59,571 nucleotides of DNA from positions 1 through 59,571 of IMG/VR virus record IMGVR_UViG_3300037478_000385; one strand, written 5' to 3'. The position numbers and the translations under genes were made by a program. The DNA comes from a virus. Taxonomy: Duplodnaviria > Caudoviricetes. Positions 1-59,571 of this stretch are shown here, in pieces (position 1 is the stretch's first letter; each line of letters opens with the position of its first letter). Under the pieces are notes generated by a model, which did no database searches, was not told the origin of the DNA, and saw only the letters and a list, made by a program, of their open reading frames with translations.

Positions 1-127
1 GATGGCGCTGATCTCGTCGGTGGTGAGGCCCTTGGTGAGGCGGTAGCTTTCGCGCCAGTAGTCGGCCTCGGTGTGCTGCTCGTCGGCGTCGGTGCGGGCG
101 CGCCGTGCCTCGGTGAGGAGGTCTCGG
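1..127. repeat. Terminal direct repeat (circular-assembly overlap), copy 1
   Basis: 1-127 is identical to 59445-59571; an ORF reads through the junction. Confidence 0.95.
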
Positions 128-204
128 ATGTCTTGGTCGGAGAGTCCGGCGGGGCTGTTCGCGGCGGTTTCGATGGTGGCGAGGCGCTCGGCGGGCATAC
201 GCAT
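1..204 (-). CDS. Hypothetical protein spanning the origin (continues at 59444 down to 59367), about 93 aa
   Basis: ATG at 204 after a GGAG RBS; MRMPAERLATIE...HEACDCDA, stop at 59367 after circularisation. Confidence 0.7.
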   Translation of the reverse strand, partial: MRMPAERLATIETAANSPAGLSDQDIRDLLTEARRARTDADEQHTEADYWRESYRLTKGLTTDEISAI

Positions 205-216
205 GGGGGTTCTCCT

Positions 217-672
217 TTAGGCGGCGAGTGCTGTGGTGCGGGTGGTGGGTTGGTAGTCGCGGCCGAGTTCGAGGGCGATCAGCTGCGCGGCGCTGCGCAT
301 CACGGGCGCGGCGGGGGCCGGGGTGTCCTCGGCGGGCCGCTCGACCTGGTAGGTGGCGCCCGTGTGCCGGGTGTACGCCTTGATGCGGTCCAAGCGAAAA
401 GTGCGAGCTTCGCCGGATTCGCGGTCCATCGCCTTGATGATGATGTCGCCGGCCTTGGTGGTGACGATGGCGTACGGCTCGATCGTGCGGATGGTCTCGA
501 CCAGGCGGCCGGTGCGGATGGTGCGGTGGACGGTGACGCCCTTGGAGTTGACGGCGAAGACCTGCCGGGTCTCTTCCCGCAGGTACGTGATCGTGGTGGG
601 CTGGGTGCGGTCGAGGGCGCGGTAGAGGTCGGTGAGGGTGCGGGTGGTGGTCTGCTTGGCGGTGATCCTCAT
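217..672 (-). CDS. Stand-alone WYL-domain protein
   Basis: ITY...RTIEPYAI...DRESGEARTFRLDRI signature; no HTH and no WCX domain. Confidence 0.85.
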   Translation of the reverse strand: MRITAKQTTTRTLTDLYRALDRTQPTTITYLREETRQVFAVNSKGVTVHRTIRTGRLVETIRTIEPYAIVTTKAGDIIIKAMDRESGEARTFRLDRIKAYTRHTGATYQVERPAEDTPAPAAPVMRSAAQLIALELGRDYQPTTRTTALAA

Positions 673-711
673 CGTTGCCCCCTCGGCTGCGGTTCTTCCT
701 TACCCCTTAAC

Positions 712-734
712 TGTACATCGCGTCGTCGTGTACA
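712..734. promoter_or_regulatory. Two TGTACA palindromes, putative Phd/YefM operator in a divergent promoter region
   Basis: TGTACA at 712-717 and 729-734; TGTACA is the core of known Phd/YefM operators. Confidence 0.65.
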
Positions 735-761
735 TCAAGGCCTGATGGTAAGGTTCTCCCT

Positions 762-1007
762 ATGGACACAGATAAGGCAGACCACCCCATCGCAGAGGCC
801 CGAGCCAACCTCTCCGAACTGCTCTCCGCCGTGCGCCTGCTGCGGCGCGGCTACTTCCTCACCAGCCGGGGCAAACGGCAGGCCGTGATCCACCCCGTGG
901 AGCTGGGTGAACTGGTCGAGCAAGCAGGGGGCCCAGACAAAGCAGCGGCGATCCTGGCGAGCCACACGGCGGGGCGCCCGGTGGGCAGCAAGGAGAAGAC
1001 CGCATGA
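762..1007 (+). CDS. Phd/YefM-family antitoxin-like DNA-binding protein
   Basis: IAEARANLSELL...LTSRGKRQAVI pattern. Confidence 0.8.
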   Translation: MDTDKADHPIAEARANLSELLSAVRLLRRGYFLTSRGKRQAVIHPVELGELVEQAGGPDKAAAILASHTAGRPVGSKEKTA

Positions 1008-1276
1008 CCAGGTTGACGATGGAGCAGGTACGGGAAGCGGCCAGCACCGGCGGATGGAACGTGATCGCCGACGCGGGGAATCGACTGTCCGTCGGGCGAG
1101 AGCGGACGACCATGCAGGTGTCCTTCGCCGATGACGGCAGGTTCGTCCATGCGTCGATGACGGCGGGTCTGGACGGGATGGCTCAGGTCGTGATCGAACC
1201 GTTGGTGATCCCGGAATTGGTTTCGGTGTCCGCAGGGCAGTCCGGCCCGGGGAGCAGCGAGGAGCAGACCACATGA
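1004..1276 (+). CDS. Hypothetical protein
   Basis: ATGA overlap with both neighbours, RBS present. Confidence 0.65.
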   Translation: MTRLTMEQVREAASTGGWNVIADAGNRLSVGRERTTMQVSFADDGRFVHASMTAGLDGMAQVVIEPLVIPELVSVSAGQSGPGSSEEQTT

Positions 1277-1743
1277 GCGCGGAGCTGATGGCGTTCCTGC
1301 GGGAACGACTCGACGAAGACGAGCAGATCGCGCGGGCCGTAGACGACCGCAGCGCACCGTGGGACGGGCAATGGGTTACCGATGGCAGCGATGCACTGCG
1401 GACCTTCAACGGGCACGTGCTGTTCTACGGGCACAACGGCCCGTTGAAGCCGGGCCTGGTGGATCACATCGCCCGTCATGATCCGGTACGGGTGCTCGCC
1501 GACATCGACAGCAAGCGGCGGATCATTAAGCTGCATAGCGTCGTGCACCGTGAGATCGGGTGGCTGGAGGACGGCCAGGAGGAGCACGACGAGATCCAGG
1601 TCTGCGGCCTCTGTGTTCCTAGGCACTCGCACTACCGACATCGTGAGGACGTGCCGGAGGGACCTTGCCTCACGGTCCGCCTGCTCGCTCTGCCATACGC
1701 CGACATGCCTGGGTACCAGTCGGATTGGGCGCTCGACGCCTGA
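1273..1743 (+). CDS. DUF6221-like actinophage protein
   Basis: FLRERLDEDE...HIARHDPVRVLADIDSKRRII...LLALPYAD..GY..DW pattern. Confidence 0.75.
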   Translation: MSAELMAFLRERLDEDEQIARAVDDRSAPWDGQWVTDGSDALRTFNGHVLFYGHNGPLKPGLVDHIARHDPVRVLADIDSKRRIIKLHSVVHREIGWLEDGQEEHDEIQVCGLCVPRHSHYRHREDVPEGPCLTVRLLALPYADMPGYQSDWALDA

Positions 1744-1900
1744 CCCGTGCCACACTGGTTTGGGTGACTCCACCCACGCGTAAACGCGCGGGCTTCCTGT
1801 GTCGGTGGCTAGGCCACGTCGCAGAGGGCCAGCCCGGCCCTGTTGAGGACGTTCGTCGCGCCGACGTGGTCCGCGTTTGCCGCGAACCCGCACGCCGTGC
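1744..1900 (-). ncRNA. Putative omegaRNA of TnpB-1; guide begins CCAAACCAGTGTGGCACGGG; 5-prime boundary uncertain
   Basis: Right-end hairpin and TCAC directly downstream of tnpB; established TnpB architecture. Confidence 0.6.
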
Positions 1901-3017
1901 ACTGGAACTTCGCTTGGGTGGCGCGGTTCTCCTTTGCGACGTGCCCGCATTCGGGGCACGTGCGGGAGGTGTTGCGCGCGTCCACCGGAACCACCAGGCG
2001 ACCGGCACTCTCAGCCTTGTTCGCCAGGGTTCCGAGGAACTGCGCCCAACCCGCGTCGAGGATGCTGCGGTTGAGTCCGGCCTTCGCGGCAGCACCGTTC
2101 GGCAGGAAGCTGCCGGGCGTGCTCGGGTCGGCCTTGGGTGCGGGGGCTTTGGTCATGCCCGTCGTGTTCAGCCGCTCGTGCGCGATCATGTCGTGGTCGG
2201 CGACGAGCGCGCGGGCGGTCTTGTGGTGGAAGTCGGCGCGCTGCCGCCGGATCTTTCCGTACAGCTTGGCGACCTTCCGGGCCGCTGCGCGGTGGCGCTT
2301 GGCGCGCTGCCTGGTCCGCTTGGGGAACGTTGCGAGGTGCCGCTGCGCTTCGGCCAGCTCGTCGGCCATCGCTTGGAGGAAGCGCGGGTTGGCGACGTGT
2401 TCGCCGTCCGAGGTGGTCAGGAAATGGGCAACGCCCATGTCGATGCCGACGATTGCTCCGGTGGGCGGCAACTCCTCGGTAGGAACGTTGTCGCAGGCGA
2501 GGACGACGTACCAGCGGCGGCCTTCCCGCTTGATCGTCACGGTCTTGACGCGGCCCTGCACGGTACGGTGCTGGTGCACGCGGATGTGTCCGACGCCTTG
2601 GAGGCGTACGCGGGTCTGCGGGTCGTGCGGGGTGGAGTCCCAGCGGCACCCGTCGCCGTCCTTGGGGAAGGTGACGGTGTCGAAGTGCCCGACACCCTTG
2701 AAGCGCGGGTAGCCCGGCGTCTGCCCGGCCTTGACGCGGCGGAAGAACGCTTGGAACGCCTTGTCCAGACGGCGCAAGGTGGCTTGCTGGGAGGAGAAGG
2801 ACCAGCGTCCTTGCCGCTCTGGGTCGAACGCGCGGATGTCCTTGAGCTGAGCGGACTGATCCCCGTACCGGACGGTGGTCTTCGAAGCATGCTGGTAGGC
2901 GTCTCGGCGCTCTTGGAGGGCACCGTTGTAGAGCGAGCAGTGGTCCCGCAGCATCTCGCCCAGCGCGACCGTCTGACGGGTCGTGGGGCGCAGGAGGAAC
3001 TTGTACGCGCGTATCAC
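1809..3017 (-). CDS. tnpB: RNA-guided endonuclease TnpB
   Basis: RAYKFLL N-terminus; RuvC GIDMG, HERL, NADHVGATN; CPECG/CTACG zinc finger. Confidence 0.95.
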   Translation of the reverse strand: MIRAYKFLLRPTTRQTVALGEMLRDHCSLYNGALQERRDAYQHASKTTVRYGDQSAQLKDIRAFDPERQGRWSFSSQQATLRRLDKAFQAFFRRVKAGQTPGYPRFKGVGHFDTVTFPKDGDGCRWDSTPHDPQTRVRLQGVGHIRVHQHRTVQGRVKTVTIKREGRRWYVVLACDNVPTEELPPTGAIVGIDMGVAHFLTTSDGEHVANPRFLQAMADELAEAQRHLATFPKRTRQRAKRHRAAARKVAKLYGKIRRQRADFHHKTARALVADHDMIAHERLNTTGMTKAPAPKADPSTPGSFLPNGAAAKAGLNRSILDAGWAQFLGTLANKAESAGRLVVPVDARNTSRTCPECGHVAKENRATQAKFQCTACGFAANADHVGATNVLNRAGLALCDVA

Positions 3018-3175
3018 TGCTCACGCCTCCGCTCAGCGCGGAGTCCTTCGGCGAGGAGCACGCAGGCAGCTGCGTTGATCGAGATGCCTACGCGCTGCGC
3101 GTATGCCTCGATCTGCCGCTTCAAGTCCGGTGAGACGCGCAGGTTCAGCGACTCCCGGCGATCACCTCTCGCCAC
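3014..3175 (-). CDS. Small ribbon-helix-helix (Arc/HicB-C-like) protein coupled to tnpB
   Basis: SLNLRVSPDLKRQIEAYAQRVGISINAAACVLL; TAGCAT -10 just upstream (leaderless); stop overlaps tnpB start. Confidence 0.8.
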   Translation of the reverse strand: MARGDRRESLNLRVSPDLKRQIEAYAQRVGISINAAACVLLAEGLRAERRREQ

Positions 3176-3392
3176 AACCAAGATGCTACCACTTCGACAG
3201 TGCGGATTCGCGAAGAAAGCTGAGGCCAGAGCAGTGACAGAAGCCATTCCCCACCCCGCTAAAGCGGGGCGTCCCCTGGCTAGGTCCTGATGGAGCAGCG
3301 CCCGGAAGATCACCGGTCGTTCCATGGGGGCCCGCGCGAACCCCGTGCTCCCGGGTTGGGTTGAACCCTGGGCCTCCGCCAGATGCTTTCTT

Positions 3393-3423
3393 CGCCCCAT
3401 CCCGCACGCTCGGGGTGGGGCGT
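3393..3423. terminator. GC-rich hairpin ending the early operon
   Basis: CGCCCCATCCCG...CGGGGTGGGGCG inverted repeat. Confidence 0.55.
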
Positions 3424-3465
3424 CGTGCTTCAGGCCGTCGGGTTGGCTGGCGGGTGCGTTGGCGG

Positions 3466-4104
3466 TCAGGCGGCGGTGTCGGCCGACTGGAATGCCCGGC
3501 CGCAGGCTTCGCAGTGGATGGACGGTGGGCGCCCGTCTCCGCCTTCGAGGAGCAGGGTGCCGCCGCATGCGCAGGCCTGTTTCAAGGGTGCGGCGCGGCG
3601 GGCCAGGCCGAGGGCGTGCTCGACGCGCTGAGCGGCGGTGGCTGCGATGCCAGCGATGTGGTGGCGCTGCGCCCCGGTCAACGGCGTGAATGGGCCGGGC
3701 TGGTCGTTGAGCCTCGCGGCGAGCCAGTGGGCGGCTTCGACTGCGGTGCGCTGCCCGATGTAGCGCCACCGTCGGGGGTCGGCCGCGTCCTGGTCGGCGA
3801 GCTGGTCACGCCGGGCCCGGTCCGCTTGCGGCCAGTCGGCCGGTGCGTGGCTCATCGCCGGGCGCTGGATTTGGGCGGCGGTCTGGTCGGCGAGGTCGAC
3901 GAGCACGGTTTGGACGATGGTGATGGTGTCGATGACGTGCAACCTGACGGGGGCGTTGCGGTCGGCTGGGTCGTATTCCTCGAGGGACCGTAGGTAGTGG
4001 TTGAGGCTGGGTGGTGGCCATGCGTCGTGGGGCCGGCTGGTGCGGAGGGCGTGCAGATCAGCCCAGTGGGCGGCGATCAACTGCAGGTGCTGGGTGGTGG
4101 TCAC
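3466..4104 (-). CDS. Conserved phage protein with C-terminal zinc ribbon, possible late-gene regulator
   Basis: CACGG...CEACG; last gene of the early operon. Confidence 0.6.
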   Translation of the reverse strand: MTTTQHLQLIAAHWADLHALRTSRPHDAWPPPSLNHYLRSLEEYDPADRNAPVRLHVIDTITIVQTVLVDLADQTAAQIQRPAMSHAPADWPQADRARRDQLADQDAADPRRWRYIGQRTAVEAAHWLAARLNDQPGPFTPLTGAQRHHIAGIAATAAQRVEHALGLARRAAPLKQACACGGTLLLEGGDGRPPSIHCEACGRAFQSADTAA

Positions 4105-4199
4105 GGTCGACTCCCGGGGTGCTGGTGGGGGCTACGGTGTGATCACCAGGGGGCGTGCCCGCGGTTTTGGCGGACGGTGGGCACGCCCCTGCCGCATGC

Positions 4200-4352
4200 T
4201 CAGGCGTCGGTGGCGTCGTCGGCGGGGGCCGGCCTGTAGCGGTCGGTGCGGTGTTGGCAGTCGCAGCTCGCGCCGGGGCCGCCTTGGCTGGTGCAGTGCT
4301 GGTCGGCGTCGAGCTGGTTGTCGGCAGCATGGGCGCAGCGGGCGCAGATCAT
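4200..4352 (-). CDS. Small Cys/His-rich protein
   Basis: MICARCAHAAD...CDCQHR; coupled to the upstream stop. Confidence 0.6.
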   Translation of the reverse strand: MICARCAHAADNQLDADQHCTSQGGPGASCDCQHRTDRYRPAPADDATDA

Positions 4353-5194
4353 TGGCCGGTCTCCTCGATCAGGTTGTCGATGGTGTGGTGGACGGGGATG
4401 CCCAGCTGGTGGGCGAGTGCGGTTTCGTGGTCGGCGCCGGGGCTGTGTCCGGGGATGCGGAGGACGGCGTCGGCGGCTTGGAGCCAGGAGAGGTCGAGGT
4501 TGAGCCACGCTTCGTAGGGGTGGTCGGTGGTCTGGATCCAGGGGTGTTTGAGGTGGGGCACCAGCGGGGCGTGGCCTGCGGTGAGCAGCTGGTCGGCTGC
4601 CTGGATGGCGGCTTGGATGCTGCGCTCGGGGTCGGCGCTGTAGGGGCCGGAGACGTACACGCGCAGCGGGCGGTCCGTGTGCTCTTGGGGCTGGTCGAGG
4701 GCTGCGAGGACGGCGTCAACGAGGGCGGGTGCCTCTGCGTAGCCCCAGGTGCCGGTGCCGTCGGTGGCGTGCCAGATGCGGGCGGTGTCGATGGCTGCCT
4801 CGAGCCGGGCGCGGAGCGTGGTGTCAGGATCGCCCGTGTGTCCTTCTGGCGGCTCAGGAGCGGTCGGTGCGTCGGATGATGCGCCCGTGGCGTGCGCGTC
4901 CGTCTGAGGCGCCGTGGGGCCGCTTGGCGGGGCATCGTCGAGGATCGCGTCGGCCAGCGCGAGAGCGTGGCGCATGTCTGCGCACGGCCAGTCTTCATCG
5001 GCGCACCACTGGCAGCCTTGCGCGAGTCCTCGGGTGTCGACGCGGTTGGGGTTTTCCTCGTGCAGCTCGGCGACGCGCTCCAGCCACGTGGCGAGCGGCT
5101 TCACGAGGCGTGGTGCGACCAGGATGGGCGCGCCGGGTTGGGTGAGCCGATCGGCTGCAGCGCGGAGTGTGTCGGTGGGGCTGAGGTCGGTCAT
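4349..5194 (-). CDS. Protein with C-terminal nucleoside-deoxyribosyltransferase-like (DUF4406-type) domain
   Basis: VYVSGPYS...PLVPH...DLSWLQAADAVLRIPGHSPGADHE...GIPV. Confidence 0.7.
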   Translation of the reverse strand: MTDLSPTDTLRAAADRLTQPGAPILVAPRLVKPLATWLERVAELHEENPNRVDTRGLAQGCQWCADEDWPCADMRHALALADAILDDAPPSGPTAPQTDAHATGASSDAPTAPEPPEGHTGDPDTTLRARLEAAIDTARIWHATDGTGTWGYAEAPALVDAVLAALDQPQEHTDRPLRVYVSGPYSADPERSIQAAIQAADQLLTAGHAPLVPHLKHPWIQTTDHPYEAWLNLDLSWLQAADAVLRIPGHSPGADHETALAHQLGIPVHHTIDNLIEETGQ

Positions 5195-5412
5195 CGCTGC
5201 TCCTGGGTGGTGTCGTTGTTGGGTTGGCGTGCGTGCCGGGCTTGGTGCTGCCGGTCTTGGCGTGCTGCGATGCGGGCCAGCATCAGGGCGAGGACGGCGG
5301 CCACGACGGTCTCGAACCACTGCCCGGCCAGGGCGTAGGCGACAGCGAGCGTGGCGAGAGCACCGGCTGCGGCGGCGGTGAGGAGCGGCATGGCGCCGTT
5401 GGTGCGGCTCAC
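5191..5412 (-). CDS. Small membrane protein
   Basis: Two hydrophobic segments; overlapping start/stop codons. Confidence 0.6.
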   Translation of the reverse strand: MSRTNGAMPLLTAAAAGALATLAVAYALAGQWFETVVAAVLALMLARIAARQDRQHQARHARQPNNDTTQEQR

Positions 5413-5612
5413 GGCTGCTCCTTGGCTGCTTGGCGGGCGGTGTCGCGGATCCCGGCGACCAGCTCCTCCACACGGTGGACGGGGATGTGGACGGTCATGG
5501 CGTAGCCGGTGGGGTCGTCGGTGAGGATGGCGAGGACGGGTGTGCCGTCGGCGCGGGTTTGGGCGGCGGTTTCGAGGTGGTAGCCGTCGGGGTCGGTGTA
5601 GTGGAAGGTCAC
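5409..5612 (-). CDS. Hypothetical protein
   Basis: VTFHYTDPDG...; GTGA coupling. Confidence 0.6.
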   Translation of the reverse strand: MTFHYTDPDGYHLETAAQTRADGTPVLAILTDDPTGYAMTVHIPVHRVEELVAGIRDTARQAAKEQP

Positions 5613-5830
5613 TGGTTGGCCTTTCGGGTGTGGTGTCGGATGAGTGCTTGGAGTTGCCGGTCGGCGCGGCGCCGCTGGGGTCGGCGTGCGCTGGCCCACA
5701 CGCCGAGCGGGAACCCGGCGGCGAGCACCGCGAGGGCGACGACCCCGGCGGCAGCACCTGCTGCTCCGGCCCACAGGAGTGCGCCGCCGATGATGAGCTC
5801 GGCGGTGTCGACGGCGTCGTGGATGATCAC
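5609..5830 (-). CDS. Small membrane protein
   Basis: Hydrophobic core; GTGA coupling. Confidence 0.55.
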   Translation of the reverse strand: MIIHDAVDTAELIIGGALLWAGAAGAAAGVVALAVLAAGFPLGVWASARRPQRRRADRQLQALIRHHTRKANQ

Positions 5831-6120
5831 GATGCGGGCTCGTCTCGGCTGCGGGCGTGACGGATGCAGCCACAGCGGGGCGGGCATGCCCACCGGACGT
5901 GACCGTTCCGATGCTTGCCCCACCGGTGCAGTCCTCGGGCGCAGGCGATGGTGCGGATGACTGCGTCGGGGGTGCCGACTTCGGCGGAAGACCAGCAGTG
6001 CGGGGAGTTGCGGGGGTCGGAGACGGAGGGGTGGATGCGGTCGATGTGCTCGTCGAACTGGCTGCTGGGGATCTTCGGTCGGTCGGGGCACCAGATGCAG
6101 GTGTCGTAGGCCTCGGCCAT
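5827..6120 (-). CDS. Cys/His-rich hypothetical protein
   Basis: CIWC...H...H pattern; GGAGG RBS. Confidence 0.6.
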   Translation of the reverse strand: MAEAYDTCIWCPDRPKIPSSQFDEHIDRIHPSVSDPRNSPHCWSSAEVGTPDAVIRTIACARGLHRWGKHRNGHVRWACPPRCGCIRHARSRDEPAS

Positions 6121-6121
6121 G

Positions 6122-6679
6122 TCAGGCCTCCTTGGCGGACTGCGCCTCGTCGGCCATGCGGCGCAGCTCCGTCATCGCGTCCAGCGCGCCGGTGCTGCGT
6201 TCGAATTCGTGGTGCTTGCGGAGATTCTCCGCGAGGAGCTCGGCCTCGTCGGCGGCTTCGTGGAGGACTGCGGCTCGGTCTGTGGGTGGTGCGGTTGCGG
6301 CCGTGGGTCGTTGGGCCGGGTCGAGGGCTGCGCGGATGGTCTCGATGTGGGCGCATCCGGCGCAGGTGAGGTTGGCGCCGAGGTTGTCGTGGCCGCCTTG
6401 TCCGCGGTGTGCGTGGGTGGTCTCGAGGAGGCTGACCGTGTCGCGGAGGAGCGCGGCGTAGTGGTCGCGTTGGGCCTCGGCCTGGACGGCGCGCGCGCAC
6501 TGCCAATCGCCCCACGCCTTGAACTTCCTGCCTGCGTCGATGATGTCGGCGTGCTGCTTGTCGAGGATCTCGTCCGTCTGCCTGTCGGTGGCGGCGTTGT
6601 GCTCTAGCTCGGCGATCCGGTCGTAGAGCTGGTCGTATTGGTCGCTGGTGAGGTCATCAAGCGGGATGCGCTGGGTCAT
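6122..6679 (-). CDS. Hypothetical coiled-coil protein
   Basis: MTQRIPLDDLTSDQYDQLYDRI; RBS present. Confidence 0.65.
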   Translation of the reverse strand: MTQRIPLDDLTSDQYDQLYDRIAELEHNAATDRQTDEILDKQHADIIDAGRKFKAWGDWQCARAVQAEAQRDHYAALLRDTVSLLETTHAHRGQGGHDNLGANLTCAGCAHIETIRAALDPAQRPTAATAPPTDRAAVLHEAADEAELLAENLRKHHEFERSTGALDAMTELRRMADEAQSAKEA

Positions 6680-6837
6680 CGCTGGGTCTCCTGGGGTGGC
6701 TGTCCTGATCCGTCGCAGGACACGACGATTTGGCGGTTGTTCCGCCGGAGCATTGGGTGATGACGGATGTGTCCGTTTTTGGTGAGGTTGTATTCGCGGT
6801 GGCATATGGGGCAGGTGCCGCGTCTGTGGCCGTTCAT
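6676..6837 (-). CDS. Small zinc-binding protein
   Basis: MNGHRRGTCPICHREYNLTKNGHIRHH...CDGSG. Confidence 0.55.
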   Translation of the reverse strand: MNGHRRGTCPICHREYNLTKNGHIRHHPMLRRNNRQIVVSCDGSGQPPQETQR

Positions 6838-6870
6838 GGCTGGGGCTCCTGGGCGGTTCTCAGGTGGCGG

Positions 6871-7023
6871 TCATGCGGCGGGGTACTCGCGGGTGGTGAC
6901 GGTGATCGTTGGCTTCCAATCGGCGATGGCGGCTTCGATGCGGTCCCGGATCTCGTCGATCTCGTCCTCGGTGGCGATGTCGCTGATCCAGATAGTGATG
7001 TCGGCGGCGATGCGCTGGGTCAT
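6871..7023 (-). CDS. Small hypothetical protein
   Basis: MTQRIAADITIWISD...; RBS present. Confidence 0.5.
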   Translation of the reverse strand: MTQRIAADITIWISDIATEDEIDEIRDRIEAAIADWKPTITVTTREYPAA

Positions 7024-7229
7024 GACTGGGGCTCCTGGGTGTGGGTGGTTGCGGATCCGGATGTGTCGAGGTCGAGTGCGAGTTGCCCGGCTGACGGGTT
7101 CGTGGGTGCGCGGGCGTTCCCGGATCCGGATGCGGTCCGCGGTGGTTGCATGGCGCGGCGGCAGCGGGGCCCGTATCCGTCTGGGCTGGGCTGTCGGAGG
7201 CGGCGCCCACAGTTGCGGCAGCGGGTCAT
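7020..7229 (-). CDS. DUF6011-like zinc finger protein
   Basis: CRNCGRRL...GYGPRC. Confidence 0.7.
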   Translation of the reverse strand: MTRCRNCGRRLRQPSPDGYGPRCRRAMQPPRTASGSGNARAPTNPSAGQLALDLDTSGSATTHTQEPQS

Positions 7230-7522
7230 GCGGCGTGTGCCGGGGTGCGACGTGTGCCGATGAACCTGCGCTTGAGCGTTTTCAAGCGTCGCCTGGTGCC
7301 GTTGCCGCCACCGCTGTTCCACCACAACCAGGCCTGTATGGCGGCGAGCGCGGCGTGGACTCCGGCGATGAGCGGGTCGCCTCGGTGGGCCCAGCCTGCT
7401 GCGAGGAGTGTGTTGGCGATGGCGAGGAGGCCTTGGTAGGTGCGGAGGGTGATGCGGTGGGTGAAGAGCGCGAGGGTGCTGCATGCGATGAGGGTGAGGA
7501 CTGTGGTGGCGAGGGCGGTCAT
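7226..7522 (-). CDS. Membrane protein
   Basis: Three hydrophobic segments and a basic tail. Confidence 0.6.
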   Translation of the reverse strand: MTALATTVLTLIACSTLALFTHRITLRTYQGLLAIANTLLAAGWAHRGDPLIAGVHAALAAIQAWLWWNSGGGNGTRRRLKTLKRRFIGTRRTPAHAA

Positions 7523-7698
7523 GCGGCGTCCTTGGTGTCGGGCCGCGGTGGCGCGGCCTGGGCGGCGTATGCGTCGATGCGGGCGTCGTGGCTGGGGACG
7601 GCCAGCTTGCGGCCGCGGGGTGTGGTGCAGCGGGCGCCGGCTGGGGCGTGGCACCAGGGGCAGCGGACGCTGTGCGCGGGGTACAGCGGGCGGGTCAT
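7519..7698 (-). CDS. Phage zinc-finger protein
   Basis: VRCPWCHAPAGARC...H..R. Confidence 0.65.
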   Translation of the reverse strand: MTRPLYPAHSVRCPWCHAPAGARCTTPRGRKLAVPSHDARIDAYAAQAAPPRPDTKDAA

Positions 7699-8438
7699 GA
7701 CGCGGCTTCCTGCTCGGTGGTGTTGGGCTTGGTGCGGTGGATGGGGTCGAAGTCGTCCTGCGGTTCGGGCGTTTCGGCGAGTTGGGCTATCGCTGTGGCT
7801 GCTGCGGCGCGGCGGCGTTCGATCTCGCGTGCGGCGTCTTCGAGGTCGGCGGGGGGTTGCCCGGCGGCGGCGCGGCGTGCGTCTTCGAGGCGGGCTGGGT
7901 GGACGTCGGCGCGGTGGCGTCGGGGGTTGACGGTGCTGGTGCAGGTGCGGCCTGCTCGGGCGTGGCACATGGGGCAGGGGACGGCGAGGACGTTGACGGC
8001 GCCTGCCCGCGGGCCGGGGACGGCCTGGCCAGCGGCGGCGAGGATTGCGCGGGCCCGGCCGGTCGGCTGCTGCTCGCTGCGGCCGGGCGGCAGGGCTGGC
8101 ACGGGCCGGGGCTCGGTACGGCCGTCGGCAATGGCGCGGCGCTCAGCGAGGAGCGCAGCCCGGTACGTCGCGTCTCCGGTATCGCCAGGTGGTGGCTCGG
8201 CATCGCTGTGCTGGTCGAGACGATCGTTTCGGGCTTTGCGGATCTCGGTGATGATCTCGCCGACCGCGACGAAGGCGTGTCCGGCAGTAACACGGCGGTC
8301 TACGGCCGCGCGGGCTTCGTCGAGGCTGTACCCGCTGAGGACGTTGCGCCAAGCGTCGGCGGTGTACTCGTCGAGCTTCTGCTGAGGGCACATGGCGCGG
8401 ACGTAGCGGGTGAGGATGACTGCTTCCTGGTGGATCAC
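7695..8438 (-). CDS. Replication-associated protein (helicase loader/inhibitor-like N-terminus, zinc finger)
   Basis: ADAWRNVL..YSLDEARAAV; CPMCHA...C...HPAR; directly downstream of the initiator. Confidence 0.6.
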   Translation of the reverse strand: MIHQEAVILTRYVRAMCPQQKLDEYTADAWRNVLSGYSLDEARAAVDRRVTAGHAFVAVGEIITEIRKARNDRLDQHSDAEPPPGDTGDATYRAALLAERRAIADGRTEPRPVPALPPGRSEQQPTGRARAILAAAGQAVPGPRAGAVNVLAVPCPMCHARAGRTCTSTVNPRRHRADVHPARLEDARRAAAGQPPADLEDAAREIERRRAAAATAIAQLAETPEPQDDFDPIHRTKPNTTEQEAAS

Positions 8439-9466
8439 TGGTTCTCCTGTGCGTCTCGGGCTGCGGCTCGGGCCATGGCGCGGGCGAACATGTCGTCGTC
8501 GGCTTGCTGCTGGCGGCTACGGAAGGGGACGACATCGGCGCCAGCAGCGGCGGGGAGGTTGCCGTCCTGGGGCTCGGGCTGGGGGTCGGGTTCGTCGTCG
8601 TAGCAGCCCTTGTTGAGCCAGGTGGCGGGGTACTTCGTGTACTTGGGGTCCTGGCCGTGGCGTTCGCGGGCGTAGGTGGCTGCCGCTTCGGTGATCTTCT
8701 GCGGGTCGACGCCGGTCTTCACCGCGGCCTGCCATGCCTTGAGGGCTGCCTGCTTGTCGCGCTTCTTGGGGTAGGCGCGGTAGAAGGCGTCGAAGGCGGT
8801 GGGGTCTTCGGGCTGTCGGTCGGGCGCGACCTCGTGGCCGCCTGTGTCGAAGAGGAGATCGCCGCTGAGGGAGCCGTGTCCCGCATCGGCAGATGCGGAA
8901 GAGTCTTTGTCTTTCGGTTCGGTAGTTGGTTCTTCTTTTGGTTCGGCGGACGTCCACGTCCCCCCGCTGTGACGTCCACGTCCCCCCGCTGTGACGTCCA
9001 CGTCCCCCCGGACGTCCACGTCCCCCCGGACGTCCACGTCCGGTCGCTCCGGCGTTGACTCCTGCTCTGACCTGGCCTTATTCGCGCGGCGCATCTCAAC
9101 GCCGCGCGCACGGGCGGACGCCAGCGTCCGGGCGGACGTCCGCGTCCCCTCGTCGTCACCCGCGCGGCCCTTCGGAACACGGATCTCGACTGCCATGTCA
9201 TAGACCGTCGGCCGCTTGTCCGCGGCGATGTGCACGGCCTTGTCCTGGTCGCCCCGGCGGATCAGCTTGAGGTCTTCCAGCTCGCGAAGATCGCGGCGTA
9301 CTGAGCGCTCCGATTTGCAGGCGTACGCGGCCAGCCGGGCCAGCGACGGGAACGCGCCGCGGCCCTGCTTATCTGCGTGGTAGGCCAGCCCGATGAGGGT
9401 GGCAACCAGTTGGGCAGGCATGGGTGGAGCGAACTCAACCGCCCACTTCACTGCATCGGTGCTCAC
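8435..9466 (-). CDS. Replication initiator protein 1 (N-terminal HTH, internal iterons)
   Basis: LAYHAD..G.AFPSLARLA...SERSVRRDLRELE; FDAFYRAYPKK and YPATWLNKGCYDD. Confidence 0.85.
   Translation of the reverse strand: MSTDAVKWAVEFAPPMPAQLVATLIGLAYHADKQGRGAFPSLARLAAYACKSERSVRRDLRELEDLKLIRRGDQDKAVHIAADKRPTVYDMAVEIRVPKGRAGDDEGTRTSARTLASARARGVEMRRANKARSEQESTPERPDVDVRGDVDVRGDVDVTAGGRGRHSGGTWTSAEPKEEPTTEPKDKDSSASADAGHGSLSGDLLFDTGGHEVAPDRQPEDPTAFDAFYRAYPKKRDKQAALKAWQAAVKTGVDPQKITEAAATYARERHGQDPKYTKYPATWLNKGCYDDEPDPQPEPQDGNLPAAAGADVVPFRSRQQQADDDMFARAMARAAARDAQENQ
8900..9146. repeat. Iteron array and T-rich tract, putative origin 1
   Basis: GACGTCCACGTC at 8949, 8971, 8993, 9011, 9029; degenerate copies at 9117 and 9135; T-rich 8900-8945. 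Confidence 0.8.
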
Positions 9467-9538
9467 GTGCTCTCTTCTCGCTGCGGTGCGGGTAGGGACC
9501 GGGGCGGGGCCGCCACAATGGACGGCCCCGCGGTGCAG

Positions 9539-10282
9539 CTACGCCGCTTCCATATCGAACAAGGCGGCTTCCTCCCGGAGCCCGTTGAGGACCGAGATCA
9601 CCAGCCACGACGTGAAGTGCCGGTTGAAGTTGCCGACCAGAAGCGAGCTGGACGACGACAGGTGCAGCCCGTCGGGAAGCTCGCTGCGGCGGTGGTCGCC
9701 GTGCTTGCGCATGAACTCGAAGCAGCCCCAGTCGCGAAGCATCAGCCGGTGCTCGCCGTCCTCATCGCGGAAGCGCAGACGCGGGATGAATGCGAAGCGC
9801 TTCGCGCCTTTCGGTTCCGGCTTGCCGCTGTCGAACAGGGCAAGCTGTGGCGAGTCGGGGCTGTCGGGGTTGTGGTCGAATTCCATGTCGTACTGGTCCG
9901 GGTGGAGTACGGCGAGGGACAGCCGCTTGGCGTTGGCTTCCTTGATGGAGGCGACTTCGTACGGGCGCAGGAGCGCGGCCCGGCTGGTGCGCGGGTACTC
10001 CTTGCGGATGCAGGTGAAGGCGCCGTTGATGTGCTCGTGCGCGCCGGGGCTGCGGTCGCCTGCGAGCTTCCAGGAAGCGGGCCGGTGGTCCTTGGGGTTG
10101 CGCTCCAGATGGACGGTGTTCACGGACCATCGGGGCGGGGCGCCATAGCGGGACAGTGGGTAGATGCGCAGGAGTTGCTTGAGCTGGGGGCTGACGCCAG
10201 CGGAGCAGACGAATATGCGGCCGTCGCTGCTGGGCTCGGGGACGGTTTTGCCGAGCATCACGAAGTCGTCGATGGTGATCAA
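9539..10282 (-). CDS. Conserved hypothetical protein, possibly OB-fold nucleic-acid binding
   Basis: GKTVPEPS..GRIFVCSAG...LRIYP...D.RP.SW; TTG start overlaps the upstream stop. Confidence 0.6.
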   Translation of the reverse strand: MITIDDFVMLGKTVPEPSSDGRIFVCSAGVSPQLKQLLRIYPLSRYGAPPRWSVNTVHLERNPKDHRPASWKLAGDRSPGAHEHINGAFTCIRKEYPRTSRAALLRPYEVASIKEANAKRLSLAVLHPDQYDMEFDHNPDSPDSPQLALFDSGKPEPKGAKRFAFIPRLRFRDEDGEHRLMLRDWGCFEFMRKHGDHRRSELPDGLHLSSSSSLLVGNFNRHFTSWLVISVLNGLREEAALFDMEAA

Positions 10283-11301
10283 AGTTCGTCTGCCCCGTTC
10301 TTGAGGATGTCGCCATGGCAGGGCTCGGGTGCGCACCAGCAGCCGAGGGCTTTGCCCTTGAGCTCGTGCAACTTGTCGAGGAGGGACGGCTTATGCGGCA
10401 GGTAATGGCGCTCGTAATTGGCGATGACGGTGTCGCGGTCGCCGTCGCCGGGGAGTTCGAAGGGGTTACCCCAGGGACTGCGGCGGTCGATGCGGACATA
10501 GAGCCCGGCAGCGTCGGCCCATTCGATGAGGTTGTTGTGCGGGCCGCGCAGGGTCACGACGACGGTTTCACCGGACCGGAGTTGCTTGAGGAGGTCGCGT
10601 TCGTCGTCTGACCAGGTCGCGAAGATGCGTTCCTGGCGGATCTCTTCGAGGATCGGCTCGACATCGATTGAGTCGGGCATTGCCGCGGATGCCTCGCGAA
10701 GAAGCTCCTCGGTCAGGTGATGCAGAATGTCATCCTTAACATCACGCATCACCGTGCTCTGGTTGATGCCAAGGTGATCGGCGATTTGGCGCTGTGACCA
10801 TCCGGCGCGTGTCAGAAGGAGTGCCGCTACTTGCCGGACGTTGCGCCGGTGTTCGACGATGTCGCCGACCCACTTACTCACCGTCTGCCGCGTGACCCCG
10901 GAATACTTCGCGATCGTCTTCAGGTCGTAGTCCGGGTTCGACTCCGCGATCTCCCGCGCGATCGTCTTCAGCTCATCGCCCTTGATCCGGTCGCCGTGCT
11001 TCGCCGACAGGCTCGCGGCGAACAGCTTCGCCGGGACACCCTCCGGGACCTCCTGCCAGACGACCCGGATCTCATCCCGGAGTGCCTGCTTGTGGGCCTG
11101 CCACCGGTGCATGCCGTCGAGGAGCCGGTTCGTGTCGGGCTCCAGGACGATCGGCGGGAACTCGTCTCCGGCGTTGAGGGCTTCGGCGTAGCGGTTGACG
11201 GTGGCCTGGGACCACTCGACGCGGGGGTAGATGGTGGGGTCGTACACGACTTCGGAGACGTTGATGTCGGCCACGTGCTCTCTTTCCTCGGGTTGGTTCA
11301 T
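10279..11301 (-). CDS. ParB/Srx N-terminal plus HTH plus DUF4326 fusion protein
   Basis: FPPIVL...LLDGMHR; WSQRQIADHLGINQSTV; IDRRSPWGNPF...LKGKALGCWCAPEPCHGDIL. Confidence 0.85.
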   Translation of the reverse strand: MNQPEEREHVADINVSEVVYDPTIYPRVEWSQATVNRYAEALNAGDEFPPIVLEPDTNRLLDGMHRWQAHKQALRDEIRVVWQEVPEGVPAKLFAASLSAKHGDRIKGDELKTIAREIAESNPDYDLKTIAKYSGVTRQTVSKWVGDIVEHRRNVRQVAALLLTRAGWSQRQIADHLGINQSTVMRDVKDDILHHLTEELLREASAAMPDSIDVEPILEEIRQERIFATWSDDERDLLKQLRSGETVVVTLRGPHNNLIEWADAAGLYVRIDRRSPWGNPFELPGDGDRDTVIANYERHYLPHKPSLLDKLHELKGKALGCWCAPEPCHGDILKNGADEL

Positions 11302-11356
11302 GGCATGGCTGAATTACCAGGTCAGGGTGGATTTGCTGGCGCTCTGCCTACCCTTG

Positions 11357-11447
11357 ATCCTACATCAGGGTGACCGGTCAATGGATAGCTAAATGACGGC
11401 CGTGATGTGGCCCCCCGCTGGATAGGCATTGACCGGTCAGCTACGCT
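11357..11447. promoter_or_regulatory. Divergent promoters with two TGACCGGTCA palindromes
   Basis: Palindromes at 11371-11380 and 11430-11439 next to -10-like TAGGAT (minus) and TACGCT (plus). Confidence 0.65.
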
Positions 11448-11453
11448 GCTGAC

Positions 11454-11636
11454 ATGACCACGAAGGGACACACCGGCCGCGTGATCCGCCTCGACGACGA
11501 GACATGGGCGGACTACGGCGAGCTGTGCGCCGAGAAGGGCACCAAGCGGGCGACCGACGTGCGCATGTACATCAAGCGCGAGGTCGCCGAATGGCGCCGC
11601 CGGAAGGCCGCTGAGGAGCGCGCGTCCCGTCCGTGA
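11454..11636 (+). CDS. Small ribbon-helix-helix-like regulator
   Basis: RVIRLDDETWADY...RATDVRMYI; probably leaderless. Confidence 0.65.
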   Translation: MTTKGHTGRVIRLDDETWADYGELCAEKGTKRATDVRMYIKREVAEWRRRKAAEERASRP

Positions 11637-11710
11637 GCACGGCGTGCCGTACCGGCCGCACGGCCAGCGCGACACACCACCACGGGCCCCAGTCACAGCG
11701 TCGGCCCGGC

Positions 11711-11908
11711 TCACACATCCGCCCCGAGCCAACGCCGCAACCCAGCCCTGGCGTTCGCCAACGACCTGTTCCCACCAGATGGAGACGCAGGCACCGTCAC
11801 CGCACGCCCATCCCGACCCGTCACCCGGTAATGACCATTCCGGGCAACCCGCACCACAAAGCCCTGCCGCCGCAGAGCACGTATCAGCTGCTGCACTTCC
11901 TTGTTCAC
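11711..11908 (-). CDS. HicA-like protein
   Basis: KEVQQLIRALRRQGF.V...NGHYRV...VTVPASPS. Confidence 0.65.
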   Translation of the reverse strand: MNKEVQQLIRALRRQGFVVRVARNGHYRVTGRDGRAVTVPASPSGGNRSLANARAGLRRWLGADV

Positions 11909-12120
11909 GCGATGTGTCCTGTCTGGTAGGCGTCGGCCGCTTCTGCGGCCTGGGTGGCGAGGGCCTGCTCTGCGCACACCTTGTGGGCTGGTTTCTTGCG
12001 GGAGTCGCGGAGGTGGGTGTCCCCGCCGCAGTAGCGACAGGGCGCCGGTTCCCAGGCCCAGTGCCGCGGGTGCCGCCAGTCGAGGAGCACCGGCTCCCCG
12101 GCCGGCGGCACGGCGGTCAC
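11905..12120 (-). CDS. Small zinc-binding protein
   Basis: PCRYCGG...HKVCAE. Confidence 0.6.
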   Translation of the reverse strand: MTAVPPAGEPVLLDWRHPRHWAWEPAPCRYCGGDTHLRDSRKKPAHKVCAEQALATQAAEAADAYQTGHIA

Positions 12121-12515
12121 GACACGCCCTGCTTGCGGCGCTGGTTGGCTTGCCTCTCGGCCGAGGCGCACCCCGGGCAGATCGGCTCGTGCGCGCGGCG
12201 GTGACGCTTGGCGCCGGCCTCCGTACCGCACGGGGCCGGGGCCTGCGGCAGCCTGGGTGGTGTGGTGGTTTTACCGCGGGCAGCAGCCCGCCAAAAGCGG
12301 TGCCGCTCATCCTCGGACAGGCCACCCCACACACCGTCGGCCTCACCGTGCTCATCCGCGTGCGCCTGGCACGTCTGTATGACGGGGCAGCGCATACAGA
12401 CCGCCTTGGCATCTTTGATGCCCAGCTCATCGCTGGGGGCGGGGAACATCAGATCCGGGACTTCGCGGCATGCGGCGGCGGTACGCCAGTCGCGTGCGAA
12501 TGCTCGGGTGCTCAC
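12117..12515 (-). CDS. whiB: WhiB-family transcriptional regulator
   Basis: AAC...AKAVCMRCPV...C...GVWGGLSEDER. Confidence 0.9.
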   Translation of the reverse strand: MSTRAFARDWRTAAACREVPDLMFPAPSDELGIKDAKAVCMRCPVIQTCQAHADEHGEADGVWGGLSEDERHRFWRAAARGKTTTPPRLPQAPAPCGTEAGAKRHRRAHEPICPGCASAERQANQRRKQGVS

Positions 12516-12922
12516 CGTGCAGCCTCCCGCATCACCCGATCCGCCAAATGGCCGCCCGCGACGCACCCGGGCATGCCGCACGCATTCCTGACCTGGCCCT
12601 CCGGTACGCGGCCATGATGGATCCGGAACGCCACCCGGTACGCCGACCCCTGAAAGCCGCGGTGCCGCACTACCGGCACACCGGACGAGTTACGCCACCC
12701 GGTCCAGTCCAGATGCCCACCACCGGCGCACGCGGCATGAGCCCAGTAGGCGGCCTCGACACTCTGGTACCGCGGCGAGCTGCCGTACCGGTGGGGCGCG
12801 GGAAGCCCCAATGCCTCGCGTGTGAGCTGCACGGTCTGCGGACGGACACGGAGTTGGCGGGCGATATAGATCTGTGGAACCCCAGCGTGCAGGAGCTCTG
12901 CGATGTCGTCGCGGATCAGCAT
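12512..12922 (-). CDS. HTH plus degenerate HNH/His-Me-like protein
   Basis: IARQL HTH; GGHLDWTG; RVAFRI; CGMPGCVAGGHL. Confidence 0.6.
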   Translation of the reverse strand: MLIRDDIAELLHAGVPQIYIARQLRVRPQTVQLTREALGLPAPHRYGSSPRYQSVEAAYWAHAACAGGGHLDWTGWRNSSGVPVVRHRGFQGSAYRVAFRIHHGRVPEGQVRNACGMPGCVAGGHLADRVMREAAR

Positions 12923-13149
12923 GCTGTCTCCCACCTGGCGCGCCAACGGTTCACAGTCCGCTCGGCCACACCGATCCGTGCGGCGATCTCACGGAACCCG
13001 AGCCCCGCCTGGGTGAGGACCTGGGCGGCGAACTCCCGCTCGGCGTCGGTGAGCTCGGGCAGGGGCCGACTGTCGGCGAGATGCCGGCCGATAGCGATCA
13101 GGTCGATCGTGTGACCGCGGTAGCGGGTGGTGGTCTGATAGGTGCTCAT
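12916..13149 (-). CDS. Small HTH protein
   Basis: GLGFREIAARIGVAERTVNRWR. Confidence 0.75.
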   Translation of the reverse strand: MSTYQTTTRYRGHTIDLIAIGRHLADSRPLPELTDAEREFAAQVLTQAGLGFREIAARIGVAERTVNRWRARWETAC

Positions 13150-13718
13150 GGGCGGGTCACCGCCTGCCGCTGCTTGGCTTTCTGCTCGCGCTTGCACGCT
13201 TCGCAGTAGGCGCGCCCGTCGGCCTCGTACCGGCCGTGCTGGGCCTGGTCGTGCCCGTGCACGCACTGCTCTGGCCGGGCCTGGCCACCGGTGAGGTACC
13301 GCAACTGCTCGCGGGTCCGCATCCGGCCGACCTCGTCGTCGACATGCTCGGGTGCGACGCAGTGCTGGTGGCCGCACTCGGCGAACACATAGCCGATGGG
13401 GTCCCTTCCGGTGCGGATGCGGAAGGCGACGGCGGCGGCGCTGTACGACTTTGGCCAGTACCGCAGGACTGGAGTGCCGGAGCATTTGGCGCGCTCGCCG
13501 GTCCACTCCAGGTGCCCGCCGTCGGGCCGGGTGTTGGCCTCCCACTTCTGCTCGAGGGTGAGCGGCTGGGGGATGTGGACACGGTTCGGGATGCGGAGTT
13601 CGGCGCGGATGCGGCGTACACGGACGCGGTCGGCGCGGAGTTCGCGGGCGATGGCGGTGTTCGATTTTCCTTCGCGGAGGGCGGTGATGATCTGGTCGCG
13701 GGTGGCTTTCTGGTTCAC
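13146..13718 (-). CDS. HTH plus degenerate HNH/His-Me-like protein (paralog)
   Basis: SNTAIAREL; GGHLEWTG; VAFRI; CGHQHCVAPEH; C-terminal CVHGH...CEAC. Confidence 0.6.
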   Translation of the reverse strand: MNQKATRDQIITALREGKSNTAIARELRADRVRVRRIRAELRIPNRVHIPQPLTLEQKWEANTRPDGGHLEWTGERAKCSGTPVLRYWPKSYSAAAVAFRIRTGRDPIGYVFAECGHQHCVAPEHVDDEVGRMRTREQLRYLTGGQARPEQCVHGHDQAQHGRYEADGRAYCEACKREQKAKQRQAVTRP

Positions 13719-13774
13719 CGTGTGGTCACCGCCTCGCGGTCGGGCCGCTGGCAGCCGGGCTGGCGGTAGACAGG

Positions 13775-14053
13775 TCAGGCATCTGCGGCCTCCCGGGAAT
13801 CCCGTGCGGTGCCGCATGCGACGCAGGTGGCGGTGCCGGCCTGGTCGTCTTCGTGCGCCGTGTACCGGACGCACCGGTCGCAGTCTGCGATGACCACGAG
13901 GTACGCGCCGGCGGGGTCGAACGTGGCGTGTACCGGCCGCGGCGTGTACCGGTGGCGCAGGCACCGCACGACCGCAGTCAGCCGGACATGCACCGCCCAC
14001 ACCAAGACCGCGAGGCCAACTCCGGCCGCAGCACCAGCAGCTTGAGTGATCAC
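13775..14053 (-). CDS. Membrane-anchored zinc-ribbon protein
   Basis: N-terminal TM segment; CDRC/CVACG. Confidence 0.5.
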   Translation of the reverse strand: MITQAAGAAAGVGLAVLVWAVHVRLTAVVRCLRHRYTPRPVHATFDPAGAYLVVIADCDRCVRYTAHEDDQAGTATCVACGTARDSREAADA

Positions 14054-14349
14054 GACTTGGTCTCCTCACGCTTGTCCTGGCGGCTCTCCTGCCAGCGCTC
14101 GCCCGCGGTGACGGCCGGGCCGTCGATGCCGCACGCCTGATCCAGACGCTTCTGCAAGGACCGGTTGCGGCACTCAAGCCGCCAGTTCGCGGCGTCTGCC
14201 TCGGCGTATTGGCGGGTGATGGTTTGGCGGTCGGCGTACTCGGTCTCAGCGACCCGCGCTGCGGCCTCGGCGTGCTCGCGCATACGGTCGAGCCGGTCAC
14301 GCAGATCAGCGATGTCACGCCGGTACCGGCGTCGGCTAACGAAGAGCAC
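14050..14349 (-). CDS. Hypothetical coiled-coil protein
   Basis: ORF in operon with RBS. Confidence 0.6.
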   Translation of the reverse strand: MLFVSRRRYRRDIADLRDRLDRMREHAEAAARVAETEYADRQTITRQYAEADAANWRLECRNRSLQKRLDQACGIDGPAVTAGERWQESRQDKREETKS

Positions 14350-15079
14350 CGGTGGCCTCCTTGAACAGGATCAGTGGCCACTGCGGCCGGACGGTCGGGG
14401 CGAGGTGTTCCTTGCCGGGTGTGCGCGCGAAGTACTCCTGCCGGGAGGCGGCCTGCTCGGCTGCCCACCCGATCTGCTGCTCGTGCAGCTCGGCGAGGGC
14501 CGCCCGGCCTACCTCCGGGTACTGCTGGGCGATACGCCACGCGACCCGGCACGCGGCGATCGCGTCGGCGTCAGCCGAGTGCGCGCCGGTCAGGATCACG
14601 CGGTAGTGGGCACACAGCGCTTCGAGCTTCCGCGACCCGGGCCTGTAGCGGTCGTATTGCCGGTCCAGGACCATGGGGTCGATGACACGGAGCTGGTCCG
14701 GGCCGATGATGTCGACCAGCGGCTGTATACCGTGCCGCCGCGCCTCACGATCGAGCAGCGTCAGGTCATACGCGGCGTTCATGGCGACGATCGGGATGCC
14801 GTCGCGCTGTACCTGCGCGAGCGCGGCCACGATGCTCTCGACGACCTCGGCTGCCGGGGCCCCCTTGGAGCGCGCCCGATCGGTGGTGATGCCGTGGATC
14901 TTCGCCGCGGCGTCGGGGATCTCGACACTGGGGTCAGCGAGCCACGACGCGGACTGCACCGGATGTCCACCACCACACTGCACAACCGCTGCGGTCACGA
15001 TCCGGTCAGACTCGACATCCAGGCCAGTCGATTCGCAGTCGAAGCCGGCCATCCTCTGCTCACTCCATACAGTGCTCAC
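14336..15079 (-). CDS. DnaQ-like (DEDDh) 3-5 exonuclease
   Basis: FDCESTG, MNAAYDLTLL, AHSADADA motifs. Confidence 0.9.
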   Translation of the reverse strand: MSTVWSEQRMAGFDCESTGLDVESDRIVTAAVVQCGGGHPVQSASWLADPSVEIPDAAAKIHGITTDRARSKGAPAAEVVESIVAALAQVQRDGIPIVAMNAAYDLTLLDREARRHGIQPLVDIIGPDQLRVIDPMVLDRQYDRYRPGSRKLEALCAHYRVILTGAHSADADAIAACRVAWRIAQQYPEVGRAALAELHEQQIGWAAEQAASRQEYFARTPGKEHLAPTVRPQWPLILFKEATGALR

Positions 15080-15606
15080 TGCTCGCCCCCGGCGGTGAGC
15101 TGCGGCAGGTCGAGATGAGCGAGGCGCCCATCCCGCCACGCGGCGGCAATCGCCTGCTCGGCACCGTCAGCCATCAACACACGGTGTGTGGCCTTCCGCC
15201 ACACCCGCACGTCCACACCCGGCACATCGTGCAGCTCACCCGTCTCGGTATTGACGACGCGGGCCACGCCTGCTGCGCCCATCTCCTTCAGCAGCCGGTT
15301 GGCGAATGCGGTGCGGACCTCGGTGACGACCCGGGAAACGACCTCATCTGGGTAGGTGTCGCGGACCCACTTCAGAAACAGGTCCGAGTCGACGACTCGG
15401 GCTTCTTCCTTCGGTGTGGTCAGACTGGTGGTGGCCAGTGGTGTGCCGCCAGGCAGTTCAGCCGCTACACGGGTGGTGCCCGTTGTTTTCTTGGCTGCGT
15501 CCAGCTGGAGTTGCGTGTCTTCGCGTGCAGCGTCGTAGGCGGCCTTGACCTTCTCGTGGACGGTCTTGAGGACGGCCTCGCGCTCCGCGGCTTCTTTCAG
15601 TCCCAT
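15076..15606 (-). CDS. Conserved phage protein
   Basis: Between recT-like and exonuclease genes; TETGELHDVPGV. Confidence 0.7.
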   Translation of the reverse strand: MGLKEAAEREAVLKTVHEKVKAAYDAAREDTQLQLDAAKKTTGTTRVAAELPGGTPLATTSLTTPKEEARVVDSDLFLKWVRDTYPDEVVSRVVTEVRTAFANRLLKEMGAAGVARVVNTETGELHDVPGVDVRVWRKATHRVLMADGAEQAIAAAWRDGRLAHLDLPQLTAGGEQ

Positions 15607-15674
15607 ATGCGATGCTCCCTATGGGGCCGCCCCTTCATGGGTGTGCGGGGGCGGCCCCGATCGACGGTGGTGAG

Positions 15675-16649
15675 TTACGCGGCGGTGCCGCGGAGTTGGT
15701 CGAGGAGTCCGCGGATCGCGGCCGGGGACACGTCGGCCAGTGGGGCGCCGAGCGCGCCGTAGGCATCGGCATCGATATCCGTGAGCCCGGCCTCAGCCGC
15801 GAACGCATGGAGCTCAGCCACGACCATGGCGTGCTCATCCGCGGCCGGCTCGTCAACCACGTCGCCCTCAACCACGTCGCTGTCATCTGCCTGTGCATCG
15901 GCGAGAGGTGCCTGCTCGGCGGCGGCCTTCTCCCGGCCTACAGCGGCGATCTGCTCCAGATACTCCGGGACAGCTCCGTCCTGCGCAGCCCGGCGGTAGA
16001 CGACGCGTACAGCCTCGGCGTCTGCGGCCCCGCGCGCCTCGTGGAGATAGTCCCGGCCCTGCGCCGCCGTCTGCGGCCCGGCTTGCGCGGCGACAGGACG
16101 GAGCGGCTGCACCGGGGCGTCGACCGGGTTGCCGTCCTGGTCGACGACTGCGCCCAGCTCCTCAGGCGTGTAGATCGTGCCCTGCAAGATCTCGGAGCAG
16201 GCAGCGCGCGCAACCTCGGTGATCGCGCGAGCCTTGAGCATGGCGGCGGGGAACTGCTGCCAGGTGTCCTTGCCAGTCAACTTCGCAGCCTGAGCCCGTT
16301 CGATGGTCCACACGACACGGAACTCGAACTCAGGGTCGTCAGCCCGGATGACTACGGCCTCCGCGCGCCGGTCGTCACCCGTCACGCGGAGCTTGTGACC
16401 TGCGCGGCGTACGAGTCCGGCGATCAGGTCAGCGGACGCGGTAGGCCGCCCCTGGATGACGTGGATGGACTGGACGGCAGTCATGGGATCTACGCCGAGG
16501 GTCTGCCCGTAGGAGATGGCCCACAGGAGGTTGGCGGGCTGCTTGAAGTACTGCTTGGGGAGAAGGTTGGACTCTGCCAGCGCGCGGGCGTATTCCATCT
16601 GTGCGGCGATGACGTTGGGTTGGTAGTGGGCGGGAAGGTTGGCGCTCAT
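15675..16649 (-). CDS. RecT-like ssDNA-annealing protein
   Basis: LLPKQY..QPANLL.AI.YG..LG.DPMTAVQSIHVIQGRP...W...P.AML.ARA. Confidence 0.8.
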   Translation of the reverse strand: MSANLPAHYQPNVIAAQMEYARALAESNLLPKQYFKQPANLLWAISYGQTLGVDPMTAVQSIHVIQGRPTASADLIAGLVRRAGHKLRVTGDDRRAEAVVIRADDPEFEFRVVWTIERAQAAKLTGKDTWQQFPAAMLKARAITEVARAACSEILQGTIYTPEELGAVVDQDGNPVDAPVQPLRPVAAQAGPQTAAQGRDYLHEARGAADAEAVRVVYRRAAQDGAVPEYLEQIAAVGREKAAAEQAPLADAQADDSDVVEGDVVDEPAADEHAMVVAELHAFAAEAGLTDIDADAYGALGAPLADVSPAAIRGLLDQLRGTAA

Positions 16650-17122
16650 GCCTGGTTCCCCCGGTGGTTGGTGGTGTCGTCTGTGGTCGGCTGGTGTTCG
16701 GGGCAGAGCCAGGTGTCCATCGGGTGGTGGGACCAGCCGCGCTCTTCGGCCTTCGCGGACCAGGCGCCGTGGGGGCAGTGTGGGTGGGCGCAGTCGATGA
16801 ACTCGCCGAGATCGGCGCGGGTGGACTCGGCCTGGGGGCTGTCCTTCCCGTGCTCGTCGGCCATCAGGCGCAGCGTCGTGACAGCCTCGTTCCAGGCTTT
16901 CGGCGCGGAGACCAGCGAATCCTCTGGCCCTAGACAAGCGAGACCATTGGCTGCCTCGCGCAGCCCCTCTGCCACGCCGCGCTGATATGCGGCATCAATG
17001 TGGGGCAGTACGAGTTGGAACCCTGCCTCGGTGAGGCCGGGCCCCTTCTCGAAGGCCCATTCCGTGATGGCTTCCAGGGTGCCGCGCAGCCCAGCGAGCG
17101 CGGCCTCTTCACGGGCACTCAT
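16646..17122 (-). CDS. Hypothetical protein
   Basis: Operonic ORF with C-terminal Cys cluster. Confidence 0.6.
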   Translation of the reverse strand: MSAREEAALAGLRGTLEAITEWAFEKGPGLTEAGFQLVLPHIDAAYQRGVAEGLREAANGLACLGPEDSLVSAPKAWNEAVTTLRLMADEHGKDSPQAESTRADLGEFIDCAHPHCPHGAWSAKAEERGWSHHPMDTWLCPEHQPTTDDTTNHRGNQA

Positions 17123-17487
17123 GCTGTCCTCCGCTCGCGCTGCGCGGACACCGGCACCGGGCCGGCCAGTTCCCGCAGCCTGTCGGCCAGCGCCAGGACC
17201 TCACGCCCATACACCGGCAGCTCAAAGCCCAGATCAGCCACGAGCTGCTCAACCAGCAGAGACTCCGGCCGGTGACCGTCATACGGCCCGGCTGTGGCCC
17301 GCTCCTCAGCGATCTCCAACAGCACGTCGAGGTGGTGGTCCACCAGGTCCAGGACCAGAGCGGTGACGGTGTGCTCGACGTCCAACACGACACCGGTAGG
17401 GGTACGGCGGACGTAGATACGGTGCGGGCCAGACACCACAGGGCGGCGGCCAAGAACGCGCGCCAAGGCGCGACGGATGGTCTTCAC
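17119..17487 (-). CDS. Hypothetical protein
   Basis: GTG start with GGAGG RBS, coupled. Confidence 0.6.
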   Translation of the reverse strand: MKTIRRALARVLGRRPVVSGPHRIYVRRTPTGVVLDVEHTVTALVLDLVDHHLDVLLEIAEERATAGPYDGHRPESLLVEQLVADLGFELPVYGREVLALADRLRELAGPVPVSAQRERRTA

Positions 17488-17657
17488 TGGATGCCTCCAG
17501 AGCGGGAAGAAGAAGAGCGGTGGCGGCCGGTAGGGCTCGGCGCTGGCGTGGGCTTGGGCTCCGGGCGGGCGACGTGCCGATTGACGCGGCAGCACACGAT
17601 GCTTGCCCCGACTGCATACACACCCGTCGAGCCGAGGGTGATCAGGAGCGTCTTCAC
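17484..17657 (-). CDS. Small membrane protein
   Basis: N-terminal hydrophobic stretch. Confidence 0.45.
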   Translation of the reverse strand: MKTLLITLGSTGVYAVGASIVCCRVNRHVARPEPKPTPAPSPTGRHRSSSSRSGGIQ

Positions 17658-17727
17658 GGCGTCACCCCGCTCGCGCCGATGGCGGCGAGGACCAGGCTCG
17701 CGACGAGTAGTGCGATGCGGAGCCACA

Positions 17728-18477
17728 TCACGCGCCACCGCCCGTCTCGGGCAGGTCCCGGGCGGGCCAGCAGCGGATCACCACGTGAATGCCGCGCCAC
17801 GTCGCGTGCGAGGTGACGCAACTGCCGCGATGCGTCGTCCGGTCCAGGTCGACGTCCAACGCCCTCTGCCACGCCGACCACTGCTCCGGGGTGGCCGTCA
17901 GCTCAAGGCGGATCGTCCGGGAGGCCGAGTTGTACGCGGCCTCGGCGTGCTGTGCGGGGGCGAGGGTGACGATGTCGGCGGTGTCCTCGGCGCGCGGCGC
18001 GCGGTCCGCCGACTCCTGCACCCTCTCGGTGAGCGCGTACGCCACCGGCGTGTCCTCGGCAGGCTCGTCGCAGACGCAGCGACAGCACTGGCCGCAGTCC
18101 TCGCAGTCGTCACACCGGCAGTGCCCGCACGACCTCTTCGGGCAGTCGCACTGCATGAGCCGCGGCCCGTCGTCGGGCCCGGGGCAGGCCAGCGGCGGCA
18201 CCTTCGGGTCCTGCGTCTGGTGCCGGAACTCGGCACGCTGGCCCTCACGGTAGGCCGCGGCCACCAGCTCCGCGACGTGGGCCCGCAGATCGTCACGCTC
18301 GGCCTCCGCAGCCCGGAACGCGACAGTCATCTCAGCCAACGCGTCATTCGTGCTGTGCCGCTCGTCCCGCAGCTCGACGATACGGCGCCGCAGACGACCC
18401 GCCTCATCCTCCAGCGAGACACGGTCCGCCAGGGCGCGGCGCAGCTCATCCCGCGCGGCGGGGTTCGGGGCGCTCAC
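17728..18477 (-). CDS. Coiled-coil protein with Cys-rich cluster
   Basis: CDC..RSCGHCRCDDCEDCGQCCRCVC. Confidence 0.6.
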   Translation of the reverse strand: MSAPNPAARDELRRALADRVSLEDEAGRLRRRIVELRDERHSTNDALAEMTVAFRAAEAERDDLRAHVAELVAAAYREGQRAEFRHQTQDPKVPPLACPGPDDGPRLMQCDCPKRSCGHCRCDDCEDCGQCCRCVCDEPAEDTPVAYALTERVQESADRAPRAEDTADIVTLAPAQHAEAAYNSASRTIRLELTATPEQWSAWQRALDVDLDRTTHRGSCVTSHATWRGIHVVIRCWPARDLPETGGGA

Positions 18478-18710
18478 GACGCCACCCCCGCGGCATCCGC
18501 GTCCAGCGCGTCCAGCAACTGCCGCAGCCGGATCTCCAGCGTCACCGCGGCCGTGACCATAGCCCCGCGGTCATGGATATTGGCGGCCTGCTGCGCGGCC
18601 AGGTCCTCCCGGGCAAGGCGCAGCGCGGTGTCCAGCGGCGGCACCCACGCGTCAGACGGACCCGGCACGTACAGCGCGTCCACCGGCAGCTCGATCGGGG
18701 AGGCACTCAT
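18474..18710 (-). CDS. Hypothetical protein
   Basis: Coupled ORF MSASPIELP. Confidence 0.6.
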   Translation of the reverse strand: MSASPIELPVDALYVPGPSDAWVPPLDTALRLAREDLAAQQAANIHDRGAMVTAAVTLEIRLRQLLDALDADAAGVAS

Positions 18711-19087
18711 CGCACACCACCCGTCAGCGCGTCGGCCTGCTCGGCGGACATCAGCGCCCACGCCACCAGCCGCACACCACCGCGCAGGGAACCACTGGCC
18801 TCCGTGTACACGGACCCGCTCTCACGGATCTCGATGCTCATGTCGAGCCGGTACTCATCGGCGAAAGCGCTGACGGCCTCCGGGGCGCAGTGGAAGTAGA
18901 ACTGCACCTTGGCCGCGGTCGGCGAGTGGCCGGCGACCCTGATGGTGAAGCTGTAGGGGAGCACCTTGGCCGTGCTCATGATCTGCTCAGTGAGCGACAG
19001 CGCAGCCATGTAGCTACGGCGCTGGGCGTCGCTGCGCTGGTCGGCGAGTGTCGTGTGGGTGGTCTGCTCGGTAGGCTCGTGTGTCAC
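18707..19087 (-). CDS. Hypothetical protein
   Basis: Strong AAGGAG RBS. Confidence 0.65.
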   Translation of the reverse strand: MTHEPTEQTTHTTLADQRSDAQRRSYMAALSLTEQIMSTAKVLPYSFTIRVAGHSPTAAKVQFYFHCAPEAVSAFADEYRLDMSIEIRESGSVYTEASGSLRGGVRLVAWALMSAEQADALTGGVR

Positions 19088-19159
19088 GGCCTACTCCTTC
19101 CTCTTGGTGTGGGTAGGTCGGGGGTCGTCGGGTGTCGTCCGGCGGCCCCGCTTTATGTG

Positions 19160-19375
19160 TCAGGCGGCGCGTTGCGCCAGCCGGTCCGTAGCGGCTTTAG
19201 CTTCCAGCCACGACTGGACGACGCCGCGTTCGTAGATCACCTCGCGGCCGATGCGGATACCGGCCGGGCCTTCACCGCGGTAGCGCATCTGGCGGACTGC
19301 CGCTGGCGTCTTGCGGATGAGGGCCGCGAGCTCCCGGGTCGTCATGTACGGCGAGGCGGTGTTCGTCTCGCTCAT
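19160..19375 (-). CDS. Excisionase/AlpA-like HTH protein
   Basis: YMTTRELAALIR.TPAAVRQMRYRGEGP..IRIGREVIY. Confidence 0.8.
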   Translation of the reverse strand: MSETNTASPYMTTRELAALIRKTPAAVRQMRYRGEGPAGIRIGREVIYERGVVQSWLEAKAATDRLAQRAA

Positions 19376-19586
19376 CGTTGGTCTCCGTTCGGTGTCGTTC
19401 AAGGTCGGCGACCGAGCATCCGAGGGTGTGGGCGATACGTGCCATGACCTCGGGTTGTGGGTTGCGTTGGCCTCGTTCGATGCGGGATAGGTGAGGGTGC
19501 GAGAGGCCGACGGCGTCCGCGAATCGGCGCAGGCCGTAGCCGCTTTGTTCGCGTCGCCGTCGGATTTGTGGTCCGTCGGCTTGCAC
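19272..19586 (-). CDS. Cro-like XRE HTH regulator
   Basis: IRRRREQSGYGLRRFADAVGLSHPHLSRIERGQRNP. Confidence 0.8.
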   Translation of the reverse strand: MQADGPQIRRRREQSGYGLRRFADAVGLSHPHLSRIERGQRNPQPEVMARIAHTLGCSVADLERHRTETNDERDEHRLAVHDDPGARGPHPQDASGSPPDALPR

Positions 19587-19587
19587 A

Positions 19588-19647
19588 AGCAGAACGATAC
19601 CCAACGAAGGCGGCGCGCGCAATACGAAGCACAGCGATCCATAACGA
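19588..19647. promoter_or_regulatory. Candidate repressor operators in the immunity region
   Basis: Imperfect repeats AGCAGAACGATACCCAACG and AGCACAGCGATCCATAACG upstream of cro. Confidence 0.4.
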
Positions 19648-19809
19648 GATGTGGCGCGTGCATCCGGGGGCGAGTACTGGCCGAGTGGCTCGTATACCGC
19701 TGTCGCGAAGAGGAACGCCGTCCTCTACTCTGGTGCCGCTCGGTGCCTCGCGGTGCCCGGCGTTGTGTCTCGTCAGCTACGACGCTGACCGACCGGAGGA
19801 GATACCCCA

Positions 19810-20241
19810 ATGAACCGCGACCCGGAGGCATGGGCACGGCTCGGCCGCGCGCTCAGGCAGGCACGCCTGGCCAGCGGCCTATCCCAAGACCAGGTCGCCG
19901 AGCAGGCAGGCGTCTCCACCGCGAGCATCCAGACAGTCGAGGCCGGCAAGGTCCCCAAATCGCGGATGCCCTACACGATCTCCCCGATCGCCCGCGTTCT
20001 CGGCTGGCCACCCGGCGCAGTCGATGCCGTCCTCGAGGGCGCCGAGCCTCCCGGCGGATGGCGTGACGTGTCCGTACAGCAGCAGATCGACGCCGAATGC
20101 ATCGCTGCGGCCATCACCAACGCGATGGTCCGCGCCACCGAGCACGCCACCGCGGCAGAAATCCGCGACGCCACACGCATCGCCCTGGAAGAGCTGCGCC
20201 GCAAGGGCCTGATTTCCGAAACAGGAATCGTACAACCTTGA
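19810..20241 (+). CDS. XRE-family immunity repressor
   Basis: LRQARLASGLSQDQVAEQAGVSTASIQTVE; divergent from cro. Confidence 0.85.
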   Translation: MNRDPEAWARLGRALRQARLASGLSQDQVAEQAGVSTASIQTVEAGKVPKSRMPYTISPIARVLGWPPGAVDAVLEGAEPPGGWRDVSVQQQIDAECIAAAITNAMVRATEHATAAEIRDATRIALEELRRKGLISETGIVQP

Positions 20242-20300
20242 AACAAATCTTCTAACGGGCTGTGACGTATCGCCACGCCGCATAACCTCAGATATCTGGG

Positions 20301-20540
20301 GTGATCACCCTAGACGCCGCGAGGGAGCTGCCTGTGCCCGACAAAACCAGAATCCTCACCGCTGACCTGGGACCCCGCATCGCCGCATTCACCTGCTGTA
20401 TCGACGGACAGCCGGCCGCTGTCGTGAACACCGCCACGGGCCATGACGCGGGCATACGGGCACAGGCCGCGCTGGTACTCGCCCGCGCCGGACTGGACGC
20501 CGACCTCATCATCGGAGCGCTGCATGGGATACGTAGCTGA
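20301..20540 (+). CDS. Hypothetical protein upstream of integrase
   Basis: ORF overlapping the int start. Confidence 0.55.
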   Translation: MITLDAARELPVPDKTRILTADLGPRIAAFTCCIDGQPAAVVNTATGHDAGIRAQAALVLARAGLDADLIIGALHGIRS

Positions 20541-21780
20541 CCGCTGGCACAAGTCCCGCCCCAGGCCCGGAGAGCCGGAGTGCGGGGAGCACAAGGGCAA
20601 GGTGGCCTCGAGCTCGCACGGGAAGGGCAAACGCTGGCAGGCCCGCTACGACGGGCCAGACGGACGCGAGCGGACCTCCCTGCACGCCACCCGCGCGGAG
20701 GCCGATCGGGAGATCGTCAAGCAGGAAGGCGCGAAGCTCACCGGGTCCTGGCTCGACCCCAAGGCCGGCCGCGTCACCGTCGAGACATTCGCGCTCGAGA
20801 CGTGGCTGCCCGCGCAGGGCATCATCGGCCGCACAGAGACCGAATACCGGGGCGTCCTGGACCGCTACCTGATCCCCGAGTGGGGGCCACGGGAGATCCG
20901 CTCCATCAAGCCCAGCGAGGCGGGGGCGTGGCAGCAGAAGCTGACCACCAAATACAAGCTGTCAGGCAGCTACCCGAACCGGGTCGCCCGCTACGTGCGC
21001 AGCGTCTTTCGGCTCGCAGTCGTCGACCGCGTCCTCGCTATGTCCCCGTTCGACGGGATCACAGCCCCCACCTTGGTGGAGTCGACGGTGCACCCGCCGG
21101 ACGTCGTCGAAGTACGGCAGATCATCGAGCACGCCTACAAGCCCCTGTGGGCAGCCCTGTTCGAGCTGGACGCGCTCACCGGACTCCGCTCGGGCGAGAT
21201 CCGCGGCCTGCGCCTGGACAAGGTCGACTTCCTGCGCAAGGTCGCGCGCATCGAGCAGCAGCTGGTGTACGAGAAGGGCCGCGGTCTGTACTTCGACGAG
21301 CTGAAGACCGGTGCCGGCCGCCGTGTGCTGCCGCTCAACCAACGCGCTGTGGACTCGCTGGCGGCGTACGTGGCGAAGTACCCGCCACCCTCGCAAGGCC
21401 CCTGGGCGGGGCTGATCTTCACGATGCCGGGCGGCCTGCCGATCGGTGAGAGCACGATCGACTGGGCGCTGAAGAACACCTGCCGGAAAGCCGGTTTAGG
21501 TGCGCGGCATATGCATGAGCTGCGGCACCACTACGCGAGCGTACTCATCGCAGGCGGCGAGAATCCGAAGGTCGTCTCCAAGCGGCTGGGGCACAAGGAC
21601 GTGATGATGACGATGCGGACGTATGCGCACCTGTTCGCGGAGGCGGAGGAGCAGACCCGTGACGTTCTGGATGCGGCATGGGCTGTGCCGGGTGAGACTG
21701 AGGGTGGATCTTCCGGAGCGGGCGGAAGGATTCCGGAAGCCCGGAGCGCGGAGGCGGACATTGTGCAGCTCAGGTCTTGA
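20524..21780 (+). CDS. int: Tyrosine integrase
   Basis: TGLRSGE, LKT, HELRH, LGH, YAH catalytic motifs. Confidence 0.95.
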   Translation: MGYVADRWHKSRPRPGEPECGEHKGKVASSSHGKGKRWQARYDGPDGRERTSLHATRAEADREIVKQEGAKLTGSWLDPKAGRVTVETFALETWLPAQGIIGRTETEYRGVLDRYLIPEWGPREIRSIKPSEAGAWQQKLTTKYKLSGSYPNRVARYVRSVFRLAVVDRVLAMSPFDGITAPTLVESTVHPPDVVEVRQIIEHAYKPLWAALFELDALTGLRSGEIRGLRLDKVDFLRKVARIEQQLVYEKGRGLYFDELKTGAGRRVLPLNQRAVDSLAAYVAKYPPPSQGPWAGLIFTMPGGLPIGESTIDWALKNTCRKAGLGARHMHELRHHYASVLIAGGENPKVVSKRLGHKDVMMTMRTYAHLFAEAEEQTRDVLDAAWAVPGETEGGSSGAGGRIPEARSAEADIVQLRS

Positions 21781-22010
21781 TCTCAGACATCACCGGTGGA
21801 TGTTCCAGGCGGAGAACGCCCGAGCCGGTCAGGGACGTGCAGGCTGGTTGACCTGCACAGACGCGCATCACGTGGCATCTCTACGCGTCACGAGACGTGT
21901 TATGAAACTACGGGAGTGGAGACTCTGACCGGAAGGATCCCGGAACGGCAGATGCCCCGCAGCCTGGTGCGGCGCGGGGCATCTGGGCAGGTGGGGGAGC
22001 CTGGAACATC
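21723..22010. other. Putative attP region
   Basis: Directly after int; CGGAAGGATYCCGGAA at 21723 and 21930; inverted GATGTTCCAGGC at 21799 and 21999. Confidence 0.55.
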
Positions 22011-22086
22011 AGCCCACCAGGTCCCAGACAAGGCAAGACCCCGGCTGTCCGTGACGGGGGCACGGGCAGCCGGGGCCGGTCAGTGG

Positions 22087-22302
22087 TCAGCTCGGTCCGG
22101 CCTCACCCCGGCGGGCGCGGACACGCTCGAGGAAGCGGGAGATCCGCTCCGCCTGCTCCCTCGCAGCCCGGAGCCCGGGGACGTCGTCGATACAGCGCGT
22201 GCACCCGGACCAGGTCCATCCCGGCCCGGACTGCCCGGGCATGTGCACGTCGGCAAGGTCATCGGCCTGGACACGGCGCCGACAGTGGGGGCAGCGGGTC
22301 AC
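22087..22302 (-). CDS. Small zinc-binding protein
   Basis: CPHC...CTRC. Confidence 0.55.
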   Translation of the reverse strand: MTRCPHCRRRVQADDLADVHMPGQSGPGWTWSGCTRCIDDVPGLRAAREQAERISRFLERVRARRGEAGPS

Positions 22303-22478
22303 CGCGTAGTCTCCCGCCACGTGCGGCGCAGCGACTGCCCGTCCTCGCACCCGTCCGCAATGTGAAGACACACATCACACGCGGTGGCGTGGTCCATGAA
22401 GGCCCGCCACGCACGCTGCTCACGGTCCGGGCGAGAGGGGTGCTCGCTGTAGTAGGTGGTGGGCGGTAGATTCGCCAT
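22299..22478 (-). CDS. Small hypothetical protein
   Basis: MANLPP...HATACDVC...C; RBS; coupled to the next ORF. Confidence 0.5.
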   Translation of the reverse strand: MANLPPTTYYSEHPSRPDREQRAWRAFMDHATACDVCLHIADGCEDGQSLRRTWRETTR

Positions 22479-22630
22479 GTCTGCCTGCTCCCATCAGGTG
22501 GGCCACACCCCCGGGCCGGTAGCACGGCAGCGGGGGTTTCCTAGTGCCACACAGCGTAGGCCCAGCATGCTATGGAGTGCTAGGAATACGACCGCTCGCG
22601 TGGCATGGCGCGGCGTGTCACGTTGGCTGC

Positions 22631-22894
22631 ATGATCGAGTGGGAGTCTGATGTGCCCAGGTGGAAGCAGGTAGCGAACGTGATCCGGCACCGGATTGCGG
22701 ACGGCACCTACGCGCCTCGAACCCGGGTGCCATCGGTCATGCAGTTGGTAGACGAGTTTGGGATTGCGCAGGCGACGGCGCAGAAGGTGCACATTGGACT
22801 GCGCGAGGATGGGCTGATCTACACGGAACCGGGGCTCGGCTCGTTCGTCTCGGTTCCGCCGGAGGAAGGACGGGGAGCCGGAGGCGCACGATAG
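22631..22894 (+). CDS. GntR-family winged-HTH regulator
   Basis: WKQVANVIRHRIADGTY...VPSVMQL..EFGIAQAT...PGLGSFV. Confidence 0.9.
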   Translation: MIEWESDVPRWKQVANVIRHRIADGTYAPRTRVPSVMQLVDEFGIAQATAQKVHIGLREDGLIYTEPGLGSFVSVPPEEGRGAGGAR

Positions 22895-23105
22895 ATGACG
22901 ATCGGCCCTCATCCGTCCGGTGGGGGCCGTCGTGCTGTGCGGGCCCGGACGCACGAAGGCGCCCCCTGCCCGCCAGCCGTGAGGCCAGCAGACGGGGGCT
23001 CAGTCGCGCTGTGGTCGTCATGTGGTGCACCCCGCATGGCCATACAGCTTGACGCTGTGCAGTGTGAGGCTGTACCTTTGGTGTATCAGCAACTGAGGGA
23101 GACCG

Positions 23106-23552
23106 ATGAACACCAGCACCGCAGCCACACAGGCCGGAGTCACCATCCCGACCATCCGCACCTGGTGCCGCATCGGAGCCGTCGCCGCCACCAAGACGGG
23201 CGGCCGCTGGGTCATCGACACAGCCTCCCTCACCAACCGCATCACCATCGGCCACCTCAAGACCAGGAAGACGCCCATGACCCCAGCCACGAAGCCCGAC
23301 CCCACCACCGCAAGGCAGCTCATCACCGAGATCAACGTGAACATCGCCCAGGCCGTACAGGTCGGCTCCATCCCCGGCCTGCGCCGCCTCCTCACCTACG
23401 TCGAAGCCCGCGACATCGCCGCATTCGTCGACCCCGAAGGGGTCCACCCCACCCAGCAACAGTGGGACACCGCCGCCACCTACATCGCCTCGCAAATCAG
23501 CCACCTCCACAGCGAGGCCCGCACCAGCGCCTCCATCTACGACTACGAGTGA
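23106..23552 (+). CDS. N-terminal excisionase-type HTH protein
   Basis: AATQAGVTIPTIRTWCRIG.V.ATKTGGRWVID. Confidence 0.75.
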   Translation: MNTSTAATQAGVTIPTIRTWCRIGAVAATKTGGRWVIDTASLTNRITIGHLKTRKTPMTPATKPDPTTARQLITEINVNIAQAVQVGSIPGLRRLLTYVEARDIAAFVDPEGVHPTQQQWDTAATYIASQISHLHSEARTSASIYDYE

Positions 23553-23565
23553 GGACCCCGCCCCG

Positions 23566-24186
23566 ATGAGCACCGTAAAGCTGATGCTGCGCACCGACGC
23601 CGACGACACCGTCACCCACATCCCAGCCAAGCCAGACACCGTCGACCTCGACCAACTCACCCCCCGCGCACGGGCCCTCGCCGAGGCCGTCGCCCAGATG
23701 CCCGCTGGCCGCAAGGGGACCGGGAAGATCCTGTGCCACCACCGCACCATGACCTGCGGCGAGGCCACTCCCAATCCAGAGGTATGGCTGCGGCCCGACC
23801 AGATGGACGAGCCTGCCCGGATGGCCTGGTCAGCGTGGGACAAGTACCGCGCCGACTCCGATGTGAGCCCTGTCGAGTACTTGGAGCGGCAGGCACGGAA
23901 GATCCCGCACGACTGGGTCATCGTCTCCGCGCAGTGGATCACAGGCCCCCGCCAGGAACCGGTGCCATCGTCCGCCGCGAGCGCGGATGACCGGTACCTG
24001 ACTCGGGACCAGGTGCTCGACTACATGCGAGCCCGAGGCCGGGACATCTCAGTCTCCACATGGAGTGCGTACACCTCGCGTCGCCGTCGGCAAGCGCCGC
24101 CCGCAGACCGGCACGTCGGCCGGACTCCGCAGTGGCGGCCGGAAACCATCGACCAGTTCCTGTCTGGCGAGTGGTCAACAGCCTGA
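23566..24186 (+). CDS. Protein with C-terminal AlpA-like HTH
   Basis: LTRDQV...ISVSTWSAY...AP.ADRHVGRTPQWRPETI. Confidence 0.7.
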   Translation: MSTVKLMLRTDADDTVTHIPAKPDTVDLDQLTPRARALAEAVAQMPAGRKGTGKILCHHRTMTCGEATPNPEVWLRPDQMDEPARMAWSAWDKYRADSDVSPVEYLERQARKIPHDWVIVSAQWITGPRQEPVPSSAASADDRYLTRDQVLDYMRARGRDISVSTWSAYTSRRRRQAPPADRHVGRTPQWRPETIDQFLSGEWSTA

Positions 24187-24203
24187 CCCCGGAAACGACG
24201 AAG

Positions 24204-24246
24204 GCGCCCCCTGCCCGGCCCCGCGAAGGAGGCCGGACAGGGGGCG
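24204..24246. terminator. Bidirectional terminator between convergent operons
   Basis: CGCCCCCTG.CCGGCC...GGCCGG.CAGGGGGCG hairpin. Confidence 0.65.
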
Positions 24247-24259
24247 TAGTCGCGCTGTG

Positions 24260-24448
24260 CTACTTGGAGCCGGTACCCGGCTCGCACGCAGGCGGCTTGA
24301 ACCCCGGGTGCGGGTTCCCATGCTGACCCGGCGCGCACACGAACCCCGGGTTCGTTCCACCCGGACCCGGATCCGCCGCAGCCACACCAGCAGTGCCCGC
24401 CACCGCCATCACCGTGAGCCCGAGCACCGCGAACATCTTCTTCACCAT
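24260..24448 (-). CDS. Small secreted Pro/Gly-rich peptide with two Cys
   Basis: Sec signal MVKKMF...AAA then DPGPGGTNPGFVC...PPACEPGTGSK. Confidence 0.7.
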   Translation of the reverse strand: MVKKMFAVLGLTVMAVAGTAGVAAADPGPGGTNPGFVCAPGQHGNPHPGFKPPACEPGTGSK

Positions 24449-24481
24449 CAGCTTCCTCTTCCCTCTCGACTACCCCGGGCT

Positions 24482-24700
24482 TCAGCCCAGGAGCAGATGG
24501 CCGGGCAGCCACGCCAGGATGCCCAGCAGCACACCCACCACGGCGAGGAACACGGCAGGGTGCCGTTTCGCCCACGGCCGCAGCCATTCGCTGTACGTGT
24601 CACCGGACTTGCGGTTCAGCAACGCCCGCGCCTCCAGCCCGGCACCTGCCGCGAGCAGCAGACCCAGACCAGCCGTCAGAACAGCCCACACCCACACCAC
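24482..24700 (-). CDS. Membrane protein (lysis cassette)
   Basis: Two TM segments. Confidence 0.65.
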   Translation of the reverse strand: MVWVWAVLTAGLGLLLAAGAGLEARALLNRKSGDTYSEWLRPWAKRHPAVFLAVVGVLLGILAWLPGHLLLG

Positions 24701-24711
24701 GACAGCCCCCT

Positions 24712-24972
24712 TCAGTTCCCCGGGCCGGGGTTGTCCGCCAGGTGCCTATCCAGCCGGTCCTTCAACTCGGACACCTCTTGGGTAGTCTCGTCCAGCTTCC
24801 GTTCCGTCCGCGTCACCGTGTCCTTGATGGACCGGCCGCCGTTCGGCGCCAGCTCCCGTACCGCGTCCACGATCGTCACGATGCGGCGGTTCACCCGCCA
24901 CAAGGTGCGGGCCAGCGCACTAATCGCAAGAAGCGCGGCAGCCCCGCCCCCGAGATAGATGATCAGATCCAC
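24712..24972 (-). CDS. Membrane-anchored coiled-coil lysis-associated protein
   Basis: TM plus ELAPNGGRSIKD motif. Confidence 0.7.
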   Translation of the reverse strand: MDLIIYLGGGAAALLAISALARTLWRVNRRIVTIVDAVRELAPNGGRSIKDTVTRTERKLDETTQEVSELKDRLDRHLADNPGPGN

Positions 24973-24987
24973 CGGTCGCCTCCCGCG

Positions 24988-25215
24988 TCACGACCGGGTC
25001 CGCGGCGGCAGCCAAGCCGCCGACGCAGAGTCACCGATGAAAGAACCCACAGCACCCTTCACCACAGTCACCGCAGCCGGCAGCGCCGCCACAGCCGCCG
25101 CCTTCCACGCCGACACGCTCACCAGATCAGCACCATCCGCGAGCAGCAGCCCGAGGAACACCGCCACGTACGTGGCCGCGGTCCGCTCGAGGAGATCAAC
25201 CAGGAACACGCGCAC
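24988..25215 (-). CDS. Holin (r1t-like)
   Basis: DLLERTAATYVAVFLG; follows the endolysin. Confidence 0.8.
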   Translation of the reverse strand: MRVFLVDLLERTAATYVAVFLGLLLADGADLVSVSAWKAAAVAALPAAVTVVKGAVGSFIGDSASAAWLPPRTRS

Positions 25216-25219
25216 GGCT

Positions 25220-26173
25220 TCAGCCCTCCTGCACGTCGAGGTGGACGGTCACGGACTCGATCGCCGCAGTGATCCGCGCGACCAGCGCATCCGGATCAAT
25301 ATCCGCATGATGCGCGGCAAGCGCCGCGGCCAGCTGCTCAATCGCCGTGGACTGGGCAGCGAGCAGCGCCTCTACCCGACGCAGACGCTTCGCGTCGTCG
25401 ACGAGGATGGAGCCGAGTTGCCAATACTGGTTCGTGTCCGTGCCCCACGGCACCTTGATGATGCCGTCGGTCGTCAAGACAGCTCGGGCGGTATTCTTCA
25501 GGTCATCACTGGTCAGGGCCATGGTGTCCTCCTCAGTCCCGGGCCAACGGCCCGCCGGTTGCGCTAGACACGCCGCCACATCCCGGCGAAAACCAGGCAT
25601 CGTGAAACCGCGCGGGTCGATCTTCCAGTCCGACCACTCCAGGTGGCCGATCACGCTTTTCGACGACCAGCCGTACGTCCGGCAGATCGCCGCCGAAGCC
25701 CTGACCATTGCCACGTACTGCACGCGCGGCCATGAGTCGGACCCGTCACCCTTGTTCTCGCACTCCCACCCATAGAAGCGGGCGTTGCCGTCGACCGCGC
25801 CAGCGCTGCCCTGGTGCTCGTGCGTCTGGGGCGGGTAGTCCCCGTAGGACTCGGCGATGACGGCCTTCAGGACGTCGGGGTCGCCGCCGCCCGCGTGATT
25901 GGCGCGGCCGTTGCCGACCAGGTGCACGGTGCCGTCCTTGGTGATGCAGCCATGGGCGAGCGGCCCGGGCAACCCGCTGTAGCCGTCGTAGATGAGGTCC
26001 ACGACATCGGTGCCCGATCCGGTGGCGGTGTGATGGATCATCACGCCATTTATCGGGCCCCAGGCACCCTTGTGGTTCCGGTTGTGTGTGCGCCACGAGC
26101 GCACCTCGCGCACGGCGCAGCCCTCAGCGCGCAGCGCGGCCAGGAACCTGTCAGCGGTGAGCGGTGTGGCCAT
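25220..26173 (-). CDS. Endolysin, N-acetylmuramoyl-L-alanine amidase
   Basis: GVMIHHT, GRANHAG, GWECEN, VIGHLEW...KIDP. Confidence 0.92.
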   Translation of the reverse strand: MATPLTADRFLAALRAEGCAVREVRSWRTHNRNHKGAWGPINGVMIHHTATGSGTDVVDLIYDGYSGLPGPLAHGCITKDGTVHLVGNGRANHAGGGDPDVLKAVIAESYGDYPPQTHEHQGSAGAVDGNARFYGWECENKGDGSDSWPRVQYVAMVRASAAICRTYGWSSKSVIGHLEWSDWKIDPRGFTMPGFRRDVAACLAQPAGRWPGTEEDTMALTSDDLKNTARAVLTTDGIIKVPWGTDTNQYWQLGSILVDDAKRLRRVEALLAAQSTAIEQLAAALAAHHADIDPDALVARITAAIESVTVHLDVQEG

Positions 26174-26232
26174 AGGGCTCTCCTTCGGGCAGCAGAAAAA
26201 CCCGGGCAAGCGGCGCCGGGGCGGTCAGGCGG

Positions 26233-26730
26233 TCAGGCGGCTTCGTAGGTTCCAGCCATCCGGATGGCGTTGCCGCTGGCCCACGTCCAGGGAGTCACGG
26301 CGTCAACCAAGCCGCTGCTGTTGTTCGCTGTGTCGTTGTAGTTGCGGCCGGACAACTCGAGCACCAAGTCCGTGACCGTGTGGAGTCGGCCACGGACAGG
26401 AATGCGTTCGATCTGAGAGGTGAACTGGATCTCTCCCATACCGGTGATCAGCATCGTGGACGCCGCGGTGACAGGAAGCGAAAATCTCCAGTTGTCTCCT
26501 GTGCCGCCACCGCCGAAGTTGGTGGTGGCCCCGAACGTGATCTCCAGCCGGTACCAGACGGTGTCAGCCGACTGCGCATACCGGGCAGTGATCGTCGCAT
26601 CGCCGAACGACGGTGTCGCTGATCCGCTGCTGGTGGTCCACACCGGTTGCCAGTCATCCCACGTGGGGGAGATCGCCGCCAGCCCGTCGGCGGTGACGAT
26701 CTGACCGGCCTGCCATTGGGAAAACGGCAT
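26233..26730 (-). CDS. Minor tail/fibre protein
   Basis: WQAGQIVTAD N-terminus; W.FSLP; GTYEAA end; tail position. Confidence 0.7.
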   Translation of the reverse strand: MPFSQWQAGQIVTADGLAAISPTWDDWQPVWTTSSGSATPSFGDATITARYAQSADTVWYRLEITFGATTNFGGGGTGDNWRFSLPVTAASTMLITGMGEIQFTSQIERIPVRGRLHTVTDLVLELSGRNYNDTANNSSGLVDAVTPWTWASGNAIRMAGTYEAA

Positions 26731-26739
26731 CCATGCCTC

Positions 26740-28029
26740 CTACAGGGCGATCACATGAGACGGCGGACCGGCGGTGATACGGGTGGTCCCGGCAGTGTTG
26801 ATGTACGTCCACCCCATGGGTGTGGTACCGCGCCATGCGGTCATGGTGATGACGATCTCGGTGCCGTCGTCGTGCACGTCGAGGGTTCCATACTGGTTCC
26901 GGCCGGGCCATTGGCCGAGGTCGTATTGGGTGCTGTTCTCGCTCGGGGTGGCGTCCAGGGAGGCGCAGAGCATGTTGGGGAATCCGCCCTTGGTGGCGCC
27001 TCCGCCGGCGCCTGAGTCGATGGCGAGGACGTGTTTGTCCGCGCTGACCATGACCATGCGGTCCAGCCACCCGTAGTCACCGAGCATGCCCAGGATCGTG
27101 GACTGTTCGCTGGGGTAGCCGAACCAGTTGTCGGACGTCCCGCCGAGCCACGGTGTGGGCATCAGCCACACCAGTGCGGCGGCGGTCGAGGTGGACAGCA
27201 GGGTGTCCAGCCAGGCGAGTTGTGCCGTGCCGAGCATCGTGGACCCGGTCACCCGGTCCGCCCGCGTATCCGACACCACGAAGAGAACCCGCCCGATAGT
27301 GAACTCGTGGTAGATCGGGTTTGCCCCGGCCCCGGCTGGGAGGGTGTAGGACGGGAAGCGCTCCCGGTACACGGTGCAGGCGTTGTCCCGGCCCGGGGAC
27401 GTGGAGTCCGAGTTGTTGGGCCCGTAGTCGTGGTCGTCCCACACGTACACCAGCGGCACCTCTCGGTACAGCTGGTGCTGCCTCGGCTGGGCCAGGACGT
27501 CATCCCACATGGACCGGTACTGGGCTGCCGTGGCCAGCGCGGACAGGCCCCACAGGCCTGACCCGAGGTCGTAGTAGCACATGTCCCCGAGGTGCACGAC
27601 CCGCCGCCAGTCCTCGGCCACAGCCCGGCCGCGGACGGTGTCGAACACCGGGTGGTTGGACAGTCGCGTAGGCACGGCCCCCGTCACGCCCGGGTATACC
27701 GGATCATGCCCGGCATCCCCGCACACGCCGATCGTGAAGGACGCCGCCGTCCCGGCCGCTGTGGGGTCGGTAATGAACTGCCCCGTAGCAGAGGTGTCGA
27801 GGACGCTGTTGTCCTCGACCTGCCAGTAGTAGCGGGTATCCGCCGTCAGCCCCGTCACCGACACCAGCGCCACACCTTGGGCGTCGACTGCGGTGGATGC
27901 TGAGTAGGACGGTGTCGCCATGCCAGGATCGGTGCTGTACGCGATCCTGACCGGCCCCGTGCCCACCTTCGCGGCGAACCGGGCGGTGGTGTCGGTGACC
28001 CCGCCGACCATCATGGAGATCATCGCCAT
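26740..28029 (-). CDS. PhoD-like metallophosphatase in the tail module
   Basis: HLGDMCYYD, WDDHDYGPNN, SDTR, MLG..QL.WL, SADKH; no signal peptide. Confidence 0.85.
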   Translation of the reverse strand: MAMISMMVGGVTDTTARFAAKVGTGPVRIAYSTDPGMATPSYSASTAVDAQGVALVSVTGLTADTRYYWQVEDNSVLDTSATGQFITDPTAAGTAASFTIGVCGDAGHDPVYPGVTGAVPTRLSNHPVFDTVRGRAVAEDWRRVVHLGDMCYYDLGSGLWGLSALATAAQYRSMWDDVLAQPRQHQLYREVPLVYVWDDHDYGPNNSDSTSPGRDNACTVYRERFPSYTLPAGAGANPIYHEFTIGRVLFVVSDTRADRVTGSTMLGTAQLAWLDTLLSTSTAAALVWLMPTPWLGGTSDNWFGYPSEQSTILGMLGDYGWLDRMVMVSADKHVLAIDSGAGGGATKGGFPNMLCASLDATPSENSTQYDLGQWPGRNQYGTLDVHDDGTEIVITMTAWRGTTPMGWTYINTAGTTRITAGPPSHVIAL

Positions 28030-30902
28030 CAGAGCCCCACCGCCGATCGGGACAGCCGGATCCGTGTGCCCGCGGGCCAGGACCGGGAGACCCCATTCAC
28101 ACCCCGCACCACCGTGAAGGTCTGAGGCGACGCGGACCCGGTGATGGCGGTCACCCGCACCACCTCACCACCCAACTGCACATTGAACGGAAACTCGGTC
28201 GGGTGGGTGGCTGTGGTGATCCACGTCCGGTACCCGGAATCCGTCGCCACCACAAGAGACGTGCCCGACGCCGTCACCAACGAGGCCAGCTCCGACCCGG
28301 ACGTATCCGCACGCCCCAAGATCCGGTCACCCAGCACAAACACATTCCACGGCCCAGCCGGCGAGCAGGTGAAGGTGATGTCCCACCGGCCGACGCCGAA
28401 GGTTTCCTTGTAGCCCAGGACCAGCAGATCGAAGCCGTCCGGCCCGTAGTAGTCCGGCGTGTTGATGATCCGGATGCGGCTGCCGATATCGATCAGCAGC
28501 ACCGTATCTATCAGCCCCTGAAGGCGCGGATTGCCCATCTTCAACGTCAGCTGGGGAACACGCATTTCATCGACGGTGGCCACATGCAGACGCCATCCGG
28601 CCTGGTCGGGCAGCTGGTCGTCGCTGTCGACGATCGTGTCCACGGACACGTCGTATTTGCCGATACCGTCCGGAGGATCCTGCACCGACAAGCGCCCGGT
28701 GCTCAGAGTCGATGTCGCCTCCGACCCCTCACGCCGTTTGGCCGTCATCTCATTCTTGACGCCCTTATCGTCATCGGTCGGATCGAACGGCGCGAACACC
28801 TCACCGTTGGCCCAGTTCAGGGTCAGCGCAACGGTTTGGTTGTACAGGGTCTCCCTGGCCTGGTGTTTCAGGCCGAGGACAGCGCGCTGCTCCGTGAGCA
28901 GGCCCATCTCGGTGGCCGCAGCCTGCCGGATCAGCTCCAGCGCGGTGCCGGTGGGATACGGGCCCAGTCGCTCCTCGGCAGGGCCGGTGATCTCCAGCGG
29001 GATGTCTTCCTGACCCACCAAACGGTTGAGGAAGTTGCGGGTGGTCTGTCCCCGCAGCCCCGTGGTAGACGACTGAGCGCCGGTCGTCGCATCACCCGAC
29101 CCGGTGTATGCGCTGTGATCCAGCACGCCCCAGGCGGTGATATGGCCCAGGAACATGCCCGCAACGCCATCACCGAAAGTAGTGTCGATACGGGAGAACC
29201 GGCCCGCGCTCGTAGAGACGATAGTGCCGGAGTTTCCCCAGCTGGCGCCGCCGTCCGGGTCCTGCCAGTCGAAGAAGACGTCCAGATCCGCGCCATCTTC
29301 TTGAGCCCGCACCCGTAGAAGCCGCCAGGCGTTCAGCAGGCTGGGGCCGCCCCCGCCGATGGCGGCCTCGTGGTTGGCAGTGAAGGTGGTGAGCTCGGTG
29401 TTGCTTTCGTCGAAGATCCGCGCCCGCATCCGGTGGACTCCGGCGTCCAGCTGCAGGGATATCACCCAACGCTCGGCGGCGGACCCGGACGTAACGAACT
29501 CCAGGATGGTGTGCTCGTTCGCATCATCGGGGTAATCGTTGTCGTTGATGCGGAAGAGCATGTTGACCGACCAGAATCCGGTCTCCGTGCCGGGTACTGC
29601 AGCGCTGGACATGCCCGCGCTGTCGGTGATCTTCGGCAGCGGATCGGAGCCGACCAGGTCGGAGTCTTTGGCGAACTCCATCCCGAAAACCGTGAGCGGC
29701 CCGCCCGTACCCGTCAGAGTCGCATCGGCAGCCTGAGTATCGCCCTGCGCGCCCTCTTCCAGAGGCCAGTAGACCATGGGGAACAGCTGCGGGATGTGAC
29801 GCCGCATCGTGGATTTCAGCGGCTTGGTGCCCTGCCCCATACGTCGCAGCAGCCCGGCCGGGGCGGTAGGGGTGGTGACGTCGTTACCTGACTCGTCCGT
29901 ACGGCGGGGCGGCCAGGCGGGGATCTCCGCGCTGATGCGGACTACGCCGGTGTCTTCGGTCGGGTCGCGTACCTCGAGGTCCCCTGCGTGTACCTCGAAC
30001 GGGAAGGTCGTGAGAGTGGCGTTGGTGACGCCTCGGTAGCCGATCTCGCCCGAGGTGTAGGTCTCGTCGTACGCCTGGGAGTGCCACGCTTTCGGCTCGG
30101 TGGTGCCGTCGGTCCATACCCGCAGGCGCAGCTCGGCGCCGATGCACTGCACCCGCACGCGCAAGGCCACCCCGGCCTGGTACGTCAGACCGGCCACGGC
30201 CTGCGCAGTGGAGAGCGTTGTCGATGATCCGTCATCGACACGGATGATGTTGGTGTCGACGTGGAGGCCCTCGCCAGCGGCCAGGCCGGTGCCCGTCAGG
30301 AACTTGGTCTGGAATTCGTACCAATTGTGGTTGGTTGAGTCCAGGCGGCCCATGAATGACATGGACACCGACGTGCCGCCTGAGTTGCTGACGGCCGCCG
30401 TGTCGGTGGCGACGGTGAACGTCGCCTCGAAATCTGACTCATCCACGGCGTCCAGGCGGATGAACCTCGAGGAGTTTGCGGCACTCAGCGTGAGTTGTCC
30501 GGTACCACCTGAGACCGCGAAGTCAGAGGAAGAAGGCGATATCCCGAACGGGTCGTAGATCGTCCAGGTTTCGCCCGAGTCGGCGTCGCCCCAGCCGTTG
30601 GTTTCTGTGCGGGCGAAGGTGTCGATGATGCCCGGGGCCGGGTCGGCGGGGACATCGTCCACCCGCAGCCGGAACTGGGTATTGCGGCCGATCTTCCCGA
30701 ACAGGGAGCTGTTCGGATTCCGCGGTGAGTACTCCCCGTCGCGGTTGTCGATCGCGACATTTGCCTTGCCCGGCTGGGCAATGCTTCCCTCACTGTTCAT
30801 GCCCCGCGTGACAGTCACCGGCGAGTCGGCGCGCATCGAGACGCTCTGCCATGCGCCGTCGACCAGGATCTCGCCTGTCGGTGTCAGTGGCCAGCTTGTC
30901 AC
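28029..30902 (-). CDS. Large minor tail (tail tip/baseplate) protein
   Basis: Follows the tape measure gene; NRDGEYSPRNP, YWPLEEG. Confidence 0.8.
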   Translation of the reverse strand: MTSWPLTPTGEILVDGAWQSVSMRADSPVTVTRGMNSEGSIAQPGKANVAIDNRDGEYSPRNPNSSLFGKIGRNTQFRLRVDDVPADPAPGIIDTFARTETNGWGDADSGETWTIYDPFGISPSSSDFAVSGGTGQLTLSAANSSRFIRLDAVDESDFEATFTVATDTAAVSNSGGTSVSMSFMGRLDSTNHNWYEFQTKFLTGTGLAAGEGLHVDTNIIRVDDGSSTTLSTAQAVAGLTYQAGVALRVRVQCIGAELRLRVWTDGTTEPKAWHSQAYDETYTSGEIGYRGVTNATLTTFPFEVHAGDLEVRDPTEDTGVVRISAEIPAWPPRRTDESGNDVTTPTAPAGLLRRMGQGTKPLKSTMRRHIPQLFPMVYWPLEEGAQGDTQAADATLTGTGGPLTVFGMEFAKDSDLVGSDPLPKITDSAGMSSAAVPGTETGFWSVNMLFRINDNDYPDDANEHTILEFVTSGSAAERWVISLQLDAGVHRMRARIFDESNTELTTFTANHEAAIGGGGPSLLNAWRLLRVRAQEDGADLDVFFDWQDPDGGASWGNSGTIVSTSAGRFSRIDTTFGDGVAGMFLGHITAWGVLDHSAYTGSGDATTGAQSSTTGLRGQTTRNFLNRLVGQEDIPLEITGPAEERLGPYPTGTALELIRQAAATEMGLLTEQRAVLGLKHQARETLYNQTVALTLNWANGEVFAPFDPTDDDKGVKNEMTAKRREGSEATSTLSTGRLSVQDPPDGIGKYDVSVDTIVDSDDQLPDQAGWRLHVATVDEMRVPQLTLKMGNPRLQGLIDTVLLIDIGSRIRIINTPDYYGPDGFDLLVLGYKETFGVGRWDITFTCSPAGPWNVFVLGDRILGRADTSGSELASLVTASGTSLVVATDSGYRTWITTATHPTEFPFNVQLGGEVVRVTAITGSASPQTFTVVRGVNGVSRSWPAGTRIRLSRSAVGL

Positions 30903-30905
30903 TAC

Positions 30906-32867
30906 TCAGCCCTCCGCCAGCTCGACGACGGAGCCGTTACCGACGTTCCGCACGATGGACTTGAAGAAGGTGACGAAGGCGTCTTCGCCGCCGGTCACAT
31001 CGAGTACCACACGCGTCGTCACAGGCTGCACCTTGGTCACCGACGGAGCCTGCACTGTGTTGATCATGCTCTCCAGGCGGGACAGCGGCAGGATCGCCTC
31101 ATCCTCGCGGCCCTCACCCACCATCGCCACAGTGGGCCCGGTAGCAATACCACCCGCGGCCAGGAACGGGACAAACGGAATGGACGGGATGCTCACGCCC
31201 GGCACCCGGTTCGCACCACCGATCAGCGTATTGATCCCACCGATCGCCCGGTTGATCAAACTGATCGCACCGTTCAACGCCCCCCTGAGCCCGCTCGTGA
31301 TGCCATTCCACATGCCGGAGAAGAAGCCTCCGATCCGCTTCACCGCACCGGACACCTTGCTGGTGATGGCGGCCCACTGGCGGCTGATCCAACCAGTTAT
31401 GGGACCCCAGTTCCTGATGATGATCACGAGCGGATTGAAGTCGAAGAGAACAGCCTTGACGATGTTGATCGCCGCGCTGATCTTCCGCGTGATCCAGTCC
31501 AAGATGCCGCCGAGGAAGCCTCTGATACTGCCCCAGACGGCCTCAGCTTTGCCCTTGATCCAATCCCACAGTTGCCCAAGCTGCTGCTTGGCCCAGTCCC
31601 ACTTGAGGATCAGGAGGGCCACGATGGCGATCAAGGTGATGATGCCGAGAACAATCCACGTGATCGGGTTCGCGAGAAGGGCGATCGTCCACGCGATCGT
31701 CGCCGCCGTCAGCACCAGGAAAATCTCTGCCAACACGATCATCGCCGGAATCACCGCCGCCTTGATCAGCCCCTGGTGCTCCCGGAAGAACTCACCGACC
31801 CGTATCAGCACCGGCAGCAGCAGCTCACCCAGAGTGTTCTGCACGGTGCGCATCACCGCGTCGAACTGCTGCGCCGGATCACCCTCCATCGCAGCAATCA
31901 GATCCTGCATAGACCCGCCCGCGTTATCCAGCCCGGCCGATGCCGCCGCACTCGCTGGATCGAGCGCGTACAGCGCATCACCCATGACATTGGCCGGATC
32001 ACCGAACAACGCCGCCGCCGCGTTCAACTTGGTCTGCTCATCCGTCGTACCCCGCAGCGCGTCCAGCGTCTCCTGCAAGGCACCCTCGGCGTGCTTGCCG
32101 CCCTTGCCGATCTTCGCGGCCATGTCGTCCGCGCTGAGCCCGATCGAGGAGTAGGCATCGTCCACGGCGGTGCCGCCGGCCAGGGCCCGCTCACCGAACT
32201 GCCCGATCGCGTCGGCTACCTGGTCGGCATCCCGCGCGCCGTTGTTCAGCGCCTGGGAGATCAGCCCCATCGACGTCTGCCCGTCCAGCCCGACCCGGCG
32301 GAACTGCGTCGAGTACTCCTCCATTGTGGGCAGCACGTCATCCCGCAGTTCGGCAGGAATCGACTGCATGGTCTTGGCGATCAGGTCGAAGCCCTCGGTG
32401 GCGTCGGCGACCAAGTCCGTCTTGATGAGCTTGCCTACCGCGCCCGTCGCGTCGGCAACATCAACCTTGAACGTCTTCGACAACGCCAAAGCGGAAGCCG
32501 ACATCTCCTCCAGCTCGGCATCCGTGAAATCCCCCAGGTCCCCGATGGACGTCTGGACACCGCCCAGCGCATCAGCGACATCCGCCATCGAGTCACCAAA
32601 ACCCCGACTGAACACATCCCCCGCAACATCGCCCGCACGCTGCGCCTCCACCTCGGTCAGCCCGAGTTGGTTCTGGAGGCTGGTCTGCGCGGAGGCGATG
32701 TCCATGGCCCCCTCGATGCCGAAAGAGAACGCCGCGCCCACCGCCGCGCCCGCGATGCCGGCGCCAGCGGCCACACCGGCGAGGCCGCGGTTGACGCGGG
32801 CCCCGCCCTCCACCGTGTCATCCTGGATACCGATACGGACGAGGAGCTCATCGAGGACGGTTGCCAT
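30906..32867 (-). CDS. Tape measure protein
   Basis: MATVLDELLVRIG; Ala-rich; NPITWIV and W-periodic repeats. Confidence 0.9.
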   Translation of the reverse strand: MATVLDELLVRIGIQDDTVEGGARVNRGLAGVAAGAGIAGAAVGAAFSFGIEGAMDIASAQTSLQNQLGLTEVEAQRAGDVAGDVFSRGFGDSMADVADALGGVQTSIGDLGDFTDAELEEMSASALALSKTFKVDVADATGAVGKLIKTDLVADATEGFDLIAKTMQSIPAELRDDVLPTMEEYSTQFRRVGLDGQTSMGLISQALNNGARDADQVADAIGQFGERALAGGTAVDDAYSSIGLSADDMAAKIGKGGKHAEGALQETLDALRGTTDEQTKLNAAAALFGDPANVMGDALYALDPASAAASAGLDNAGGSMQDLIAAMEGDPAQQFDAVMRTVQNTLGELLLPVLIRVGEFFREHQGLIKAAVIPAMIVLAEIFLVLTAATIAWTIALLANPITWIVLGIITLIAIVALLILKWDWAKQQLGQLWDWIKGKAEAVWGSIRGFLGGILDWITRKISAAINIVKAVLFDFNPLVIIIRNWGPITGWISRQWAAITSKVSGAVKRIGGFFSGMWNGITSGLRGALNGAISLINRAIGGINTLIGGANRVPGVSIPSIPFVPFLAAGGIATGPTVAMVGEGREDEAILPLSRLESMINTVQAPSVTKVQPVTTRVVLDVTGGEDAFVTFFKSIVRNVGNGSVVELAEG

Positions 32868-33213
32868 CTGATGTGCTCCCTTCGTCTTGCCGGTCGTATT
32901 CGGACTGGATGCCCTTGATCATGTTGAGTAGTTGCCGCCCGGTCTTACGCCGGGCTTTCCGACTCCACTGCATCAAGTGATCTTTCAGCTTCGGCTTGCG
33001 GCCCTTCCGCATGTTCGGTGCCGCGATGTCCATCCCCAGCCGTGCGGCGACCATGTCGAGACGGTTCGGGGTGATGGGCCCGTACAGGTTCTGGTAGGCG
33101 ATCAGGCGGATCATTTCGTCCTCCCAGAAACGCTGCAGCACCTCACCGGGAGTCATCTGGAATGCGACGGCCAGGTCATACTGGATCTTCAGCTCTGGCC
33201 GGTCGAGAAATCC
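32848..33213 (-). CDS. Tail assembly chaperone frameshift extension (gpT-like)
   Basis: The -1 frame is open from G_GAT_TTC (33207-33213) up to the tape measure gene. Confidence 0.65.
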   Translation of the reverse strand, partial: GFLDRPELKIQYDLAVAFQMTPGEVLQRFWEDEMIRLIAYQNLYGPITPNRLDMVAARLGMDIAAPNMRKGRKPKLKDHLMQWSRKARRKTGRQLLNMIKGIQSEYDRQDEGSTSDGNRPR

Positions 33214-33611
33214 TCTTCAGCCTTCTTGATCTTCTCGACGAAGTCAGTCTCAGCTTCATCGCCGGACAGGTACTTGCACAGGTTGAACAGTCCGTTGACC
33301 GCACCTGCGTCGCTCTTGTCCAGCCACGCGACACCCTCCCGCAGGTCCGGGAAGACCAGCTCATCCGTCTCCGGATCGTGTAGCGACTTCGCGACGATCC
33401 ACGCCTTGTTGGAGGTGATCGACATCTCTGCCGTGTCCTTCTTGCCCGGCGTCATGTGTAGCTTGTTCAGCCGGTTCTGGTACTGCTCCCAGTCGCCCGA
33501 GGGCAGCCCACGCACCCGAAAGGTGCCGCCGCCGAACTGCGGCACATCCACGTCCTCGAACTTCGGACCCTGGCCAGCGGCGTTGACAATGAGATCTTTC
33601 AGGCTGCCCAT
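33189..33611 (-). CDS. Tail assembly chaperone (gpG-like)
   Basis: Position after the tail tube gene; EDVDVPQFGG. Confidence 0.8.
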   Translation of the reverse strand: MGSLKDLIVNAAGQGPKFEDVDVPQFGGGTFRVRGLPSGDWEQYQNRLNKLHMTPGKKDTAEMSITSNKAWIVAKSLHDPETDELVFPDLREGVAWLDKSDAGAVNGLFNLCKYLSGDEAETDFVEKIKKAEEDFSTGQS

Positions 33612-33622
33612 GCGTAACTCCC

Positions 33623-34054
33623 TTAGCCGGTGGCCGTCAGAGTCGGCTTGCCGGAAATCTTGACGGTGACCTCGCGCTCCATACGGTCATCCACGGGAAA
33701 GCTGTCACCCAGGCTGGTGATCAGCGCGGAGAACTCCCACGTGTGCTCATCAGCATCACCGGGGAGAAGTACCACCTGGTAGTCGCGCAGGTCGTCTTCC
33801 TCGAAGTCAGCGTCAAGCGCTTTGTGCCCGGCGTCGCCCGGGTTGTAGTTCAACGTGATGCTGACCTCCCCGCCGTCCTTGAGCCCTTTGACGAACTCCC
33901 GGTATTGGTCCGGGGAGTCATGGGCGGTGACCTCGATGGCCTCCCGCTCCCGCTCCGGACCGGAGAGGTCGGACACGTTGGCGATCTTCACGAAGCTGCC
34001 GCCGCCCGTGGAGTCCCGCTTGAACTCCGTACCAAAGGCATCTATGCCAGCCAC
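33623..34054 (-). CDS. Major tail tube protein
   Basis: IEVTAHDSPDQYREFVKGLKDGGEVS...VKISGKP. Confidence 0.9.
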   Translation of the reverse strand: MAGIDAFGTEFKRDSTGGGSFVKIANVSDLSGPEREREAIEVTAHDSPDQYREFVKGLKDGGEVSITLNYNPGDAGHKALDADFEEDDLRDYQVVLLPGDADEHTWEFSALITSLGDSFPVDDRMEREVTVKISGKPTLTATG

Positions 34055-34057
34055 GAT

Positions 34058-34402
34058 TCACTTCCCCAGCTTGTAGACGGCGACGGTGATGTCCGCCGCA
34101 GAGTCGCTGTAAGTGATCGTGGCCCGGCCGGTCGCGCCCCGGAACAAGCTGGTCAGGGGGATGATCCCGTAGTTCGCCGTGGTGACGACCAGCGTCGCCT
34201 GCGCGATGGCGTGACCATCGACAGTACCCGGCGTGTCGATGGTCACGGTCCGCGTCTCGGAGACGTGGGCATTGAGCACGAGCAGGAAGTGGGCGGGCCC
34301 GATTTCCGCTGTGTCGCCACCGGATGCAGCGGCGGTCAGGTCTGTGTCGAGGTCGGGGCGCCCCGTGACAGTGGCGATCTCAATGGTGGTCAGGTCGGCC
34401 AT
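34058..34402 (-). CDS. Virion structural protein
   Basis: Beta-rich; between terminator and tube genes. Confidence 0.65.
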   Translation of the reverse strand: MADLTTIEIATVTGRPDLDTDLTAAASGGDTAEIGPAHFLLVLNAHVSETRTVTIDTPGTVDGHAIAQATLVVTTANYGIIPLTSLFRGATGRATITYSDSAADITVAVYKLGK

Positions 34403-34415
34403 GATCCCTATCTCC

Positions 34416-34853
34416 TTAGCTGTTCGAGGTCCAGATATCGACGCGGTCCACGCGATGCCGCACCGAACGGTCCGCGTCGGGCACCTTGCGGGACTCCATG
34501 TGCCGCACCATCCACACCGTGTGCCCCGCAACGTGCGGGTCGAGGGTCTTATGCGCGTGGTCCAGCAGCGCCACCAGGCGCGCGCCGACCGTGTTGTCCG
34601 GGCGGCTATTACGGCCCCGCACATCCCCCCGCGCGAACGTGTGGATGCGGGCGGTCACCCTGCGGCCCGGGTCGTCGTGCGTACCGTCCGGAATCGACGT
34701 CAGCTCCGGCACCACCACAAACGGGTACTGGCGGGCGTTCAGCTCCGGCATCTCATCCAGGACATCCATCACCGTCTGCATGACCTCCGGGTCAGAGCGC
34801 AACAGCTCCCACAGCCCGGACTGCACCGCCTGCGCCGGATCAACCGTCGTCAA
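34416..34853 (-). CDS. Tail terminator (DUF3168-like)
   Basis: VLDEMP...YPFVV; position. Confidence 0.75.
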   Translation of the reverse strand: MTTVDPAQAVQSGLWELLRSDPEVMQTVMDVLDEMPELNARQYPFVVVPELTSIPDGTHDDPGRRVTARIHTFARGDVRGRNSRPDNTVGARLVALLDHAHKTLDPHVAGHTVWMVRHMESRKVPDADRSVRHRVDRVDIWTSNS

Positions 34854-35212
34854 CGCGGAAGCACCCCCTTCACGTCCTTCGCGACCCTCGCCGCGTAGCG
34901 CTGCTCCGCCCGCTCCAGCGCGGGCTGCACATAGGGCTGCGCCGTCATCCGCGCGGTGCCCAGTTCCACGGGCGCCGCGTGGTCGGCATCCACGCGGACG
35001 ATGCCGCCGCCGGCCGGCTCCTCATCCACATGCACGGAGTCCCGCAGCTCACCGGTATCGACCGGCGCGCCCTGCGAAATGTCCACGCCCAGTGCCAGCA
35101 GCTCCTCATCCGCGGCCTGCTGCGCGGCCTCGGACATGTCTTCGGCAATGTGGTCGATGCGTGCCGTGAGCTGCCGGATGCCGATCACGTCGGTGCGTTC
35201 TCTGCGCGCCAT
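34850..35212 (-). CDS. HK97 gp10-like neck protein
   Basis: APVDTGELRDS...VELGTARMTAQPY. Confidence 0.85.
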   Translation of the reverse strand: MARRERTDVIGIRQLTARIDHIAEDMSEAAQQAADEELLALGVDISQGAPVDTGELRDSVHVDEEPAGGGIVRVDADHAAPVELGTARMTAQPYVQPALERAEQRYAARVAKDVKGVLPR

Positions 35213-35213
35213 G

Positions 35214-36254
35214 TCAGATCGCCCTCTTCCTGACCTTGCGGCCGTACTCGGTGCGGGCCTGCTCCCGTAGATCAGCCAAGCCGACGCCGCGGACTTCCCG
35301 CTCGCCTTCACCCACGCCGATCGTGCGGGCGTAGGCAGTGCGTTCCTGCACGAGGCGGGACATGGCTTCGGCGATCGTCAGGTCGCGGACGAGGGGCGGC
35401 ACATGGTGCCGGGTGACCGGGGCTGCGGTGGAGTGCGCGGCTGCGGTGGTGCCCAGCGCGCCACGGACGACCGTCAGCAGCCTCGACACGAACACGTTCG
35501 CGTTGTCCAGGTGGGATTCCAGGGTGGTGCCGTCCCAGGCCCGCTTCACCACAAGATCGTTCGCGGCGATATCGACGATGAGCATCCGCTCCCCGCCGAT
35601 CAGAATCGTCTCCCCCTCGTGGAACGTGCTGCCGTCATCGACGGGGATCGTCGTCGATGATGCCGAGGACACCGCAGCGGTCAAGTCCTCACCGGAGTCG
35701 AGGAACGCCCGCCCGGTCACCGCCATCCGCTCGTCACCGACACGGATCAGATCCCCCACCCCGACCAGGGAACCGTCCGTCACATCCACACCGGTCTCCG
35801 ACGCATCGAGTTCCTCAGCCAGTGCGCCGGCACTCTCGTCCTCGTCCCAGTAGCCGAAGAGCCCGGTGATCGATATGTCGCGCTGGTGGGTGTCCCCGCC
35901 GCCGAAGGCCGCGTTGGAGTCGAGGTCGATCTCGATGTGTGTGAAAGGTGGTTCGTCGCGCTGGTCGGAGCGGCGCAGGAAGAAGTCCGCCGCGTCGATG
36001 GTGGTGCCGCCGGACGACAGGGTGGTGACGGAGATGAGGGTGTTGGTGTCGAGCCACAACCGCCACGGGCGGGCGTACTGCCGGTTGGGCCAGTCGAAGA
36101 AGCGGGTGGCGATCTCGGGGTAGAAGCGGCGGTGACACAGGCCCTCGACTGAGTCGCTGGCGGAGTGCAGTGCGCGGTAGATCTGCGTTTCGGCGCGGGC
36201 AGTCTCCAGTACGTCAAGGGCGTTCTTGATGTCCTCGACGTTGGCGTAGGTCAT
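35214..36254 (-). CDS. Head-tail connector with internal repeated beta modules
   Basis: MTYANVEDIK...CHRRF; two GD/GE.I..G.ERM.V modules; VPPLVRDLTIAEA. Confidence 0.7.
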   Translation of the reverse strand: MTYANVEDIKNALDVLETARAETQIYRALHSASDSVEGLCHRRFYPEIATRFFDWPNRQYARPWRLWLDTNTLISVTTLSSGGTTIDAADFFLRRSDQRDEPPFTHIEIDLDSNAAFGGGDTHQRDISITGLFGYWDEDESAGALAEELDASETGVDVTDGSLVGVGDLIRVGDERMAVTGRAFLDSGEDLTAAVSSASSTTIPVDDGSTFHEGETILIGGERMLIVDIAANDLVVKRAWDGTTLESHLDNANVFVSRLLTVVRGALGTTAAAHSTAAPVTRHHVPPLVRDLTIAEAMSRLVQERTAYARTIGVGEGEREVRGVGLADLREQARTEYGRKVRKRAI

Positions 36255-36306
36255 TCCGTCGCGCTGCACTGCTCCTCCTCTCCAAGGGCTGCTGCGGAGT
36301 GGTGAT

Positions 36307-36717
36307 CTACAGCGCTCCGTGGGTTATGTAAAACTCCATGATCCCGGACTTCGAGACACCCGCGCCGGTGACGCTCAGGCTGTACCCGCCGCCGTGTAAG
36401 AACTGGCGGAAAAATATGCCCTTCGCGGCGTTGTAAGAGTAGATCGAGTGGTGTGATCCGGCCGTGTTGGACTTGTCCAGGCCCTCTTCGTTGAGGACGT
36501 CCACGCCGTGCTGATCGCACAGCAGGGTGACGTCATACAAGTTGCTCGGCTGGGCCGCACCAGAGCCGGGAGAGAACGTCGCCGCGATGCCTCCCCCGTG
36601 GATCAGATCGTGGCTGATGCCACTGACCACACCGGACGCGTCCGACGTCCACGCGTACGTGTACCGGTAGATCAGTGATCCAACATGTGAGCTGCTGAAC
36701 GCGATGCTGCCAGCCAC
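36307..36717 (-). CDS. Hypothetical virion protein
   Basis: ORF in the late operon. Confidence 0.6.
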   Translation of the reverse strand: MAGSIAFSSSHVGSLIYRYTYAWTSDASGVVSGISHDLIHGGGIAATFSPGSGAAQPSNLYDVTLLCDQHGVDVLNEEGLDKSNTAGSHHSIYSYNAAKGIFFRQFLHGGGYSLSVTGAGVSKSGIMEFYITHGAL

Positions 36718-36732
36718 TGCTGCCCCCGGCTA

Positions 36733-37203
36733 TCAGTCGCTGTCAGGCCCCGACGTAGGATCCGTCTTCTCGCCAACCGTCAAACGTGCAGAAGAGGATT
36801 CCGTCCGGGCCTTCGCGGAGCGGCTCCCCGTCATTCGGACAGGCTTCCGGCGGGCGGGTTTGCTCGGCTCGGAGCTCGTCGGCGGCTTCGCGGATGATGC
36901 TGATGAGCTGCTCCCAGGCGATGACTCCTCGCCTCCCTCCAGCGGCACCGAGTCCGGTGCATAGGCCTCGTCAGGCACTGGCGGCAGAGCCTCGCCCGGA
37001 GTCGCCTCCAGCAGAGGCGCCACGTGCTTAGGCGCCGCTCCGGCCTCCGGCGAGGGCACGGTCTTGTTCGACGCACCACCGTGGCGGGTGATCTTCGCCA
37101 TCGGGTCCCCCTCCTCGTGGAATTCCGTGTTGTGGCAGCGGGGGCACAGGAACAGGGCCACCCGATACTTCGTCGTGCACACCGTGCACACCCACAGCGC
37201 CAT
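36733..37203 (-). CDS. Zinc-ribbon protein with disordered tail
   Basis: CTVC...CPRC, then MAKITRHGG and a low-complexity region. Confidence 0.6.
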   Translation of the reverse strand: MALWVCTVCTTKYRVALFLCPRCHNTEFHEEGDPMAKITRHGGASNKTVPSPEAGAAPKHVAPLLEATPGEALPPVPDEAYAPDSVPLEGGEESSPGSSSSASSAKPPTSSEPSKPARRKPVRMTGSRSAKARTESSSARLTVGEKTDPTSGPDSD

Positions 37204-37979
37204 CAGCTGATCCCCACCATGGGTGCGGTGTAGCCGTACAGAGTGGTGACCTCGGCGGCCGACAGTTCCTTGCCGCAGATGAACGGCAGGGCGATCCGGC
37301 CGTGGAACTCTGTTGCGGGTGTCGCGGTCACTCCGGTGGCGCCCACCAGGAGCGGCGTGGCCGTGTCCTCCATGGCCACATACGCGCCCGCCTCCGTGGT
37401 GGAGCCGTCGTTCGCCGACTGCCCGTCGACATACAGGCGCACGTCCGGGGCGGTCTCCGTGCCGTCGTAGGTAGCCACCACGAATACCCACTGCCCGATG
37501 GTCAGCGCCGAGTCGGACACGGCGATCTCCGACGCGGAAGCGGACGCGTCGTGCAGCTCCAGCGACAGGTCGCCGTTGGAGTCGATGAACAGCTGCCACT
37601 CTTCTGCGGTGGCGTTGTACTTGGAGATGATCGCGTTGCTCACGACAGCGTTCGGGCGGATCCATGCGCCCACGGAGAACGCCGAGTCGACGGTCCCGTT
37701 GCCGAAGGTGTAGGCCGCGTTGTCGACCCCCGACAGGTGCAGGTTCCCCGACGGGTTGAAGTGGTACGAGTGCAGTCCCGACGGCAGCTCGATGGGGGCG
37801 AACTCGCTCTGCAATGTGACCGCGCCCGCCTCGTCCGACGAGGTCAGGTCGCCCACCGATATCCCGGACACGAGGCTGCCCGTGGCGTCCCAGAACGGCC
37901 ACAGTGACGACTTGGTGGTGCCGAGGACCGTCAGAATGTCATTCAGACGACCCTCAGTCCCACGGTTGTAGACGGCCAT
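37203..37979 (-). CDS. LamG/concanavalin-like virion protein
   Basis: FSVGAWIRP...GQWVFVVATYDG...LYVDG. Confidence 0.8.
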   Translation of the reverse strand: MAVYNRGTEGRLNDILTVLGTTKSSLWPFWDATGSLVSGISVGDLTSSDEAGAVTLQSEFAPIELPSGLHSYHFNPSGNLHLSGVDNAAYTFGNGTVDSAFSVGAWIRPNAVVSNAIISKYNATAEEWQLFIDSNGDLSLELHDASASASEIAVSDSALTIGQWVFVVATYDGTETAPDVRLYVDGQSANDGSTTEAGAYVAMEDTATPLLVGATGVTATPATEFHGRIALPFICGKELSAAEVTTLYGYTAPMVGIS

Positions 37980-38443
37980 TAGGCCGCCGCCACCAACGTC
38001 GCACCATCGGTGAGCGGAATCCACGTGCAGTAGAACGTGATACCGCCATCGACTGACGTGCCGCCGACCGTCTCGATCTCGCCAGTCGTGACAACCCAGT
38101 CAGTGAGAGCAGGGCCGCCACGGGAGAAGTCGATCGTGCCGTCGCCCTGAGCCAGGACGCCGATGGTGGTACCGGCCACCGTGTCGGTAGTGCCCAGGTC
38201 GGTCGCCGTGACGAGGACCGCGGTGTCCCCGGTCGTCGGGTCAAGCTGCAGGTTGATCGTCCCGGTGGTGTCGGTGGTAATGACAGTGGTGACCTTGGCC
38301 CACAGTGCCGTGATCAGCACCTCCCCGCCCGCGACGGTGAAGAGTTGGAACGTTGTGGCCGACAGAGTCGGTACGGCCTTGGAGACGACACCGCGCCCGA
38401 GGAGAAGCGTGCGCAGCTCGTTGCCCTGAATCAGGGTGCTCAT
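37979..38443 (-). CDS. Putative head decoration protein
   Basis: Thr-rich beta protein downstream of the capsid gene. Confidence 0.6.
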   Translation of the reverse strand: MSTLIQGNELRTLLLGRGVVSKAVPTLSATTFQLFTVAGGEVLITALWAKVTTVITTDTTGTINLQLDPTTGDTAVLVTATDLGTTDTVAGTTIGVLAQGDGTIDFSRGGPALTDWVVTTGEIETVGGTSVDGGITFYCTWIPLTDGATLVAAA

Positions 38444-38458
38444 CAGTCGGTCTCCTTA

Positions 38459-38965
38459 TCAGGTCAGCAGGGCTGCGATGTTGTGCGGGGCGCGCTGGAC
38501 GTCCAGGTCCCGGACAAACGCCAGGACTGTGAGGGTCTTGTCCCCAGCGCCGAGGTCAGGAACGTTCACCAACAGCCACTCGAAGCCGTCAGACAGCTGT
38601 GTCGACTCGACCTCGAACACCAAGATGTTCTGCTCGATGTCCGTCTCCGCAGCCGCTGCGACCGCGATCGCAGCCCCCGCGGCCTGCTCGACGTGAGTCC
38701 ACGTCTCCGAGTTGTCCATGGTGACCGCGGACTTGTACCAGTAGTCGGTGATGACGGCGAGGTCTTGGGCTGTGCCGCTGGAGGAAGCGTCGGCTTCCTG
38801 CAGGGTGACCTCGATGTCGTCGCCGCCGGTTGCGACGCCGCCGACGAAGACGAAGGTGACGCCGGCGGCGTTCTTCATGTGGATGCGCTTGCCGGTCACG
38901 GCCCCGTTGGTAGCTGCGGGGGGTGCGATGAGTCCGATGTCGAACAGTCGGCCGAGGGCCTGCAT
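38459..38965 (-). CDS. Putative head decoration protein
   Basis: Directly after the capsid gene; strong RBS. Confidence 0.6.
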   Translation of the reverse strand: MQALGRLFDIGLIAPPAATNGAVTGKRIHMKNAAGVTFVFVGGVATGGDDIEVTLQEADASSSGTAQDLAVITDYWYKSAVTMDNSETWTHVEQAAGAAIAVAAAAETDIEQNILVFEVESTQLSDGFEWLLVNVPDLGAGDKTLTVLAFVRDLDVQRAPHNIAALLT

Positions 38966-39096
38966 GGTGGTGCCTTCCTGGAGGGGGTTGAGTGCCTCTT
39001 GGGATCAGGCCCGAGCGGGGGTGTTAATGCCCGCCCGGGCTGGCGTTGGGTACGCGGAAGCCCCCGCCGAAGATGGCGAGGGCCTTAAGTTCTTGA

Positions 39097-40638
39097 TCAG
39101 GCGCGGGCCGCAAGCTGGACAAAAGGACTCAAAGTTGCCCCAGCATTCTGCGGCGTCACAGCGGACTGCAGCCACGGGCGGCCGTCGACGCGCTGAATGA
39201 TGCGGTACGCGGTCTGGTCGTTCTGGAACTTGAAGTGCGGGCTGCTCATCGCACTCATGACCTGCCGGTCACCGATCAGGTAGAACCCGAAGTCCACGAA
39301 GCTGATGTCGCCGAGGTCGCCGAGCAGCCCGGGTGCCTTCTCGGTGACGATGACGGGCCGTCCGAGGATCGTCATCGGCGGCCCGGCGACGCCGTTGTTG
39401 AGCCAGATCGCGGAGCCGCCCGTGCCCACGGACAGGGCCATGGTGGCCAGCTCGGGGAAGGTGTCCGGGCTCACGACCCACACCGCGCGGTCCAGAGATC
39501 CCGGGATCATGCGCGAGTACATCTTGACGATGTTCTCCCACACGATGGTGTCCGCAGCCTGCCCGGACTCCTTCGTCACGGAGATGATCGCGGCGTTGCC
39601 GGATGCGAGCGCGCCGAGGGGCTCGCCGACGCCGGAGCCCTTGAGGAACGCGATGTCCTCGTAGAAGTTCAGGGCCTCGGGGAAGATCTGGTCGAGGAAC
39701 GCTTGGAAGCTGATCGCCGAGTCGGAGATGAGCTCGTTGGGGACCTCGGTGTACGCCGTGAGCTTCTTCGCGTCCAGCACGATCCTGCTGAATGCCGCCT
39801 GAGACGCGGTCAGCGCCGCGCCCTCCTCGGTCCAGTAGCCGACGACACCGCCATACACGCTGCTGACGTTGCTGGTGGAGTCGATCGCCGGGAACGGCAC
39901 CCGCAGGGTTTCCATCGGGATGACGCGGGCCCGCTGCCGGACGACGCTCATCTCCAGTGCCACGGCGAGCAGCTCGCTGCGCAGCGTCTCGGGGATGAGG
40001 AACCCACCCTCGGACGGCACCGTGGAGCTGAAGGCGTTGCGGACGCGGGTCAGCTTGGCCTGCATGTCCGCAGTCCTGTTGGCGTTGTGCCAGATCGTCT
40101 GGAAGTACTCCGCCGAGTTCTTGAACTCGCGGTCCAGGACGGCGCCCATCGCCCGCGGGTTGTGCAAGTGATTCCGGGCGTTCCCGGTCTGGGCGACTGC
40201 GCGCGGGGTGAGGTCGAGGCGCTCGACCCCTTCGGGCTGGTTCTCCCGCAGCCAGTTCGCGAGGACCTGCTCCGTCTGCTCCTTGACCTGCGTCGCGATG
40301 GACAGGTCGCGGTTGTGGACGGAGCGGGCGTAGTTGGTGATGAACTCGCCGAAGGCGCCGTTCTTGTCGGCGAACACGCGCTGCATCTTTGCGCTGTCGC
40401 CGAGCATCTCCTCGAGCGCGGCCTGACTGGTGGGGATGGTCATGCGCTCCGGATCGGTCCCGGCCGCCGGTGCGGTCGGGTTCGCGGCCCGGTTGTAGAC
40501 CTTCCCGATGGTGCGCGGGTCGATCCCGGCCCGGGCGATCATCCGCTTGCGCAGGTGGGCCACGACGTCGTCGCGCTTCCCCCGGACAGTGCGGGACGCC
40601 ACAGCCTCGCGCGGCCCCCGGATCATGGTCGTAGTCAC
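39097..40638 (-). CDS. Major capsid protein (HK97 fold)
   Basis: EGGFLIPE, WTEEG, ILGRPVIVTE, F.NDQTAYR...RVDG. Confidence 0.95.
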   Translation of the reverse strand: MTTTMIRGPREAVASRTVRGKRDDVVAHLRKRMIARAGIDPRTIGKVYNRAANPTAPAAGTDPERMTIPTSQAALEEMLGDSAKMQRVFADKNGAFGEFITNYARSVHNRDLSIATQVKEQTEQVLANWLRENQPEGVERLDLTPRAVAQTGNARNHLHNPRAMGAVLDREFKNSAEYFQTIWHNANRTADMQAKLTRVRNAFSSTVPSEGGFLIPETLRSELLAVALEMSVVRQRARVIPMETLRVPFPAIDSTSNVSSVYGGVVGYWTEEGAALTASQAAFSRIVLDAKKLTAYTEVPNELISDSAISFQAFLDQIFPEALNFYEDIAFLKGSGVGEPLGALASGNAAIISVTKESGQAADTIVWENIVKMYSRMIPGSLDRAVWVVSPDTFPELATMALSVGTGGSAIWLNNGVAGPPMTILGRPVIVTEKAPGLLGDLGDISFVDFGFYLIGDRQVMSAMSSPHFKFQNDQTAYRIIQRVDGRPWLQSAVTPQNAGATLSPFVQLAARA

Positions 40639-41945
40639 AGTCGTGCCTCCAATAGGGCGCGGTCAATAGCTGTTCGGTCCAGCGCGGGGATGGGCTCCGG
40701 CGCGCCCGGTTCGGTCGCAGGGGCCTGGGGTGGAGCGGGGGCGTCGTTGGCGACGCCAGTCATCACGGCGCGTAGATACTCCGCCACGACCTGCCCGACC
40801 GGTGGCGGTGGCTCGGGCACGTACACCACCTGCGGCCCCGGAGCAGCAGGCGCGGGCCGGTCCCGCGCCGGTGCGGTAGGTGCGTCGTTCGCTGCCGCAG
40901 CGAACAGCGACCGGAAGTAGCCGACCGCCACTGTCTGCGGATCCGCATCCGGCACGACATCGGCCGGCGGCGGCATATACGGCGCTGTAGCCCGGACCGG
41001 GGCCGGAGCAGTTGGCGCGTCGCCCGCGACACCGGCCATCAGCGACCGCATGTGCTCCGGCTGGTAGTCGGGCATCGGATCCAGCGCGGCCACCGTGGCG
41101 GCGCGGAACGCTGCCGGGTCGAACACCGCAGCTACCGGTGCGGCGCCGGCCTGGTCTTCCTCACCGCTACCGCCGTCGGCAAGATGCGGCGGCGTGGCGG
41201 TATTGACCATGGCAAGGTCCGGGGCTGGGGCCTGCTCGCGCCCGGAGTAGTTGTAGACGCTGAGGTCCCAGGATGCGGCGAGCGCCCGGTCATCGCAGGG
41301 CATGTCCTCGTCCTCATCCGAGCGGCGCATCGGCTTCGCGACCTCGTCGGCCAGCCCGGCCGCGACAGCCTCATCGGCGAAATACCAGGTTTCCGCAGCC
41401 ATGACCTTCAGCCACTGCTTGACCGTGCCGCCCGCACGCTCCGCGTAGACCCCAGCAATGTTCTCCGACTGGCGGTCGAGGAAGTCTGCGTACTCGCGAA
41501 GCTCAGCCGCTTCGCCGACGACGGCCCCGGCCGCCATGTGCACCATCATCTGCGAGTGAGGGCTCATGATGATCCGGTCACCGGCCATCGCAATAACCGA
41601 AGCAATGGACGCTGCGAGGGAGTCAACTTGGACGGTGACTTTCGCCCGGTGGGAACGGAGCGCCGCGTGGATAGCAAGGCCGTCGAATACGTCTCCACCA
41701 GGGGAATTAACGAACAGCCTGACTTCCGGTGCGTCGACAGCCTTCAGTTCTTCCACGAACGAGGAAGCGGAAATTCCCCACGCGCCGATGTCCCCGTAGA
41801 TATGGATCGACGCGACCGGGCTGCCGCCCTCGTCCACCGTGTTGGTGATCCGGTACCAGTCCTGGCGCCCGTCCGGGCCCGGTGTGGCGGGGCGTTCGGC
41901 TCGGCCTGCCACTGCCCTGTTGAAGCACTTGTGCGCGCGGCTCAC
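40635..41945 (-). CDS. ClpP-like head maturation protease with Pro-rich extension
   Basis: NSPGGDVFDG, LAASIASVIAMAGD, MMVH, ETW..A.EAV..GLAD. Confidence 0.92.
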   Translation of the reverse strand: MSRAHKCFNRAVAGRAERPATPGPDGRQDWYRITNTVDEGGSPVASIHIYGDIGAWGISASSFVEELKAVDAPEVRLFVNSPGGDVFDGLAIHAALRSHRAKVTVQVDSLAASIASVIAMAGDRIIMSPHSQMMVHMAAGAVVGEAAELREYADFLDRQSENIAGVYAERAGGTVKQWLKVMAAETWYFADEAVAAGLADEVAKPMRRSDEDEDMPCDDRALAASWDLSVYNYSGREQAPAPDLAMVNTATPPHLADGGSGEEDQAGAAPVAAVFDPAAFRAATVAALDPMPDYQPEHMRSLMAGVAGDAPTAPAPVRATAPYMPPPADVVPDADPQTVAVGYFRSLFAAAANDAPTAPARDRPAPAAPGPQVVYVPEPPPPVGQVVAEYLRAVMTGVANDAPAPPQAPATEPGAPEPIPALDRTAIDRALLEARL

Positions 41946-42235
41946 GAGTTGCCGCCTCCTTCCGGTTCGTCGCCCTGCGGCGGGGTCCATCCGAGGCTGA
42001 CCAGCAGCTCACGGGTCTTGTCGGGGACGATGATGGCGGGGTTTTCCAGGTCGGTGCTGGTCTCCCATAGGAGGACGTCGAGCGTTGCCGTCGGCTGGTC
42101 TTCAGTACTGAGCCTCAGGGACAGGCCCTTGAGCGTGCTGGTGATGTCTTCGCCGTCGAGCTCGACCGTCGTGCTGCCAGGCAGACCATTACCGCTGATG
42201 TGCAGCGCTCCGGGGTGTAGTCCGTGCTTGCTCAC
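41942..42235 (-). CDS. Hypothetical protein
   Basis: GGAGG RBS; coupled to the protease gene. Confidence 0.65.
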   Translation of the reverse strand: MSKHGLHPGALHISGNGLPGSTTVELDGEDITSTLKGLSLRLSTEDQPTATLDVLLWETSTDLENPAIIVPDKTRELLVSLGWTPPQGDEPEGGGNS

Positions 42236-42376
42236 TCGCTGCCTCCTGTGTCCCAGATCGCTGTGGCTGTGCCCAGTGAGGAGACCCAGTCCCGGACGTA
42301 ACAGCGGGGTCGTAGGCGTGTAACAGTTGCGCCCTACACGCCGGTAACCCCCACCGGCACCGCCACCCTGCACCAC

Positions 42377-42841
42377 ATGCGAACCCACACCACCACCGCC
42401 ACAGCAGTGTCCGCCGTGCTGCTGCTCGCACTCACCGCCTGCGGCACCAGCGACACGACCACCACCGACGCCCCCGACTACACAGTCGTCAGCAAGAAAG
42501 ACGACACCGTCGTAGTGGAAGTCGATACCACCAAGAGCCTCCGCGCCGTATTCGACGACGCAGTGAAGAACCTCAAAGGCGAGGAAGACGCCGGCTGGTG
42601 GGTCGTGATCAACTGCTCCACAGGCGGCACCAAGAGCGCTGACAACCGACTCGCCAACGGCAAATACGCCCTCGGCCGCCTGGGCGCCGCACAGACCGGA
42701 CTGGACGAAGGCGCAACCGAGTTCAGCGTCAACAAGGGCAGGAAGTGCCCGGTCACTCCAGAAGAAGAAGCCGAGCGGGATGCCATGCGGGAGAAGGCCA
42801 CATCTGCCCCGACTGCTGAGGACACCACCACCCGCAGGTGA
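42377..42841 (+). CDS. Lipoprotein (moron, antisense to the head operon)
   Basis: Lipobox LTAC; own orientation. Confidence 0.8.
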   Translation: MRTHTTTATAVSAVLLLALTACGTSDTTTTDAPDYTVVSKKDDTVVVEVDTTKSLRAVFDDAVKNLKGEEDAGWWVVINCSTGGTKSADNRLANGKYALGRLGAAQTGLDEGATEFSVNKGRKCPVTPEEEAERDAMREKATSAPTAEDTTTRR

Positions 42842-42893
42842 GTGGGCGGGGAACGGCTGCCCGGGGACTCCAGCGCCACCCGGGGCGGCCGTT

Positions 42894-44954
42894 CTAGTCC
42901 CAGCGGGCTACAACCGTGCCCCGGCAGCGCACTCCGCCCTCACACAGCTGGTAGCCGCCGGTCGCGTATGCCGCGTTCGCTGCTGCCAGGTCCTCGAACT
43001 CTGTGCCGTCGATCTCACGGCATGGCGAGCAGGTATTACGATCTCGACGTTCGTCCGAAAAATATGCGGCTTTCGGTGCGGCCTCCAGCGTCGCCACACG
43101 GCCCGCGTTCTGCGCCCGATGCAGCGCACCACCCAACTGGTCACGGCGGAACCAGTTCTTCAGGCCGCGTAGGAACCCGACGACTTGCCCCGCGACGCCC
43201 TCACCGTCTGCGCCTGGCACCATCAACCGCAGCGCCTCACGCCCCGCCGACCCCGCAGCATCCGAACCCAGCAGCGTCGCAGTGGCCTGCGCGATCTCCA
43301 CCAGCTCGCTGCCGAACGCGTTCCGCAGCCTCTTCGACAACTGTGGCTTGCGGACCTTCACGCCCTGCTCGGCGGCCTCCTCCACCATCTGCTTGGCGCC
43401 GACCTCGGCCATGGTCGCCAGCGCGGCGCGCAGCACATCCGCAGCGTCATCGGTGCTGACCGTCAGCTCGGCCAAAGCGGAAGAGTCCTTCTTGTCGACG
43501 GCTTTCTCGATCTGGGCGGCCAGCTCTTCGTATTGGGCGTCGGCGATGTCCTCCCACCGTTTCAGCAGCATGTCGAGGGCGTCTTCGAGGGGCTCGCGGA
43601 CTTCCTCCGCATCAGCTTCCTCGTCTCCGGCGGCGGCGACAGCGGGAGCAGCAGCGGGGAGTGCCAGCGGTCGGCGGGTGGCGGTGCGTGCTGTCACCTG
43701 CGGCGCGTGGTGGTGAATGTCCAAACGAGATGCCGCAGCCGGCACAGCCACAGCCGAACCCGGCGTGGCTGGCGCGGGCGGCCGGTAGCCCAGATCCGGT
43801 AGACCCAGATACTCCACTACGAGTCGCGGTTCGGCTCCGGCGTCGATGAGCGTCTTGTACGCCGTGGTCTTCGCCGTGAGTTCAGCGTTGCGGGCCGCGG
43901 CGTCCGGGGGGACCGGGTCGTCGTAGTCGAACTCCAGACTGCCCGCGGTGGCCGGCCCGTACAGGGGCAGCAGGTCGTTGTTGAGGGCCTGCTTCCAGCG
44001 TTCCAGGCGCGGCACGGTCAGCAGTTCGGCGAAGAGGACTTTGGATGCTTCGGCGGTGGCGCGGTTGACGTCGCCGACCTCGCCGAGGACGAACGCGGGG
44101 ACACCAAACGCCCGCATGATCTTGTCGTCGCTGGCCTTACCCAGCTCCACGAACTGCATGTCCCTCATGGTGTACTTACGCTCAACCCATTTCGCGCCGT
44201 GCTCCAGCACGGCGATGCGGTGCGCGTTGGACACGCCCTGGTGCTGCTCCTGCCAGCGGGCCGTCATCTCATTAAACTCGTCGTCCTGCAACTCGTTGGG
44301 GACTTCGATGACCCCGCCGGGCTCCGCGGAGTTGCGGAAGAAGTTCCGGTTCCACTCCTCGGCTGCCTGCGCCGAGTCGAGGCTGACGAGGATCGTCTGC
44401 ACCGCGCCCATGCCCCGGTACGGGTCCAGCGGGTTGGGGGTGCGCATGAAGATGACCTCGTTGAGTTTGAGGGGGATCTTCTCGCCCGACGGGCCCGTGT
44501 ACTCGTACCTGTTGATGAAATCCGTCGGGTGCGGCACCGGCGCCATACGATCCGGGCGCACAGGCCACAACTCCAACGGCATCGGGGACCGCGGATTGTA
44601 GGCGACTGTCAGCCAGCCCTCGCCGGTCAGATCGATGTGCTGCTGCCCGACCTCCACCAGTTCCTGACGGGTCATGAACGGGTTCGGGTGGTTCCACACA
44701 TCGAGCGCCGCATGCCGGGTGACCTCGACACGGTCTTCTTTCAGCCCCGAGGCGGCTTTGCGGTAGAGCCTCCAGTTCACCTGCGCCGTCGCATTGCTGG
44801 TGCGGTTGACGATGGAGAACAGTGTGCCGACAGAGCCCATGGCGCGCATCTGCGCCTCGGCACCGGTCAAGTGCCGCCACGGGAAAGACAGGTTGCGGCC
44901 GGACACGTACGGCACCGGCGTGCGGTTGAGCAGGGCGCGCAGCGGTGACCTCAC
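42894..44954 (-). CDS. Portal protein fused to a Mu gpF-like C-terminal domain
   Basis: HPNPFMT, LWPVRPDRM, FFRNSAEPGG, AFGVP; C-terminal DRNTCSPC...CRGT. Confidence 0.9.
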   Translation of the reverse strand: MRSPLRALLNRTPVPYVSGRNLSFPWRHLTGAEAQMRAMGSVGTLFSIVNRTSNATAQVNWRLYRKAASGLKEDRVEVTRHAALDVWNHPNPFMTRQELVEVGQQHIDLTGEGWLTVAYNPRSPMPLELWPVRPDRMAPVPHPTDFINRYEYTGPSGEKIPLKLNEVIFMRTPNPLDPYRGMGAVQTILVSLDSAQAAEEWNRNFFRNSAEPGGVIEVPNELQDDEFNEMTARWQEQHQGVSNAHRIAVLEHGAKWVERKYTMRDMQFVELGKASDDKIMRAFGVPAFVLGEVGDVNRATAEASKVLFAELLTVPRLERWKQALNNDLLPLYGPATAGSLEFDYDDPVPPDAAARNAELTAKTTAYKTLIDAGAEPRLVVEYLGLPDLGYRPPAPATPGSAVAVPAAASRLDIHHHAPQVTARTATRRPLALPAAAPAVAAAGDEEADAEEVREPLEDALDMLLKRWEDIADAQYEELAAQIEKAVDKKDSSALAELTVSTDDAADVLRAALATMAEVGAKQMVEEAAEQGVKVRKPQLSKRLRNAFGSELVEIAQATATLLGSDAAGSAGREALRLMVPGADGEGVAGQVVGFLRGLKNWFRRDQLGGALHRAQNAGRVATLEAAPKAAYFSDERRDRNTCSPCREIDGTEFEDLAAANAAYATGGYQLCEGGVRCRGTVVARWD

Positions 44955-45130
44955 GCGTCCTCCCCAGTCAGGTACTCCACGATGAGGCAGGACACGCCGC
45001 CCGCAGCCAGGCCGGCCGGAGTACCAAGCCCGGTCCACGCCGCAGCGGTGAGACCACCGAACCCGCCGAGGGCGAGGATGGTGGTGCGGGCCCGGGCCCA
45101 GAGGGGACCAAGCTTACGAAGCCTGCTCAC
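44951..45130 (-). CDS. Small membrane protein
   Basis: Hydrophobic, 59 aa; GTGA overlap with the portal gene. Confidence 0.6.
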   Translation of the reverse strand: MSRLRKLGPLWARARTTILALGGFGGLTAAAWTGLGTPAGLAAGGVSCLIVEYLTGEDA

Positions 45131-45141
45131 GCGGCGCCTCC

Positions 45142-45705
45142 TCAGAAGAGGAACCCGCCCTCTTGCGGATTCCTTGCCAGCCGTTCGTTGTGCTGACGCC
45201 AGGCTTCGTAGACCTGCCGGTCAACCTCGAACGCCTCGGGCTCCATGACGCCCTTCTTGCGGTTACAGGTCTGGCAACACCACTTGGTGTTGGTGCGGTA
45301 GTAGGGCGGCTTGTCCCGGTCGACGACGTCCAAGGTGATGTCGCCGAGCCCGTGGCCCATCTCGCGGTACTGGTGTCCGCAGTAGTTGCAGCCGTTGCCG
45401 TACTGGAACTCGGCGTCGTGAGCGAGCCGTTCGGCTTCCCAGCCGTAGCGGGTGACAAGGTCGTTCTTGTCTATGCCGAAGCGGGTGGCGTGGCGGCGGA
45501 TGACGTCGCGGGCCTTGACAGCCCACCGGTTACCGAGCTTCCGCTGATCTCGCTTGGTCTGCTCACACGGACGGCAGATCGTGTTGCGGTATTGCCGTCT
45601 TACGTTGGATGCATCTCTCGTAAAACCGCTGCGCCGGAACGCCCCTTCGACGAGGTGTGACGGGTAGTAGGTGCCGCACCGGTTACAGCGGCGGCCATCT
45701 GGCAC
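45142..45705 (-). CDS. HNH/zinc-finger endonuclease-like protein
   Basis: CNRC, CRPC, CNYCG...TLDVVD...N..WCCQTCNRKKG. Confidence 0.7.
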   Translation of the reverse strand: MPDGRRCNRCGTYYPSHLVEGAFRRSGFTRDASNVRRQYRNTICRPCEQTKRDQRKLGNRWAVKARDVIRRHATRFGIDKNDLVTRYGWEAERLAHDAEFQYGNGCNYCGHQYREMGHGLGDITLDVVDRDKPPYYRTNTKWCCQTCNRKKGVMEPEAFEVDRQVYEAWRQHNERLARNPQEGGFLF

Positions 45706-45796
45706 GATCGATTCCTCCCAGACATGCGAAAGGCCCCGAGCTGGGAGTCTCGGGGCCTCTCTTCCCGCGCGGATCAAGCGCGGGCATCTTCGGTTG

Positions 45797-47298
45797 TTAC
45801 AGCCAGCGGACGCGTGTGCGGCCAGCGCTGTAGTACGCGAGCAGCAGGGCGTCCGCATTGTCCGGACTTCTACCGAGCCGCTTGATGACTTCGTCTTTCT
45901 TCTCCACCCGGATCCGGCCCTGCGGGTCCGCATCCCAGCGCGGCTCCAGCAGCTGCGCGACGGTGGCGTCTGCGTTGTCCATCGAGGACAGGTCCCAGCC
46001 CTTGCGTTCGGACAGGCCTCGGCCGATCTCCCACCAGATCTCGGCGCGCAGGTTCACGAACTTGTCCGGGCGGGATGCTTTCTCGCCGACGTTCACCGCC
46101 CGGATGTGCGCGGTGTGTTCGCCACGGGAGGCTGCGTTACGGAGTTCGCCGATCACACCGAACCCGACGCCGATGGAGTCGACCTTGACTGCGGTCGCAC
46201 CGGTCTCCTTGATGGCCGCGAGGACCATGGGTGCGATCTTCTCCGGCCGGTCCGTGTGCGCCCGCCACTCCCTGCCGGCCCGGACACCACGCCGTTCGCG
46301 GATGACGGTTTCATCCCCGCCGCCACCGACGTCGACGCCGAGCTCGACCGGCTCCAGGTCGGCGAGCGCGCGCCGGGTCTCTGGGTTGATACGGCAGGCG
46401 GCGATGTCTGAGGCGCGGACGATCTGGTTCGGGGAGTCCTCGGAGAACTCGCCGAGGACCTTGCTGCGGTAGAGGGGGTTGTCCTCGCCCCACTCGCGGG
46501 CCTTCTCCTCCACCCACTCCCGGCCGACCAGGGCCAGCGCCACCGCGGGCGGCACCTGTTCGCCGGTGAGGTTCGGGGAGTCGAACGCACTGATGCTGAG
46601 GGTGTGCCAGCCGGAGCCCGGGGTGCACACCCGGCGGAAATGGCTTGCCGGCGAATCCGGGTTTCCGATGGCCAAGAGCCTGCAGTCGGCGTTGGTGGTC
46701 AGCGCGTCCGCGGCGACCCACAGCTGCTCAGGCACGCCGCATGCCTCGTCTACGATCACCAGTACATAGCGGGCGTGGATGCCCTGGAACGCCGACTCGT
46801 CATGATCCGCAGGCTTCCGGCCGAACGCGACCATCTCATCGTCGATGTGCCACTCGGTCTGATTCACCCGGCCGGCGAGCTGCCCGGCCTTGTGATTGCG
46901 GCGGATGTACCGCCACAGAATCGCCCTAACCTGCGCATAGGTCGGTGCGGTGGTGACTACGAAGGCCTCGCCGGGCGGGTGGGTATCGAGCCACCAGCAC
47001 GCTGCCAGCGAAGCCGTGTGGCTTTTCCCACGCCGTGCCCGGAGCGCACCGCGGTGCGCCGATGGTCCCGCACACTGTTGAGGATCTCGCCCTGCTTCGA
47101 CCACACCGTCTGGCCGAGGCGCTCCCGGACCCAGCGGACCGGGTCATCGGCGTAGCGGGCCGCGCGGTCGGTGAGGTTCCGGCGGTCCACCGCACTCTTG
47201 AGCTGGTCGCGGATCTCACGGAGCCGGGAGGTGTCGCCAGCGCGTACGAGCTGTTCGATCTGTTCGCGGACGCTGTCAATCTCCGGTGCCGTCGCCAT
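45797..47298 (-). CDS. terL: Terminase large subunit, split by a -1 frameshift at 47023-47029
   Basis: Frame 1 ends ...SGHGVGK; the -1 frame continues SHTAS..., Walker B VIVDEA, IGNP, nuclease GVDVG and SPDNADAL. Confidence 0.9.
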
Positions 47299-47779
47299 CG
47301 CTGCCTCCCAGGTTGTTGAGGAGGTCGCCGATCTCGGCGCCGAGCTTCTCTGCGTCCACGGACACGCGGGACGGAGCGTCCAATCCGAGGAGCTTCCTGT
47401 AGCTCTCCCTGACTTTCACCAGGCGGTCTATCGCAGCCAGCTTCGGCCCATCATCAAGCAAGGGCTCGCCGTCGTCGCCGTAGACGATCCGGCCGTGAGA
47501 GACCATCACGTGCTCCCGGGTCAGCACGTCCAGAGCCTCGACGTACAGCTCGTCGAGCTGCGCGGCCTCGGTGCGGATGAGTTTCTCGGCGGGCCCGTGG
47601 AGGACTGCTTCGCGGGCGGCTTGCACGGCGCGCCAGGCTTCGCCTTTGTTGGCCCACCCAAGCTCATCGGCGATCTGCTGGAAGGTGCGGCCTTGGGCGC
47701 GGAGGGCGGCGGCCTGGGCGTAGCGGGCGGCGGTTTCGGGGTTCTCGGCGTAGCGGCCGTTGCCGTTGCGGATCTGCAT
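47276..47779 (-). CDS. terS: Terminase small subunit
   Basis: HTH GRTFQQIADELG; RKLLGLDAP; upstream of terL. Confidence 0.8.
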   Translation of the reverse strand: MQIRNGNGRYAENPETAARYAQAAALRAQGRTFQQIADELGWANKGEAWRAVQAAREAVLHGPAEKLIRTEAAQLDELYVEALDVLTREHVMVSHGRIVYGDDGEPLLDDGPKLAAIDRLVKVRESYRKLLGLDAPSRVSVDAEKLGAEIGDLLNNLGGSDGDGTGD

Positions 47780-47891
47780 ACGGCCTCCCTTCCGGCAGGG
47801 GTTGCCGCCCGGGTCCCGCCTAGGTCCCGGACGGCTGGCTGCCCTACCTCCACCCCACTCGCCACCGAGTGGTCTAAAGCCGTTACGCCCT

Positions 47892-48035
47892 TTAGGCGGA
47901 ACGGCGCTCATCTTCCTCGACCGCACGTCGTACGAGATACAGCAACTCCGAGTTGACGGAGCGGTCCTCCGACGCGGCAAGGGCCTTCAGCTTGTCGTGT
48001 AGATCTTCGGGGATGCGTAGCGTGAAATTGACCAT
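47892..48035 (-). CDS. Arc-family ribbon-helix-helix protein (47 aa)
   Basis: MVNFTLRIPEDLHDKLKALAASEDRSVNSELLYLVRRAV; below the ORF-track length cutoff. Confidence 0.85.
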   Translation of the reverse strand: MVNFTLRIPEDLHDKLKALAASEDRSVNSELLYLVRRAVEEDERRSA

Positions 48036-48063
48036 GAGGCCATTATGAGGCTAAAATGCAGTC

Positions 48064-49221
48064 ATGCAACTCCGGTACAACTTCCGCTTGGACCCGACGC
48101 CGGGTCAGCGCATCGCGCTGGCACGCACGTTCGGGTGCGCGCGGACGGTGTACAACGACGCATTGCGGGCCCGGAAGGACGCCCACGAACAGGGCCAGCC
48201 GTTCCCGAAGTCGGGGGACCTATCGAAGCTGCTGATCACGCAAGCGAAGCGCACCGAAGAGCGGGCGTGGCTTTCCAACGCACCCGTCGGTGTCATGCAG
48301 CAGGCGCTACGGGATCTCGACACCGCGTACCGGAACTTCTTCGACTCCCTGTCGGGCAAGCGCAAGGGCCCCAAGGTCGGGGAGCCCCGGTTCCGGTCAC
48401 GCCGGGACAACCGGCAGACCGCCCGCTACACCCGCTCCGACCGCTGGACCATCACCGAAAGCGGCAAGCTGCGGCTACCGAAGGTCGGGGAAGTCAAGGT
48501 CAAGTGGTCCCGGTCCCTGCCGTCCGATCCCACGTCGGTGACGGTCGTCAAGGACGCGTCCGGCAGGTACTTCGCGTCGTTCGTCGTGCAGACCGATCCG
48601 TCCGAAGTGTTGCCGGAGACCACGGGCCAGGTCGGTATAGATCTGGGCCTGACTCACTTCGCAGTCCTCTCCGACGGGCGGAAGATCACCGCGCCGAAGT
48701 TCTTCCGCCGCGCCGAACGCAAACTCCGCAAGGCGCAGCAGAACCTCAGCCGCAAAGCCAAGGGCTCGAACAACCGCAAGAAGACCGTCGTCAAGGCCGC
48801 CCGGGCTCACGCCCGCGTGAAGGATGCACGGCGGGACCACCACCACAAGCTGTCCACCACGTTGATCCGCGAGAACCAAGCGATCTACGTCGAAGACCTC
48901 GCGGTGAACGGACTCGCCCGCACCCGCCTCGCCAAGAGCGTGCACGACGCCGGATGGTCCACGTTCGTCAGCATGCTGGAGTACAAAGCCGCACGCTACG
49001 GGCGAGCGTTCGCCCGCGTCGACCGGTTCTTCCCCTCCTCGCAGCTCTGCTCCGCATGCGGCTTCAAAGACGGCCCGAAGCCCCTCGCGGTCCGCGAATG
49101 GACCTGCCTCGGCTGCGAGACGACACACGACCGCGACATCAACGCCGCACGCAACATCCGAACCGAAGGACGAAAAGTCGCCGCCGGACGGGCGGAGACC
49201 CAAAACGCCTGCGGAGGCTGA
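48064..49221 (+). CDS. tnpB: RNA-guided endonuclease TnpB
   Basis: YNFRLDPT..Q; RuvC GIDLG, VEDL, HDRDINAARN; CSACG/CLGC. Confidence 0.95.
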   Translation: MQLRYNFRLDPTPGQRIALARTFGCARTVYNDALRARKDAHEQGQPFPKSGDLSKLLITQAKRTEERAWLSNAPVGVMQQALRDLDTAYRNFFDSLSGKRKGPKVGEPRFRSRRDNRQTARYTRSDRWTITESGKLRLPKVGEVKVKWSRSLPSDPTSVTVVKDASGRYFASFVVQTDPSEVLPETTGQVGIDLGLTHFAVLSDGRKITAPKFFRRAERKLRKAQQNLSRKAKGSNNRKKTVVKAARAHARVKDARRDHHHKLSTTLIRENQAIYVEDLAVNGLARTRLAKSVHDAGWSTFVSMLEYKAARYGRAFARVDRFFPSSQLCSACGFKDGPKPLAVREWTCLGCETTHDRDINAARNIRTEGRKVAAGRAETQNACGG

Positions 49222-49359
49222 GTAAGGCCTCCGCTTGCGGAGGCATCGGCCGATGAACCAGGAACCCGGCTCAAGGCAAGCCGCTGCTAGCGGACGCCAG
49301 GGAGGGAATCCCCCTCGTTCACGAGGGGGAGGACGTCAACGCGAATGGTTCTGTGACGC
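49180..49359 (+). ncRNA. Putative omegaRNA of TnpB-2; guide begins CGCGAATGGTTCTGTG
   Basis: Several hairpins after tnpB, ending at TCAA 49339. Confidence 0.6.
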
Positions 49360-49457
49360 ACTGCGGCCCCCGCCCGGGTGAGTGGGGCGGGGGCCGTGTG
49401 GTCGGTTTTGGGGCGCGTTAAGTACGCGCACTGCACAGAATGCGACACGAACACACA

Positions 49458-51014
49458 TCAGTCAAGGCGGGGCCGTCCATGCTGCTTGCTGTTGGCGAGT
49501 ACGAGCTGGTGCCGGCCGTCGGTGTCGCGGGTAACGGCTCCGGCGTCGGCGAGTTTGCCGAGTGCGGCGTGGACTGCGGCTTTGGATCTGCTGGCGCGGC
49601 GTGCGATCTCCGAGAGGCTGAGCGGCTCGGTGGAGACCAGCAGGACGGTGGTGATGTCGTCGGCTACGGTCGGCGCCTTGGGTGCGGGCCGCCCGGTTGC
49701 GGGTGCTGCTGGTTCCTTCACCGGGGCCGGGGCTGGGGCAGGTGTCTGGGCATCGGTCAGTAGCTGGTCGGGTGCGATCTGCCGGAACCGGGTCTCGTCC
49801 AGGAACACGGCCTTCGCCTCGACCGGTGCACGGTGCTTGGACGATTTGACCAGCAGCCAGTGGTCCCGCAGCTTGTGGGGCTCCCAGCCCTCGGCGGTCT
49901 CGTCTTTGAAGACCACCGCGGATTCCTGGGATGACTCCAGCCGCAGGCAGACCCGCACGTTCAACTGGGACCGGAGCTCGGTGGGCAGGTTCGTGGACTT
50001 GGGGAATTGCGTGACCCACACGAAGTACACGCCCAGGGCGCGGCCCTGTTCGACCGCGGTGAAGAACCGCTTGAGCTGATCCGGCTTGAAGTCACGGGTG
50101 AGGACGTTCCCTTCGTCGATCATCACGGCCAGGGCCCGGTCGTCGGCGGTCTCCCGCCAGGTGGAGGTCTGGAGTTGGAGCATCCGCTTGGCACGGCGGG
50201 GGAACTCGACGTCGAGGAGCCAGTCCGTGTACGCGGCGGCGGCCGCGGTGGTGGTGATCCTCGTGGCCTTGCCTTCGAAGTGCTGGGATTCCAAGCCCTG
50301 CTTCAGGTCGATCACGGTCAGGTCGGCGTCGATGGCCTGCACGATGTGAGCGCCGATCGTCCGCTGCACGCAGGACTTACCGGACCCGGAGGTGCCGAAG
50401 ATGCCGATGCGCTGCCGAACGTCCAACGTGACGTGGTCGCCGTGCGGGGTGGTCGCCAGGTGTACCGGGTCGGCGAGGCGCACCGGCCCGGCCGGCGGCT
50501 GCCACAGCAGCGGGCGGGCAAGCGGGTCCCGCACCGTGAGTTCGAGGACTGCCCGGTCGGCGCGCCCGGTACTCAGCACGCGTACCGACCCGGCTCGTAG
50601 GCCCAGGCCGGTCTCCAACTGCGAGGTACGCGCGGCGAGCATGTCCAGCGTCAGGGCGCGGGTCAGCGTGACATGCACCGCCACACCAGACGGAGTACGA
50701 CGGACTTTCCCCCGCTTCAGCCCGGGCAGCTGCCGCGCGGTCACCATGCCGTCCCACCGATCGGGGTCGAGAAGCCGGGCTGCGACACGCATCGGGAGAC
50801 CGTAGCGGCGCGCCCACACCCAGTGCCGTAGAACGCGGGCCAGGCGGCGCAGCGCCGACCGAACGAGCCGGTAAGCCGCCTTACGGACGCTGCGGCTACG
50901 AAGCAGCAGGAACGCGGCGAGCGCGGCCAGGACGATCACGCCGTGTGGGCCGAGTCCGGCGAGGAGCGGATCGAGTGCGATCTCGTCGGTAGGGTCAGGC
51001 GTGCCGGTGGGCAT
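49458..51014 (-). CDS. traB: FtsK/SpoIIIE-like conjugative DNA translocase (TraB)
   Basis: N-terminal TM; Walker A GTSGSGKS; Walker B VMIDEG; GRALGV...TQFP; C-terminal winged HTH. Confidence 0.85.
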   Translation of the reverse strand: MPTGTPDPTDEIALDPLLAGLGPHGVIVLAALAAFLLLRSRSVRKAAYRLVRSALRRLARVLRHWVWARRYGLPMRVAARLLDPDRWDGMVTARQLPGLKRGKVRRTPSGVAVHVTLTRALTLDMLAARTSQLETGLGLRAGSVRVLSTGRADRAVLELTVRDPLARPLLWQPPAGPVRLADPVHLATTPHGDHVTLDVRQRIGIFGTSGSGKSCVQRTIGAHIVQAIDADLTVIDLKQGLESQHFEGKATRITTTAAAAAYTDWLLDVEFPRRAKRMLQLQTSTWRETADDRALAVMIDEGNVLTRDFKPDQLKRFFTAVEQGRALGVYFVWVTQFPKSTNLPTELRSQLNVRVCLRLESSQESAVVFKDETAEGWEPHKLRDHWLLVKSSKHRAPVEAKAVFLDETRFRQIAPDQLLTDAQTPAPAPAPVKEPAAPATGRPAPKAPTVADDITTVLLVSTEPLSLSEIARRASRSKAAVHAALGKLADAGAVTRDTDGRHQLVLANSKQHGRPRLD

Positions 51015-51183
51015 CGTGAGTGCCTTCCTGGTCCGAGCCGGCCCCGGTTCCCGCGGGGCCGGCTCACTACATGTACGGGGCGTGTTGGCGTTCGCTGTTC
51101 GGTGTCCCCGCGCGCGTCTACCAAGGTCAGAGGCCGAACGGGCCGAACGAACGCGGTGAGCGGTATCTGTGTGGGTGGGTTAG

Positions 51184-52143
51184 TTACAGGTACAGGCCGG
51201 TTCCGGCGTCGTTCTTGGCCTTGGTGAGCCAGCGCTGCGCGGTGGTCTGCGGGCGCCCGGTCAGTTCCATCACTTCGGCGATGGTGGGGGTTTTCCCGCG
51301 GCGGATGAGGGTGGCGATGTGGGGGACGGCCGTGTCCTGGGTGGATAGGCGTTGGGTTTCCATCTGGGTGTCCGGGCGGATGTCCACGGTGTCCTGGTGG
51401 GTGTCCGTCTCGCTCTTCCGGGTATCCGTAGTGCTCTGGTCTGCGGATGTCCGCGGGTTTCCGTGGATAGCCATGTGGGTGTCCGCCGTGTCCATGTGGG
51501 TGTCCGGTCGGTCCCGGACAATGCTCGGGACGTCTGGTTGGCGGGCTTCCAGCGCGAGCTTCAGGCTGACGGTGCGGTCTTGTGTCAGGAGCCGGTCGCG
51601 CTCGCCGAGCGCGAGGGCGAGCTCCGTGCCGGCCTGCTGTTGCAGGGCGCGGAGGTATGCCTCGTGCTTGGGGTCGAGCTTGATCCGCACGGTGTGCATG
51701 CCGATCGCCCACACGCCTTTCGCTGCTGCGGACACCAGCGCGCCGACGATGCCGACGGCCCAGGCACCGGCGATGAGCCCGTGAATGAAGATCGCCGCCA
51801 TGGACACGGTGAGCATGGCCATGCCTGTCTTGCGGGGCAGGGCGGACCGCTTGCTGTCGTAGCGGAGGAGCCATTCGGCGATGAGGCATCCGGCCCATCC
51901 GGCGTCGAAGACTCCGGCGACGAGGTAGGCGGCCCAGGTGGGGGCGAGGAGGGTGAGCATGCTGCCGATAGCGACGGTGCCCCAGATGATGGCGCCGATG
52001 GTCATGAACGCGGCGAGGGTGAAGAGTGCGCGGCGGAGGGTGGCGTCGAGGTTGAGGGGGAGTCGGGGGATGGGGGTGTCGATGTCGTATTCGATGTTGA
52101 TGCCGTTGTGGGTGTCGTGGATGGTGCGGGTTTTGGTGTTCAT
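51184..52143 (-). CDS. SpdB-like spread protein (4 TM plus C-terminal HTH)
   Basis: AYLVAGVFDAGW TM bundle, coiled coil, HTH tail; adjacent to traB. Confidence 0.7.
   Translation of the reverse strand: MNTKTRTIHDTHNGINIEYDIDTPIPRLPLNLDATLRRALFTLAAFMTIGAIIWGTVAIGSMLTLLAPTWAAYLVAGVFDAGWAGCLIAEWLLRYDSKRSALPRKTGMAMLTVSMAAIFIHGLIAGAWAVGIVGALVSAAAKGVWAIGMHTVRIKLDPKHEAYLRALQQQAGTELALALGERDRLLTQDRTVSLKLALEARQPDVPSIVRDRPDTHMDTADTHMAIHGNPRTSADQSTTDTRKSETDTHQDTVDIRPDTQMETQRLSTQDTAVPHIATLIRRGKTPTIAEVMELTGRPQTTAQRWLTKAKNDAGTGLYL
51331..51505. repeat. Array of about 12 imperfect GGGTGTCC 8-mers, candidate clt
   Basis: Copies at 51354, 51366, 51378, 51387, 51399, 51420, 51445, 51455, 51465, 51477, 51486, 51498. 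Confidence 0.65.
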
Positions 52144-52152
52144 GGCGGGGTC

Positions 52153-52398
52153 CTAGTGGGTGCGTGCGGTGCGGGGTCGGTGTGTGCGTGCTTGGTGTGC
52201 GATCCAGGTGAGGCCGGCGAGTAGGAGTGCGGGGCCTGGCTGGTCGGCGGCGGCGGTGGTGATGCCGTTGATGGTGGCGAGGATGAGGCCGGTGGCAATG
52301 CGGGCGAGGACGGTGACGGCGCCCGGGTTCATGGCGGCGAGGACGATCAAGCTGCCGATGAAGAGGCGGTATAGGAGTCGGTCGGGGCGGTTTCGCAT
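52153..52398 (-). CDS. Small membrane (Spd-like) protein
   Basis: Hydrophobic; upstream of the spdB-like gene. Confidence 0.65.
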   Translation of the reverse strand: MRNRPDRLLYRLFIGSLIVLAAMNPGAVTVLARIATGLILATINGITTAAADQPGPALLLAGLTWIAHQARTHRPRTARTH

Positions 52399-52480
52399 GG
52401 CGGGTCTCCTGGCGGGTGGCGGGTGGGTGCTGGCGCGGTTCTCCTCACCGCAGGTGCGGGACCTGCGGATCGGACAGCCG

Positions 52481-52660
52481 TCAGCGGCCTTCGCTCTCCT
52501 TCAGGTAGGCATTGGCGGTCTTCGTCGACACCTCCAGGCAGTTGGCGATGATGGTGCTGTCGGCCTTCGGGTTGACCTCGCGGATGGCCTTGGTTCGGCG
52601 GATGTGTTCGGTGTGACGCACTGGGTTGTCAGGCTCGGTCTTGCGGTTGAACAGGCCCAT
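52481..52660 (-). CDS. Small protein MGLFNRK... with HTH-like tail
   Basis: AAGGAG RBS; 59 aa. Confidence 0.65.
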   Translation of the reverse strand: MGLFNRKTEPDNPVRHTEHIRRTKAIREVNPKADSTIIANCLEVSTKTANAYLKESEGR

Positions 52661-52717
52661 CGATCTCTCCTTGGGTTTGGGTCGCCCGACGCTGGTTCGG
52701 GCGGATCGGGCAGCCGG

Positions 52718-52903
52718 TCAGCTGTCGCGCTCGCCCCGCCACTCCCGGAGCTTTGAGATGACCAAATCGCCGCGTACGCGGGCGATCTCATCTTGATCGG
52801 TAAGGTGTTCGGTGGTGTTGGCCACCTCCTTCTTTACGCAGACTCCCGCTGCCCGGTAGGCCTGGGCTGATGCTTGGTCGAACTCGTCGTGGTTGCTGGC
52901 CAT
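52718..52903 (-). CDS. Small hypothetical protein
   Basis: AAGGA RBS. Confidence 0.6.
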   Translation of the reverse strand: MASNHDEFDQASAQAYRAAGVCVKKEVANTTEHLTDQDEIARVRGDLVISKLREWRGERDS

Positions 52904-52965
52904 CTGTGGTTCCTTTCGTTGGGTTGGCCGGGCCGCGGTGCTGGTCGCGGCCCGGCCGGTCTGTG

Positions 52966-53091
52966 TCAGAACGGCTGTTCGTCGTAGTCCCCGGGCGGCG
53001 GTGGCGGGAGGGTCATGGAGAAGGTGACCGTGTAGTCGCCGTCTTCCTCCAGCTCGATTTCGCTGCCGGTCTCGGGGTTGATCTGGGCCAT
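52966..53091 (-). CDS. Small acidic protein
   Basis: MAQINPETGSEIELEEDG...; GAGGA RBS. Confidence 0.55.
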   Translation of the reverse strand: MAQINPETGSEIELEEDGDYTVTFSMTLPPPPPGDYDEQPF

Positions 53092-53101
53092 GACGGATTC
53101 C

Positions 53102-53296
53102 TCAGTTCTGTGGGGTGTGGTCGACCATGGCGGCGAGGATGGCCATGGCTACGCGCTGCCTGTCATCCCCGGCGCGCTTGCACAGCCGGTTGGCGTGGCG
53201 GTCGTTGCCCTTGGCGAGGGCTTTCCCGGCTGCGTCGATCTCCGCTCCGGTCGCGACTACTCCGGGCTGGGGCTGAGTCCTGCGGAACAGGGCCAT
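53102..53296 (-). CDS. Small protein MALFRR...
   Basis: GGAGG RBS. Confidence 0.6.
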   Translation of the reverse strand: MALFRRTQPQPGVVATGAEIDAAGKALAKGNDRHANRLCKRAGDDRQRVAMAILAAMVDHTPQN

Positions 53297-53322
53297 GTCG
53301 GGTGTCCTCCGGGTCGGGTGGG

Positions 53323-53616
53323 TTAGTGCTGGTCGGTGGCGGCGTCGAGGCGGTATTCGTCTGCCTGGTCCATCTCGCGTAGGTCGGAGCCGGTGAAGTC
53401 GTAGTAGTCCTCGGGTGGTTGGGGTGTGTCGAGTAGCAGGCGGACCAGCGCCCGGCGCTCCTCGGCGTCGAGGACCAGGACGGCCGGATCGCCGTGGTTG
53501 GTGTCGCAGAGGATGAGGGTGTTCTCGTCCTGGGTGTCCCGGGAGGGGCCTATGACGATGCGGTCCCAGGTCAGCTGCAGCGGGATGCTCTCGCCCTCGA
53601 TCTCGTCGTGGTCCAT
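53323..53616 (-). CDS. Small acidic protein
   Basis: AAGGA RBS; very D/E-rich. Confidence 0.65.
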   Translation of the reverse strand: MDHDEIEGESIPLQLTWDRIVIGPSRDTQDENTLILCDTNHGDPAVLVLDAEERRALVRLLLDTPQPPEDYYDFTGSDLREMDQADEYRLDAATDQH

Positions 53617-53705
53617 GGAGGGGTTCCTTTCGGGTTGGTCGGGTGGTGTGTGCCCCGCGCCGTGTTCGATCCGGCGGCCTCGCGCCTGGGCCGGGGCTGT
53701 CGTGG

Positions 53706-54053
53706 TCAGTGCTTGCGGTATTCGACGCGGCCGTCGGAGTAGGTGATTTGCCGCGGTGCGTTGGTGCGGCCGAGGAGCAGGAGGTCCTCGACGATGTGTG
53801 GGTCGTCCTGCTTCTTCGGCTGCTCTTGCGGCTTGTCGCTGCTGCTCTTGCGGTTGAACAGGCCCATGACGGTCCCTCCGTTGCTGGTGCGGCGTTGATG
53901 GAGTTCGGTACGCACCTGGTCGATCTCCTGGAGTGCGCCATGCTGGGCGTCGGTGAGGCCCATAGCGGCGGCTTCGTCGGCGAGCTGGGCGCAGACGTTG
54001 GCGCGGAGTTCGAGTTGGGCGTCGGGCATGTCGCGGTAGTCGGGGTTGCTCAT
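53706..54053 (-). CDS. Hypothetical protein with an internal in-frame start (MGLFNRK at 53867)
   Basis: Second GGAGG RBS before 53867. Confidence 0.6.
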   Translation of the reverse strand: MSNPDYRDMPDAQLELRANVCAQLADEAAAMGLTDAQHGALQEIDQVRTELHQRRTSNGGTVMGLFNRKSSSDKPQEQPKKQDDPHIVEDLLLLGRTNAPRQITYSDGRVEYRKH

Positions 54054-54205
54054 GAGCGGCGCCCCTGCCTTGGGTTGGCGTCGCGCTTCTCGCTGTCGCG
54101 GCGGTCGGCAGTGCCTGCCTTGAAGTCGCGGTTGCAGGCTTCGACGGTCGCGGGCTCGGTGAGGATCTTGTTCGGCTGGGGCTGGGTGTTGGGCTGTTTG
54201 CTCAT
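54050..54205 (-). CDS. Small hypothetical protein
   Basis: ATGA coupling. Confidence 0.5.
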   Translation of the reverse strand: MSKQPNTQPQPNKILTEPATVEACNRDFKAGTADRRDSEKRDANPRQGRRS

Positions 54206-54447
54206 GTGGCCACCTGCTCGGGGGTGGTCTGCAGGCGGTGGCCGATGCGTCCGGGTGTTACGACGAGGCGGGCCATGCGCAGGTGGGGTACGTCGTCGTG
54301 GAGGACTGCGACGGTGATGGTGATGAGTCCGTCGGGGCGGATCTCGTTGATGGTGGCGAGGTTGGCTACGGCGTCGCAGCCGGGGATCGAGTGGAGCCGG
54401 TGGACTGCGCCGGGCTTGAACGGGGCGGGGGTGGGCTGGTGGTTCAC
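54202..54447 (-). CDS. Hypothetical protein
   Basis: Coupled ORF. Confidence 0.55.
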   Translation of the reverse strand: MNHQPTPAPFKPGAVHRLHSIPGCDAVANLATINEIRPDGLITITVAVLHDDVPHLRMARLVVTPGRIGHRLQTTPEQVAT

Positions 54448-54641
54448 TGCTGCCCCCTGGCCGCGCGGATGTCGTGGAGGGTGGCGCCGAGGTTCTGTGC
54501 GGTCTGTACCGCGTGCTGCATGGTGTGGAAGGTGACGCTGTCGGGTGTGTGCTGGTGGTCGTCGCAGGCGGTGGCTGCGGTGTGGATGGCTTGAGCGCGG
54601 GTGCTGGGCTGCGGCTTGGATGCGCCGCTACGATCACGCAT
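54444..54641 (-). CDS. Hypothetical protein, first gene of the transfer operon
   Basis: AGGAGG RBS. Confidence 0.6.
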   Translation of the reverse strand: MRDRSGASKPQPSTRAQAIHTAATACDDHQHTPDSVTFHTMQHAVQTAQNLGATLHDIRAARGQQ

Positions 54642-54705
54642 GTCATTCCTCCTGGTGAAGTCAGGCGGTCTGGCTGGCCCTGGTCGGTGTGTGGAAGCCC
54701 GACCG

Positions 54706-54779
54706 GGGCCACTTGCATCAGCAGCATGGACTGCTTGCCCCCGAGCGTATGCCATGACATACAATAGGGCAAGTGGCCC
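54706..54779. promoter_or_regulatory. Divergent promoter/operator of the transfer module
   Basis: GGGCCACTTGC / GCAAGTGGCCC inverted repeat; inner GTATG-N6-CATAC; TACAAT at 54760. Confidence 0.65.
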
Positions 54780-54798
54780 GCCGAGAAGAGGAGCGGGC

Positions 54799-55098
54799 AT
54801 GGATGACGACGCCACCGAGGAGGCGCAGAAGGTGTTCGACTCACTAGACCAAGTCGAGGCGATCGAGGACCCGGTTGAACGCGCCGTGGCGATCAGCGAA
54901 GTGCTGACCGACCACAACGAGCGCGCACCGCGTCTCCGGGACCTACGCCGCCAAGCCGTCCTAGCGATGCGCGCCGAAGGCATGTCGTATCGGAAGATCG
55001 CGTCACGGCTGAAGGTCTCTCTCGGAGCCGTGCAGAACATCGAGCGCGGCCATGCGGGCGCCTGGGGCACCAAGCCCAGGACCAAGCCAGGCGAGTAG
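54799..55098 (+). CDS. HTH regulator (TraR/Kor-like position)
   Basis: GMSYRKIASRLKVSLGAVQNIERG; divergent from the tra operon. Confidence 0.8.
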   Translation: MDDDATEEAQKVFDSLDQVEAIEDPVERAVAISEVLTDHNERAPRLRDLRRQAVLAMRAEGMSYRKIASRLKVSLGAVQNIERGHAGAWGTKPRTKPGE

Positions 55099-55194
55099 CA
55101 AGAAGGCCGAGCGGTGTGTCACCACCACTCGGCCGTGATCGGCAGGGCAGCCCGCAGATCAATAGAACCAACCCGTGCAAGGAAGGTCCGCTCA

Positions 55195-56145
55195 GTGAGC
55201 GTACAGAACGTCCCCGAGGATGGAACACCCGAGGGCGCGAGTCCGACCGGACGTGGTTACTGGTTCACCCCGGTGCCCGTCTACCTCCTCGATGCCGTGT
55301 ACGACCCAGCCAGCCCAGTCAACGCACCGGCCGTGATCCTGTGGGCCCACATCCATCGGCACTACGCATGGCGGGAAAGGATCTTCCCTTCCTGCGCCAA
55401 GCTGGCCGAGGAGACCGGGCTGGGCGAGCGCACCATTGCGCGACTCCTCCAGACGCTCCGGAGCGCTGGAGCCCTTACGTGGGACGCCGGGTTCAGCTCT
55501 AAGGGGCGCAGTAGCAACCGGTACGCCATGGCGCCGTTCAGGCCGTTCGAGTTCGACCGTGATCCATCACAGGTAGTGCCTGCCAAATCTGTCAGCCATC
55601 AGGGAGAGCCAGCCAATGATGGCAGCCACCACCCTGCCAAGGGTGGCAACCACCCCTCTGCCAAAAATGGCAGAGGAAAGAAGAGCAGGTCTTATCTTGA
55701 GAGCACAGAAGAACCTCTCTCTCCTCCTGCTCCAGAGCAGCGGGCTGCCGAGCCCGCACCGGCCGACGAGGAGAGAGAGACCGAGGCTGCGCCCGACAAC
55801 GACAACCGCGAGGCGACTGCGGCGCAGCGCGTTGTCCGTGCTGCTGGCATCCTCACCGAAGCGGAGGAACAGCCGTTCATCGACTGGGCCACCATCACCC
55901 ATCGGCCTCGTGGTGGGGCGTGGTGGCGGACTGTGGCCGCGAACGGTGACCTGCCCGACCTCGTATCCGCCTACCGTGCCGAGCGCGCCCCCACAGTGGC
56001 CCCTGAGCGGCCCGCGCTGGCGCCGTGGTGCCGGGACATCGACTGCTCCGAGATCGACCGCATGCGCTCCGTCTGGAGCGACGACGGATTCGAGCGGGTC
56101 ACGCCATGCCCGAAGTGCCATCCGCGGGCGATGGCAGCCGCGTAG
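55195..56145 (+). CDS. Replication initiator-like protein 2 (HTH, internal iterons, C-terminal Cys motif)
   Basis: IFPSCAKLAEETGLGERTIARLLQTL...SSNRY; CPKCHP. Confidence 0.75.
   Translation: MSVQNVPEDGTPEGASPTGRGYWFTPVPVYLLDAVYDPASPVNAPAVILWAHIHRHYAWRERIFPSCAKLAEETGLGERTIARLLQTLRSAGALTWDAGFSSKGRSSNRYAMAPFRPFEFDRDPSQVVPAKSVSHQGEPANDGSHHPAKGGNHPSAKNGRGKKSRSYLESTEEPLSPPAPEQRAAEPAPADEERETEAAPDNDNREATAAQRVVRAAGILTEAEEQPFIDWATITHRPRGGAWWRTVAANGDLPDLVSAYRAERAPTVAPERPALAPWCRDIDCSEIDRMRSVWSDDGFERVTPCPKCHPRAMAAA
55581..55672. repeat. Four TGCCA-N4-TGGCA iterons, putative origin 2
   Basis: Copies at 55581, 55611, 55635, 55659, followed by a purine-rich tract. Confidence 0.7.
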
Positions 56146-56184
56146 CCAGCCGGCCGTGGACCAACCGAGAGGAAGGATCAGACC

Positions 56185-56376
56185 ATGCAGAACGCCGACG
56201 ACGACGTGATCATCGAACTGTCTGCGGAGGAGTTCCGTACCGCAGCCCAACGCGCTCTCGCCGAGCTGGGCCTGACCTATGCCGAACTGCGCGAGCAGGC
56301 CCGCCGCCGGGACTTCAGCAGCGCGCAGGCGCACGTCCTGTGGGTGTCCATCGGCGACACCGTCAACCTGCCGTAG
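56185..56376 (+). CDS. Small hypothetical protein
   Basis: RBS; coding-like codon usage. Confidence 0.65.
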   Translation: MQNADDDVIIELSAEEFRTAAQRALAELGLTYAELREQARRRDFSSAQAHVLWVSIGDTVNLP

Positions 56377-56547
56377 CCCGAGTGCAGAGGCCGTTTGCTG
56401 CGCGGATCGGTGGGAAGACACAGACCCACGCCTGACTCAAAGGGAGGACGTCAACGCTATGCAGATGGACGACGGCGGTAAGCACGCCCGCCCACCCAAA
56501 CCTCCGGACGACGAGAAGCCCAAGCCGCACCCGAACGGAGCACAACC

Positions 56548-56844
56548 TTGAAGATCGAAACCGGCAACGTCATCAACCTCACCGCCTGCGCACCTGACTG
56601 GGTCGTCACCTTCAACCTCGGCGGAGAAACCGGAGAGGTCATCTGCCCCGTCATCGGATGGGCCACCGTCGTCGAAGCGCACCTGACCGACGGCACCACC
56701 TCGACGGCCGTTCAGCCCGCGTTCCTGTGGGGCGACATGGTCTGGACGCCGGCCGAGCTGCGCGAGCACACGCCCGGCCTCGGCTCCGTCGAGATCTACG
56801 CCCGCGAGATCACCCGCTCCGTACCGGAGCTGATCCAGCCGTGA
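56548..56844 (+). CDS. Hypothetical protein
   Basis: TTG start coupled to a 30-aa ORF at 56459-56551. Confidence 0.6.
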   Translation: MKIETGNVINLTACAPDWVVTFNLGGETGEVICPVIGWATVVEAHLTDGTTSTAVQPAFLWGDMVWTPAELREHTPGLGSVEIYAREITRSVPELIQP

Positions 56845-57001
56845 CTGCTCCAGTAGGCGACTTCCCGCAGCGCCATCCGCGGGAAGGCGAATGCGCGAAC
56901 CTGTGGGCGCGTGGGGAGCGTCCGACACAGCATCCTGATCCGGACGGGGACCCGGCAGAGGATCAGCTCCGGCCGACAGCGGAACTCTGACCGGAGCGCA
57001 G

Positions 57002-57035
57002 CAGAGCCCCCGCCCGGGGAAGCGGCGGGGGCTCT
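57002..57035. terminator. Bidirectional hairpin terminator
   Basis: CAGAGCCCCCGCC...GGCGGGGGCTCTG. Confidence 0.65.
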
Positions 57036-57053
57036 GTGCTGACCGGGACAAGG

Positions 57054-57266
57054 CTACGGGCCGTCTGCCTGCGACACGCCTTGTACGAGCTGGCCAACAG
57101 CGCTGAGAACTCCCTGCCCGAAATCGGTGGGCGCGACCAGTACGCCGAATACCAGGACAACGACTACCGTCAGCTTCTCGTCGAGCCGGGTCCGCGCTTC
57201 CGTCTTCCGCAGCAGCCGCAGCATGATGATGGCGGCCAGCAGAACCGCCAAGTTGATGGTCAGCAC
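57054..57266 (-). CDS. Small membrane protein
   Basis: Two TM segments; LVAPTDFGQ. Confidence 0.65.
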   Translation of the reverse strand: MLTINLAVLLAAIIMLRLLRKTEARTRLDEKLTVVVVLVFGVLVAPTDFGQGVLSAVGQLVQGVSQADGP

Positions 57267-57287
57267 TGGGTCAGCCTAGGTGCCGCG

Positions 57288-57632
57288 CTACCGCTGCCGT
57301 GGCGCGTACACGACGGCTTGCCCTGCGGTGAGGAGCTCGGTGTTGAGGCAGGCTCCGTCGGGTGCGGTGAGGGTGCCGAGGTAGCGTCCGAAGGAGTCGG
57401 CCCGGTCCTTGATGGTGCGGACGGTGAGCGTCCCGTCGGGGCAGTGCTCGGTGAACCACGCCTCCACCCACGCCTTCGCGGCGCGGCCGGCCTCGGTCGA
57501 CATCTCCGGGGCGTCGATACCGAGAGCGCGGATGCGTCGGCCGTGCGCCCACACGGAAAGTCCGAGGTCGACGTCCAAGACCCAGGTGTCCGCGTCGATC
57601 GTCCGGACCAGACGGGCGGCGTATTCATACAT
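57288..57632 (-). CDS. Thermonuclease (SNase-like)
   Basis: IDADT...IRALGIDAPE...DSFGRYL...LN.ELL..GQA. Confidence 0.85.
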   Translation of the reverse strand: MYEYAARLVRTIDADTWVLDVDLGLSVWAHGRRIRALGIDAPEMSTEAGRAAKAWVEAWFTEHCPDGTLTVRTIKDRADSFGRYLGTLTAPDGACLNTELLTAGQAVVYAPRQR

Positions 57633-57737
57633 GCCATCAGCATGGCCTGCGCCGCTCAGAAGGCAACGCAGATGCTGAGGAGCAGCACAACAGTGGCGCA
57701 ACTTGGTGCGGACTGGCGCGAGTTGGTATGATGAGGC

Positions 57738-58016
57738 ATGGAGAAAAACGAGATCAGCAGCCATGAAGTGCTCGTCTACCGCGAACTCGCCAAGGGTGAA
57801 TGGATCACCAGCAAGGCCATCGCAGAGGCAGCCGGAGTCGCGCCCCGCACTGCTCGCGCGCACGCCTTGAAGCTTGTCCGGCTCGGCATCGTCGATCAGG
57901 CCGAGGTCTTCCCCGCCCACCGCTACCGGCTCAGCACCCACGCCGCGAAACGGAACCGGGGCTACGCCGACCGCATCACGCGAGCAGCCGAAGTGCTCGG
58001 CATTCCGCTGGCCTGA
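57738..58016 (+). CDS. Winged-HTH protein
   Basis: WITSKAIAEAAGVAPRTARAHALKLVRLGIV. Confidence 0.7.
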   Translation: MEKNEISSHEVLVYRELAKGEWITSKAIAEAAGVAPRTARAHALKLVRLGIVDQAEVFPAHRYRLSTHAAKRNRGYADRITRAAEVLGIPLA

Positions 58017-58168
58017 CCTACGCCAGCCGACTAGGGCCCTCATCTTCGGATGGGGGCCCACTGCTATGCCGTCCGGCCCGGGAACGCAGGAAGGCCGCCC
58101 GGAGCTGGGGGCTCCAGACGGCCGATGCCACACACGGGGGCGTGGTGGCTGTTCTTCCCGCGGTCAGG

Positions 58169-58720
58169 CTACTTGACGTCTCCCGCGAAGATGGCGGTCT
58201 CGGAGTCGAAGTCCGGCGTCACCTCAACCTGCACGTACTTCTCGCCCTTGGGCAGCTCGCACGCGATCAGCGTGGTGATGGACCGTCCCGGCCGCAGGTG
58301 AGTCGACGGGCTCCCGTCGAGCCCATTCTCGGAGTCGAAGATCTGCTCACCCTCCTTGCCCTGGTCGCCGTACTGGCACTGGAGGTACATCTCGTTCATG
58401 TCGAGGGTCTTCTTGGTGCCGTTGGTGACCTTGGCGGCGAACTTCACGTACGGGGCGTTCTCCGGGTACGCGTAGTTGCTGGAGGTCCCGCGGGTGAAGC
58501 CGGACAGGGAGACTTCGATGCCGTCTTCGTAGGTGGCGGTGTCGGTGAGGCCGAGTGCCTTGTCTCCGGGCTGGTCCTTGGTGTCGGGTGTTTCGGTGGT
58601 GGCGGTGACTGTCTTGTCTGGTGTGGCGGCGTTGCGGGTGTCGTCGTTGATGTTGTTGCCGCAGCCGGTGAGGAGTAGGCCGGCAGCTATCAGGATCGCG
58701 GTGGTGGTGTGGGTTCGCAT
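58169..58720 (-). CDS. Lipoprotein (DUF4352-like)
   Basis: Lipobox LTGC; VTNGTKK...LRPGRS. Confidence 0.75.
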   Translation of the reverse strand: MRTHTTTAILIAAGLLLTGCGNNINDDTRNAATPDKTVTATTETPDTKDQPGDKALGLTDTATYEDGIEVSLSGFTRGTSSNYAYPENAPYVKFAAKVTNGTKKTLDMNEMYLQCQYGDQGKEGEQIFDSENGLDGSPSTHLRPGRSITTLIACELPKGEKYVQVEVTPDFDSETAIFAGDVK

Positions 58721-58882
58721 GGTTCTCTCCTGGTTGGTGGTGGGCTGTGCCGGAAGGCTAGACGTGCAGGTCCCATACGGCAGTTCCGCCGACGAGTACG
58801 GCGATGAGGGTGAGGAAGCCCATCACGGCGGGTAGTGCGAGGCATCCGCAGGGGCGCGGCTCGTCGGGCATCGGGGTCCTCC

Positions 58883-59029
58883 TCAGGTGTTGGTGATGCG
58901 GGTGAGGAGCCGCTGGGCCTCTGCCCGCAGTGTGACGGCGTCGGGGTCGGGGTTGTCGGCGAGCTGGTTGATGAGGGCGCGCATCCGTGCGGCGAGGCCG
59001 AGGGTGGTGTTGTCGGGGGTGACGTCCAT
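58883..59029 (-). CDS. Small hypothetical protein
   Basis: MDVTPDNTTLG...; AAGGA RBS. Confidence 0.5.
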   Translation of the reverse strand: MDVTPDNTTLGLAARMRALINQLADNPDPDAVTLRAEAQRLLTRITNT

Positions 59030-59093
59030 GGCGGGGTTCCTTGCTGGTGGGTGGTGGCCCTGTCGCGGGTGCGGTAGGGCCAGGTGGGGAGGC

Positions 59094-59312
59094 TCAGGAC
59101 TTTGCGGCGTGGTCGTCGGCGAGCTGCTGCATCTGGGCGGCGGTGCTCCCGCCGTGCCGGTAGACGACCAGCTTTCCGCCGTCCCATACGCGCAGGCACC
59201 AGCCAGCCCCGTCGTGGTCGACAGCGTAGGAGTGGACGCCGCTCTTGGCGTGGTAGGTCTTGGCAGGCCAGGAGGCTTTACGCCAGGTGAGGTTGGGCCA
59301 GTTCATGCGCAT
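59094..59312 (-). CDS. Small hypothetical protein
   Basis: AAGGAG RBS. Confidence 0.6.
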   Translation of the reverse strand: MRMNWPNLTWRKASWPAKTYHAKSGVHSYAVDHDGAGWCLRVWDGGKLVVYRHGGSTAAQMQQLADDHAAKS

Positions 59313-59444
59313 CGAGGTTCTCCTTCGGGCGGGGGCTATTCGTGGCGGTCAGGCGGCGTGGTCGGGTCAGGCGTCGCAGTCGCATGCCTCGTGCGGGAAC
59401 CGGCAGGGCCGGGGGTGGGCCTTGGATGCGTCACGGACGGCGAC

Positions 59445-59571
59445 GATGGCGCTGATCTCGTCGGTGGTGAGGCCCTTGGTGAGGCGGTAGCTTTCGCGCC
59501 AGTAGTCGGCCTCGGTGTGCTGCTCGTCGGCGTCGGTGCGGGCGCGCCGTGCCTCGGTGAGGAGGTCTCGG
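59445..59571. repeat. Terminal direct repeat (circular-assembly overlap), copy 2
   Basis: Identical to 1-127. Confidence 0.95.

Follow-up and report, generated by a model that had tools for sequence, protein, structure and literature searches.

The window analysed here is the complete 59.6-kb (59,571-nucleotide) genome of a temperate phage whose host group is actinobacterial (IMGVR_UViG_3300037478_000385). It carries a two-gene cassette in which a gene for a DUF4326-domain protein is strictly paired with a gene for a protein confidently predicted to have a tandem OB fold. In each of the 32 other loci examined (23 viral contigs, 8 bacterial genomes and cyanophage KBS-S-2A), the gene directly upstream of the OB gene encodes DUF4326. 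Every related locus that we examined, phage or bacterial, thus has this pairing, and the pair is probably one conserved machine. Our preferred interpretation, which we judge to have about an even chance of being correct, is that the cassette is a two-component, DNA-directed nucleic-acid-processing enzyme. To our knowledge no member of the DUF4326 family has a demonstrated activity, nor does DUF488 have a known one, and the locus provides an unusually clean handle on the function of both in the form of an obligate and highly conserved partner. Phages carry the pair, including a cultured one (KBS-S-2A), and a version with DUF488 as the enzyme-family member is found in bacteria and an archaeal control genome. 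Were an enzyme that processes DNA ends or adducts to be encoded here, it would represent a new biochemical activity for phage replication or counter-defence, and would also assign a function to a PADLOC defence candidate.

Both cassette genes are located on the minus strand. The first (10279..11301) encodes a 340-aa fusion protein and the second (9539..10282) encodes the 247-aa OB partner, with coding-type GC3 values of 0.83 and 0.86, respectively. A direct read of the sequence confirms the TTGA overlap that the initial annotation had placed between them (10279..10282, minus strand), in which the TTG start of the partner gene overlies the TGA stop of the fusion gene. Initiation at this TTG yields the 247-aa product, and its early residues D6 and F7 are kept in homologues. 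The overlap is of the translational-coupling type and we propose that translation of the two genes is coupled. A hairpin with a perfect 11-bp GC-rich stem (9504..9531, minus strand) begins 8 nt past the partner stop and precedes the next gene downstream, which encodes a replication-initiation protein (8435..9466, minus strand; phrog_270, E 3e-29; Pfam HTH_36). The stem is present in both the MFE and centroid structures when 9467-9545 of the minus strand is folded, with a whole-stretch z-score of only -1.46, and the hairpin, which has no U tract, is a possible terminator or attenuator. A megablast search of positions 7500-12500 against cultured phages returned no match.

The first protein was initially annotated as a three-domain fusion carrying the motifs LLDGMHR and GCWCAPEPCHGD. 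Both motifs are present, and Pfam, PHROG and fold matches agree on a ParB/Srx (ParB-CTPase-type) domain at approximately aa 5-105 (10987..11289, minus strand), an HTH DNA-binding region at approximately aa 146-225 (10627..10866, minus strand) and a DUF4326 domain at approximately aa 242-340 (10282..10578, minus strand). The DUF4326 assignment exceeds the Pfam gathering score (PF14216, E 1.3e-21, 77.5 bits versus a cut-off of 25, aa 269-334) and is seconded by phrog_464 (E 1.8e-24), while the HTH is recognized by HTH_23 (E 9.1e-11, aa 157-186) and the N-terminus by the 'ParB-like' phrog_1033 (E 2.7e-12, aa 6-143). PF02195 is not matched by the fusion at E <= 0.01, and precomputed PF02195 matches exist for some close homologues. 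PDB sequence searches with the fusion and the partner gave nothing useful, and a profile search gave weak ParB matches (E 0.016). In the AF2 model (pLDDT 91.7) the N-terminal domain superposes on KorB (8qa8_A, Z 11.0, rmsd 2.1, 88 aligned), sulfiredoxin (6ky4_A, Z 10.3) and PadC (Z 10.2). Foldseek returned 22 matches to this domain at E <= 1e-3 (for example ParB 7bnk_B, E 3.7e-6), those listed being ParB, Noc and KorB. The HTH superposes on the DNA-binding domain of DeoR (7bhy_A, Z 6.8). Residues 242-340, taken as part of the fusion model, superpose on the C-terminal domain of RapZ, a representative of the rhodanese-phosphatase fold (5o5s_A, rmsd 3.2, 85 aligned), with a modest Z of 5.1, which counts against the enzyme interpretation.

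At least 120 homologous clusters share the architecture of the fusion, and the key residues of both motifs are invariant across 41 aligned homologues. Within DUF4326 the invariant positions in these 41 sequences are R270, D272, R273, the WGNPF segment at 277-281, C321, C323, C328 and H329. A similar Arg-rich segment and C...CH motif occur in the DUF488 sequences compared here; for example, DVR...SR and C.E...CHR are visible in the DUF488 open reading frames of one locus (L047). Such Cys...Cys-His and Arg-rich motifs are what we take to be the defining motifs of the DUF488/DUF4326 group.

A canonical partition ParB was considered as an identity for the fusion and rejected. In an alignment to Myxococcus ParB, GERR aligns to G63-M-H-R66 and QPR to YPR, such that a GxxR P-motif and a YPR box-I-like motif are retained, and the C-terminus is DUF4326. 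The fusion has Tyr and Met at the positions of the ParB box-I Gln and box-II Glu, and CTP specificity and hydrolysis are therefore doubtful. Unlike a ParB system it has no parS and no ParB C-terminal dimerisation domain, and no ParA-type gene was seen among the annotated neighbours of the cassette. Fusions of the ParB-CTPase fold are described in a preprint (bioRxiv 10.1101/2025.10.10.680097), including an archaeal ParB-DUF488-HTH protein that is reported to bind CTP. The phage protein resembles these fusions in its ParB/Srx fold, GxxR P-motif, HTH and DUF488-clade domain, but differs from the archaeal protein in having DUF4326 rather than DUF488 and in the order of its domains.

The KTVP, VCSAG and RIYP motifs noted at the outset are present in the partner, as KTVPEP, VCSAG and RIYPL, and the OB fold suggested for it from motifs is upheld by a high-confidence AF2 model (pLDDT 94.8, pTM 0.90) that predicts two five-stranded barrels. 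OB1 (approximately aa 1-96; 9995-10282, minus strand) superposes on RPA (3e0e_A, Z 7.8) and PriB (4fdb_A, Z 7.7) at an rmsd of 2.0-2.1, and OB2 (approximately aa 106-243; 9554-9967, minus strand) on OB-C of RPA70 and Teb1 (Z 6.0-6.3). The whole protein aligns to HIN (4jbm_B, 161 aligned) with a Z of 8.0 that is near the background level of the tool and counts against the enzyme interpretation; the best Foldseek matches are HIN, CST, RPA and TEBP. The partner has a tandem OB in common with HIN-200, RPA, PriB, SSB and telomere end-binders. However, the likeness is one of fold only: sequence identity to these proteins is 4-11%, the partner matches neither SSB nor HIN in Pfam, and its set of invariant Cys, Asp, Arg and Glu residues differs from those of all these families. 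OB folds are also known to bind RNA, proteins and sugars, a further point against the enzyme interpretation. The partner family comprises 618 clusters (269 representatives at 50% identity), and across 99 diverse members C26, R39 and G217 are invariant and Y41, D65, R67, E69 and S70 nearly so. Like the invariant Cys, His and Arg residues of DUF4326, the partner's conserved Cys, Asp, Arg and Glu have the look of an active site or of a site for a specific ligand. A C-terminal HNH nuclease is present on 22 of the best 120 partner clusters and on 8 of 10 long representatives (27-60% identity); the window's own partner has no HNH domain. Longer fused forms were also sought; no DUF4326-OB fusion was among them, and the single 439-aa protein obtained probably reflects an error in gene calling.

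Pairing of the two genes extends well beyond close relatives. A DUF4326 open reading frame is directly upstream of, and on the same strand as, the partner homologue in 18/18 viral loci and in 8/8 bacterial-genome loci, the latter being prophage-like regions, and the stop/start overlap of 4 nt is found in 11 of the 18 viral loci. The arrangement also holds in all five distant, low-GC viral loci, whose partners are only 30-35% identical, and in cultured cyanophage KBS-S-2A, where the pair is CPKG_00025/CPKG_00024 (hhalign to the family profile, prob 99.5, E 4e-22). No other neighbouring gene family is common to more than 4 of 27 loci. All ten upstream open reading frames that were scanned have a C-terminal Pfam DUF4326 domain, but their N-termini differ (DUF3102 in three, no Pfam family in seven). 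Thus, of the ParB-HTH-DUF4326 plus OB cassette proposed in the initial annotation, the DUF4326/OB pair is conserved and the three-domain fusion is not; the conserved unit is the DUF4326 domain with the OB protein, and the N-terminal DNA-binding part varies. The DUF4326 subfamily described here is set apart by having a dual-OB neighbour. A lack of co-occurrence in other genomes had been named at the outset as a ground for refutation, and the 32 loci show the opposite.

A tblastn search of 50,697 cultured phage records with the partner gave no real match at either E <= 1e-5 or E <= 1, nor did any of the 1845 records that contain DUF4326 match; this negative is unreliable, as tblastn missed the divergent KBS-S-2A partner, which was found only through profile comparison. 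No viral loci were found for three distant partner representatives (P0236, P0268 and P0227). Pattern searches worked with the closer alignment sets A1 and A5, the diversity of A2 and A4 being too great for this approach. A complex prediction with aa 196-340 of the fusion and the partner scored 0.00, which carries no weight for or against binding. No paper describing the pair turned up in the literature that could be searched.

In the proposed mechanism both genes, which head the early replication operon, would be translated in a coupled manner and their products would form a physical complex. The catalytic part would be the C-terminal DUF4326 domain, with its putative RapZ-C/DUF488-like fold, invariant Arg-Asp-Arg segment and Cys...Cys-His motif, and in the window phage it would be tethered to DNA by the ParB/Srx NTP-binding-type domain and the HTH. 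The dual-OB partner may bind ssDNA, a single-/double-strand junction or a DNA end and present this substrate to the enzyme. The enzyme would most likely remove or transfer either a terminal phosphate or a ribose-phosphate-linked group, with DNA ends or adducts as its target, a putative substrate derived from predictions in papers. It would act early in infection and serve to keep phage DNA fit for replication and recombination under host attack. Counting for the link to DNA are the OB fold, the HNH-fused partners and the DNA-binding N-termini of the enzyme.

The position of the cassette bears both on this explanation and on an alternative that needs no new chemistry. The cassette heads the replication operon, with the replication initiator directly downstream, and other neighbours in the window include RecT and a DnaQ-like exonuclease. 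RuvC and primase genes neighbour the pair in two further loci (L013 and L020), and a stand-alone DUF4326 gene is found directly after SbcD/SbcC in Klebsiella phage phi1_146041; this setting among replication and recombination genes favours the enzyme. In Pseudomonas phage PaMx74 a stand-alone DUF4326 gene is beside a gp2.5-like SSB. (This SSB was tried as a homologue of the partner and rejected, prob 0.1.) In the alternative, the pair could be a replication accessory in which the dual-OB protein is the phage SSB and the fusion is an origin- or operator-binding organiser or a regulator of the replication operon, with DUF4326 serving only in binding or dimerisation. Its proximity to the initiator, the neighbouring SSB in PaMx74, the best superpositions of OB1 (SSB, PriB and RPA) and the classic DNA-organising architecture of ParB plus HTH all favour such a role, as does the result that no gene of the complete phage genome matches Pfam SSB (PF00436) at E <= 0.01, when 10 of 14 control genomes do match. 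However, it is DUF4326 that is conserved with the OB protein rather than ParB/HTH, the invariant residues of both proteins are unlike generic ssDNA binding, and partners are approximately 60% identical over many contigs, which is far above the conservation of typical phage SSBs. Recurrent HNH fusions and DUF488-linked defence-candidate homologues are also unfitting for an SSB, and related phages that use the same initiator family replicate without the cassette. We consider this alternative rather unlikely.

Of 15 loci whose replication initiator is related, none contains the cassette, and in three of these cassette-less loci (L059, L060 and L061) a homologue of the small 60-aa gene that flanks the cassette faces the initiator directly. 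These two observations and the lower GC content of the cassette support its insertion at the head of the replication operon, as originally suggested. In other loci the cassette is next to a repressor and an integrase (L002 and L003) or a repressor-family gene (L024). In the loci with a visible repressor, the cassette runs in the direction of the lytic early genes and is divergent from the repressor, so it is probably silent in the lysogen.

Sequence homology also connects the partner to a cellular system. The partner matches PADLOC family PDC-M19B (PDLC04508, E 5.5e-9, aa 11-193) and aligns over its whole length with a genomic member of this family (hhalign prob 98.8, E 4.9e-17, 222 columns); none of the PDC-M19 models is matched by the fusion protein in a PADLOC search. 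PDC-M19B occurs in 10 of 401 sampled Actinomycetota genomes and is adjoined in all ten by DUF488 (8 genomes) or DUF4326 (2 genomes), including one HTH-DUF488 fusion. A DUF488/DUF4326-group enzyme is thus adjacent in both systems, but the cellular neighbour is mostly DUF488 and often convergent, while that of the phage is a DUF4326 that is fused to ParB-HTH, runs in the same direction as the OB gene and overlaps it by 4 nt. The cellular OB and DUF488 genes are convergent in 6 of 9 cases and co-directional in 3 of 9, and this preference for convergence counts against our preferred explanation. Convergent orientation is unusual for subunits of one enzyme. DUF488 matches were obtained in 7 of the 14 control genomes, E. 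coli included, and the archaeal control Methanosarcina acetivorans matched for both the OB family and DUF488. PDC-M19 is described by Payne et al. (bioRxiv 10.1101/2024.01.29.577857) as a candidate defence system predicted by 'guilt-by-embedding', the cellular relatives of the OB family having been picked up as embedded in RM, BREX or DISARM loci. The phage copy is instead in an early operon and is not embedded in such a locus. We class the cassette as a phage variant of this computationally flagged system, and because its OB family matches a defence candidate, homology lends indirect support to a link with virus-host conflict; the DNA-modifying, defence or anti-defence activity proposed in the initial annotation is conjectural.

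Pfam DuOB (PF22557) is a similar case, being a dual-OB protein of approximately 210-230 aa that is likewise beside DUF488-N3a/N3i genes (5/5 DuOB loci). DuOB is the Atlas named cluster nearest to the partner (0.86), and PF22557 is not matched by the window partner at E <= 5. Homology by sequence was rejected, with 98 of 99 partner-family members having no match, one having E 0.0086, and a profile-profile prob of 0.5. DuOB and PDC-M19B-type families occur in different genomes.

A more specific role would be counter-defence against ADP-ribose- or NAD-based immunity, in which the pair strips ADP-ribose-type adducts (for example those of DarT-like ssDNA ADP-ribosylation) or degrades ADPr-derived signals, with the dual OB holding modified ssDNA. 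DUF4326 has been tied by prediction to ADPr-derived phosphates via Macro, NADAR and SLOG fusions in two papers (PMC9503650, PMC7824862), and amoeba-virus homologues of the anti-Avs protein ORF83 have a C-terminal DUF4326 according to another (bioRxiv 10.1101/2025.06.06.658234). The embedding of cellular relatives in RM, BREX or DISARM loci and the early-operon, lytic-side position beside repressor and integrase genes are also in keeping with this role. However, searches of the cassette revealed no Macro, NADAR, SLOG or ART domain, nothing in the present data links the host to such a defence, and the proposal would be a special case of the nucleic-acid-processing enzyme with its substrate supplied by analogy, and we regard it as unlikely. 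In a broader and improbable scenario, OB plus DUF488/DUF4326 would be a universal end- or adduct-processing machine on both sides of the phage-host conflict, where cells (DUF488, PDC-M19) mark or damage invading DNA and the phage DUF4326 version erases the mark before replication. The phage enzyme would then be loaded on DNA by an NTP-gated ParB clamp, and the mark could be, for example, a ribose-phosphate or ADP-ribose-type adduct on ssDNA at origins or ends. Least probable is a phage-borne defence or exclusion module directed against competing phages or mobile DNA, whose HNH-fused versions would be the nucleases, for while the PDC-M19B homology, the HNH fusions, the cassette-like mobility (absence from relatives, lower GC) and the prophage-like bacterial loci fit such a module, PDC-M19 is itself a predicted candidate, the window partner has no HNH, the enzyme is DUF4326 instead of DUF488, and the cassette is probably unexpressed in a lysogen given its orientation with the lytic genes.

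The cassette had also been described as self-regulated from a divergent promoter facing a small RHH gene. The divergent intergenic region (11302..11453) contains two exact copies of the palindrome TGACCGGTCA, at 11371-11380 and 11430-11439, which are arms of a 13-nt inverted repeat and are the only exact copies in the window. A consensus sigma-70 scan of 9300-12000, which is a poor test for actinobacterial promoters, detected no promoter. Self-regulation is not borne out, as the upstream regions of seven homologous DUF4326 genes (six ParB-HTH fusions and that of L020) share no conserved operator, and part of the regulatory region is also present in cassette-less relatives. The small gene (11454..11636, plus strand; 60 aa) is a real coding sequence as judged by a GC3 of 0.90, but its RHH identity finds no HMM match, either in Pfam at E <= 5 or in PHROGs, NCBIfam and PADLOC. 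In an Atlas language-model look-up, 9 of its best 10 named clusters belong to the RHH clan (scores 0.92-0.93), which we treat as a lead that the protein may be RHH-like.

Both cassette genes are real at the coordinates initially assigned to them, and the three domains then read in the fusion protein (340 aa; 10279-11301, minus strand) are all supported by profile matches: a ParB-like N-terminus (phrog_1033, E 2.7e-12), an HTH (HTH_23, E 9e-11) and DUF4326 at aa 269-334 (Pfam, E 1.3e-21). An AlphaFold2 model built from 41 homologues (pLDDT 91.7) superposes at aa 5-105 on KorB (Z 11.0), sulfiredoxin (Z 10.3) and PadC (Z 10.2), while its central part (aa 146-225) matches HTH domains, DeoR among them (Z 6.8), and its last part (aa 242-340) the C-terminal domain of RapZ (85 aligned, Z 5.1, rmsd 3.2). 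Aligned with Myxococcus ParB, the P-motif GERR corresponds to G-M-H-R in the fusion and the box-I QPR to YPR, so that the fusion retains the NTP-binding GxxR but differs at the positions linked to CTP specificity and hydrolysis. CTP binding has been reported for an archaeal ParB-DUF488-HTH fusion (bioRxiv 10.1101/2025.10.10.680097). Among homologues, DUF4326 has invariant R270, D272, R273, WGNPF, C321, C323, C328 and H329, and the three-domain architecture is common, occurring in at least 120 clusters whose identity is 58% or higher.

The fusion stop codon and the TTG start of the partner overlap in CTTTGATC, as had been read at the outset, and this start is supported because residues 1-7 of the partner are conserved in homologues. 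The 4-nt overlap is kept in 11 of 18 viral loci. In a phage with a fusion protein 89% identical to that of the window (L008:4134-5000), two small ORFs (~4148-4522 and 4480-5004) are inserted into the pair after the DUF4326 fusion gene, and the dual-OB gene still begins in a 4-nt overlap.

The partner (247 aa; 9539-10282, minus strand) matched no Pfam or NCBIfam family, and its own family is large and very conserved, with 618 clusters at 90% identity, many of them ~60% identical to the partner, and 269 representatives at 50% identity. Across 99 diverse members C26, R39 and G217 are invariant and P15, Y41, P42, D65, R67, E69, S70, S122 and N218 nearly so. By its very confident model (pLDDT 94.8, pTM 0.90) the partner is predicted to be a tandem OB fold. 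Taken as a whole it is similar to HIN domains (4jbm_B, 161 aligned, Z 8.0; Foldseek 8i6k_A, E 9.5e-4), OB1 resembles RPA, PriB and SSB (Z 7.7-7.8, rmsd 2.0-2.1) and OB2 resembles RPA70 DBD-C and Teb1 OB-C (Z 6.0-6.3), all Z values lying near the background of the tool and therefore indicating fold class, not family. At that level the OB assignment, at first a guess, is supported. An HNH nuclease is fused at the C-terminus in 22 of the 120 best partner clusters and likewise in 8 of 10 long representatives in the 27-60% identity range, which points to DNA as the ligand.

A same-strand DUF4326 ORF lies directly upstream of every partner homologue that could be placed: in 18 of 18 viral loci, in 8 of 8 bacterial-genome loci and in all five distant viral loci (GC 39-49%), where the partner is only 30-35% identical. 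Additionally, in the cultured cyanophage KBS-S-2A, CPKG_00025 (DUF4326) overlaps CPKG_00024 (237 aa), which matches the partner-family profile with a probability of 99.5 (E 4e-22). The two genes thus co-occur well beyond the window. The ParB-HTH part is present in only 3 of the 18 viral loci and 3 of the 8 genome loci, other DUF4326 N-termini being DUF3102 or lacking an assigned family, and no further neighbour gene family is common to more than 4 of 27 loci. What is conserved is the combination of DUF4326 with the dual OB. DUF4326 genes also occur alone. In Klebsiella phage phi1_146041 (PP889490.1, 222-2887) a 111-aa stand-alone DUF4326 gene follows an SbcD/SbcC pair, beginning 2 nt after the SbcC-like gene, and the same DUF4326 neighbour is annotated in at least seven more Klebsiella and Escherichia phages of 157-160 kb. 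In Pseudomonas phage PaMx74 (NC_028809.1, 2417-4012) a 98-aa DUF4326 gene has a MazG-like pyrophosphatase on one side and a gp2.5-like ssDNA-binding protein on the other; the latter was considered as a dual-OB relative and found not to be homologous.

Among cellular proteins, the partner matches PADLOC PDC-M19B (E 5.5e-9), and the alignment of a genomic PDC-M19B with the partner profile spans 222 columns (prob 98.8). One account describes PDC systems as candidates chosen for embedding in RM, BREX or DISARM loci (bioRxiv 10.1101/2024.01.29.577857). The family occurs in 10 of 401 sampled Actinomycetota genomes, one of these ten being a prophage copy in Streptomyces that belongs to the window's own family; a DUF488 gene adjoins in 8 of the 10 and a DUF4326 gene in 2. 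Three of the DUF488 neighbours were scanned (Pfam E 1e-27 to 3e-29), and one is an HTH-DUF488 fusion. In one Actinomycetota genome (L035:429-2719, minus strand) DUF488, PDC-M19B and an HD plus HD_assoc (dGTPase-like) protein are encoded consecutively, a neighbourhood with the flavour of a defence island. The nearest labelled Atlas cluster to the partner is DuOB (PF22557; 0.86), whose genes have one or two DUF488-like neighbours at all five loci; sequence comparison detects no homology between the two. Since partner/PDC-M19B and DuOB genes both lie beside DUF488/DUF4326 genes, dual-OB proteins are regular companions of this enzyme group in phages as well as cells. The window carries the phage DUF4326 version. 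At four loci (L047, L048, L050, L051) two tandem DUF488-like paralogues precede the DuOB gene and may correspond to the DUF488-N3 subclades that Pfam calls "active" and "inactive".

Databases already carry the fusion under the name "DUF4326 domain-containing protein", and PADLOC lists the OB family as a candidate component. Judging by the Pfam names DuOB and DUF488-N3a/N3i, Burroughs and Aravind may have noted a DUF488-dual-OB link in 2023. The literature searched gave no account of the strict DUF4326-dual-OB pairing in phages, the PDC-M19B homology or the cassette-like insertion at the replication operon.

The best reading of the cassette, at about even odds, is a two-part DNA-directed processing enzyme. 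DUF4326 would use Cys/His residues to act on a terminal phosphate or a group linked through ribose-phosphate, the dual OB would hold ssDNA, a junction or an end, ParB-HTH would tether the enzyme to DNA, and the pair would be expressed from the head of the early replication operon. A non-catalytic role as SSB or organiser, in keeping with a phage genome that has no Pfam SSB, seems unlikely; a specific anti-ADP-ribosylation counter-defence is rather more doubtful, and a phage-borne exclusion system is improbable.

At 15 viral loci with relatives of the window's replication initiator, the cassette adjoins the initiator in none, and in L059, L060 and L061 a homologue of the divergent 60-aa gene (11454-11636, plus strand) faces the initiator directly with ~140-215 nt between. 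The cassette genes have a GC of 0.637 and 0.660 versus 0.684-0.720 for their neighbours, the fusion gene falling among the lowest 4.6% of 1-kb windows. Together these observations support the proposed insertion in the replication operon, a mobile unit of two genes having entered between the initiator and the divergent promoter region. In one relative (L064:10295-10600) a DUF4326-like gene lies ~4.3 kb downstream of a homologous initiator, and no dual-OB partner was detected there. The palindrome TGACCGGTCA has two exact copies in the divergent intergenic region and none elsewhere in the genome. Seven homologous DUF4326 genes, including six ParB-HTH fusions, showed no such operator upstream, and the segment beside the start of the small gene is common to the window and cassette-less relatives; self-regulation, claimed in the initial annotation, is thus unsupported. 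The RHH assignment of the small gene retains only a language-model lead, and HMM search gave it no support. A perfect 11-bp hairpin lies 3' of the partner stop codon. In L002 and L003 the pair runs divergently from a repressor beyond which lies an integrase, and in L024 from a repressor-family gene, which places the pair on the lytic side of the switch.

The phage is temperate. Its complete IMG/VR record (59,571 bp, GC ~67%) has direct terminal repeats and, by profile matches, a tyrosine integrase (20443-21780, plus strand), and its early region, which runs leftward, has genes for a RecT-like annealing protein, a DnaQ-like exonuclease, HNH and WhiB proteins and the replication initiator. Close protein relatives occur in genomes of Streptomyces, Micromonosporaceae, Streptosporangium, Nocardioides and Kribbella and in one Gemmatimonadetes MAG. 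Upstream of the cassette, HNH-like genes (12512-12946 and 13146-14552, minus strand) are followed by a WhiB gene (12117-12581), an order seen again in L057, L062 and L063; tandem HNH matches recur in L057 and L062, and in L054 upstream of the initiator. Farther along the cassette's own leftward gene block, a 374-aa protein (4349-5473, minus strand) matches phrog_355 "nucleoside 2-deoxyribosyltransferase" (E 8e-21) and Pfam DUF7768 and DUF4406 at its C-terminus (aa 265-364) and is possibly a nucleotide or NAD-related enzyme. A 402-aa protein (1809-3017, minus strand) matches PHROG transposase families (phrog_506, E 5e-86), indicating an insertion-sequence-type gene within the phage genome. The phage also encodes a tRNA-Arg (anticodon TCG; 57934-58027, minus strand) of unusual length, 94 nt.

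What the first reader, a model, noticed from the sequence alone, without database searches (positions are those of the whole stretch)
46957..47298. Terminase large subunit split at Walker A by an in-phase G_GGA_AAA slippery site
Seen: the minus strand reads GGG CAC GGC GTG GGA AAA GCC. Frame 0 gives GHGVGK-ATRL and stops at 113 aa; a -1 shift at 47023-47029 gives the complete motif GHGVGKSHTAS and full-length TerL. GGA AAA codons are atypical at this GC content. Known: GGGAAAA is the usual actinophage tail-chaperone frameshift signal. Inference: either programmed recoding that limits packaging ATPase, or a 1-bp deletion (real or an assembly error). A real deletion would make the prophage packaging-defective or leaky, possibly relying on conjugation.
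Basis: partly seen in the sequence, partly recalled or inferred. Interest (0 to 1): 0.8.

Follow-up and report, generated by a model that had tools for sequence, protein, structure and literature searches.

The report
Conserved frameshift site inside phage terminase
The DNA-packaging motor gene of this Streptomyces-type phage is one base short inside its ATP-binding motif, at a classic ribosome-slippage signal kept by several distinct complete phage genomes, so the enzyme is most likely made by programmed frameshifting, not lost.

Summary
On the minus strand terL is split at GTG GGA AAA GCC (heptamer 47023-47029). Frame 0 stops after 113 aa; a -1 slip restores GHGVGKSHTAS and a 500-aa TerL like its relatives.

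It is not an assembly error. Independent contigs from three runs, one a 2025 soil study, show no indel there.

It is not a dead gene. Five IMG/VR records in two lineages (68% aa identity) carry G_GGA_AAA in phase, and four are 97-100% complete. Between carriers the downstream frame has dN/dS 0.05-0.11.

All four distinct carrier sequences also have:
- an 8-bp stem starting 7 nt after the heptamer (5 of 110 in-frame relatives);
- a rare GTA codon that creates the frame-0 UAG (4 of 97).

No in-frame relative has both. At least seven further protein clusters break exactly after GK.

Best reading (0.72): -1 ribosomal frameshifting is needed to make TerL. Whether it regulates or only compensates is open, and no expression data exist. 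Published precedents are only speculative: phiHau3 bypassing and the vB_MoxS-R1 split terL. Inteins occupy the same K|S site in relatives.

The parts
47023..47298 (-). terL codons 1-92 in frame 0 (ATG at 47298-47296 to Lys92 AAA at 47025-47023). It includes the N-terminal helices and the first half of Walker A (GHGVGK).
   Evidence: It aligns to residues 1-92 of the 500-aa relatives.
47023..47029 (-). Slippery heptamer G_GGA_AAA, in phase with frame 0. After a -1 slip the next codon is AGC (Ser93), which completes GKS.
   Evidence: The identical heptamer is in L009, L037, L118 and L120.
47016..47022 (-). 7-nt spacer between the heptamer and the hairpin.
   Evidence: The spacing is the same in all four distinct carrier sequences.
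46964..47015 (-). Predicted stem-loop of 19 bp, with a lower stem GGCUUCGCUGG / CCGGCGAGGCC. It is the candidate frameshift stimulator.
   Evidence: MFE -31.3 kcal/mol and z -2.69, with 5 of 200 shuffles as stable. The strict 8-bp lower stem is in 4 of 4 carrier sequences and 5 of 110 in-frame ones. One pair varies C-G / U-G / U-A.
46957..47022 (-). Frame-0 tail of 21 codons (ATRLRWQRAGGSIPTRPARPS) and UAG (46959-46957). The UAG is made by the rare Val codon GTA (46960-46958) of the TerL frame.
   Evidence: GTA occurs at this Val in 4 of 4 carriers and 4 of 97 in-frame relatives.
45797..47023 (-). terL codons 93-500 in the -1 frame (Ser93 to stop at 45799-45797). It holds the rest of the ATPase (VLVIVDEA Walker B-like) and the nuclease domain.
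   Evidence: phrog_2 at E 2.3e-30. It is 96% identical to P0001. dN/dS is 0.05-0.11 among carriers.
47276..47980 (-). Upstream ORF of 234 aa that overlaps the terL start by 23 nt. By position it is the likely small terminase subunit. Its only family hit is phrog_645 (named RNase E).
   Evidence: The small-terminase role is inferred from position only.
42894..45038 (-). Portal protein gene downstream of terL. It gives the context of the packaging module.
   Evidence: PF04860 at E 8.7e-63 and phrog_2662.

Best explanation
The terL gene really is one base short inside its Walker A codons, and full-length TerL is made by -1 ribosomal frameshifting.

Proposed mechanism:
1. Ribosomes translating frame 0 reach G_GGA_AAA, with tRNA-Gly on GGA in the P site and tRNA-Lys on AAA in the A site.
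2. A GC-rich stem-loop starting 7 nt downstream sits at the mRNA entrance. A fraction of ribosomes slip back one base, so the tRNAs re-pair on GGG and AAA.
3. Those ribosomes continue with AGC (Ser). This completes GHGVGKS and the remaining 408 residues of a 500-aa terminase identical in layout to in-frame relatives.
4. Ribosomes that do not slip add 21 residues and stop at a UAG just after the hairpin. They release a 113-aa N-terminal fragment.

Shown: the allele is real, heritable, spread over two lineages of complete phage genomes, and under purifying selection downstream of the break.

Inferred: the slip itself, its efficiency, and its purpose. Possible purposes are keeping TerL low relative to the upstream gene, producing the N-terminal fragment, or merely compensating an otherwise lethal deletion.
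For: 1. The site is real. The X1 contig (3560 nt, depth 196) has 0 differences and 0 gaps. X2, from another study, has a 4733-nt contig at depth 159 with 126 differences in 1602 nt and 0 gaps. X3, a 2025 soil study, has a 1155-nt contig covering 46420-47400 with 76 differences and 0 gaps. The table of inserted or deleted letters is empty.

2. It recurs. L009 (92.5% nt identity) and L037 (88.9%) have the identical GT-GGGAAAAGCCA. L118 and L120 read TCG GGA AAA GTC, the same heptamer in phase. Their downstream TerL is only 67.9% identical to the window's, and their nearest in-frame relatives, L051 and L053, are 87% identical.

3. Selection acts on the downstream frame. dN/dS there is 0.05, 0.097 and 0.107 at dS 0.28-0.43, while wrong-frame controls give 1.9-8.7. 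Between L118 and L120 there are 15 synonymous and 1 nonsynonymous changed codons.

4. The carriers are whole phages. The window has a terminal repeat and CheckV 100%. G001 is 100% and G002 97%. G004 is 100%, and G005 is 100% with a terminal repeat. G002 is a mosaic whose portal gene is only 72% nt identical to the window's.

5. There is a single terL by phrog_2 in the window, G004 and G005. PF03354, PF03237 and PF04466 find nothing more in the window.

6. Accessory signals accompany the site. The 8-bp stem 7 nt downstream is in 4 of 4 distinct carrier sequences and 5 of 110 in-frame ones. The GTA codon giving the frame-0 UAG at codon 21 is in 4 of 4 carriers and 4 of 97 in-frame ones. No in-frame sequence has both. 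The 60-nt MFEs are -31.3, -30.7, -30.7 and -34.2, against a mean of -23.1 (sd 4.0) for 84 in-frame sequences.

7. Lesions elsewhere look different. Among 112 loci, the only other frame breaks (L105, L112, L113) lie in bacterial chromosomes at other positions, and L112 has several.

8. Protein-only carriers break exactly after GK and have a homologous out-of-frame tail: P0122, P0123, P0140, P0141, P0149, P0160, P0168 and P0192.
Against: - No RNA, proteomic or reporter evidence exists, and no RNA run was listed.
- The in-frame protein P0001 nests inside the window's clade as sister of L037 with support 99/95. The state is therefore evolutionarily labile, as expected if the deletion is tolerated rather than favoured.
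- The heptamer arises automatically from a one-base loss in a G4A4 run like that of L021 and L034. Its phase is not independent evidence.
- In lineage 1 the hairpin predates the deletion. In-frame L002 (-33.1 kcal/mol) and L052/L090 (-31.8) have it too.
- The two carrier lineages give only two independent observations for the stem and GTA associations.
- The protein-only carriers come from a search whose query contained the out-of-frame tail, so their concentration at GK is biased. At least six other short forms break elsewhere: P0146, P0230, P0248, P0281, P0205 and P0284.
- The efficiency of G_GGA_AAA in actinobacteria is unknown to me.
- No cultured phage carries this allele; the best cultured relatives are at most 39% identical.
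Confidence: 0.72

Rival explanations
1. Tolerated ('compensated') deletion. A one-base loss in a G4A4 run happened to create a slippery site. Low unprogrammed slippage yields just enough TerL, and the state is mildly deleterious with no regulatory role. The molecular mechanism is the same as in the best explanation; only the adaptive status differs.
For: - In-frame P0001 is nested among the carriers.
- G4A4 in-frame alleles exist in L021 and L034.
- The hairpin is already present in in-frame L002.
- The concept of indels compensated by low-level frameshifting is described in PMC5009743 (passages).
Against: - The allele persists over dS 0.28-0.43 and in a mosaic genome.
- A second lineage has the same heptamer, the same 7-nt spacing and the same stem.
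- The rare GTA codon creating the frame-0 stop is gained in both lineages but is absent from their in-frame sisters L002, L051 and L053.
Confidence: 0.15
2. Dead pseudogene. The element no longer packages its own DNA. It persists as a plasmid or integrated element, spreads through its FtsK/SpoIIIE-like protein, or uses a helper phage's terminase.
For: - The frame is broken inside the catalytic P-loop.
- An FtsK/SpoIIIE-like ORF at 49458-51014 and an integrase at 20443-21780 are present.
Against: - dN/dS is 0.05-0.11 downstream of the break, and 15 synonymous to 1 nonsynonymous changes separate L118 and L120.
- There is no second lesion in any carrier; the downstream frames stay open for 408-410 aa.
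- Genuine decayed copies (L105, L112, L113) look different.
- The structural module is intact and 96% identical to G001 over 17 kb.
Confidence: 0.05
3. The frame is restored at the RNA level. RNA polymerase slippage on the G3 or A4 run inserts a base, and the ribosome does not slip.
For: The site is a pair of short homopolymer runs. Transcriptional slippage is a known alternative in phage and IS genes (PMC5009743, title and abstract seen).
Against: From my own knowledge, productive transcriptional slippage needs longer runs, and three Gs or four As are short. The conserved 7-nt spacer with a hairpin and the tandem-slip heptamer fit a ribosomal mechanism.
Confidence: 0.05
4. Sequencing or assembly artefact at a homopolymer.
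For: The site is a G3A4 run, and all data are metagenomic.
Against: - Three runs from three coded studies agree, one from a different year and habitat, at depths 196, 159 and 6.7.
- The IMG and Logan assemblies agree, with no indel in any laid contig.
- The carriers differ at 7-11% of other positions, so they are not copies of one assembly.
Confidence: 0.02

Closest known systems
Canonical bacterial and phage -1 programmed ribosomal frameshift sites (X_XXY_YYZ plus spacer plus stem-loop). Examples recalled, not tested here: dnaX, IS911, and the tail assembly chaperone G/GT of long-tailed phages. GGGAAAA is cited for mycobacteriophage TM4 in PMC4626039 (passage).
   Same: An in-phase heptamer G_GGA_AAA, a 7-nt spacer, a stable GC-rich stem-loop, a short frame-0 product and a longer -1 product.
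   Different: - The host gene is the large terminase.
- The shift is inside the catalytic Walker A, so the frame-0 product cannot be an active enzyme and the shifted product is the only functional one. In G/GT both products act.
- Most family members are in-frame (110 of 114 distinct sequences).
Streptomyces phage phiHau3 terminase: candidate UUA-triggered translational bypassing of two 10-nt inserts (PMC10732093, passages read; PMC5009743, passages).
   Same: - A Streptomyces phage large terminase whose frame is interrupted and is proposed to need recoding.
- The first phiHau3 break follows ...KGWG and precedes KD..., which reads like that protein's own P-loop (my inference from the g6 and g7 sequences quoted).
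- A proposed link between terminase synthesis and host translation state.
   Different: - It is a different TerL family. The quoted g6-g8 sequences bear no evident likeness to this protein; I ran no alignment.
- The phiHau3 inserts are 10 nt and start with UUA. Here one base is missing and there are no TTA codons at all (0 of 5671 codons).
- The proposed mechanism there is bypassing, not a tandem -1 slip.
[quoted passage not shown] Also Gordonia phage Nyceirae, with a split terL.
   Same: - An inducible actinobacterial phage with terL in two ORFs.
- In the record, gp44 ends ...RPRGWG* and the gp45 frame continues SKSPF. The break therefore lies inside a GWG-KS P-loop-like motif.
   Different: - No canonical heptamer is visible at that break (GGT TAG CAA G).
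- The authors call their proposal speculative and offer no comparative support.
- It belongs to a different terminase family.
- Nyceirae is split between the ATPase and nuclease domains, not at Walker A.
Inteins inserted in the P-loop of phage terminase large subunits (PMC2807308, passage).
   Same: - The same codon boundary is used.
- P0137 carries about 361 extra residues between GVGK and SH. They match DnaB mini-inteins at E 1.2e-22 and end with HN|S.
- L066 carries a 340-codon in-frame insertion at K|S.
- L143 reads GK|CIYHMEM....
   Different: The window has no insertion. It is one base short, and nothing is spliced at the protein level.

Membership tests
Large terminase subunit (TerL) | Significant profile or fold match to known TerL | tested here: met
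   - phrog_2 at E 2.3e-30.
- The AF2 model of the in-frame relative P0001 (mean pLDDT 61) has as top Foldseek hits Sf6 gp2 (3.7e-11), T4 gp17, D6E and HK97 TerL.
- Pfam terminase models stay below their cut-offs.
Large terminase subunit (TerL) | Intact Walker A (G/AxxxxGK[ST]) in one reading frame | tested here: not met
   Frame 0 gives GHGVGKA followed by unrelated residues. The motif GHGVGKS exists only across a -1 shift.
Large terminase subunit (TerL) | Position in a packaging module, after a small-subunit candidate and before the portal gene | tested here: met
   An upstream ORF at 47276-47980 overlaps the terL start, and the portal gene lies at 42894-45038.
Programmed -1 ribosomal frameshift site | X_XXY_YYZ heptamer in phase with the upstream frame, allowing both tRNAs to re-pair | tested here: met
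   G_GGA_AAA at 47029-47023 in the window. It is identical in L009, L037, L118 and L120.
Programmed -1 ribosomal frameshift site | Stimulatory RNA structure 5-9 nt downstream | tested here: met
   - A 7-nt spacer and a 19-bp stem-loop, -31.3 kcal/mol, z -2.69.
- The stem is in 4 of 4 carriers and 5 of 110 in-frame sequences.
- One covarying pair.
- This is a prediction only, and the stem is also present in in-frame L002.
Programmed -1 ribosomal frameshift site | Conservation of the site, and purifying selection on the downstream frame, across diverged genomes | tested here: met
   Two lineages and five records. dN/dS is 0.05-0.11, and changes are 15 synonymous to 1 nonsynonymous.
Programmed -1 ribosomal frameshift site | Both protein products observed, or frameshift efficiency measured | not testable with these tools
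   No RNA holder was listed, and there are no proteomic data.
phiHau3-type UUA-triggered bypass in terminase | UUA codon followed by a short non-coding insert at the break | tested here: not met
   There are 0 TTA codons in 5671 codons. The gene is one base short, not longer.
Intein-interrupted TerL | In-frame insertion with intein splicing blocks at the P-loop | tested here: not met
   There is no insertion in the window. The feature is met in the relatives P0137 and L066.
Decaying pseudogene | Relaxed selection and several lesions | tested here: not met
   A single lesion, an open 408-aa downstream frame, and low dN/dS. L112 and L113 give the contrast.

The most novel reading that the evidence does not exclude
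The P-loop codons of actinophage large terminases may be a recurrent recoding switch. Three cases would be variants of one strategy: a -1 frameshift at G_GGA_AAA here, the candidate UUA bypass in phiHau3, and a break inside GWG|KS in the inducible vB_MoxS-R1. In each, synthesis of the packaging ATPase depends on an inefficient decoding event at rare codons, which is therefore sensitive to host state. That would tie DNA packaging to the physiological state of a differentiating host. A second, non-exclusive twist follows from the break sitting exactly on the K|S boundary, where mobile inteins insert in sister lineages. The one-base-short allele may also destroy the homing site and so protect the gene from intein invasion.
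Probability: 0.25. Interest if true: 0.9.

Novelty: new variant of a known kind. Interest (0 to 1): 0.8.

Why it matters
- TerL is the hallmark gene used to recognise, classify and judge the completeness of tailed phages. A conserved frameshift inside its catalytic motif makes pipelines call such phages defective. Here gene callers produced a 113-aa ORF and a 356-aa ORF in 4 and 7 records respectively.

- If the slip is real, it would be the first comparatively supported -1 programmed frameshift in a packaging ATPase that my searches found. Searches returned only the phiHau3 bypass hypothesis and one speculative note on vB_MoxS-R1.

- It offers a tractable system for asking whether phages throttle or time packaging through translation. 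The heptamer, spacer and hairpin fit within about 70 nt.

- It links three kinds of events at the terminase P-loop: recoding, short inserts and inteins.

Tried and rejected
I used the search for related loci instead.
- Strict DNA pattern. It found only L009 and L037 in viral contigs. The single metagenome hit, L116, proved unrelated.
- Loose pattern. It also matched the in-frame G4A4 alleles L117 and L119, so each hit was checked by translation.
- The search for related loci with P0192 and P0149. It gave 35 loci, none a carrier. The DNA of those protein-only carriers, and of P0001 and P0123, was never seen.
- RNA evidence: no RNA holder listed.
- Run X4 gave no piece across the site.
- Rfam: no family at gathering score in the window.
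- tRNAs: only a 94-nt tRNA-Arg call. There is no phage tRNA-Lys or tRNA-Gly that could tune the site.
- Shine-Dalgarno-like stimulator. L118 has AGGAG 12 nt upstream of the heptamer, but the window has none. It is not a shared signal.
- Independent translation of the downstream ORF from the GTG at 47104. This was rejected because that product would lack residues 1-66 and would read ...ALRARRGKS, with Leu at the position five residues before the Gly of GKS, where Walker A needs G or A.
- A two-polypeptide TerL was rejected because the break is between the GK and S of the P-loop.
- Curtobacterium phage Yappy looked like a carrier in tblastn but is in-frame.
- Cultured phages: none is closer than 39% identity, and the best record overall (47%) is metagenomic.
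- The first structure-free Pfam scan did not recognise TerL.
Full report
**What is there.**
The window is a complete IMG/VR virus record of 59,571 bp. It has a 127-nt terminal repeat and a CheckV completeness of 100%.

It encodes a siphovirus-type module on the minus strand:
- a small-terminase candidate at 47276-47980;
- terL;
- portal at 42894-45038;
- protease, major head, adaptor and major tail genes;
- a tail chaperone with a -1 extension ORF;
- the tape measure gene.

It also has an integrase, an FtsK/SpoIIIE-like gene and two TnpB-type genes.

- The minus strand reads GTG GGA AAA GCC, with the heptamer at 47029-47023.
- Frame 0 (46957-47298) gives 113 aa ending GHGVGK plus 21 unrelated residues.
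- The -1 frame continues SHTASLAACWWLD... for 408 aa to 45797.
- Together they make a 500-aa protein. Of the best 120 database relatives listed, 110 are continuous proteins of 490-512 aa, mostly from Streptomyces.

The protein is a large terminase.
- phrog_2 matches at E 2.3e-30.
- The AF2 model of the in-frame relative P0001 (mean pLDDT 61) hits Sf6 gp2, T4 gp17, D6E and HK97 TerL in Foldseek.
- In that model the break lies between strand 81-86 and helix 92-106, that is, inside the P-loop.

**Not an artefact.**
Logan contigs, built independently of the IMG assembly, were laid on 45797-47400.

| Run | Contig | Depth | Differences | Gaps |
|---|---|---|---|---|
| X1 (likely source) | 3560 nt | 196 | 0 | 0 |
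| X2 (another study) | 4733 nt | 159 | 126 in 1602 nt | 0 |
| X3 (soil, 2025, another study) | 1155 nt, covering 46420-47400 | 6.7 | 76 | 0 |

X4 did not cover the site. No inserted or deleted letter was reported in any run.

**Not alone.**
Two IMG/VR contigs carry exactly the same one-base-short site. L009 is 92.5% nt identical over terL and L037 is 88.9%.

Their records are whole phages.
- G001 is 53.5 kb and 100% complete. It is 96% identical to the window over 17 kb of structural genes but only 91% over terL.
- G002 is 48.5 kb and 97% complete. It is a mosaic whose portal gene is only 72% nt identical.

A degenerate pattern scan then found a second lineage, L118 (G004, 48 kb) and L120 (G005, 111.5 kb, terminal repeat, 100% complete).
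- They read TCG GGA AAA GTC. This is again G_GGA_AAA in phase, with different flanking codons.
- Their downstream TerL is 67.9% identical to the window's.
- Their nearest in-frame relatives, L051 and L053, are 87% identical.

Altogether, of 114 distinct sequences at this position, 4 (from 5 records) are frameshifted and 110 are in-frame.

**Protein-level carriers.**
- The 113-aa form has 4 cluster members and the truncated 356-aa call has 7, from JGI and Logan.
- P0123 is a lineage no closer to the window than to in-frame proteins. It breaks at the same GVGK|ATRL.
- A profile-free HMMER scan of 1.84 billion representatives found further short proteins that break exactly after GK and continue with a homologous wrong-frame tail: P0140, P0141, P0149, P0160, P0168 and P0192.
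- Among the 20 sequences I fetched, at least six break elsewhere: P0146, P0230, P0248, P0281, P0205 and P0284.
- The query contained the tail, so this enrichment is biased. I never saw the DNA of these proteins.

**Selection.**

| Pair | dN/dS downstream (-1 frame) | dS |
|---|---|---|
| window - L009 | 0.05 | 0.276 |
| window - L037 | 0.097 | 0.429 |
| L009 - L037 | 0.107 | 0.416 |

- The same region read in the two wrong frames gives 1.9-8.7. The upstream part has dN/dS 0.18-0.35.
- L118 and L120 differ at 16 downstream positions, 14 of them third codon positions. That is 15 synonymous and 1 nonsynonymous changed codons.
- No carrier has a second lesion.
- By contrast, the other three loci with frame breaks among 112 (L105, L112, L113) are in bacterial chromosomes, at other positions, and L112 has several.
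- The window, G004 and G005 each have one phrog_2 match only. Three Pfam terminase ATPase models find nothing else in the window. In G001 and G002 the loose first look of that tool missed even the known gene, so those two say nothing.

**Signals around the site.**
- A stem-loop is predicted 7 nt after the heptamer: 19 bp, -31.3 kcal/mol, z -2.69, with 5 of 200 shuffles as stable.
- The four carrier sequences fold at -31.3, -30.7, -30.7 and -34.2. Equivalent 60-nt stretches of 84 distinct in-frame relatives average -23.1 (sd 4.0), and 2 of 84 reach -31.3.
- The strict 8-bp lower stem (GGCUUCGC with GCGA[A/G]GCC) is in 4 of 4 carriers and 5 of 110 in-frame sequences.
- One pair runs C-G, U-G, U-A across five sequences.
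- In all carriers the frame-0 reading stops at codon 21, just past the hairpin. The stop exists because the TerL-frame Val codon is the rare GTA, which is found in 4 of 4 carriers and 4 of 97 in-frame sequences.
- No in-frame sequence has both the stem and GTA. The in-frame sisters of each lineage lack GTA: L002 for lineage 1, and L051 and L053 for lineage 2.

These associations rest on two independent lineages only. In lineage 1 the hairpin is older than the deletion, since L002 folds at -33.1.

**Caveats on 'programmed'.**
- The heptamer is what a one-base loss from GTG GGG AAA AGY would leave, and L021 and L034 have that in-frame sequence.
- The tree places the in-frame P0001 inside the window's clade. 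The clade has support 100/98, and P0001 is sister of L037 at 99/95. At least two state changes occurred there.
- The allele is therefore gained or lost easily. Selection may act mainly by letting only those deletions survive that fall on a slippery, hairpin-backed spot.
- That still means TerL is made by ribosomal slippage. Whether the low output is useful is not shown.

**Other readings.**
- Independent initiation of the downstream ORF would give a protein without the first 66 residues and without a proper P-loop.
- Transcriptional slippage on G3 or A4 is unlikely, from my own knowledge of the run lengths it needs.
- Loss of function with spread by the FtsK-like protein conflicts with the selection data.

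**Relation to what is known.**
They found no supported programmed frameshift in a large terminase.

The nearest items are:
- **phiHau3 terminase.** It has two 10-nt UUA-headed inserts proposed to be bypassed. The first follows KGWG and precedes KD (PMC10732093 and PMC5009743, passages).
- **vB_MoxS-R1.** A speculative paragraph discusses this inducible Microbacterium prophage (PMC9030533, passage). Its record shows the break inside ...RPRGWG* / SKSPF.
- **Gordonia phage Nyceirae.** It is split between the ATPase and nuclease domains.

The supplements of these papers were closed. Figure S5 of PMC9030533 and the terminase data files of PMC10732093 could bear on how common such breaks are.

Inteins without an N-terminal nucleophile are known to sit in terminase P-loops (PMC2807308, passage).
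- Here P0137, in the sister clade, and L066 carry such inteins exactly between K92 and S93.
- L143 carries a Cys-start one.
- The frameshift thus sits on an intein homing site. This invites the untested idea that the short allele resists homing.

**Verdict.**
This is a real, recurrent and selectively maintained one-base-short terL. Its product most likely depends on a -1 ribosomal frameshift at a canonical site. It is a new variant of a known kind of signal, in a gene where it has not been established. Confidence in the mechanism is 0.72 and interest is 0.8.

Noticed in passing
window 45142-45933 (-): A 263-aa Cys-rich ORF with a phrog_1035 (endonuclease VII) match at E 7.9e-8 lies between terL and portal and overlaps the terL end. 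The stretch is absent from G001, G002 and G003, where terL and portal are adjacent. It therefore looks like a free-standing homing-endonuclease-type insertion specific to the window.
   Followed up: partly
P0137 residues 93-453; L066:1981-3000; L143 near 2632: Inteins are inserted exactly between Lys and Ser of the TerL Walker A in relatives. Two start with Ala and end HN|S, and match DnaB mini-inteins at E 1.2e-22, with weak LAGLIDADG hits. One starts with Cys. P0137 is otherwise nearly identical to the intein-free P0136, so the intein seems mobile in the sister clade.
   Followed up: partly
window 45797-47980 compared with G001: The terS-terL region is 91% identical to G001, while the following 17 kb of structural genes are 96% identical. 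The packaging genes have a separate history (mosaicism), possibly linked to the neighbouring endonuclease insertion.
   Followed up: no
window 49458-51014 (-), 20443-21780 (+), 1809-3017 (-), 48064-49221 (+), 13146-14552 (-): These ORFs are an FtsK/SpoIIIE-like ATPase, a tyrosine-type integrase (phrog_1), two TnpB/OrfB_IS605-type ORFs, and a 468-aa protein with an HNH endonuclease domain. The element is a temperate phage with several mobile-element passengers.
   Followed up: no
window 32848-33611 (-): The tail assembly chaperone gene (33189-33611) is followed by a -1 frame extension ORF (32848-33216). The 28-nt overlap has no canonical X_XXY_YYZ heptamer, and the only slip-prone spot is GAT TTC. 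This phage's own G/T shift does not use GGGAAAA.
   Followed up: partly
L118:2120-2161 and L120:10120-10161: In the second carrier lineage an AGGAG lies 12 nt upstream of the heptamer, inside the codons for Arg-Ser. It is a possible Shine-Dalgarno-like stimulator. The window lineage has nothing similar.
   Followed up: no
L159:757-1200 (Microbacterium phage vB_MoxS-R1, MW073100): The published split terL of this inducible prophage breaks inside a GWG|KS P-loop-like motif (GGT TAG CAA GTC). This is the same functional spot as here and as the first phiHau3 insert, in a different terminase family.
   Followed up: partly
L041 and L008 (in-frame relatives): Some in-frame relatives read GTG GGA AAG AGC or GTA GGA AAG AGC at the same codons. 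L041 thus has an in-phase G_GGA_AAG heptamer in an intact gene, where slippage would abort TerL.
   Followed up: no
window 57934-58027 (-): ARAGORN calls a 94-nt tRNA-Arg (anticodon TCG). Rfam reports no tRNA at gathering score, so the call is doubtful.
   Followed up: no
Streptomyces phages Kradal, Satis, Frankenweenie and others: The terminase matches in these 186-200-kb cultured Streptomyces phages come in two pieces spanning about 2.2-2.3 kb for about 445-475 residues. This suggests insertions, possibly inteins, in their terL too.
   Followed up: no
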